Assembly: GCA_052145175.1 (NCBI GenBank)
Contig: JBKQPD010000259.1
Span: 25,972 to 49,971, forward strand
Direction of reading: 5' to 3'
Origin: Candidatus Binataceae bacterium
GTDB taxonomy: Bacteria > Desulfobacterota > Binatia > Binatales > Binataceae
DNA: 24,000 bases
In this document: positions 1 to 24,000 of the stretch, in pieces
How the letters are laid out: each line of letters starts with the position of its first letter
Numbering within the stretch: position 1 is the stretch's first letter
Program-made: the position numbers and the translations under genes
Notes under the pieces: generated by a model
Databases searched by the model: none
Told to the model about the DNA's origin: nothing
The model's input: only the letters and a program-made list of their open reading frames with translations

Positions 1-841
1 ACATCGTGCCGGCAAAGCCGAACTCCTCGGCGAAGACCGCAAAGATGAAATCGGTCGTCTGCTCGGGTAGAAAATTCAGGCGCGCCTGGGTGCCCTTGAA
101 GAGACCCTTGCCCCACGCGCCGCCCGACCCGATCGCGATCTCCGACTGGATAATGTGATAGCCGGAACCCAGGGGATCCGATTGGGGGTTGAGGAAGCTG
201 ACGAGCCGCTCGCGCTGGTAGGGTTTCAGGTAATGCCAGCCGACCGGCGCCACCAGCGTCGCGCCCAGCAGCAACGCCGCGCCGGTGCGCCAGTTCAGTC
301 CGCCGACAAAAATCAGCGTCGCGGTTATAAGGACGAGGATCAGCGCCGTGCCGAGGTCGGGCTGCTTGAGCACGAGCCCCGCCGGCACGGCCAGCAGGAG
401 ACCGGGAATGATGATATGCCGCAGGTTCCAGCCGCCGCGCGGGGGCTCCTCGCGCAGATAACGCACCATCACGAGCACCACGGCCAGTTTGGCGAGCTCG
501 GACGGTTCAAGCTTGAGCACCCCGAGATTGATCCAGCGGCGCGAGCCGCCGGTGCTTTGACCGGCGACCGCCACTACCGCCAGCAGCCCGATCGTGACGG
601 CGTAGAAAAGGTAGGCGTAGCTGTTCAGCGAGCGGTAATCGAACAACGCTGTCGCCGCCATCAGCATCGCGCCGATCCCGACCCACGTCAGTTGGCGGAC
701 CACCAGCGGATCGAGTCCGTGGCGTGAATTGCCCCAGGTCGCACTGAAGACACTCAGCACGCCGACCCCCGCGAGCATCAGCGCGAGTATGAAGATCGTC
801 CAGTCGAAATGGTAGATGACGCGCCGGTCGAATACCGCCAT
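1..841 (-). CDS. rodA: SEDS-family rod shape-determining protein RodA (N-terminal ~280 aa; the 3' end runs off the left window edge)
   Basis: Minus-strand frame is open from the ATG at 841 to position 1. It is absent from the ORF track because it is truncated. My translation is [28 protein letters not shown]...[15 protein letters not shown]...[24 protein letters not shown]...[10 protein letters not shown], a multi-TM protein with typical RodA/FtsW motifs. It starts 6 nt after the mrdA stop, the canonical mrdA-rodA pairing. Confidence 0.9.
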
Positions 842-847
842 GGTCGC

Positions 848-2740
848 TCAGTCCGCGAGTGGATCGACCTCGTAATGCTCGCTGTCGGGATTCTTGACCA
901 GTACTCCGCCCTGCGGCGGGTTGAGCTCGAAATACTTCTGCAGGACGGCCTTGACGGCCGGGGCCGCGGTGCTGCCGCCGTGGCCCGCGTGCTCGATAAT
1001 GCAGGCGACCGCGATGCGCGGATGGTCGAGCGGGGCGAAAGCGATGAACCAGCCGTGATCGCGGTACTTTTCAGGTATCGCGTTCTCCTTGGTGCGTTCG
1101 CCCTGGGCCTCCTTGACGACCTGCGCGGTCCCGGTCTTGCCGGCCACGATCACGTTATCCATCTTGGCCCCGTGCGCCGTGCCATCCGGCTGATTGACCA
1201 CGCCCGCCATCCCGGCGCGCACGAGGTCGAGGACCTCCGGATCGATCCGCACTTCGTTTTGAATGACGGGCGGAAACACCTTGACCGTGCTGCCGTCGAG
1301 CGCGTCGATCTCCTTGACGAATTGCGGCTTGTAGAGCGTGCCACCGTTGGCGACCGCCGCCGCCATATCGGCCAGTTGCAGCGGGGTGGCGCCGACGTAG
1401 CCCTGGCCGATCGCGGCGGAAAGGGTCTCGGCCGGATACCACCGCTCACCAAAGCGCTGCTCCTTCCATTGACTCGACGGGACCACGCCCGACCTTTCGT
1501 TGTCGAGCTCAATTCCGCTCTTTTTGCCCAAACCCAGGGCGTGCGCCCAGACCGCCAACCGGTCGATCCCGAGATGCTGGCCGACGTTGTAAAAGAAGAC
1601 GTCGCAGGATTCCACGATTGCGCGATGGAGCGAGATCGAGCCGTGCCCCTGTTTGCGCCAGCAGCGGTATTCGCGGCCACCGAAGTAGATCCCGCCGGCG
1701 CAAGTGTACGCGGTTTGCGGAGTCAGGGTGCGGTCCTGCAGGGCGGCGATCGAGTCCACAATTTTGAAGGTCGACCCGGGTGGATAGACGCCCTGGATGA
1801 CGCGGTTCGACAGCGGATGCTCGGGATCGGTGGTCAGCGTACGCCAGAGCGTGTTCGTGATTCCGCCGGCGAAGCCGTTGGGATCGAAGGTCGGATGACT
1901 CGCCATCGCGAGGATATAGCCGGTGTTCGGATCGATCGCGACCAGGGCGCCGGCGCGATCGCCGATCGCGTCCTCGGCCACGCGCTGCAGGTCGAGGTCG
2001 ATCGTCATCATGACACTGTTGCCGGGGCGCTCCGGAATCTCGCGCAGCATCCGCAGCCGGCGGCCCACCGAGTCGACTTCAATTTCCTGGCCACCGCTCT
2101 CGCCACGCAAACTCGGCTCCCAGGTTCGTTCGAGCCCGAACTTGCCGATCTCGTCGCCCATCCGGTAATCCGGCAGGCGATTGAGATCGCGCACCGTGAC
2201 CTCGCCCACGTAGCCGAGCAGATGGGCAGCCAGTGAACCGTAGATATAGTGGCGGCGCGGATTCACCTGCAGGCTGACGCCCGGCAAGTCGAGCTGATGA
2301 GTTTCGAGCGCCACGACCTGCGGCCATTGCAGGCGCTCCTCGACGGTCACCGGATCGAATTCCGGACGGCCCTGGTCTTCGGCGTCGTCCAGCTTCTTCC
2401 CGACGCCGTCTTCGCCGAGCAGCTTCTCCAGCCGCGCCGTGGTGACATTGATGTCAGGGGCGTCCTCGGGCACCATCACCGCGTCGAACGAGGGGCGGGT
2501 ATCGACCAGCGCCCGATGACGCACGTCGTAGACCAGCCCGCGCAGCGCCGGCTGGCGTTGCAGGCGGATCCGGTTGCGGTCGGCCAGCTCCGCCATCTCA
2601 TGATGCTTGATCATCTGGAGGTAGTAGAGCCGCGTAGCAGCGCCGGTCAGCACGGCCAGAATGATCACGGTCAGCGCGGCGACGCGCGGTTCCAGCCGGG
2701 GGATGGGCCGGTTTTTGCTGTGGGTTGTGAATTTGGCCAC
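848..2740 (-). CDS. mrdA: Penicillin-binding protein 2 (elongasome D,D-transpeptidase)
   Basis: 630-aa ORF with an N-terminal TM anchor (AALTVIILAVLTGAATRLYYL). Active-site triad motifs are present: STFK (SxxK), SCD (SxD) and KTGTA. The GTG start at 2740 is preceded by AGAGG. It lies between mreD and rodA. Confidence 0.95.
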   Translation of the reverse strand: MAKFTTHSKNRPIPRLEPRVAALTVIILAVLTGAATRLYYLQMIKHHEMAELADRNRIRLQRQPALRGLVYDVRHRALVDTRPSFDAVMVPEDAPDINVTTARLEKLLGEDGVGKKLDDAEDQGRPEFDPVTVEERLQWPQVVALETHQLDLPGVSLQVNPRRHYIYGSLAAHLLGYVGEVTVRDLNRLPDYRMGDEIGKFGLERTWEPSLRGESGGQEIEVDSVGRRLRMLREIPERPGNSVMMTIDLDLQRVAEDAIGDRAGALVAIDPNTGYILAMASHPTFDPNGFAGGITNTLWRTLTTDPEHPLSNRVIQGVYPPGSTFKIVDSIAALQDRTLTPQTAYTCAGGIYFGGREYRCWRKQGHGSISLHRAIVESCDVFFYNVGQHLGIDRLAVWAHALGLGKKSGIELDNERSGVVPSSQWKEQRFGERWYPAETLSAAIGQGYVGATPLQLADMAAAVANGGTLYKPQFVKEIDALDGSTVKVFPPVIQNEVRIDPEVLDLVRAGMAGVVNQPDGTAHGAKMDNVIVAGKTGTAQVVKEAQGERTKENAIPEKYRDHGWFIAFAPLDHPRIAVACIIEHAGHGGSTAAPAVKAVLQKYFELNPPQGGVLVKNPDSEHYEVDPLAD

Positions 2741-2845
2741 GATCGCCTGCCTCTTAGCAGGCTATTGAAAAAGGATTTTCAACGCCTGCTGCCCTCACTG
2801 TAATTCCCGTAGGGAGAGAACTAAAGGAAAGAAGCCGATTTTGAT

Positions 2846-2905
2846 GCAGGATGTTGAGAACGAACCATCGATGGAATTCACGATATTCACTTCTCAACAT
2901 CCTGC
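2846..2905. repeat. Perfect 15-bp inverted repeat (GCAGGATGTTGAGAA 2846-2860 / TTCTCAACATCCTGC 2891-2905) with a 30-nt loop that contains the 10-bp palindrome CCATCGATGG (2865-2874)
   Basis: Read directly from the sequence. It lies in an AT-rich 172-bp gap between the mreD stop (2913) and the mrdA start (2740). Two smaller hairpins lie nearby: TTGAAAA/TTTTCAA around 2765-2782 and GCCTGC/GCAGGC around 2745-2762. Confidence 0.8.
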
Positions 2906-2912
2906 TTGAAGC

Positions 2913-3419
2913 CTATTCCCGCAAGCCGCGTTGCCGCAATCCGACCGACCGCGCCGCCCCCGCCATCACCGCGAAAACCGCGGGTGCGCAGAGCGCGGTA
3001 ATCGCCGCCTGAATGAGGATCGCCGGCATTGCCAGCCCCAGGCTTTCGCTCCGCCCCCAATCCGCCGCGGCGACGGCGTTGCCCAAGTCGATAAAAATGA
3101 CCGCGCCAAACACGGCGATTACCCCGATCACGGCGGTGCTCGAGAGCAATGAGCGGGAGAGCCCGGACGTCAAAATGAAGACCAGGATGAACAGCAGGGC
3201 GTTGAGTCCAAGCTGGCCCCCGGAGAAGGTGTCGGTCGCGTAACCGATCCCGAAAGCCATCAGGGCGGCGGCCGCGCTGTAATAGCGCAGGCCGAGATTA
3301 ACCGCCAAAACCAACGCCAGATTCGGCATGAGCACGTCGAAGGGCAGCAGCCGCGTGAAGGTGGTCTGGAGGGCCAGGGCGATAAGCGTCGCGATCGCGA
3401 ATACCCCAATCAAGCGCAC
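2913..3419 (-). CDS. mreD: Rod shape-determining protein MreD
   Basis: 168-aa, very hydrophobic multi-TM protein. The GTG start is preceded by GAGGAG that overlaps the mreC stop. Its position between mreC and mrdA is diagnostic; the sequence family itself is weakly conserved. Confidence 0.8.
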   Translation of the reverse strand: MRLIGVFAIATLIALALQTTFTRLLPFDVLMPNLALVLAVNLGLRYYSAAAALMAFGIGYATDTFSGGQLGLNALLFILVFILTSGLSRSLLSSTAVIGVIAVFGAVIFIDLGNAVAAADWGRSESLGLAMPAILIQAAITALCAPAVFAVMAGAARSVGLRQRGLRE

Positions 3420-3426
3420 GGACTCC

Positions 3427-4278
3427 TCAGTTCTGGCCTTCGAGCTGCAGTTCGGGCGGCTTCTGCGTCAGCACCATCAGTTGCTCGAGCTTGTGAAAAT
3501 CGACCGCCGGAAGGACCTCGACATTGAGAAAAAGCCCCGGTCCTTCCTGGGAAACCCGTCCTACTTCGCCGACCAGCAGGCCGCGCGGGAAAATCCCGTC
3601 CATGCCCGACGTGACGATCCGATCGCCCGGCCGCAGGTCCTCCGACCGATCGACGTATTTCATGGTGAGGCCGTCGTCGATCACGCCGGCCACGATTCCG
3701 CGCGCGCGGCTGCGCTGGTCGATCGCATCGAGCGCGGAGTTGTGATCGTCGATCAGCAGCACCCGGGCGGCGTCGGGCGCCACCACCATCAGGCGGCCGA
3801 CCACGCCTTCGTTGGCGATTACGGCCATGTCGCGGCGCAGACCCCCATGCGAGCCCTGTCCGACGATGATCGTCCGCGAGAGCGCGTTCGCGTCGCTGCC
3901 AATCACGTTGACCGCCACGGCCCTGGTGGCCAGCACTTCGCGGAGTTCGAGCAGGTCGGCCAGGCGGTGGTTCTCGCTTTCCAATTCCTGCATGCGCGCC
4001 TGCTGGCTATCGAATTCAGCGAGTCGCCGCCGCAGTTCGGCGTTTTCACGACGCACGCCGACCAACGCAAAGTAATCATGGAGGAACCCGCTCGAACCTC
4101 CGGTGATGCCGGCCACGAAGGTCTGAAACGGGCGCAGCAGTTCGATCAGGACGAGCGCGGGTTTGCTCGCGCGCGCATCCGGCCGCACACCTGAACTAAG
4201 CAGATGCAGCGCGAGAATCAGCAGCGTTCCGGTGGTCAGAAGGACCCGGTTACGCCAAAGGAAAGAGCTTCTCACCAA
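3427..4278 (-). CDS. mreC: Rod shape-determining protein MreC
   Basis: 283-aa ORF with an N-terminal TM segment (VLLTTGTLLILALHLL). A coiled-coil region follows (RRENAELRRRLAEFDSQQARMQELESENHRLADLLELRE), then beta-rich domains (VGRLMVVAPDAARVLLIDD...GDRIVTSGMDGIFPRGLLVGEV). The start is TTG 4278 or GTG 4275, after GGGGAG. Confidence 0.9.
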   Translation of the reverse strand: MVRSSFLWRNRVLLTTGTLLILALHLLSSGVRPDARASKPALVLIELLRPFQTFVAGITGGSSGFLHDYFALVGVRRENAELRRRLAEFDSQQARMQELESENHRLADLLELREVLATRAVAVNVIGSDANALSRTIIVGQGSHGGLRRDMAVIANEGVVGRLMVVAPDAARVLLIDDHNSALDAIDQRSRARGIVAGVIDDGLTMKYVDRSEDLRPGDRIVTSGMDGIFPRGLLVGEVGRVSQEGPGLFLNVEVLPAVDFHKLEQLMVLTQKPPELQLEGQN

Positions 4279-4337
4279 GGCTCCCCAAGCTGGGGACTCG
4301 CAGCGTCAGAATAGCGGTGAACTTTGCTCTGCGACAA

Positions 4338-5477
<1,140 letters not shown>

Positions 5478-5589
5478 TTAGGATGATCAAGAAGCCACCG
5501 CTTATGAAGCTAACAGACGCGCTTCGGGTTAAGCAATAACTCATCTGCAATTGCGCATCGGAAAGCCGCTCACTTATGATGTAGGGGTC

Positions 5590-7548
5590 ATGTTTAGCGC
5601 TTTTCGCCGCCACAACTACTCGCTCGCCACCCGCATAATGATCATCGCGCTGTGCACGGTCTTCGCCTTGTTCTTCGGCGGGCTCGGCGCGGCCACTTAT
5701 CTGAACCAGCCCGGCGCGGTTGCGTCAATCGATTGTTACACCTACTTGCATCTGTTCACGCTGCCCGGATGTACGACCGTGATGCCGGATCAGATCGACC
5801 ACGAAGCGGCCAATATCCGCCGGATGATCGAGAACAGCCGGGGACCCGAAGCCGCGCAGCTCCTGCAGGGCGTGAACTTGCGCGAAATGGCGCTCGAAAG
5901 CGTGGTTGCGCAGACGCTGATCGAGCGCGAGGCTCATCGGCTGGGGCTCAACGCCAGTGACGACGACCTTGCCCACGCGATCGAGTCCCAGACGGTCTTT
6001 CAGGTTGACGGCCGCTTCGATCCGGATCGCTACCGCGACATCCTGCGCGATAACGATCTGCAGCCGGCGGTGTTCGAGTCCGACACCCGCTCGAAGATCC
6101 TTACCGACAGCCTGCGCCAGCTTGTCACGGCTTCGGTGCAGGCGAGTCCCGCCGAGGCGCGAGCCGACTTCGATCGCTTCGGCGAAAAGGTGGCGCTCGC
6201 CTATATCGAATTTCCGTATGCGAACTTCATCGCCTCCGAGCATCCCACCGACGCCGAAATCGCCAAGTTCTACAAGGATAATCCGGAGGATTTCCGCGAG
6301 CCGGAGCGTCTCCGGATAAGCTTCATCAGGTACGACCCCGCGGCGCTCGCCTCGAACGAGCCGCCGACCGACGAGGCGATCCAAAACTACTTCGACCAGA
6401 ACCTCAAAACCATGTTTACCCATCCAGGTCAGGTCCATGCGCGCCACATCCTGATCCAGGTGGCCCCGGACGCCAGTCCGGAGCAAAAGGCCGCCGCGCG
6501 GCGCCGCGCCGAGGACCTGCTGGCGCAGATCAAGGCGGGCAAGTCCTTTGCGGATCTCGCCAGGCAATATTCCGACGATCCGGGTTCAAAGCAAAATGGC
6601 GGTGACTTGGGCATGATCGCGCGGGGTGAGCTCGTCAAACCCTTCGAGGATGTCGCGTTCAGACTCAAGCCCGGCGAACTGGCGATCGCCGAGACGCAGT
6701 TTGGTGTTCACGTTATCCAGGTGCTCGAAATAAAGGACGCCAAGGTCGAGAGTATCGACGAAGCGCGCCCCAAAATCGTCGCCGCGCTCAAACAGAAGCA
6801 GGGCGAAGACGCCGCGCGGCTCGCGCTGGATCAGGACGTCGCGGCGGCCGGCGAAGGCCGGAAACTCCCGGATATCGCCAAGCGGCGCGGTTTGGTCGCG
6901 GTCCAGACTCCATACTTCGCCCTGACCGATCCCATCAAAGGCGCCGAGGATAACCCCAAACTGCAGAAGGACGTCTTCGCGATGGCGACCGGCGACGTTC
7001 ACCCGATCATCGATGGTCCGGTGCCGTATCTGGTCGAGGTCCTTGATCGCAAGGCGAGCCGGCTTCCGCCGTTGAGCGAAATCAAGGATCGCGTGGCCCA
7101 GACGGTGGCCCGGATTCATGCCGAGGCGACCGCGAGCCAGGTGGCCACCGCGATGCTCAAGCAGATTAAATCGGCGGAGGCCTTTGACGCCGTGGCCGAC
7201 CAGAACCATCTGCAGGTCAAATCCACGGGTGAATTTGTCCGCACCAGCCAGGACGTGCCGGGAATCGGATCGTTTCCCCAGCTCGGGCAGACCGCCGGGG
7301 CGCTCGCGGCGGTGCCTGGCATGATCGATCATGTGATGGCGAACGGCGGGAATTCCTACATCTTCAAAGTGTTGTCGCGAACCCTGCCGAGCGACACGGA
7401 CTGGAAGGCGGTGGCGCTCCAATTCACCGAGCGTTTCACGCAGCAGGAGCAACAGACCGCGTGGTCGAATTTCGTCAACGAGCTGAAGCGCAAGGCGCAG
7501 ATCGAAGTACACAGCGAGCTGCTCGGGAGCTCACCGGCCAACTCCTGA
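5590..7548 (+). CDS. ppiD: Membrane-anchored periplasmic chaperone / parvulin-type peptidyl-prolyl isomerase, PpiD-like
   Basis: The ATG at 5590 gives MFSAFRRHNYSLATRIMIIALCTVFALFFGG, a PpiD-style N-terminal anchor. The track start at 5551 is TTG. There is a SurA-N-like region and a parvulin core (HARHILIQV...GGDLGMIARGELVKPFEDVAF...FGVHVIQVLE). About 652 aa. Confidence 0.8.
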   Translation: MFSAFRRHNYSLATRIMIIALCTVFALFFGGLGAATYLNQPGAVASIDCYTYLHLFTLPGCTTVMPDQIDHEAANIRRMIENSRGPEAAQLLQGVNLREMALESVVAQTLIEREAHRLGLNASDDDLAHAIESQTVFQVDGRFDPDRYRDILRDNDLQPAVFESDTRSKILTDSLRQLVTASVQASPAEARADFDRFGEKVALAYIEFPYANFIASEHPTDAEIAKFYKDNPEDFREPERLRISFIRYDPAALASNEPPTDEAIQNYFDQNLKTMFTHPGQVHARHILIQVAPDASPEQKAAARRRAEDLLAQIKAGKSFADLARQYSDDPGSKQNGGDLGMIARGELVKPFEDVAFRLKPGELAIAETQFGVHVIQVLEIKDAKVESIDEARPKIVAALKQKQGEDAARLALDQDVAAAGEGRKLPDIAKRRGLVAVQTPYFALTDPIKGAEDNPKLQKDVFAMATGDVHPIIDGPVPYLVEVLDRKASRLPPLSEIKDRVAQTVARIHAEATASQVATAMLKQIKSAEAFDAVADQNHLQVKSTGEFVRTSQDVPGIGSFPQLGQTAGALAAVPGMIDHVMANGGNSYIFKVLSRTLPSDTDWKAVALQFTERFTQQEQQTAWSNFVNELKRKAQIEVHSELLGSSPANS

Positions 7549-7598
7549 GATAGCCAGGCTCTTTTCCGGCCGACGCCAATTTTGGCGAGAGGAATTTG

Positions 7599-8432
7599 AT
7601 GGATTCCGCGGACGACGATCCTCACCCACCGAAAACCGATACGAGCGAATTCTTTCTACCCGGCTCGGGCCTCAGCGCCCTGCTGATCCACGGCCTGACC
7701 GGAACCCCCTACGAGATGCGTTATCTCGGCGAGCAACTGGCCGGCGCCGGGATACGGGTGCTCGCGGTCAAACTGGCGGGCCACGCCGGGGCCCCCGAAG
7801 AGTTGGCCACGGTCACGCACGCCAACTGGTACGAGAGCGCGGTCGACGGCTTCGAGCGGCTGCGGGCGTATGGCGATCCGAATATCGTTATCGGACTCTC
7901 GATGGGCGCGCTGCTCGCGGCCCGGCTCGCGATCGATCAGCCGGAAGCGGTCGCGGGGGTGGTGATGCTGGCGCCGGCCTTTTTTCTCGGGCGGCGGTCG
8001 CGCTTTGTCTTGCGCGCGCTGCGCCCGGCCGCCCGGCTCGCCGACCAGCTCTTTTTTCACAAACCCGGCGGCTCGGATATTCACGATGCGTCGGCGCGCG
8101 GAAGCCATCCGGGCAGCCGGCTGATACCGTTGCGGGCGGCGTTGAATCTGCTCGAGCTGAGCGACTACGTCCGGCCGAAAATGTCCGCCGTCGAGCAGCC
8201 GGCTTTGCTGATCCACGGCCGCAACGACCATGTCTGCCCGTTCGACACTAATGTCGATTTCGTGATGGGTAATCTGGGCAGTCAACAGAAGCGGCTGATC
8301 GCACTTGAAGAAAGCTTCCATGTGATCACGGTCGACAGCGAAAAAGAGCGGGTCGCCCGCGAGGTGGCGGACTTCATTACGCCGTCGCGCGCGCCCGCAG
8401 CCGTGCGCGCGGCCGCCCGCGGAGGCCGCTGA
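7599..8432 (+). CDS. Alpha/beta-hydrolase carboxylesterase (Est30/YvaK-like)
   Basis: Motifs LLIHGLTGTP, nucleophile elbow GLSMGA, LLIHGRNDHVCP and SFHVITVD are colinear with Geobacillus Est30-type esterases as I remember them. The ATG at 7599 follows GAGAGGAA. The stop overlaps the next start (TGATG at 8430-8434). Confidence 0.8.
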   Translation: MDSADDDPHPPKTDTSEFFLPGSGLSALLIHGLTGTPYEMRYLGEQLAGAGIRVLAVKLAGHAGAPEELATVTHANWYESAVDGFERLRAYGDPNIVIGLSMGALLAARLAIDQPEAVAGVVMLAPAFFLGRRSRFVLRALRPAARLADQLFFHKPGGSDIHDASARGSHPGSRLIPLRAALNLLELSDYVRPKMSAVEQPALLIHGRNDHVCPFDTNVDFVMGNLGSQQKRLIALEESFHVITVDSEKERVAREVADFITPSRAPAAVRAAARGGR

Positions 8433-9940
8433 TGCGCGTGGATGAAACCAGGACTATCGCGGACCTTCTTGCCACCGGCGAACCAGCCCGAGCCGCTTTG
8501 ATCGGGACCCAGCCGGACCGGGTACTCACCTATGGTGAATTGCGGGCGCAGGTCGCAAGTCTGACCGGCCAGTTGCTCGCGAGCGGGCTCGAGCCCGGCG
8601 CGCGGGTCGCGATCATCCTGCCGAACGGTCCCGAATTCATCGTCACCTTTCTAAGTGTCGCCGGTGCGCGCCTGACCGCCGCGCCATTCAACGCCGCGCA
8701 GGTCGCGGAGCTCGCCGCGCTGTGGACGGACGCCGGGATTCGCGCCGTGATCGCGGCGGCGGAAGATCGCGGGACCCAGGCTATCGCGACGCGTCTCGGA
8801 CTCCCGTTCTGGGCGTTGGCGGTCGATTCCGCGGGGCGGGTGCGGCTCGACGTTCCGGCACACGGCCGCCGTTCCGACGGAGCGCCGCGCCCGTCCGACG
8901 TCGCCCTTTTTCTCCATACGAGCGGCACCACCAGCAAGCCCAAGGGCGTGCCGCTGACGCATGGCAACCTGATGTACTCGATCGCGAATATCGCGGAAGG
9001 CTATCGCCTGACGGCTGCGGATTGCACGCTGCTGGTGATGCCGCTGTTCCACGTGCACGGCCTGATCGGCGCGACCCTCTCGACGCTGCACTCGGGCGGC
9101 ACGGTGGTAGCGCCGCCGCGCTTCAGCGCAGGCACCTTCTGGCCGACCGCCCGCGCTCATCGGGCAACCTGGTACTCGGCGGTGCCGACGATCCATCGCA
9201 CGCTCCTGCTGCGCGCCGCGACTGATGCCCCGGCGCAGAGCGGTTTCCGCTTCATCCGATCCTGTTCCTCGGCGCTCGCGCCTGCGATGCTCGCGCAGAT
9301 GGAAGAACGCTTTCAGGCCCCGGTGCTCGAAGCCTACGGGATGACCGAAGCGGCTCATCAGATTGCGACCAATCCGCTGCCGCCAGCGCCCCATAAGGCG
9401 GGCAGCGTCGGTCTGGGTGGACGAGTCGAAATCGTGATTATCGACGACCAGGGCCATATCCTGCCGCGCGGGACGGCCGGAGAGGTTGCGATCAAAGGCC
9501 CCAACGTGACGCTCGGTTACGATCAGAATCCGTCCGCCAACGCCGCCGCGTTCGTGAACGGTTACCTGCGCACTGGCGATCGCGGAGTGCTCGACGCGGA
9601 CGGTTACGTGAGCTTGATCGGCAGAATCAAGGAGCTGATCAATCGGGCGGGCGAAAAAATCTCACCCCTGGAAATCGACGCGCTTCTGCTGGCTCATCCG
9701 GCGGTCGCGGAAGCGGCGAGCTTCGGCGTGCCCGACGACAAGTACGGCGAAGAAATTTGCGCCGCAGTGGTCCTGAAGAGCCCGGCGTCCGCGGCCGAGC
9801 TCCAGACCTTTTGCCGCGATCAGCTCGCGGCTTTCAAGGTGCCCAAGGTCTTTCATTTCGTGACGGAACTGCCCAAGACCGCGACCGGCAAAGTCCAGCG
9901 CAGCGCGTTGACCGCGACGTTCGCGAACAACGCGAAATAG
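8432..9940 (+). CDS. AMP-dependent acyl-CoA synthetase, oxalate--CoA ligase-like (AAE3/Pcs60 family)
   Basis: 502 aa. AMP-binding motif FLHTSGTTSKPKGVPLTHGNL, PLFHVHGL, EAYGMTEA, GDRG, GRIKELINRAGEKISPLEID, FGVPDDKYGEE and LPKTATGKVQR. Long stretches match plant AAE3 oxalyl-CoA synthetase as I remember it. Family is confident; substrate is not. Confidence 0.85.
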   Translation: MRVDETRTIADLLATGEPARAALIGTQPDRVLTYGELRAQVASLTGQLLASGLEPGARVAIILPNGPEFIVTFLSVAGARLTAAPFNAAQVAELAALWTDAGIRAVIAAAEDRGTQAIATRLGLPFWALAVDSAGRVRLDVPAHGRRSDGAPRPSDVALFLHTSGTTSKPKGVPLTHGNLMYSIANIAEGYRLTAADCTLLVMPLFHVHGLIGATLSTLHSGGTVVAPPRFSAGTFWPTARAHRATWYSAVPTIHRTLLLRAATDAPAQSGFRFIRSCSSALAPAMLAQMEERFQAPVLEAYGMTEAAHQIATNPLPPAPHKAGSVGLGGRVEIVIIDDQGHILPRGTAGEVAIKGPNVTLGYDQNPSANAAAFVNGYLRTGDRGVLDADGYVSLIGRIKELINRAGEKISPLEIDALLLAHPAVAEAASFGVPDDKYGEEICAAVVLKSPASAAELQTFCRDQLAAFKVPKVFHFVTELPKTATGKVQRSALTATFANNAK

Positions 9941-9954
9941 TCTTCTGACACCGC

Positions 9955-10215
9955 TCAGCGAAGTTCTCGATCTTGACGAACCAATACGTCGCTCGGGACC
10001 TCAAGTCTCGGCATCGAGGCGCGTAACTCGGCTCGAGAGGGAATGCCGCGGCGAGGCTGAGCGGGCAGTATTCTGGCAAGTGGACGTCCCCTCCGCGTCA
10101 CGACGACTTCGCCGGCCTCGGCAACGAGGTCGTCAAGGTGCGCGAGTGCGGCTCGCATTTCCCGGATACTCAGTGTTTTCAAGCGACGCTCCGATGTTGA
10201 CGACACATCGTCCAT
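9955..10215 (-). CDS. Type II antitoxin, Phd/YefM (prevent-host-death) family, with no adjacent toxin gene
   Basis: LKTLSIREMRAALAHLDDLVAEAGEVVVTRRGRPLARILP is the classic Phd/YefM N-terminal domain. An alternative TTG start at 10182 has GGAG 6 nt upstream. Only 14 nt separate its stop from the convergent ligase gene. Confidence 0.7.
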   Translation of the reverse strand: MDDVSSTSERRLKTLSIREMRAALAHLDDLVAEAGEVVVTRRGRPLARILPAQPRRGIPSRAELRASMPRLEVPSDVLVRQDRELR

Positions 10216-10326
10216 GATTTGTCACATCGTCATGTAAAGGCAAGCTCGATTGCGCCGAGGTACCGGCGTTCAGGTGCGCGTCGACACAACTTGCGGGCGG
10301 ATGATTAATGCGGCTACATTCGCGGC

Positions 10327-10755
10327 ATGGATCAGCCGCTCGAGCAAATCCTCAATCTGCTGCTCGAATCCGAGCGCGCCGGCGTGGCCGCCCTGGACGG
10401 GCTGGTCGCGCAAGTCGATCACGCCGATCTCAAGCGCTTGTTGCTGACTTCAAGGGAAGACGAAGCCGCCGACGCCACGGCCCTCGAACAATTGATTCGT
10501 GGCAGCGGCGGAACGCCCTCGCCCCAGACCGGTCCGTTTGCCGCCAAGGTCGCCGCGACCGGAACCTTGCGCGAACGCCTGCAGCTTCTGATCCACGGCG
10601 AGGAGTGGGTCGCGCGGAAAATCGAGGAGGCGCTCGCGCTGGCGCCGCCGGGCGGCCCGATTCACGACTGCCTGCAAAAGATGGCCCGACGCCATCGCTT
10701 CGAGGTCGAGTGGGGCCGCGCCGAGCTGATCCGTTTGATGGATACGGTTACTTGA
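10327..10755 (+). CDS. Hypothetical helical (ferritin-like four-helix-bundle, DUF6306-like) protein
   Basis: 142-aa ORF. The N-terminal LEQILNLLLESERAGVAAL resembles the DUF6306 signature as I remember it. The all-helical composition is plausible. No clear SD. Confidence 0.5.
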   Translation: MDQPLEQILNLLLESERAGVAALDGLVAQVDHADLKRLLLTSREDEAADATALEQLIRGSGGTPSPQTGPFAAKVAATGTLRERLQLLIHGEEWVARKIEEALALAPPGGPIHDCLQKMARRHRFEVEWGRAELIRLMDTVT

Positions 10756-10789
10756 GGATTCCTCTCATGTTTGACGTTGGAGCTCGCTG

Positions 10790-11980
10790 ATGGATCTCAG
10801 CTTCAGTCCCGAAGAAGAAAGTTTCCGCGCGCGCGTGCGCAAGTTTCTCACGGAAAATCTGCCGCCCGGATGGGGTGGCGCGGGCGGCCGTCCGGCCGGG
10901 ATGACCCAGCTCGAATTTCTGCGCGACTGGCAGCGGCGCCTCTACGACAATGGCTTCCTCGGGATGTCGTGGCCCAAGGAATACGGCGGGCAGGGCGCCA
11001 GTCAGATCGAGATGGCCATTTACAACGAAGAGAGCGCGCGGGTGCGCGCACCCGGGGCGCTCAACGCTATCGGCCTTTCGATGGTCGGGCCGACGATTAT
11101 TTCGCACGGCACGAAGGAGCAGAAGGAACGCTACCTGGCGAATATTCTGAGCGGTGAGGAAATCTGGTGCCAGGGCTACTCCGAACCCAATTCCGGATCG
11201 GACGTCGCGTCGTTGACCACGCGCGCGGAGCTCAAGGGCGACGAGTTCGTGGTCAACGGCCATAAGGTCTGGACGACGCTCGCCCATCTCGCGCAACAGT
11301 GCATGCTGATCGCGCGCACCGATGCCGCCGCGCCGAAGCATCGCGGTATCTCCTGCCTGCTGATCGACATGAAGACCCCGGGCATCACCGTCAAGCCGCT
11401 GCGCCAGATGACGGGCGAGGCGGAATTCAACGAGCTGTTCTTCGACGACGTTCATGTGCCGCGGGAAAATCTGCTTGGACCGCAGAATGAAGGCTGGCGC
11501 GTCGCCACCACGACCCTGATGAATGAGCGCGGCACGAGCGCGCTGGCCAGTGTGATGCGCTACCGGATCGTTTTCGACGAGATCGTCGATTTGGCGCGCA
11601 GTACGATGCGCCACGGGCGGCCGGCGACGCAGGATCCGGTGTTGCGCCAGCGGCTCGCGCAGTTCCATGTCGATCTCGAAATGATGCGCTTTACGGCTTA
11701 TCGCACCTTCTCGAAGATTCTGAAGGGAGGCGATCCCGGCCCGGTCGGCTCGATCTCCAAGCTCGCCTGGTCGGAGCTGAATCAGCGCATGATGGAATTC
11801 GTGATGGAGGTGGAGGGCCCGGCCAGCCAGTTGATGCGCGGGTCGGCGCACGCGGTGCAGAGCGGCCGCTGGCAGCATCATTTTTTGCGCTCGCGGGCCA
11901 ATACGATCGAAGCCGGCACGTCCGAAATCCAGCGCAACATTATCGCCGAGCGCGTGCTCGGCCTGCCCAAGTCGCGTTAA
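10790..11980 (+). CDS. Acyl-CoA dehydrogenase
   Basis: 396 aa. Motifs: MDLSFSPEEESFRARVRKFL, GYSEPNSGSDVASL, VVNGHKVWTT, and a C-terminal TIEAGTSEIQRNIIAERVLGLPK with the catalytic Glu context. GGAG lies upstream. Confidence 0.92.
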   Translation: MDLSFSPEEESFRARVRKFLTENLPPGWGGAGGRPAGMTQLEFLRDWQRRLYDNGFLGMSWPKEYGGQGASQIEMAIYNEESARVRAPGALNAIGLSMVGPTIISHGTKEQKERYLANILSGEEIWCQGYSEPNSGSDVASLTTRAELKGDEFVVNGHKVWTTLAHLAQQCMLIARTDAAAPKHRGISCLLIDMKTPGITVKPLRQMTGEAEFNELFFDDVHVPRENLLGPQNEGWRVATTTLMNERGTSALASVMRYRIVFDEIVDLARSTMRHGRPATQDPVLRQRLAQFHVDLEMMRFTAYRTFSKILKGGDPGPVGSISKLAWSELNQRMMEFVMEVEGPASQLMRGSAHAVQSGRWQHHFLRSRANTIEAGTSEIQRNIIAERVLGLPKSR

Positions 11981-12016
11981 CCGAGGCGCCGCAACGCCAA
12001 GGGTATAGGAGTCGCT

Positions 12017-12490
12017 ATGCCGTTCATGTCAATCAACGATCCCGAATTCTGGAAGAACTGTCCCAAGGGTCTGGAGCTGATTCCCAAGAGCATGGAAGGG
12101 ACGGGCGGCGGCGTCGCGTATTTTGTGATGGGCGAACCGCGGGACAACGCGCCCACCGTGGTTGCGCTGCGGATGGCGCCCAACTGGGTTTTGCCGCGTC
12201 ACGCGCACGATTGCTATCGCTTCGAAGTGATCGTGCAGGGCACGCTCGACGTTGGCGAGCGGATTCTTAAGGTGGGCGACGTGATGGTCAGCGAGCCGAA
12301 CACCTTTTACGGACCGCACGTGGCCGGTCCGGAAGGCTGCACCACATTCGAGATTTTCAGCAATCACGCGGCGTCGCATGAAGCGATACTTGATTTGGCC
12401 GGCAACGTGGTCAAATTCGATGTCTCCCGGCCCGGCGAGTTCCGCCGCATGATGGAGGCGCAGCAGGCCGTTCGCACGCAGACGGCCTGA
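12017..12490 (+). CDS. Cupin-domain protein
   Basis: 157 aa. Cupin motifs PRHAHDCYRFEVIVQG...GDVMVSEPNTFYGPH. AGGAG lies 4 nt upstream of the ATG. Confidence 0.75.
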   Translation: MPFMSINDPEFWKNCPKGLELIPKSMEGTGGGVAYFVMGEPRDNAPTVVALRMAPNWVLPRHAHDCYRFEVIVQGTLDVGERILKVGDVMVSEPNTFYGPHVAGPEGCTTFEIFSNHAASHEAILDLAGNVVKFDVSRPGEFRRMMEAQQAVRTQTA

Positions 12491-12493
12491 CGC

Positions 12494-12519
12494 TCAGCGC
12501 GAGCTTCTCCGCGCGCTGA
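12494..12519. terminator. Hairpin between convergent genes (TCAGCGCG 12494-12501 / CGCGCTGA 12512-12519, 10-nt loop)
   Basis: Read from the sequence. It sits in the 29-nt gap between the cupin stop and the CMD-family stop. There is no clear U-tract. Confidence 0.35.
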
Positions 12520-13128
12520 TTAGGCTTTGGCGGCGGGGGCGGGAACCTCGCGCATCCGCGCGGTCGTGTCGTTGTCGTATTCCAGATGCAAGGCGCGCAC
12601 GACCATCCCGTGCATCCGCCAGGTCGCGATTACGAAGATCAGCTCCATGATTTGCGCGTCGCTGAAATGACGTTTCAGTGCGGCGAAAGTCGCGTCCTCG
12701 ATCAGGTTGCGGCCGACCAGCTCGTCCGTCGCGGCCATCACGGCCCGGTCGGTAGCGTCGAACAGGTCGGAGGTCGCCCAGCCCTTGATTGCTTCCAGTT
12801 GCTCCTCGGCTATCCCGACCATCCGCGCGACTTTGAGATGCTGCGAGTACTCGAACCGCGAATCACCAACGATTCCGGTGCGCAGGATCGCGAGTTCGCG
12901 ATAGCGCGGCTTCAGGACGCGCCCCGGCTGCAAGAGGGCGAACAACGAATCGTAGGACATCTTCAGGATGTCGGGTACCAGGGCGAAGGTCGTCCAATAA
13001 TCCCCCGGTGTACCGGTAGGTGTTCCCGGCGCGGCGACCGGATCGCGCTCGCCGAAGAATTGCGAGTAAATCTTGCGAATCTCAGGCGATGCTTCGGTGA
13101 GGCTGACCTGCTTGAGCCGATTCCCCAT
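12520..13128 (-). CDS. Carboxymuconolactone decarboxylase (CMD/AhpD-like) family protein
   Basis: 202 aa. RELAILRTGIVGDSRFEYSQHLKVARMVGIAEEQLEAI is a typical CMD-domain helix pattern. GGAGGG lies upstream of the ATG. Confidence 0.75.
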   Translation of the reverse strand: MGNRLKQVSLTEASPEIRKIYSQFFGERDPVAAPGTPTGTPGDYWTTFALVPDILKMSYDSLFALLQPGRVLKPRYRELAILRTGIVGDSRFEYSQHLKVARMVGIAEEQLEAIKGWATSDLFDATDRAVMAATDELVGRNLIEDATFAALKRHFSDAQIMELIFVIATWRMHGMVVRALHLEYDNDTTARMREVPAPAAKA

Positions 13129-13213
13129 GACGATCCCTCCGCTGTGATGTGGCCGATGCAGCCCGACCCTTCCACAGGACGGCGCTCAGCTCAAGCGGAC
13201 GGGAGGGGGCGCG

Positions 13214-13507
13214 TCAGGAACCCGGGGTGGCGGTCCGTTTGCGCCATTCGGTCTCGGCGATTTCACCGCGCGCCAGGGCGCAGCAGTCGGGGCACAGCAG
13301 GACCAGGGATTCCGGACTCACGCGCCCTTCGTGAGCCTCTTCCCGCTGAAACAGTGGGGCCAGGCGGCGCGACCCCGAAGCCGGACGCGAGCACAGCTCG
13401 CATTGCAACCACGAGGGCGGGGTCTTTTCGAGCACCGCGTTCGATCCGATCCCGGTCTGAACCCGATCACTCGCCGGAACTTCTGCGCCAGGCTTGGGAG
13501 AAAGCAT
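13214..13507 (-). CDS. Small Cys-rich hypothetical protein (CxxC ... CPDCC; zinc-ribbon or degenerate HNH-like)
   Basis: 97-aa ORF in an otherwise empty 530-bp gap. Third-codon positions are strongly G/C-biased over most of its length, which favours coding. Motifs: LQCELCSRP...AHEGRVSPESLVLLCPDCCALARGE. No SD lies before the first ATG, so the start is uncertain. Confidence 0.3.
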   Translation of the reverse strand: MLSPKPGAEVPASDRVQTGIGSNAVLEKTPPSWLQCELCSRPASGSRRLAPLFQREEAHEGRVSPESLVLLCPDCCALARGEIAETEWRKRTATPGS

Positions 13508-13635
13508 AAAAGGAACTAACAGCAGCTTGCATGCCGTGCCACCGATCGGTCAAGACAATATTTAGTGACGCTTATCCGTCGACTGCGCCGTCTCGACATG
13601 CAAACTGCTGTTGCGTTTCTGTAACAGTGTTACCT

Positions 13636-13655
13636 AATCCGCGCCAACGCGGATT
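13636..13655 (-). terminator. Stem-loop AATCCGCG-ccaa-CGCGGATT immediately 3' of the racemase gene
   Basis: 8-bp perfect stem with a 4-nt loop, starting 5 nt after the stop at 13660. There is no U-tract. An adjacent palindrome GTAACAgTGTTAC lies at 13621-13633. Confidence 0.35.
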
Positions 13656-13659
13656 GTGT

Positions 13660-14814
13660 TCAGTCCTTCGGCGTGGCGATCGCCCCGCAGCCGCGAAGCT
13701 GTTCGAGGTCCGTCGCGCTGAAACCCCAGTCGCGCAGCGCCTCCTCCGTATGCTCACCCGGCCGGGCCGGCGGCCGTTGAATCGCGCCGGGAGTCCGGCT
13801 GAAGCGCGGCGCCGGCGCCGGCTGGACCACGCCGTCCCGTTCGACGAAGGTTCCGCGCAGCTTGTTATGCGGATGATGGGGCGCCTCGGCCATGCTCAGC
13901 ACCGGCGCGAAGCAGATGTCGCTGCCCTCCATGATCTTGCACCACGCGTCGCGCGTTTTGGTGCGGAACAGTGTGGCGACCCGCTCCTTCATCTGGGGCC
14001 ACGCCTTGCGGTCATTCTGCGGCGCCAATTCCTCTTTCTTCAGTCCCGAGAGCCTGAGCAGTTCGTCGTAGAACTTGCCTTCGATCGAGCCGATCGAGAC
14101 ATACTTGCCGTCGCTGGTCTCGTAGACGTCGTAATAGTGGGCGCCGGTATCGAGCACGTTCGCGCCGCGCTCGTCGGTCCAGAAGCCGGCCCCGTGCATC
14201 CCATAGATGGCGGTCATCAGAGACGCGGCGCCGTCGACCATGGCGGCGTCGATTACCTGACCCTTACCCGATTTTTGCGTTTCGAGCAGGCCGGTCACCA
14301 CGCCGAAGGCGAGGTACATCGCGCCGCCGCCAAAATCGCCAACCAGGTTGAGTGGAGGGACGGGCGCCTGACCGCGCCGGCCAATCGTGTTCAACGCGCC
14401 CGACAGCGCGATATAGTTGATGTCGTGGCCGGCGGCTGCGGCGAGCGGGCCTTCCTGACCCCAACCGGTCATCCGGCCGTAAACCAGACGCGGATTGCGG
14501 CCGAGGCAGACGTCCGGTCCGATGCCCAGCCGTTCCATCACGCCGGGACGAAAGCCCTCGATTAGGGCGTCGGCGCGCTCCACGAGCCGCAGGACGGTGG
14601 CGATTGCCTCGGGCCGTTTCAGGTCGAGCGCGATCGAGCGACGGCCGCGATTAAGCAGGCTGTACTTGGTCTGCAACGAGATCCCGAGCCCCGCGTCGGC
14701 CGTGCGATCGATCCGCAGCACTTCCGCGCCCAGATCCGCCAGCAGCATCGCGCACATCGGCGCCGGTCCGATCCCGGCAAGCTCGATTATCTTGTAACCG
14801 TTGAGCGGTCCCAT
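13660..14814 (-). CDS. mcr: Alpha-methylacyl-CoA racemase (family III CoA-transferase fold)
   Basis: 384 aa. [64 protein letters not shown] and [16 protein letters not shown] are colinear with M. tuberculosis MCR, including the catalytic His (GHDINY) and Asp (GDFGGG) contexts. GAGGTG lies upstream. Confidence 0.85.
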
Positions 14815-14921
14815 GATTCACCTCGACTGGTTTCGCAGCAATTTTCCGCATCCAACCTTAGCATAAGAGCGTAAGAGCAAAAGGGGCGCGGGTGTACACC
14901 CGGCAACTGCGTTCGTCAGCT

Positions 14922-15434
14922 TCAGGGCGAGCCGTTGCCGGAAGCCGGCGCGGCAGTGGCGTGTTGGTAGATTATCGCGACGGCGTTGAGAATCCGGCCT
15001 TTGTGCCCCTCTTCGCCAACCTCGGCATCGTGTTCGCTCGAGCTGTCATCGGCGCCGCCCTCCGCTCCGGCGCCCTTGCCCCCCAACGGTTTGCCACGCT
15101 GCTGCCGCTGGTCCTCGAGCACCACCAGGGCGTCGGCGCCGGTTTCACAGGCCTTGCGCCGAGCCAGACCGTAGATTTCCTGGTTGTCCGCATTGTAATC
15201 ATCGCTGACCTCGATGATCGCAATCTCCTGATAGTCGGCATTCGGCAGCGCGGACAGCGTCGGTAGCGGACAATCGAAGGGTTTCGCGGCGCGGGTTCGC
15301 GGCGCGAGCCAGCTCACCGTGGTCTCCGGAGGATCCTTCTGCGCCGCGCAGCTCGACAGCGTCGCGATGATCGCGGCAATCGCCGCTCCGCTAATCCACT
15401 TGGCCGCCTTACTGATCGCGCACCGTGTTTTCAT
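14922..15434 (-). CDS. Small lipoprotein (hypothetical)
   Basis: The internal ATG at 15434 gives MKTRCAISKAAKWISGAAIAAIIATLSSC with lipobox LSS|C. The 70-aa upstream extension in the track has no signal-peptide logic. The mature part has an acidic, Gly-rich insert. Confidence 0.65.
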   Translation of the reverse strand: MKTRCAISKAAKWISGAAIAAIIATLSSCAAQKDPPETTVSWLAPRTRAAKPFDCPLPTLSALPNADYQEIAIIEVSDDYNADNQEIYGLARRKACETGADALVVLEDQRQQRGKPLGGKGAGAEGGADDSSSEHDAEVGEEGHKGRILNAVAIIYQHATAAPASGNGSP

Positions 15435-15548
15435 CGAGCTTCCCGCGGGTGTGAACCGCCCCTTGTCCGCATGCATAGAAGGAAAAGATCGCATACGTTG
15501 AATCGTTATAGTAGAGCGTTTACAAACTAGCGGAGCGAGACGGGATAC

Positions 15549-15577
15549 TTGACGCTCGATCGCAGGTCGATCATAAC
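15549..15577 (+). promoter_or_regulatory. Candidate sigma70-like promoter for the LLM oxidoreductase gene (-35 TTGACG, 17-nt spacer, -10 CATAAC)
   Basis: Hexamer match only. It lies about 80 nt upstream of the ATG at 15656, in the divergent intergenic region. Confidence 0.25.
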
Positions 15578-15655
15578 GCTGAGGGTGGCGGTCGTGCGCG
15601 GTCGGGCTCAGGGTCGTCGCGGACAACGGGCAAAACTCTGACAAAAAGGAAACTC

Positions 15656-16729
15656 ATGAACTTCGGACTGCTGATGGCGTTTCGGAACCCGCCACCAACC
15701 AAGACGCCGTTCACGGAAATCTATGGTAAGCATCTCGACCTTGCGGTGGAAGCCGAGGAGTTGGGCTACGATTCGATTTGGCTGACTGAGCATCACTTTG
15801 TCGACGACGGTTACTCGCCGTCATTGCTGCCGATCGCCGCCGCGATCGCCGCCCGCACGAAGAAAATCCGTATCGGCACCTTCGTTATTTTGCTGCCGCT
15901 GCACAATCCGATTCGAATCGCGGAGGACGCCGCGACCGTGGACATCCTTTCCAACGGCCGTCTCGACCTCGGTTTCGGCCAAGGGTATCGGGTGCCGGAA
16001 TTCACCGGCTTCAATATTGCGCGGAAGGAGCGCGGTCCGCGGCTCGAGGAGAACGCGGAAATCGTGCGGCGGCTCTTCACCGAAAAGAATCTCAGCTTCA
16101 ACGGCCGTTTCAACCAGATTGCCGGCGCGACCCTGACGCCGGGTGCGGTCCAGCGTCCCCATCCGCCGATCTGGCTGGCGGCGCGCGGGCCCAAATCGAT
16201 CGCGCGGGCGGCGCGCAACGGTTACCATCTGATGGGCACCGGCGGCGTCGATCAGCAGCAGACGTACGACGCGGCGCTGCGCGAAGCCGGCCGGAATCCC
16301 AAGGATTACCATATCGCCCAGCTACGCACAGTGTTTGTCGCGCCGCGCCGCGCGGCCGCCTGGGACGCCGCGGAAGCCGGGGCACACTACATCATGAGCT
16401 GTTATGGCAAATGGTTTGCCGAGGCGAACGATCTGCCGGGCGACGCCGGCTTCGCCGCGAACCTCCCGCCGGTCAAAAAGCTGCGTGACGCGGAAACCGC
16501 GGCGCTGTTCGGTGAGCCGCTGATTATCGGCACGCCGGACGAGGCGATCACGATGATCGAGGATTATCAGGCGCGCAGCCGCGTCACTCATCTCGTGATG
16601 GCGACCGTGCTGCCCAAGACCGATTTCAAAAAGGCGAGCGCAAGTCTGCGGCTCTTCGCCAAAGAGGTGATGCCGCATTTTCGCCGCAAGGCCCGCGCGC
16701 AGGCGCGCCCCAAACGTGCCTCCCGCTAG
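15656..16729 (+). CDS. LLM-class (luciferase-like) flavin/F420-dependent oxidoreductase
   Basis: 357 aa. MNFGLLMAF...AEELGYDSIWLTEHHF...RLDLGFGQGY...PHPPIWLAA is a typical luciferase-like monooxygenase family pattern. AAGGAA lies upstream. Confidence 0.88.
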   Translation: MNFGLLMAFRNPPPTKTPFTEIYGKHLDLAVEAEELGYDSIWLTEHHFVDDGYSPSLLPIAAAIAARTKKIRIGTFVILLPLHNPIRIAEDAATVDILSNGRLDLGFGQGYRVPEFTGFNIARKERGPRLEENAEIVRRLFTEKNLSFNGRFNQIAGATLTPGAVQRPHPPIWLAARGPKSIARAARNGYHLMGTGGVDQQQTYDAALREAGRNPKDYHIAQLRTVFVAPRRAAAWDAAEAGAHYIMSCYGKWFAEANDLPGDAGFAANLPPVKKLRDAETAALFGEPLIIGTPDEAITMIEDYQARSRVTHLVMATVLPKTDFKKASASLRLFAKEVMPHFRRKARAQARPKRASR

Positions 16730-17189
16730 CCGGGTCGGGAACGCTCCGCCGTCGCGGGTGCTTTCCCGCGCGCTCGCGACACTGGGTGCGGCGCTGCTGA
16801 TGAGCCTCCTCGCGGCCTGCTCGTCCGAAGTTGAACCGCAAGAGCCGCCGCCGCAGCCGCAGCAGGCGATCATCAAGGTGCCCGACAAGGCGCTGGACCG
16901 CGAGCGTCTCCAGGTCCAGACGGGCAATCTTGCGCTGCCCTATGATCAACTGGGCGAACTCGAGTACACCGAGCCATTTTCGCCACGGGCGATCGACGAC
17001 GACTATATCGACGACAAGCTGCGGGCGATGGCGATGCAAAGGTGGGGCAATCAGGTTGACGCGGTTATTGACGTCAAGACCGCGCTCAGTTCCGACGAGA
17101 GTGAGGTGAGCGTGACGGCGCAGGCCGTCAAGGTCCGCGGCGATTGCTCGTTCTGCCGCCATCAAGGTGGCTATCCGACCGGCCAGTGA
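16716..17189 (+). CDS. Small lipoprotein (hypothetical)
   Basis: Signal peptide with lipobox LAA|C (LSRALATLGAALLMSLLAACSSE). The start is GTG 16716, which overlaps the LLM gene by 14 nt, or in-frame GTG 16758. The core resembles the 14922-15434 lipoprotein. Confidence 0.6.
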   Translation: MPPASRVGNAPPSRVLSRALATLGAALLMSLLAACSSEVEPQEPPPQPQQAIIKVPDKALDRERLQVQTGNLALPYDQLGELEYTEPFSPRAIDDDYIDDKLRAMAMQRWGNQVDAVIDVKTALSSDESEVSVTAQAVKVRGDCSFCRHQGGYPTGQ

Positions 17190-17197
17190 CGAAGTTC

Positions 17198-17671
17198 TTA
17201 TTTCGCGGGAGTGTCTTTGGCGGAGCGTTTGGCAGCCGCCCGCCGGCGTGCGTAAACCGCCGGATCGGCGAGCGGAGAATGGCTGTGCTGATGTGCCGGG
17301 GTCTTTTCGACGGGCGTTCCGCGCTTTTGCTGCTGGTCCGTCCGTGCCGCGACGGTGTCGTCGTATTCCGCCCCCCGACCGTGCAGGTAGGCCGCATAGC
17401 GCGAGGTCGTTGGTTGATCCATCCAGCAGAGTTGCGCCGGCGGTGGCACCCTCAAGCGCGTCACATCCGACCGGGTTGCCGCCGACGGCGCGGGTGGGGC
17501 TTCGCGCGTAGCCGCATCCCCGCCGCGGCCGAAGACCACGGCTGACAGCATCCGCCGCGCGCGCCGGCCGCATCCGGGACACGGATGGCTCCTGGTGGCC
17601 GACTCGCGCAACGACGCGAGTACCTCAAACGTTGCGTCGCAATGCCCGCAATAGCACTCGTAGAGTGGCAT
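17198..17671 (-). CDS. FmdB-family zinc-ribbon protein with a long C-terminal extension
   Basis: The ATG at 17671 gives MPLYECYCGHCDATFEVL...HPCPGCG, the FmdB/CxxC-CxxC signature. It starts 11 nt after the lactonase stop. At about 157 aa it is longer than the usual 70-110 aa. Confidence 0.7.
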   Translation of the reverse strand: MPLYECYCGHCDATFEVLASLRESATRSHPCPGCGRRARRMLSAVVFGRGGDAATREAPPAPSAATRSDVTRLRVPPPAQLCWMDQPTTSRYAAYLHGRGAEYDDTVAARTDQQQKRGTPVEKTPAHQHSHSPLADPAVYARRRAAAKRSAKDTPAK

Positions 17672-17682
17672 TCGATGAAATA

Positions 17683-18453
17683 TCAGTCGATGCGGTGTGG
17701 ATGTTCCTTCCAGTCCTCGGGGTCGTGCGTGATCCACATCGTCGCGCCCTGCATATCGCGGATCATCTTGATGCGCTGGAGCGACCTGATCGACTGGGTC
17801 GGATCATAGTCGATACCCATTGTCGCCCCGTTCTCCACCGCGGCGCGCAGATGCGCGGTGTCGCCGGTCAGCAGGAACTTGCGATTGGGCAGATTGACCA
17901 GCACCGAGCATTCGCCGGGCGTATGACCAGGGGTCAGCAGAAACTGGATCGCGCCGTCGCCGAACAAGTCGAAATCCCCTGCGAGCTCCAACCAGTCGTA
18001 ACCGCGCGTCGGCAGGAAATCGTTCAGGATAAACCCCCAGCGCCGATCGGGATCGGGCCAGTAGGCGTAACGCAGTTCATTCGCGCCAACCAGGAACTTG
18101 GCCTTGGGAAAATAGGTGAGGCCGCCCGAGTGATCGAGATGGGAGTGCGAGAGGATGACGTACTTGATATCGGAGGTCTTGTAGCCGACCCCTTCGATCT
18201 GCTTGTCGAGCGTATCGGCCTTGTTCCATTTGACGGGCAGGGCCTGCGCCACTTCACCCCAGTAGCCCACGGCGTCATCGATGATTTTGGCGTTGCAGCC
18301 GGTATCGAACAGCACCAAGCCCTTCGGATGTTCGATCAGGAACGAGGGACAGGGCAGTTGCAGCAGTTCATCGCTCCCGCCGTGCATCAGAAGTGACGCC
18401 GGAGCGGTCAGTTCCGCGCCCGGCAGCGCCCACATTTTTTTTGCTGTCGCCAT
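17683..18453 (-). CDS. MBL-fold lactonase (N-acyl-homoserine-lactonase / 4-pyridoxolactonase-like family)
   Basis: 256 aa. Metallo-beta-lactamase motifs SHSHLDHSGG (HxHxDH), TPGHTPG, TGDTAH and ITHD. GGAGA lies 8 nt upstream of the ATG. Confidence 0.85.
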   Translation of the reverse strand: MATAKKMWALPGAELTAPASLLMHGGSDELLQLPCPSFLIEHPKGLVLFDTGCNAKIIDDAVGYWGEVAQALPVKWNKADTLDKQIEGVGYKTSDIKYVILSHSHLDHSGGLTYFPKAKFLVGANELRYAYWPDPDRRWGFILNDFLPTRGYDWLELAGDFDLFGDGAIQFLLTPGHTPGECSVLVNLPNRKFLLTGDTAHLRAAVENGATMGIDYDPTQSIRSLQRIKMIRDMQGATMWITHDPEDWKEHPHRID

Positions 18454-18580
18454 GGGGAATCTCCGTTGCTTGTTGCGACGACTGCCTCGCCTGCCGAGGC
18501 CCAGCGCCGTGGCCGTGGTTCGGCATATCTCTAACTGTCAGAAGATCAATTTGCAACCGGCGCAGCCAAACCCTGACCGC

Positions 18581-19207
18581 TTAATCAGGTTTGCTGGACG
18601 CGAGGGTCAGCGGCGCCGCGCGCAGCGCCTCGGCGGCCAGGGTCCGGGCCTGAAAAAGACAATAGACCACTGCGACGATCAGAATGATCGCGGCCACGGT
18701 CAGCGGCGCGACCAGCGGATGCCACCAGGCGCCGACTTCCAAATCAAAATGAACGCGATAGACCACCGGGACCGTGCCGATCGTCAGCATCGCGCTGTAC
18801 GCGCCGCTCGCGAGGTCGGTCTGGACGTCGATTACGCCTGACGGATAACGTCGCGCGGGAATCGAGACGCGCCGCGTTCCACCGTCCTGCGCGATTTCGA
18901 CCGCGACCGGCGCATTCGTTAGATCGCTCCCGACCAGATCGAAGACCAGCAACGTCCGGCCACCCTGGGGAACGCTGCCGCAGTATTCGGCGAAGCGATT
19001 GAACTCGGGCTGATAAGCGGAAAAATGTACGTAATTGTTCAGCCCGGCCCATTGGGCGCAGGGGTCATAGTCCAGCCCCGGACCGCCACCGTGAGCCCAG
19101 ACCTGACGCGGGAGGATCGCCGTCGCGATCGCGATTAACATTGCCGCCGTGACCAGCGGACGGAGGCGGCGGCATGTGCGCGGCTTGCGGTGATTGCGCT
19201 TCGTCAT
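18581..19207 (-). CDS. Fourth gene of the CuMMO operon: secreted, C-terminally membrane-anchored protein (PmoD/AmoD-like architecture; homology unverified)
   Basis: The ATG at 19207 shares its A with the pmoB TGA (TGATG). It encodes MTKRNHRKPRTCRRLRPLVTAAMLIAIATAILPRQVWA|HGGGPG..., with predicted cleavage leaving an N-terminal His. A beta-rich domain of about 130 aa with two Cys follows, then a C-terminal TM helix (LVAPLTVAAIILIVAVVYCLF). The 52-aa upstream extension in the track would overlap pmoB. Confidence 0.7.
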   Translation of the reverse strand: MTKRNHRKPRTCRRLRPLVTAAMLIAIATAILPRQVWAHGGGPGLDYDPCAQWAGLNNYVHFSAYQPEFNRFAEYCGSVPQGGRTLLVFDLVGSDLTNAPVAVEIAQDGGTRRVSIPARRYPSGVIDVQTDLASGAYSAMLTIGTVPVVYRVHFDLEVGAWWHPLVAPLTVAAIILIVAVVYCLFQARTLAAEALRAAPLTLASSKPD

Positions 19208-20469
19208 CACAACTCGCCCACCAGATGGCCGGTGAAGGTCGGCACGATCGAGCTGCTGAACTCGACGATCGAACGCTTGCCGGCCGGATCGAAGAACATG
19301 AAAAGGCCGCCGATCCGGCTGGTCGGATCGCTCATCAGCGCGGTCAGCCGATCGGTCTCCCACACGGGGCTGGTCGCCTCGAGATACATCTCGATACTTT
19401 CGCCGGCCGCGATCGGACGGTTTGGCTGCACGAGCAGTCCGGCCGGCGCCAGCAGATCCGGCGGATAGTCGGGATCGGCGCGGGAGACGCTGGCGTTCAG
19501 GAAGCGCAGATTCGCCGTCGTGAACTCGCCCAGCCGGACCGGTTGCGCACCGTGATTGGTCACCCGCAGATGGAACTGGACCGTGCGCCCGGGTACGAGG
19601 TAGGTCACCGTTTCGGGCTCGATCGTGACGCCAGCTGGCGGCTCGTCGAGCGCCGGAACCTTGGTCTGATGGGACTGCAGGGGAATCGTCACCGGGTTGG
19701 CGACGTTGGTAACGGCAAACGCGACAATCGCTGTTACCAAGGTTGCCGCGAGCATCACCGCCGCCATCATGCGATCACCGCGCGTGATCAGCCGGTCGCC
19801 CTCGCCCGCCTGCACCGCCGCGTAACGCGGCATCAGCAGCGGCTTGCGGATCCAGTAGCCCAGCCAGACGAGCGCGAGCGCAACCCACACGAGATGCCAT
19901 CCGATCACGATCCGCAGGCCGTAACTCGCCAGGTTGAGCCGCCGGCCGGTCAGCGTCGTGACCCAGTCGTCGAAGCTCGCCGGATCGCCCACCACGGTCA
20001 CCCACTGGCCGGGTCCGAGAATCGCGCCCGCGTCGAGCACGTCAAGCATCGGATGGACGTGATAGCGGCCCGGCAGACGTCCACGCAGCACGATGCGGTA
20101 GGCGTAGTCGCCGCCCAGCTGCAGGGCCATCGAGGAAACCCCGTTTACCCCGTTGACCTCGCTCTCCGCGCGCGTAAAGACCGGGCCGGGTACGCCCACG
20201 TTGAGAAAGGTCAAGGTTGTGGGCGAGGGAATTTCGAGCGGCCAGCTCCCCATGATATGAAAGCGGCCGGTGACCACCAGCTCCTGATTGACGCTGACCC
20301 GCTGCGACGACCAGGTCGTGTCATACCATTGGATCGTCGAGAGCCGCAGCGAGGGTTCCTGCGCGCGTTCGCCGTGGGCGTATGCGATCGCCGGCAGCAG
20401 CATCGCGCAAACCAGGATGAGCAGCGCGCGACGCGCGGCGGCCCGGCAAGTTGTGCATGAGCGAATCAT
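19207..20469 (-). CDS. pmoB: Copper membrane monooxygenase subunit B (PmoB/AmoB-type)
   Basis: 420 aa. The signal peptide ends AYA|HGERAQEP, giving an N-terminal His. Other motifs: GRYHVHPML (His137/His139 context), two central TM helices, VTIPLQ, and RLGEFTTANLRFL plus a C-terminal cupredoxin region. It is colinear with M. capsulatus PmoB as I remember it. Confidence 0.93.
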   Translation of the reverse strand: MIRSCTTCRAAARRALLILVCAMLLPAIAYAHGERAQEPSLRLSTIQWYDTTWSSQRVSVNQELVVTGRFHIMGSWPLEIPSPTTLTFLNVGVPGPVFTRAESEVNGVNGVSSMALQLGGDYAYRIVLRGRLPGRYHVHPMLDVLDAGAILGPGQWVTVVGDPASFDDWVTTLTGRRLNLASYGLRIVIGWHLVWVALALVWLGYWIRKPLLMPRYAAVQAGEGDRLITRGDRMMAAVMLAATLVTAIVAFAVTNVANPVTIPLQSHQTKVPALDEPPAGVTIEPETVTYLVPGRTVQFHLRVTNHGAQPVRLGEFTTANLRFLNASVSRADPDYPPDLLAPAGLLVQPNRPIAAGESIEMYLEATSPVWETDRLTALMSDPTSRIGGLFMFFDPAGKRSIVEFSSSIVPTFTGHLVGEL

Positions 20470-20500
20470 TGGTATCGGCGCAACCTTCCGGCGCGTCAGC

Positions 20501-21265
20501 TCAAATCTTCTTGAACCACGAGAACTGGCTTTTCACGAACAGCCAGCCGACGCCGACAAAGACCATATAGACGACGATCGACATGAAACCGGCAAAGGCG
20601 ACTGAGAGGTAGACGGGGTCCTGACCGAACGTCCGCAGCGTCCCCCGATTGATGATCCTGATGTACTCGGGCGTGCCGGTCCGGATGTAATGAAAGCCCT
20701 GCAGATCCGCGAGCGACATCAAGGCGCCGTGGAGATTCACCGGGGCGAGAAACGGCGCGATCAACGGCCAGTTGGCGAGGTAGAAGACCACCCCCCACAG
20801 GAAGCCCCCGACGATTCCCGCGATGAGAATACTGTCGGTCAGGAGCAACGTCGTATCGAGGGCGAGCCCGCACGGAATCAGGGTCGCCGGCCAGATGAAA
20901 TTCAGCGGAAAGTAGGCCCAGCCATGCATGTTAAGGACGCGATTCAGCCATTCGGCGGCGACCAGGCTGAACGTCAGGAAAGTCGCGGCGAAGGGCAGGC
21001 GGAAGCGCGACCAGAAGATAAATAGGATCGCCGACGGCATCGCGATTTCCACCACCGGCGTGAAAGAAAGCCACCAGCGGCTGTCTTTCCAGTCGTCCCA
21101 GAAATCCCAGTCGCCCACCGTCAGCATCGTGGCGACGTGGTAGAGCCCCATGAAGAGGAAGAACAACAGGATCGCGACGACCAGATCGAAGCGGCGATAG
21201 ACGCGATTCCGTTCTTCGGGCGTGACGGTTGCCGGCGCGGTCCGCGCGCGAAGAGAAGCCGCCAT
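20501..21265 (-). CDS. pmoA: Copper membrane monooxygenase subunit A (PmoA/AmoA-type)
   Basis: Motifs YHVATMLTVGDWDFWDDWKD, NWPLIAP and IRTGTPEYIRIINRGTLRTFG match the PmoA/AmoA hallmarks. The ATG at 21265 is preceded by GAGG 7 nt upstream. The track start at 21268 is GTG. Confidence 0.95.
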   Translation of the reverse strand: MAASLRARTAPATVTPEERNRVYRRFDLVVAILLFFLFMGLYHVATMLTVGDWDFWDDWKDSRWWLSFTPVVEIAMPSAILFIFWSRFRLPFAATFLTFSLVAAEWLNRVLNMHGWAYFPLNFIWPATLIPCGLALDTTLLLTDSILIAGIVGGFLWGVVFYLANWPLIAPFLAPVNLHGALMSLADLQGFHYIRTGTPEYIRIINRGTLRTFGQDPVYLSVAFAGFMSIVVYMVFVGVGWLFVKSQFSWFKKI

Positions 21266-21281
21266 CACGAGACCTCGCGCG

Positions 21282-22115
21282 TCAGGAAGCTTCGCGCTCG
21301 AAATCCAGCGCCGGGTCGTGGGCGGGACCGTCGGTCCCCTCGTAAGTCTGCGCGCGGCCCGTCGTCAGCTCATGGATATAATCGCAGACCTGCATCAGGA
21401 GTCCGCCCAAGCCCAGCCCGGCCCATGCGAAAATCACGAACCACCAGTGGACCGGCGCGGCGAACCGCTCTTCGAGAATCCAGAAACTGTGTGCCCATTC
21501 GTTGAACGCCACCACTGGCAGCAACATGAAGGGTCCCGCGACCGCGATCACCCACGGGAGCGAGTGGCGCGCGCCGAAACGCGGCAGCCGGGTCATCCCG
21601 TACAGGTACGACGTGATCCCGAGAATGATGTAGACCGGAAAAGCCCAGTAGAAAAGGATGATATGGCTGGGGGTGAACGACGTATCGCGCACCACCGTCT
21701 GATGCCAGCTCGCGTCTTCCTCGGCAAAGAAGCTGGCCGCCCAGAAGACCGCAAAAACGTAGAGAAAGATCAGGCCAATGAAAACGCCCAGCCGCCGGAG
21801 CTCCTCGGTCGCTTCAACCCGGCTCAGATCCCGGGGGCGCGAAAACCAGACGTAGCCCCAGATACCGGCGGCGGCAACGGCTTCGACGGCAAACTGACTG
21901 AACAGCAGGTTCATCCAGTACTTCTGGAATTCGGGCGAGGTCGAATCGAGACCCATGCTCCACGCGTACTGTTGCTGATAGAGGCGCGCCGCCACCATCA
22001 GCTTGGCGATTATGCCGCATCCGATCGCGATGAACGACGGATTAATCCACTGGACCTCGGTCCCGGCGCGGACCGTGGCATCGTTGACTTTCGTTGTGTT
22101 TAACAGTGTCGCCAT
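21282..22115 (-). CDS. pmoC: Copper membrane monooxygenase subunit C (PmoC/AmoC-type)
   Basis: Motifs DSTSPEFQKYWMN, EELRR, FAEEDASWHQTVVRDTSFTPSHII and NEWAHSFWILEERFAAPVHWWFVIFAW carry the Asp/His/His and Asn/His/His ligand contexts of PmoC. The ATG at 22115 is preceded by AGAGG 6 nt upstream. The track start at 22121 is TTG. Confidence 0.95.
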   Translation of the reverse strand: MATLLNTTKVNDATVRAGTEVQWINPSFIAIGCGIIAKLMVAARLYQQQYAWSMGLDSTSPEFQKYWMNLLFSQFAVEAVAAAGIWGYVWFSRPRDLSRVEATEELRRLGVFIGLIFLYVFAVFWAASFFAEEDASWHQTVVRDTSFTPSHIILFYWAFPVYIILGITSYLYGMTRLPRFGARHSLPWVIAVAGPFMLLPVVAFNEWAHSFWILEERFAAPVHWWFVIFAWAGLGLGGLLMQVCDYIHELTTGRAQTYEGTDGPAHDPALDFEREAS

Positions 22116-22174
22116 CGGCAACCTCTACGCGCGTGCAAAGCTCAAAATTCGCCAGGTGACTAAAATTCTTAACA

Positions 22175-22190
22175 CTTGAATTAATTCGAG
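22175..22190. promoter_or_regulatory. Near-perfect 16-bp palindrome CTtGAATTAATTCgAG (perfect core GAATTAATTC 22178-22187); candidate operator
   Basis: Read from the sequence. It lies in the AT-rich part of the pmoC / beta-propeller divergent region and overlaps the predicted transcription start of the candidate pmoC promoter. Confidence 0.3.
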
Positions 22191-22219
22191 CTTATATTCC
22201 CAGTTCCCGCCAAAGGCAA
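22191..22219 (-). promoter_or_regulatory. Candidate sigma70-type promoter for pmoC (-35 TTGCCT, 17-nt spacer, -10 TATAAG, read on the minus strand)
   Basis: Hexamer and spacing match. It would give a 5' UTR of roughly 75 nt. On the plus strand a TTGACG (22221-22226) sits back-to-back with it as a possible -35 for the divergent gene, but with a weak -10. Confidence 0.35.
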
Positions 22220-22296
22220 CTTGACGCGCGGTCGCTATCCGCGCTACGCGAAGCTCAAGGGTCTGCTTTTCCCGACCAACCTTGGAGGACATTGAG

Positions 22297-23619
22297 ATGG
22301 CGCAATCATCGAATCGCTATAGCGGCCAATCGACCAGCGTGGCCAGCGGATGGAAATGTACGCAATTGACGCCGCCGAGCGCCCTGTTTGGCGCGAACGG
22401 GATGCGGCTGGGGCCCGACGGCCGGCTCTACGTCGCGCAGGCCTTCGGCAGCCAAATCAGCGCGGTTGATATAGTGACCGGGGCGGTCGAGGTTATCAGC
22501 CCCAAGGGCAGCCCGATCGTCGGCCCCGACGACCTGGCTTTCGATTCCAAGGGGACCCTCTACATCACCGAAGTCATGAGCGCGCGAGTCTGTGCGCGGG
22601 CGCCGAACGGCGAACGGCGGATCATTGCGGACAATGTGTTGGGCGCCAACGGTGTGACGATCCAGCAGGATCGCATTTTCATGGACGAATGCCGCCCCGG
22701 CGGCCGGCTGTGGGAGTTGTACGCCGACGGCCGCGCGCCGCGGATGCTCGCCGACAACCTGCCGCTGCCCAACGCGCTCCGGCTCGGACCGGACGGCAAT
22801 ATCTATTTCCCCGTGCTCGGCGAGAACGCCATCTGGCGGATCCCGCTCGCTGGCGGCAAGCCTGAGCCGTTCGCCAAGGACCTCGGACTGCCCACCGCGG
22901 TCAAAATCAACAGCAAGGGCGAGGTCGTCTCGACCCAGGCTGCCACCGGCGAGATTCTCAAGATTGATATCCGCAGCGGCGCCAAGCGGGTCCATGCCAA
23001 AGTCCGGCCGGGACTCGACAATCTTGAGGTCTCAGCCGACGACCGGATCTTCATCTCGCACTTTACGGACGGCGGCGTGGCCGAGCTGATGGCCGACGGG
23101 AGCGAGCGGCGCCTGATCGACCCGGGCTTCTGCGGACCGGCGGGCCTGGCCGTCGGCACTGACGGGACCCTGTACGCCAGCGACGGTATCAGCATGGCGG
23201 CGGTCGCGCGCGACGGCTCGCAGCATCGGGTCGGGATGCTGTTCGACGGGCACTTCCCGGGTTTCGTGCGCGGGTTGGCGGCGGCGGCCAACGGCAATGT
23301 CGTCGTGACGACCTCGGCCGGCGACGTGACGACCTATCATCCGACGTCACACGAGATGACCGAACATGCGAAGGGTCTGCAGGAGCTGTACGGCGTGGCG
23401 GTCGGGCCGGGCGGCACGATCGTGGTCGCGGAAGGCGGCGCCGGTCGCGTGCTGGTGATTGCCGGCAAGGAGGTCAAGACCGCCGCGACCGGGCTCGCGC
23501 GTCCGAGCGGAGTCGCGGCCGCCAACGACGGGTCATGCTTTGTGAGCGCGGCCGGCGCGGGCCGCCGGAATATGGGGGGGGCGCCGACCGAGATGGGCGG
23601 CGCCCCGCTTGATCTCTGA
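22297..23619 (+). CDS. NHL-like multi-bladed beta-propeller protein; the 3' end appears non-native or truncated
   Basis: GGAGGA lies 7 nt before the ATG at 22297. About 10 repeats of the type P-x-G-[LV]-A-x-x-x-D-G-x-[LI]-Y-[VI]-x-[DE] are visible (PDDLAFDSKGTLYITEV, PAGLAVGTDGTLYASDG, LYGVAVGPGGTIVVAEGG). The last blade breaks off after ...NDGSCFVSAAGAGR. It then runs through a G8 tract and a GC hairpin as RNMGGAPTEMGGAPLDL*. No signal peptide. Confidence 0.7.
   Translation: MAQSSNRYSGQSTSVASGWKCTQLTPPSALFGANGMRLGPDGRLYVAQAFGSQISAVDIVTGAVEVISPKGSPIVGPDDLAFDSKGTLYITEVMSARVCARAPNGERRIIADNVLGANGVTIQQDRIFMDECRPGGRLWELYADGRAPRMLADNLPLPNALRLGPDGNIYFPVLGENAIWRIPLAGGKPEPFAKDLGLPTAVKINSKGEVVSTQAATGEILKIDIRSGAKRVHAKVRPGLDNLEVSADDRIFISHFTDGGVAELMADGSERRLIDPGFCGPAGLAVGTDGTLYASDGISMAAVARDGSQHRVGMLFDGHFPGFVRGLAAAANGNVVVTTSAGDVTTYHPTSHEMTEHAKGLQELYGVAVGPGGTIVVAEGGAGRVLVIAGKEVKTAATGLARPSGVAAANDGSCFVSAAGAGRRNMGGAPTEMGGAPLDL
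23515..23565. repeat. Left arm of a 51-bp inverted repeat (1 mismatch at 23549) shared with 23950-24000
   Basis: GCGGCCGCCAACGACGGGTCATGCTTTGTGAGCGcGGCCGGCGCGGGCCGC equals the reverse complement of 23950-24000 except C/A at 23549/23966. The arm reaches the window edge, so it may be longer. Confidence 0.9.
23578..23606 (-). terminator. GC-rich hairpin (GGGGCGCCG 23578-23586 / CGGCGCCCC 23598-23606, 11-nt loop) just 3' of the minus-strand propeller gene
   Basis: 9-bp perfect stem, starting 14 nt after the minus-strand TAG (23620-23622). It lies inside the odd C-terminal tail of the plus-strand ORF. Confidence 0.4.
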
Positions 23620-24000
23620 CTACGCGCGGCGGAAGGCGAGGATGCTGCCTTCGGCGTCGGCCGCCACGTAGATCGTTCCGTCGTGCGATTGCGCGATCCC
23701 GGCGAACGGAGTCAGGGGACCCGGCAGCAGGCCCGGGATACCCGCCAGCACGTGCGGAATCACCCCGAGCGGCGCGCCGACCGGCAGATTCGAGGCGACC
23801 GTCTCGCGCTGGCGCGTCTTGGTCGAGAAGCACACAAGTTCATGCGCGCCGGCGTCCACGATATACAGATCGTCGCCATCCAGCAGCAGCCCTTGCGGCT
23901 CCTTGAGACCGCCCACCGCTTCGCCGACGCCGCCGTTGATATGCACGACGCGGCCCGCGCCGGCCTCGCTCACAAAGCATGACCCGTCGTTGGCGGCCGC
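23620..24000 (-). CDS. C-terminal part of a paralogous NHL-like beta-propeller protein (5' end beyond the right window edge)
   Basis: The frame is open from 24000. It reads AAANDGSCFVSEAGAGRVVHINGG...PQGLLLDGDDLYIVDAGAHELVCF...AQSHDGTIYVAADAEGSILAFRRA*. The first 17 aa duplicate the plus-strand gene (one A/E difference), and the rest supplies the blades that the plus-strand copy lacks. Confidence 0.75.
   Translation of the reverse strand, partial: AAANDGSCFVSEAGAGRVVHINGGVGEAVGGLKEPQGLLLDGDDLYIVDAGAHELVCFSTKTRQRETVASNLPVGAPLGVIPHVLAGIPGLLPGPLTPFAGIAQSHDGTIYVAADAEGSILAFRRA
23950..24000. repeat. Right arm of the 51-bp inverted repeat (pairs with 23515-23565)
   Basis: See the left arm. The unique spacer between arms is 23566-23949, which is 384 bp or exactly 128 codons. 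Confidence 0.9.

Follow-up and report, generated by a model that had tools for sequence, protein, structure and literature searches.

The gene directly after pmoB in the CuMMO operon of a Candidatus Binataceae (Binatota) bacterium almost certainly codes for a divergent member of the PmoD/AmoD/AmoE family, one that falls in its Met-less C-x10-H-xn-C subclass. The explanation that best fits the evidence as a whole, and which we consider probable, is that the product is a PmoD-family copper protein made together with PmoCAB.

A fourth gene coupled to pmoB

The window analysed is a stretch of 24,000 nucleotides (contig JBKQPD010000259.1, positions 25,972 to 49,971), and all coordinates given here count from its first letter. 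The operon is read from the minus strand:

21282..22121, minus strand: pmoC-type subunit gene, operon gene 1 (Pfam AmoC, E=8e-85)
20501..21268, minus strand: pmoA-type subunit gene (Pfam AMO, E=1.7e-84)
19207..20469, minus strand: pmoB-type subunit gene (Pfam Monooxygenase_B, E=1e-132; stop read from the sequence)
18581..19207, minus strand: pmoD-like gene, operon gene 4, 208 aa plus stop (open reading frame, homology to PmoD 6CPD, fold match)

The pmoC-type product scores 315.5 bits against NCBIfam AmoC_BACT, slightly below the 319-bit cutoff, and the nearest named relatives of PmoA are those of Candidatus Binatus (60% identity) and Cycloclasticus (49-50%). The first-pass annotation had described a one-base overlap between the pmoB stop and the ATG of the fourth gene, and coupling to pmoCAB, and the sequence bears this out: the pmoB TGA at 19209-19207 and the pmoD-like ATG at 19207-19205 have one base in common (GTTGTGATGACG), and the frame that begins there ends with a TAA at 18581-18583 (minus strand). 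The frame is also open upstream as far as a GTG at 19363, which yields 260 aa in the mechanical ORF list, but this longer version was dropped as it would run 157 nt into pmoB and has no support from homologue gene calls. On near-identical contigs the gene calls likewise begin at this ATG, for a product of 208 aa, and the N-termini of homologues line up with that start in the alignment.

The ORF has 83 homologues, and its codons differ from those of the nearest relatives at 21 synonymous and two non-synonymous positions, the latter both in the cytoplasmic tail; judged by these homologues and codon differences, it is a genuine gene. Its place beside pmoB extends to its homologues, as the corresponding gene lies directly after the 3' end of pmoB in each of the 11 loci where upstream sequence is available (L001-L003, L081, L085, L087-L091 and the P0064 locus), frequently overlapping it, by 1-41 nt. 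Copper-related neighbours, namely SCO1/SenC and a multicopper oxidase, occur in relatives. A scan for terminators and promoters found no intrinsic terminator between the pmoD-like ORF and the downstream MBL-fold gene, with counts at chance level.

Sequence and fold point to the PmoD/AmoD/AmoE family

A profile of 42 relatives has a sole match in the PDB, which is PmoD (6CPD, E=3.8e-18). Aligned by BLASTP with full-length Met49242_1452, the protein is 25% identical over 191 aa, a stretch that takes in the TM helix (E=2e-13); in both the profile and the BLASTP alignments, C50 and C76 fall on Cys41 and Cys65 of PmoD, and hhalign pairs the Binatota clade with the alphaproteobacterial PmoD clade at a probability of 98.4% (E=9e-15). 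By tblastn, the protein is 32-38% identical to the AmoE encoded directly 3' of amoB in Nitrosomonas and Nitrosospira. Two AlphaFold models have a mean pLDDT of 83.8 and 88.2, with 90-97 in the core, and their best Foldseek match, far ahead of the rest, is 6cpd (E=1.8e-9, TM 0.77, rmsd 2.2 A; TM 0.71-0.77 across both models). What had been a likeness to PmoD/AmoD in the first-pass annotation is now, through the profile, BLASTP, hhalign and Foldseek results, a demonstrated homology.

The protein also shows the following features by which Fisher et al. (2018) recognise the family: a signal peptide, a cupredoxin-like domain, two conserved Cys, a single C-terminal TM helix and a location in a CuMMO operon. 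Relatives occur in methanotrophs, beta-AOB, comammox Nitrospira and other lineages. A paper on CuMMO evolution makes no mention of a fourth gene; pmoD genes have already been reported in Binatota CuMMO genomes (Murphy et al., 2021), and the Cx10HxnC class was already catalogued, with Methylacidiphilum and Cycloclasticus, in the supplementary table of Fisher et al. (2018). The earlier suggestion of a novel accessory subunit confined to this CuMMO lineage therefore has to be given up.

A probably exported domain with a predicted N-terminal histidine

The arrangement originally proposed for the product, a signal peptide followed by a beta-rich domain and a C-terminal TM helix, agrees with both hydropathy and the AlphaFold models, and can be laid out as follows:

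19094..19207, minus strand: signal peptide, residues 1-38, with a basic n-region, the hydrophobic core LVTAAMLIAIATAIL and the c-region PRQVWA
19091..19093, minus strand: His39 codon (cac), predicted mature residue 1 (H1), from conservation
18716..19093, minus strand: cupredoxin-like beta-sandwich domain, residues 39-164 (~126 aa), from AlphaFold, Foldseek and invariant residues
19058-19060, minus strand: C50, in the exported domain
19025-19027, minus strand: H61, in the exported domain
18980-18982, minus strand: C76, in the exported domain
18647..18715, minus strand: C-terminal transmembrane helix, approximately residues 165-187 (hydropathy peak 2.7; AlphaFold helix 166-197)
18584..18646, minus strand: short cytoplasmic tail, residues 188-208, poorly conserved in the alignment

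Hydropathy places the hydrophobic core of the signal peptide at about residues 14-36, with a core length of 15 residues, and a strong TM segment at about residues 158-193. The sequence PRQVWA|HGGG satisfies the -3/-1 rule, with V at -3 and A at -1, and the A-x-A|H-G arrangement is found in 189 of 199 full-length family members (-1 is A in 169, and +2 is G in 172). From this rule and from the family conservation we infer cleavage after Ala38, and export of the protein with His39 as its N-terminus is, on the same grounds, very likely. A Tat signal, with CRRLRPL as the twin-arginine motif, was considered and rejected, as homologues do not have a conserved n-region. The histidine at the predicted mature N-terminus, to which the first-pass annotation had drawn attention, is strongly conserved as a sequence feature: H1 is present in 82 of 82 close relatives and in 126 of 142 broad family representatives, and in none of 119 alphaproteobacterial in-operon PmoDs.

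Cysteines are found at positions 12, 50, 76 and 183, of which the exported domain holds exactly two, C50 and C76, which are 26 residues apart, as had been counted before. The histidines are at 6, 39, 61, 153 and 163. Of the further histidines listed in the first-pass annotation, H61 is, like H39, invariant in the homologue alignment, whereas H153 (RVHF) and H163 (WWHP) are not conserved. M140 is the only Met of the mature domain, in accord with the reported absence of Met-rich motifs. The residues that are invariant or nearly so are H39, G40, G41, C50, H61, Y65, Q66, C76 and D90; in the broader family, C1 is present in 140 of the 142 representatives and C2 in 141, and both are present in all other groups. 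Y182, C183 and Q186 of the TM helix are invariant inside the Binatota clade.

The core motif is C-x10-H-x14-C without Met (C50-AQWAGLNNYV-H61), where Tyr59 stands at the Met position, one that is F, Y or L across the clade. The CuA-class motif, C-x7-M-x-H-xn-C, is absent from the product, in which we find instead the marks of the Cx10HxnC subclass: ten residues separating C1 from H2, the lack of a Met ligand, and a C2. The distance from His to Cys is 10-11 residues in 153 of 189 members.

Relation to characterised PmoD proteins and copper sites

The PmoD of Methylocystis sp. Rockwell (Met49242_1452, 6CPD), an in-operon CuA former, has the same position after pmoB, the same three-part architecture and the same fold, and has C1, H2, C2 and an F-D motif in common with the Binatota protein. 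The two are nevertheless only a quarter identical, and the CuA ligand Met49 of the Rockwell protein is replaced by Tyr, so that CuA would not be expected in the Binatota protein. They also differ in that the mature Rockwell PmoD starts with Glu (RA|EGGAGPE) rather than with the predicted VWA|HGGGPG, and in that its Met42/Met44 cluster is missing from the Binatota protein.

In beta-proteobacterial ammonia oxidisers, AmoE (orf4) and AmoD (orf5) are likewise encoded directly 3' of amoB, as are the comammox paralogues. Identity is as given above for AmoE and 24-29% for AmoD, and both have the same predicted A|HG mature N-terminus and the same C1, H2 and C2 residues as the Binatota protein; the table of Fisher et al. 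(2018) gives H at H1 for NE0941 and NE0942. They differ in possessing the Met that the Binatota motif lacks (Cx7MxH in AmoE, Cx8MH in AmoD), and nitrifiers carry two or three tandem paralogues compared with the one copy in the Binatota operon. The PmoDs of Methylacidiphilum (e.g. that of IT6, beside the acetone-oxidising PmoCAB3) and Cycloclasticus, which are likened here by motif class and belong to different phyla than Binatota, have the same C-x10-H spacing with a non-ligand residue for Met, and a further likeness is that their CuMMO partners use substrates other than or besides methane. The IT6 protein has the motif C31-x10-H42 with Ala for Met and is co-induced with PmoCAB3 (PMC8764830). 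In the table of Fisher et al. (2018), H1 is present in Minf_1470 and Minf_1498 and absent in Minf_1300.

A predicted His as residue 1, together with a second invariant His that is available, is also reminiscent of the histidine-brace proteins (the CuB site of PmoB/AmoB, CopC, YcnI and the LPMOs), and the N-terminus of the PmoB encoded directly upstream, AYA|HGE, follows the same logic as VWA|H. In CopC, YcnI and the LPMOs, His1 belongs to the folded core. The HGGG segment (mature residues 1-4) of the Binatota protein, by contrast, is modelled as disordered, with a pLDDT below 50 in the second AlphaFold model, that of the mature protein; because of this, the modelling does not support a pre-organised brace of the CopC/LPMO kind for His39. 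A literature search for a link between PmoD and a histidine brace found nothing, and one for PmoD and an N-terminal histidine returned only mentions that seem unrelated, the phrase in Fisher et al. (2018) referring to the canonical CuA motif.

Alternative readings of the protein

The close correspondence with Methylocystis PmoD raises the question of whether the protein might be a CuA-type electron-transfer protein of the same kind, a dimer in which two coppers would be bridged by the Cys50 thiolates with His61 in-plane, and from which electrons would pass to the monooxygenase. Its gene is in-operon, like those of the CuA-forming PmoDs, and in the alignments with Methylocystis PmoD, Cys50 and His61 fall on the CuA ligands Cys41 and His51. 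CuA formation, however, requires Met49 in addition to Cys41 and His51, and the Met49Ala variant abolishes CuA (PMC6189053). Here this third ligand corresponds to Tyr59, and there are 10 residues between Cys and His instead of 9; moreover, Fisher et al. saw CuA confined to the Cx7MxHxnC class, whereas the other classes tested bound copper without CuA features (PMC6189053). We therefore regard a CuA protein as quite improbable. Hardly credible at all is a lineage-specific copper subunit unrelated to PmoD, or a histidine-brace protein of the CopC/YcnI/LPMO type, as the first-pass annotation had entertained. The predicted N-terminal His might suggest one, as might scans of the ORF against Pfam (E<=1) and NCBIfam, which gave no match; the missing Pfam match carries no weight because canonical PmoD matches no Pfam model either. 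CopC, YcnI/DUF1775 and LPMO are absent from the Pfam matches at E<=1, from the PDB sequence matches at E<=10 and from the top 50 Foldseek matches of either model, and the clear PmoD homology, with relatives in nitrifiers, comammox Nitrospira and other lineages, refutes the idea.

It is also conceivable that no metal is involved, and that the protein is an accessory or structural partner which docks on PmoCAB to stabilise it, assemble it or gate substrate access, its His and Cys being structural. That the gene strictly adjoins pmoB and is translationally coupled to it suggests that the products are made in stoichiometric amounts, the clade-invariant residues of the TM helix could be seen in the same light, and the two Cys of PmoD are joined as a disulfide in the crystal structure (PMC6189053), so that their role may be structural only; in addition, Methylacidiphilum PmoD altered pMMO substrate turnover, and Chau et al. 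proposed a ‘transport protein’ for it. Yet copper was bound by all five of the homologues that Fisher et al. assayed in vitro (PMC6189053), the invariant predicted N-terminal His and the second surface His are hard to account for structurally, relatives have copper-handling neighbours, and PmoD has not been seen in pMMO/AMO cryo-EM maps (PMC13058606); we consider such a partner unlikely. A periplasmic thiol-disulfide redox protein, in which Cys50 and Cys76 would switch back and forth from dithiol to disulfide, for instance in reducing Cu(II) to Cu(I) for enzyme loading, seems to us very improbable. C1 and C2 are indeed the only residues universal family-wide, the crystallographic disulfide contrasts with the reduced protein needed for PmoD copper chemistry in vitro, and C65S PmoD shows a fall in copper stoichiometry, a hint of copper binding by the second Cys (PMC6189053). 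Against it, the spacing of Cys50 and Cys76 (about 25 residues) is unlike that of CxxC redox motifs, and Foldseek finds no thioredoxin-like fold.

A proposed copper protein made with PmoCAB

The explanation that we prefer, a PmoD-family copper protein made together with PmoCAB, can be set out as a series of steps. The start/stop overlap would let ribosomes ending pmoB re-initiate on the pmoD-like gene; the Sec system would export the product, and signal peptidase I would cut after VWA38, leaving His39 as a free N-terminus. The domain would then be periplasmic and tethered to the inner membrane beside the monooxygenase, holding copper at a mononuclear site near its N-terminus for which the likely ligands would be the amino group and imidazole of His39, on a flexible HGGG arm, and His61, with reduced Cys50/Cys76 or Asp48/Asp90 as further possible ligands. 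A dimeric CuA centre as in Methylocystis PmoD would not be formed, since a Tyr takes the place of the essential Met and one more residue separates Cys from His. A mononuclear copper site involving His39 is a prediction that we put forward tentatively, as a real possibility. H1 and H2 do not strictly co-occur in the family (nine members have H1 alone and 12 have H2 alone), and therefore need not form one common site.

The role of the protein would probably be to support copper-dependent monooxygenase activity, whether through copper delivery and maintenance or through redox support, even if the physiological role of PmoD is unsettled in model organisms as well (PMC13058606). Such a role fits the copper-dependent growth defect of delta-pmoD Methylosinus (PMC6189053) and the stimulation of acetone oxidation by a PmoD of the same subclass, that of Methylacidiphilum IT6, which raises acetol formation by pMMO (PMC8764830).

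Implications for the family

It is tempting to speculate further that the copper site which is both ancestral and most widespread in the PmoD/AmoD/AmoE family, the Binatota protein and the AmoD/AmoE of nitrifiers included, is a mononuclear one on a free N-terminal His, similar to a histidine brace or built as an HGG-arm. The dimeric CuA would then be a later specialisation of the alphaproteobacterial in-operon clade, or a property that its proteins show in vitro; on balance we think this scenario doubtful. Under such a scenario, that clade alone may have replaced H1 by Glu. A His1 site would have been overlooked so far because the crystallised construct begins past the H1 position and because the extra N-terminal Ser-Met of the published recombinant PmoD constructs blocks the amino group; with that extension, the constructs could not present a free His1, as a histidine-brace-type site would require.

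The gene is an ordinary extension of what is known, in that PmoD-family proteins accompany CuMMOs well beyond the classical methanotrophs and nitrifiers; in the Binatota case, it is a tightly coupled fourth operon gene, in an operon whose nearest named PmoA outside Binatota is that of Cycloclasticus. Some 90% of the family representatives have His at the predicted mature N-terminus, the AmoD and AmoE of ammonia oxidisers among them, and the one clade behind all structural and spectroscopic knowledge of PmoD lacks it. The question of the N-terminal His bears on the role of PmoD/AmoD for both pMMO and AMO.

The fourth gene of the operon

The gene that follows pmoB in the Binataceae operon overlaps it by a single base: pmoB ends GAG TTG TGA, and the ATG ACG that opens the 208-residue ORF begins on the A of the stop codon, a reading of the raw sequence that agrees exactly with the first-pass annotation. 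The three genes preceding it form a compact cluster, with E values for the Pfam matches of pmoC, pmoA and pmoB between 1e-84 and 1e-132, and no terminator was found in the 127 nt between the ORF and the next gene.

Features of the pmoCABD locus (window positions)
22282-23619: divergent NHL/SGL beta-propeller, upstream of pmoCABD
21282-22121, minus strand: pmoC (Pfam)
20501-21268, minus strand: pmoA (Pfam)
19207-20469, minus strand: pmoB (Pfam)
18581-19207, minus strand: pmoD-like ORF, 208 aa, after pmoB (ORF list)
17683-18453, minus strand: MBL-fold hydrolase, 127 nt downstream of pmoD
17198-17737: Zn_ribbon_8 protein, downstream of pmoD
15656-16729: luciferase-like monooxygenase, downstream of pmoD
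13660-14814: family III CoA-transferase, downstream of pmoD

Mechanical extension of the ORF runs to a GTG at 19363; the gene calls of near-identical public contigs have the same ATG and the same 208 residues. The gene is under purifying selection: its codon differences from the closest relatives comprise 21 synonymous and only 2 non-synonymous changes, the latter confined to the cytoplasmic tail.

By sequence and hydropathy, the product begins with a basic n-region, a hydrophobic core of 15 residues and a c-region, PRQVWA, that is followed by HGGGPG. A domain of ~126 residues with exactly two cysteines (C50 and C76) and one methionine then leads to a strongly hydrophobic C-terminal segment. 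In the AlphaFold2 models the central region is an all-beta sandwich (pLDDT 90-97), after which comes a single long helix. The cleavage position, placed by the -3/-1 rule and conservation without a trained predictor, is the sole inferred element in the earlier description of the ORF, of which every detail checkable without wet work has held. Near the cytoplasmic end of the transmembrane helix (residues 165-187, window 18647-18715), Tyr182, Cys183 and Gln186 are invariant in the Binatota clade, an unusual degree of conservation if the helix were just an anchor, and possibly a sign of helix-helix contact with PmoCAB.

Homology to PmoD, AmoD and AmoE

The ORF product is a PmoD/AmoD/AmoE-family protein, a homology that could not be confirmed by eye in the first-pass annotation but is real. 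It has no match in Pfam or NCBIfam, which carries no weight because canonical PmoD also lacks a Pfam model. When a profile of 42 homologues was compared with all PDB sequences (E<=10), PmoD of Methylocystis sp. Rockwell (6CPD) was the sole match, at E=3.8e-18. Aligned pairwise with that protein at full length, the ORF product shares 25% identity over 191 residues, in an alignment that extends into the transmembrane helix (BLASTP, E=2e-13), and the profiles of the Binatota clade and of the alphaproteobacterial PmoD clade match at 98.4% probability (E=9e-15). 6cpd is also the top Foldseek match for both AlphaFold models, ahead by six orders of magnitude (mature-protein model: E=1.8e-9, TM 0.77, rmsd 2.2 Å); only generic Ig-like domains come after it, and CopC, YcnI and LPMO are absent from the top 50 matches of both models.

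A search of 5.8 billion proteins returned 83 homologues, the named ones belonging to Candidatus Binataceae or 'Deltaproteobacteria' MAGs. Among genomes scanned, one per species, three from Binataceae carry the gene; after these, Nitrosomonas, Nitrosospira, Nitrosovibrio and comammox Nitrospira match best (28-38% identity). At beta-AOB loci the strongest match is the gene immediately downstream of amoB (AmoE/orf4), and the one behind it (AmoD/orf5) matches less well. Sequence, profile and fold homology exclude a new subunit unrelated to PmoD, and the earlier suggestion of a new accessory subunit does not stand: a known family gains a member, in a lineage where the family was already noted, pmoD being encoded in 5 of 11 CuMMO-bearing Binatota genomes (Murphy et al., 2021, PMC8262859).

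Genomic neighbourhood and divergent relatives

All homologues with available upstream DNA (three Binataceae genomes, the near-identical contig L081, and P0029, P0040, P0012, P0064, P0068, P0083 and P0075) lie immediately 3' of a Monooxygenase_B gene, which they usually overlap by 1-41 nt in the Binatota clade. A copper-related role is in keeping with the genes that come next in some relatives, which encode SCO1/SenC or a multicopper oxidase. A Candidatus Binatus sequence shares 60% identity with the window PmoA, which among other named organisms is closest to Cycloclasticus (49-50%).

The neighbourhood of Binatota pmoCABD recurs (window 13660-18453 and 22282-23619; also contigs L091, L081 and L090), and these neighbours may point to a downstream pathway for the monooxygenase product. 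At the P0064 locus SCO1/SenC directly follows pmoD. L089 (4439-8416) has an extra 116-aa ORF between pmoA and pmoB, a 'CAxB' arrangement like that described by Murphy et al., and its pmoD is followed by genes for a multicopper oxidase and a PQQ dehydrogenase. On L091 (9346-11058) an MbnB/TglH/ChrH (DUF692) gene and its HvfC_N partner lie ~3 kb downstream of pmoCABD. Such gene pairs are associated with maturation of copper- or metal-binding peptides; no equivalent was found among the scanned window ORFs. A housekeeping cell-shape cluster (PBP2-type transpeptidase, MreD, MreC and MreB; 848-5456, minus strand) occupies the far end of the window, which indicates that the monooxygenase operon is chromosomal and sits on no obvious mobile element.

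A divergent subgroup of ~255 residues (P0069-P0083; loci L085 1887-2654 and L087 1553-2329) keeps A|HGGG, both cysteines and the histidine between them, and has two insertions, one of ~26 residues after the YQ motif and one that is acidic and His-rich (e.g. SHxHD...HH...EEEAYHAHD) before the last strand; its genes directly follow pmoB (P0083, P0075) and precede FtsH and a phosphate-selective porin. L004 (1180-4632), whose PmoA is 54% identical to that of the window, has the order pmoD-pmoC-pmoA-pmoB, with the homologue upstream rather than downstream; this contig, from an 'uncultured Enterobacteriaceae' MAG, is probably misbinned. Nitrospira genomes, comammox and other (L007-L080; e.g. L013 6001-7716), have three tandem paralogues, of which one and two have A|HG N-termini, the first with Cx9H (no Met) or Cx7MxH and the second with Cx8MH; the third starts AQA|QHFHELDKNFC, with His at predicted mature positions 2 and 4.

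The Cys-His motif and the N-terminal histidine

A CuA centre built from Cys41, Met49 and His51 spans the homodimer of Rockwell PmoD, and CuA formation is limited to the Cx7MxHxnC class, Met-less classes binding copper without CuA features (Fisher et al., 2018, PMC6189053). In the window protein, by contrast, the motif reads C50-x10-H61-x14-C76 and Tyr takes the place of Met (F, Y or L across the Binatota-like clade). The protein thus carries all sequence-testable defining features of the PmoD family and its Cx10H subclass, and not the motif that sets the CuA subclass apart. Fisher et al. list Cx10HxnC in Methylacidiphilum and Cycloclasticus (supplementary table, PMC6189053). The PmoD of Methylacidiphilum IT6, which adjoins the acetone-oxidising PmoCAB3, shares the C-x10-H spacing (Cys31-x10-His42) and likewise has Met replaced, there by Ala. 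Acetone co-induces it 12-24-fold, and its co-expression with a pMMO yielded more acetol (PMC8764830).

The predicted mature N-terminal histidine, His39, holds as a sequence feature and generalises beyond the window. It is present in 82/82 close (Binatota-like) relatives and in 126/142 representatives of a wider family (721 clusters at E<=1e-3 in a library of 1.84 billion proteins), AmoE and AmoD of nitrifiers among its carriers, and in 0/119 of the alphaproteobacterial in-operon PmoD clade, where E (83), S (10), A (9), D (8) or G (6) stands instead, with a gap in two. Across the close and wider sets, 189/199 full-length members have His directly behind an AXA-like site, with A at -1 in 169 and G at +2 in 172; the distance to the first motif cysteine is 10-11 residues in 153. 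Rockwell PmoD reads RA|EGGAGPEAMSMGNMC at the same site. Fisher et al. tabulated the position as 'H1' (E in Met49242_1452, H in NE0941/NE0942), and their primers show that some constructs begin at this His (PMC6189053). So far no construct could have revealed a site that needs His1 with its amino group free, since all their constructs carry an extra vector-derived Ser-Met, the crystallised Rockwell chain starts SMG38, past H1 (6CPD), and H1 is absent from their main-text discussion (PMC6189053).

Our literature search found no paper linking PmoD with the histidine brace, and two observations speak against a pre-formed one: mature residues 1-4 (HGGG) fall below pLDDT 50, and some members of the family have only one of the two histidines that correspond to His39 and His61 (H1 and H2). 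A Gly-rich His-Gly-Gly N-terminus can in principle act as a flexible Cu(II) arm, through the amino group, imidazole and backbone amides, rather than as a rigid brace. Such an arm could exist in the window protein, a lead and not a result.

Proposed role

The gene is overlap-coupled to PmoCAB, its product has the elements of PmoD-type fold and topology, and both histidines, both cysteines and D90 are conserved. The protein is probably exported by Sec and cleaved after Ala38, which would leave its domain in the periplasm, held to the membrane by the C-terminal helix, and a brief cytoplasmic tail from R188. A putative mononuclear copper site, including His39 and His61, may lie near the N-terminus. 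Two published results suggest, by analogy, that the protein assists copper-dependent monooxygenase function: deletion of pmoD in Methylosinus impairs growth in a copper-dependent manner (PMC6189053), and the Methylacidiphilum PmoD acts on co-expression as described above.

The lack of Met and the changed Cys-His spacing argue against a CuA electron-transfer dimer like that of Rockwell PmoD. Two more rivals to the copper-linked accessory role, both unlikely, are a non-metal structural or substrate-gating partnership with the monooxygenase and thiol-disulfide redox chemistry at the Cys pair, which is universally conserved. It is possible, though less likely than not, that a mononuclear site built on His1 is the principal copper site of the PmoD family. 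What is of remaining interest is the family-wide N-terminal histidine itself, absent from the sole well-studied clade and blocked in all published constructs, which bears on PmoD/AmoD function.

Follow-up and report, generated by a model that had tools for sequence, protein, structure and literature searches.

The right-hand end of the window, by which we mean the whole 24,000-nt stretch of DNA that was analysed, consists of two pieces of one locus that lie on opposite strands and meet at a single new junction. Most probably the last ~435 bases of a beta-propeller gene have been attached backwards through this one fold-back junction during sequencing or assembly, and the end of the window is a fold-back chimera. 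We conclude that the true locus holds a single beta-propeller gene of 532 aa, which has a terminator of its own and is divergent from a pmoCAB-like operon. An initial annotation of this DNA had offered three explanations, an invertible switch, an inverted partial duplication and an assembly fold-back, and a fold-back or inverted duplication is what the data show: two pieces from the same locus, opposite strands and one junction.

The two pieces are visible in the window as an inverted repeat. Positions 23515-23565 (the left arm, on the plus strand, where this sequence natively sits within the propeller gene) are the reverse complement of positions 23950-24000 (the right arm, a second pass over the same stretch on the minus strand) over 51 nt, with a single mismatch at 23549/23966. 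Direct comparison bore out this claim of the initial annotation, and none of 100 dinucleotide-preserving shuffles contained a repeat matching the 51-nt arms (expected number 0.00), confirming that the repeat is real in the sequence and well past chance. The right arm runs into the window edge at 24000, and the arms are therefore at least 51 nt long; on the right arm 34 nt separate the mismatch from this edge. Translation of the arms likewise upheld the claim that both encode in frame the peptide AAANDGSCFVS[A/E]AGAGR, with the Ala/Glu difference at the mismatch.

Codons 1-423 of the propeller gene lie on the plus strand (22297-23565); they are native and collinear with L006, a near-identical contig described below. 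The reading frame then continues through 17 further codons and a stop (23566-23619), giving the tail RNMGGAPTEMGGAPLDL. The initial annotation had called this tail nonsense-looking, and rightly, as it is no real coding sequence and comes from reading the terminator region on its reverse strand. On the minus strand the same positions hold the native 3' flank and the terminator hairpin, read backwards, and positions 23620-23949 hold the inverted end of the gene, comprising 109 codons (VVHINGG...AFRRA) and a stop. The hairpin that had been proposed to follow this minus-strand end is present, and the stated length of 110 codons is corrected to 109 residues plus the stop. Similarly, the head and tail do join in frame as had been claimed, to a protein of 532 aa and not of 423 + 110 = 533 aa. 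The 384-nt spacer between the arms is composed of 330 nt of coding sequence and 54 nt of 3' flank, and its length of exactly 128 codons, to which attention had been drawn, has no meaning of its own.

The gene product is an SMP-30/gluconolactonase/LRE-like, NHL-repeat beta-propeller, with Pfam matches over the curated cut-offs for PF08450 (SGL; 38.4 bits, cut-off 26.3) and PF01436 (NHL; 43.8 bits, cut-off 20). Its homologs in Candidatus Binataceae are annotated as SMP-30/gluconolactonase/LRE family proteins. Full-length homologs (n=108) range from 525 to 540 aa and most are 532-533 aa long. The 423 residues of the plus strand and the 109 residues of the flipped tail add up to exactly 532 aa, which matches the size of the full-length homologs and supports a single gene made up of the head and the flipped tail. 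The pmoCAB-like operon for a copper membrane monooxygenase (19207-22121, minus strand; C at 21282-22121, A at 20501-21268 and B at 19207-20469) is transcribed divergently from this gene.

A look-up with PmoB retrieved five sibling contigs, the contig of the window itself not being among them. Three of these, L006, L008 and L009, encode a PmoB identical to that of the window and come from other metagenome assemblies. L006, a 146-kb contig, is 99.93% identical to the window over 14.4 kb. Window positions 9207-23565 correspond to L006 positions 21263-6905, and window positions 23566-24000 correspond to L006 positions 6521-6955 on the other strand. From 23598 onward, the end of the gene (23620-23949) included, the window is 100% identical to L006, L008 and L009, and the visible right-hand copy (403 nt) has zero nucleotide differences from the single native gene. 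Each of the three native contigs carries one intact, collinear propeller gene followed by the terminator and then by an acetyl-CoA hydrolase gene. The chimeric join reads GGCGCGGGCCGC followed by CGGAATATGG, the native gene continues from GGCGCGGGCCGC into GTCGTGCATATC, and the native join between terminator and downstream sequence reads CCATATTCCG followed by GCGGCGTGCGCTGG. When BLAST was used on the right piece, L009 matched at 100% and L006 at 98.7%, suggesting a chimera of two strains; this idea was rejected by base-by-base comparison, since the lower value for L006 is due to junction-zone differences only.

The arrangement in the three native contigs extends to other members of the group. 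Among relatives with a complete gene, 27 of 27 loci are collinear, and a second or inverted copy of the propeller gene was found in none of them. Collinear relatives at 78-87% nucleotide identity gauge the rate of divergence at this locus. Native contigs carry one copy of the arm, and the 15-mer at the junction occurs once per native locus. A 23-mer spanning the junction is absent from all 32 fetched loci, including the intact L006, L008 and L009 from independent assemblies of the same population. The same 23-mer had no match in the JGI metagenome collection, a result of little weight as that collection also lacks the native sequence of the strain. No match was obtained for a 30-mer from the spacer among genome and metagenome contig collections, or in exact-protein look-ups with the PmoC of the window and with its truncated propeller at lengths of 440 and 445 aa. 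Additionally, the L009 contig, which stems from another assembly, breaks within the same hairpin; this may reflect the same weak spot in an independent assembly, and we count it for the chimera reading.

The only non-native join in the window is at 23565/23566. It falls at an exact 5-nt microhomology, GCCGC (23561-23565; the feature at 23561-23566 was assigned to neither strand), within an imperfect inverted repeat of 12/15 nt whose partners are positions 23551-23565 in the gene and the sequence just beyond the terminator in the native locus. BLAST had suggested that the join contains an exact overlap of 15 nt, which was rejected in favor of this 12/15 match with 5 nt exact. A simple inversion between short repeats was also rejected, since the window re-enters the propeller gene in reverse and does not enter the downstream gene.

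Around the join the window contains four substitutions of its own, at 23549 (C), 23576 (G), 23594 (T) and 23597 (G). These 4 substitutions in 49 nt stand against a background of 9 differences in about 14,700 nt (binomial P for the cluster about 3e-8). The base at 23549 is the odd one of the arm mismatch: it is A in L006, L008 and L009, and the C unique to the window changes Glu418 to Ala at a position that is Glu in 105 of the 108 homologs, while the right arm keeps the native Glu codon. The initial annotation had taken the single mismatch as an argument against an artefact. Our results reverse this argument, since the mismatch is a base unique to the window, costs a near-invariant Glu and is one of four clustered substitutions. 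With the C at 23549, a local 6-bp hairpin (23548-23553 paired to 23560-23565) becomes perfect. Only this one of the four junction substitutions fits a templated change, which suggests templating by a polymerase without indicating where the templating happened. The substitution at 23597 breaks a conserved 12-bp stem of the terminator, which is identical in L005 and is kept as a G.U pair in L008. Template switching within the hairpin was considered as the source of the three hairpin substitutions and rejected, as the loop is not inverted. The sole other base unique to the window, at 22003, places a Lys in a hydrophobic stretch of PmoC, suggesting sporadic consensus errors in the window contig. 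As a general counter-point, template switching in vivo may also bring clustered substitutions.

We infer that the fold-back arose in vitro. In the proposed reaction, which would belong to library preparation, amplification or long-read sequencing, the 3' end of a DNA molecule would anneal at the short imperfect inverted repeat, and its extension would then proceed on the wrong strand. The copy of this repeat in the gene is GCCGGCGCGGGCCGC; its 12/15 partner lies directly beyond the GC-rich terminator, and the match is exact over 5 nt at the join. The product would take the path seen in the window, along the propeller gene to codon 423, then 384 nt downstream onto the opposite strand and back through the terminator, the gene tail and codons 407-423 again. 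One or more such rare chimeric reads may then have been used by the assembler to extend the contig, with ordinary reads correcting the consensus everywhere except across the join. We propose that the errors are confined to the join because ordinary reads could not correct the consensus there. In terms of assembly alone, a true inverted repeat with a unique spacer would give an identical graph topology and would end the contig at the same place.

Tandem inversion duplications in Salmonella have the same kind of inverted junction, and a true, strain-specific fold-back inverted duplication with a TID/ODIRA-type junction, in which a truncated copy is faced by an inverted intact copy, is the alternative of most substance, although we consider it unlikely. 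A replication fork would have switched templates very recently, in one soil Binataceae strain, at the 5-nt, 12-of-15 repeat beside the strong terminator hairpin, an event that we likewise hold to be improbable. The structure is consistent within itself, the junction coincides with a short interrupted inverted repeat that already existed, as do inverted junctions formed in vivo, and with the A to C change at 23549 a local quasi-palindrome becomes complete, in the manner of templated mutations. The window is also unlike every retrieved contig and possibly represents a distinct strain. Against this alternative, the three near-identical contigs obtained in sibling assemblies have the native structure and lack the junction. 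The absence of any difference in the remainder of the duplicated piece would make the event very recent, and despite this recency four substitutions lie beside the join, damaging a conserved Glu and a conserved stem. Such a duplication would, furthermore, disable one copy of a gene which every relative carries intact. In yeast, inverted junctions form in vivo at pre-existing repeats of 2-14 bp with a preferred spacing of 40-80 bp (2024, PMC10766183), far below the 384 nt found here. The likeness to these events lies in a junction at a short interrupted inverted repeat and an inverted duplicate facing the original, whereas in genuine events there is also a second junction, together with a gain in copy number. 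If the duplication were nevertheless true, the window would be a snapshot of the unstable first intermediate in a tandem-inversion-duplication or ODIRA-type amplification in an uncultured bacterium, with the propeller gene truncated beside a copper monooxygenase operon, a modest natural example and no new kind of system.

The initial annotation had also seen in this region the geometry of a recombinational switch and a pair of convergent paralogs, and neither is supported by the native contigs. Site-specific inversion switches include those of the Hin/Gin/Cin-type invertases, shufflons and C-terminal cassette switching. For a programmed invertible segment, a site-specific recombinase would flip the 384-bp cassette so that the C-terminus and terminator alternate between two convergent propeller genes. 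The geometry within the window, inverted arms around a unique in-frame cassette, is all that recommends this explanation, and it is a superficial likeness to Hin/Gin/Cin-type systems: the arm is duplicated here, whereas those switches flip a segment between two fixed arms. Native relatives hold one arm with an unrelated gene downstream of the cassette, and there is thus no pair of recombination sites, no second gene and no alternative cassette in the native locus. The native form is not the flipped isomer either, because the segment continues into the acetyl-CoA hydrolase gene and not into a second arm; both orientations between the same arms were not found in the population. Additionally, the join is at a 5-nt microhomology and not at a defined repeat boundary, and no recombinase was found among the ten large ORFs of the window (PBP2, MreB, a PPIase, a hydrolase, acyl-CoA enzymes and similar) or in the 21-kb gene table of L006, which covers native sequence on both sides. 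We consider a switch extremely improbable. Two genuine, old paralogs in convergent orientation, of which one would be a truncated relic, with a conserved 51-nt stretch in common are very improbable as well. The arms do encode a conserved NHL-type blade motif, and such motifs may resemble repeats, but an old paralog could not be 100% identical to the single native gene over the right-hand 403 nt, at a locus where collinear relatives have diverged to 78-87% identity. None of the 27 relatives with a complete gene has two copies.

The fold-back chimera that we favor has counterparts among known artefacts. Chimeric reads from library preparation that form where inverted repeats are near-perfect, and in which the stretch between the repeats is inverted, are described by the PDSM model (Chen et al. 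2024, PMC10908179). As in the window, parts of such molecules come from opposite strands of one locus, a natural inverted repeat lies at the join, the sequence between the repeats is inverted and mismatches cluster at the join. In contrast, those chimeras were described from human capture libraries, as reads whose repeats lie close together, whereas the one described here is fixed in an assembled metagenome contig, its repeat is a poor one that matches at 12/15 nt with 5 nt exact, and its halves are 384 nt apart. Fold-back reads can reach 1-4% of long-read gDNA reads (Heinz, Meyerson and Li 2026, PMC12870357). In their classic form these are near-perfect concatenations of the two strands with the turn at the end of the molecule, unlike the turn in the window, which skips 384 nt and leaves a unique spacer.

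The main value of these results lies in the quality control of contigs. For a fold-back contig of this kind, annotation would yield a truncated protein of 440 aa and a partial convergent gene, and the contig could pass for a phase-variation switch or a pair of paralogs next to an operon of the methane/alkane-monooxygenase type. Comparison with near-identical contigs, a single new junction at a microhomology and an error-rich zone limited to that junction together provide a recipe for recognizing such chimeras without reads. This locus is correctly annotated as a single intact SMP-30/NHL propeller gene of 532 aa that is divergent from pmoCAB.

The 51-nt inverted repeat at the end of the window, described in the initial annotation, is genuine: 23515-23565 and the reverse complement of 23950-24000 agree at every base but one, 23549/23966. 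With up to three mismatches allowed, the left-arm sequence occurs at only two sites in the window, which are the two arms, and 100 dinucleotide-preserving shuffles yielded 0 matches to it. The coding details described earlier were likewise confirmed. A plus-strand ORF runs from an ATG at 22297 to a stop at 23619 and its product ends in ...AAANDGSCFVSAAGAGR, after which comes a 17-residue tail, RNMGGAPTEMGGAPLDL. On the minus strand, 23620-24000 encodes the C-terminal tail of a propeller, AAANDGSCFVSEAGAGR and then 109 residues (VVHINGG...AFRRA) and a stop codon, 3' of which lies a GC-rich hairpin on the same strand.

The gene encodes an SMP-30/gluconolactonase/LRE-like, NHL-repeat beta-propeller with matches to Pfam SGL and NHL, both over cut-off. 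Its best 120 database homologs come mostly from Candidatus Binataceae/Binatia metagenome bins, and 108 of these 120 measure 525-540 aa, with 532-533 aa in nearly all of them. Alignments to homologs cover just 95-96% of the plus-strand query because the 17-residue tail never aligns. The 423 genuine plus-strand residues and the 109-residue minus-strand tail together make exactly 532 aa.

The contigs of the closest homologs (L001-L005), with ~77-87% nucleotide identity to the window over aligned stretches, each carry one intact 532-aa gene adjoining a pmoCAB-like copper membrane monooxygenase operon, and then unrelated genes. A look-up of the exact window PmoB sequence, a product of that operon, returned five contigs from NCBI metagenome assemblies. 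The 146-kb contig L006 is 99.93% identical to window 9207-23565 (10 mismatches in 14,359 nt), and contigs L008 and L009 are similarly near-identical. In all three the intact 532-aa gene is followed by the terminator and then by an acetyl-CoA hydrolase gene, beyond which the gene order is that of more distant relatives. Another 22 loci came from scanning GTDB species representatives, bringing the fetched loci to 32. Head and tail are collinear on one strand, with the 17 arm residues overlapping, in 27/27 loci with a complete gene, and none of these 27 holds an inverted or second propeller copy. In a further metagenome-assembled genome (L031, 6001-7473) the propeller gene matches as many short pieces in different frames, which suggests indel errors or a pseudogene.

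BLAST and base-by-base comparison resolved the window end into two native pieces. The first, extending to 23565, is the reverse of L006 down to 6905; the second, 23566-24000, runs the opposite way through L006 6521-6955, and is therefore the same gene's terminator, tail and arm read backwards. Over window 23598-24000 the identity with L006, L008 and L009 is 100%, and 23565/23566 is the sole join absent from native sequence. There the gene's GCCGGCGCGGGCCGC is set against GCCAGCGCACGCCGC, which is native sequence from immediately past the terminator in reverse complement; the two match at 12 of 15 positions, the final 5 nt (GCCGC) exactly. The structure is a fold-back, leading forward to codon 423, switching strand with a jump of 384 nt downstream, and then running back. 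A simple inversion was rejected, since past the right-hand 15-mer (23950-23964) the window enters the reversed gene and not the downstream gene. Neither the fetched loci nor the JGI metagenomes contain the junction 23-mer, the JGI result being weak evidence because that collection also lacks the strain's native sequence.

The initial annotation had taken the single mismatch as an argument against an artefact, but the odd base points the other way. The native base is in the right arm, whereas the C at 23549 in the left arm occurs in no other contig and changes Glu418, a position that is Glu in 105/108 homologs, to Ala. Window-only substitutions are also present at 23576, 23594 and 23597, all within the terminator hairpin, so that the junction zone holds 4 substitutions in 49 nt versus 9 in ~14,700 nt outside (binomial P ~3e-8). 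In native sequence the 12-bp stem of the hairpin is perfectly paired, and it is identical in L005, a relative of only about 83-87% nucleotide identity. A natural stem variant in L008 retains pairing as a G.U wobble, and solely the window's change at 23597 breaks the stem. With the A>C change at 23549, a local hairpin of 6 bp (23548-23553 with 23560-23565) becomes fully paired, which hints at templating by a polymerase, whether in a tube or in a cell. Only one other base is unique to the window, a T at 22003 where L006 and L008-L010 have A. It puts Lys in place of Met38 of PmoC, within the hydrophobic sequence AIGCGIIA[M>K]LMVAARLY; in relatives this residue is Met, Leu or Ile, and the window base probably reflects an error in the contig consensus. 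Both singletons, 23549 and 22003, are non-conservative at constrained positions and look like consensus error. Consistent with this, position 1 of L009 (window 23596) lies within the loop/3' arm of the same hairpin, so a second, independent assembly also fails there, and it seems that this GC-rich hairpin generally causes trouble for assembly or coverage.

Differences between the window and L006 also cluster at 17486/17489/17495/17512 and at 19016/19022/19025/19028, with spacing in multiples of three for 7 of the 8. Silent codon-position changes are spaced in multiples of three. Unlike the junction-zone substitutions, these clusters resemble silent microdiversity between strains or short patches of recombination.

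Taken together, the sequence switches strand at just one junction, which lies at a short, imperfect inverted repeat beside a strong GC-rich hairpin, and the error-rich zone is restricted to the join. The structure has every defining feature of a fold-back or duplicated-inversion chimera that can be checked without reads, and we consider it likely to be such a chimera rather than a real genome feature. A DNA 3' end would anneal to the partner repeat and be extended on the wrong strand, giving a chimeric molecule. This end may have been on a fragment terminating in the gene's 15-mer or, equivalently, on a strand ending just beyond the terminator that folded back to pair with its own 15-mer upstream. 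An assembler extending the contig from one or a few chimeric reads would produce exactly the picture in the window; ordinary reads would polish the duplicated part to perfection, with ~25-30 nt on each side of the join remaining uncorrectable. Library preparation generates chimeric reads at near-perfect inverted repeats with the intervening sequence inverted, as described by the PDSM model (PMC10908179), and fold-back reads typically form 1-4% of gDNA reads in long-read data (PMC12870357).

The window topology would be compatible with a genuine fold-back inverted duplication carried by a single strain, and inverted junctions in vivo also use short interrupted inverted repeats, of 2-14 bp, through leading/lagging template switching (PMC10766183). 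However, the 384-nt spacing is far over the preferred 40-80 bp (PMC10766183), sibling assemblies are native, and the rest of the duplicated piece has not diverged at all, although there are four damaging substitutions at the join. Such a duplication would also truncate a gene intact in all relatives, and we regard it as unlikely. Old convergent paralogs, the two-gene reading of the initial annotation, are highly improbable: the right piece is 100% identical in nucleotide sequence to the single native gene, and no relative has a second copy. The programmed invertible switch also proposed there is scarcely credible, given that the native locus has a single arm with an unrelated gene past the cassette, hence no site pair and no second gene, and that the native contigs do not represent the flipped isomer. 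The structure lacks all three defining features tested for site-specific inversion systems, and the suggested search for a nearby recombinase found none among the window's large ORFs or in the 21-kb gene table of L006.

Divergent from the propeller gene, the minus-strand operon comprises pmoC (21282-22121), pmoA (20501-21268) and pmoB (19207-20469). Directly after pmoB, and overlapping its stop, is a minus-strand 208-aa ORF (window ~18581-19207; L006 11263-11889) with no Pfam match, possibly an uncharacterised accessory component of the operon. The next gene along encodes a metallo-beta-lactamase fold, and this order is kept in L001-L004 and L006-L008. Long antisense ORFs opposite pmoB (19174-20460, plus strand), pmoC (21222-22103, plus) and the propeller gene (22306-22995, minus) are probably a by-product of the local ~62-66% G+C rather than genes. 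In another Binataceae metagenome-assembled genome (L020, 10288-13483), a distant second CuMMO operon with 30-36% protein identity to the window PmoCAB lies ~3-5 kb downstream of the propeller gene. The pairing of pmoCAB with the propeller gene (window 19207-23619) is kept only in the closest clade (L001-L010 and L016) and is absent in 18 other propeller-bearing loci; a functional link between propeller and monooxygenase is possible. The biology beneath the structure at the window end is unremarkable: one 532-aa propeller gene with a terminator of the Rho-independent type.
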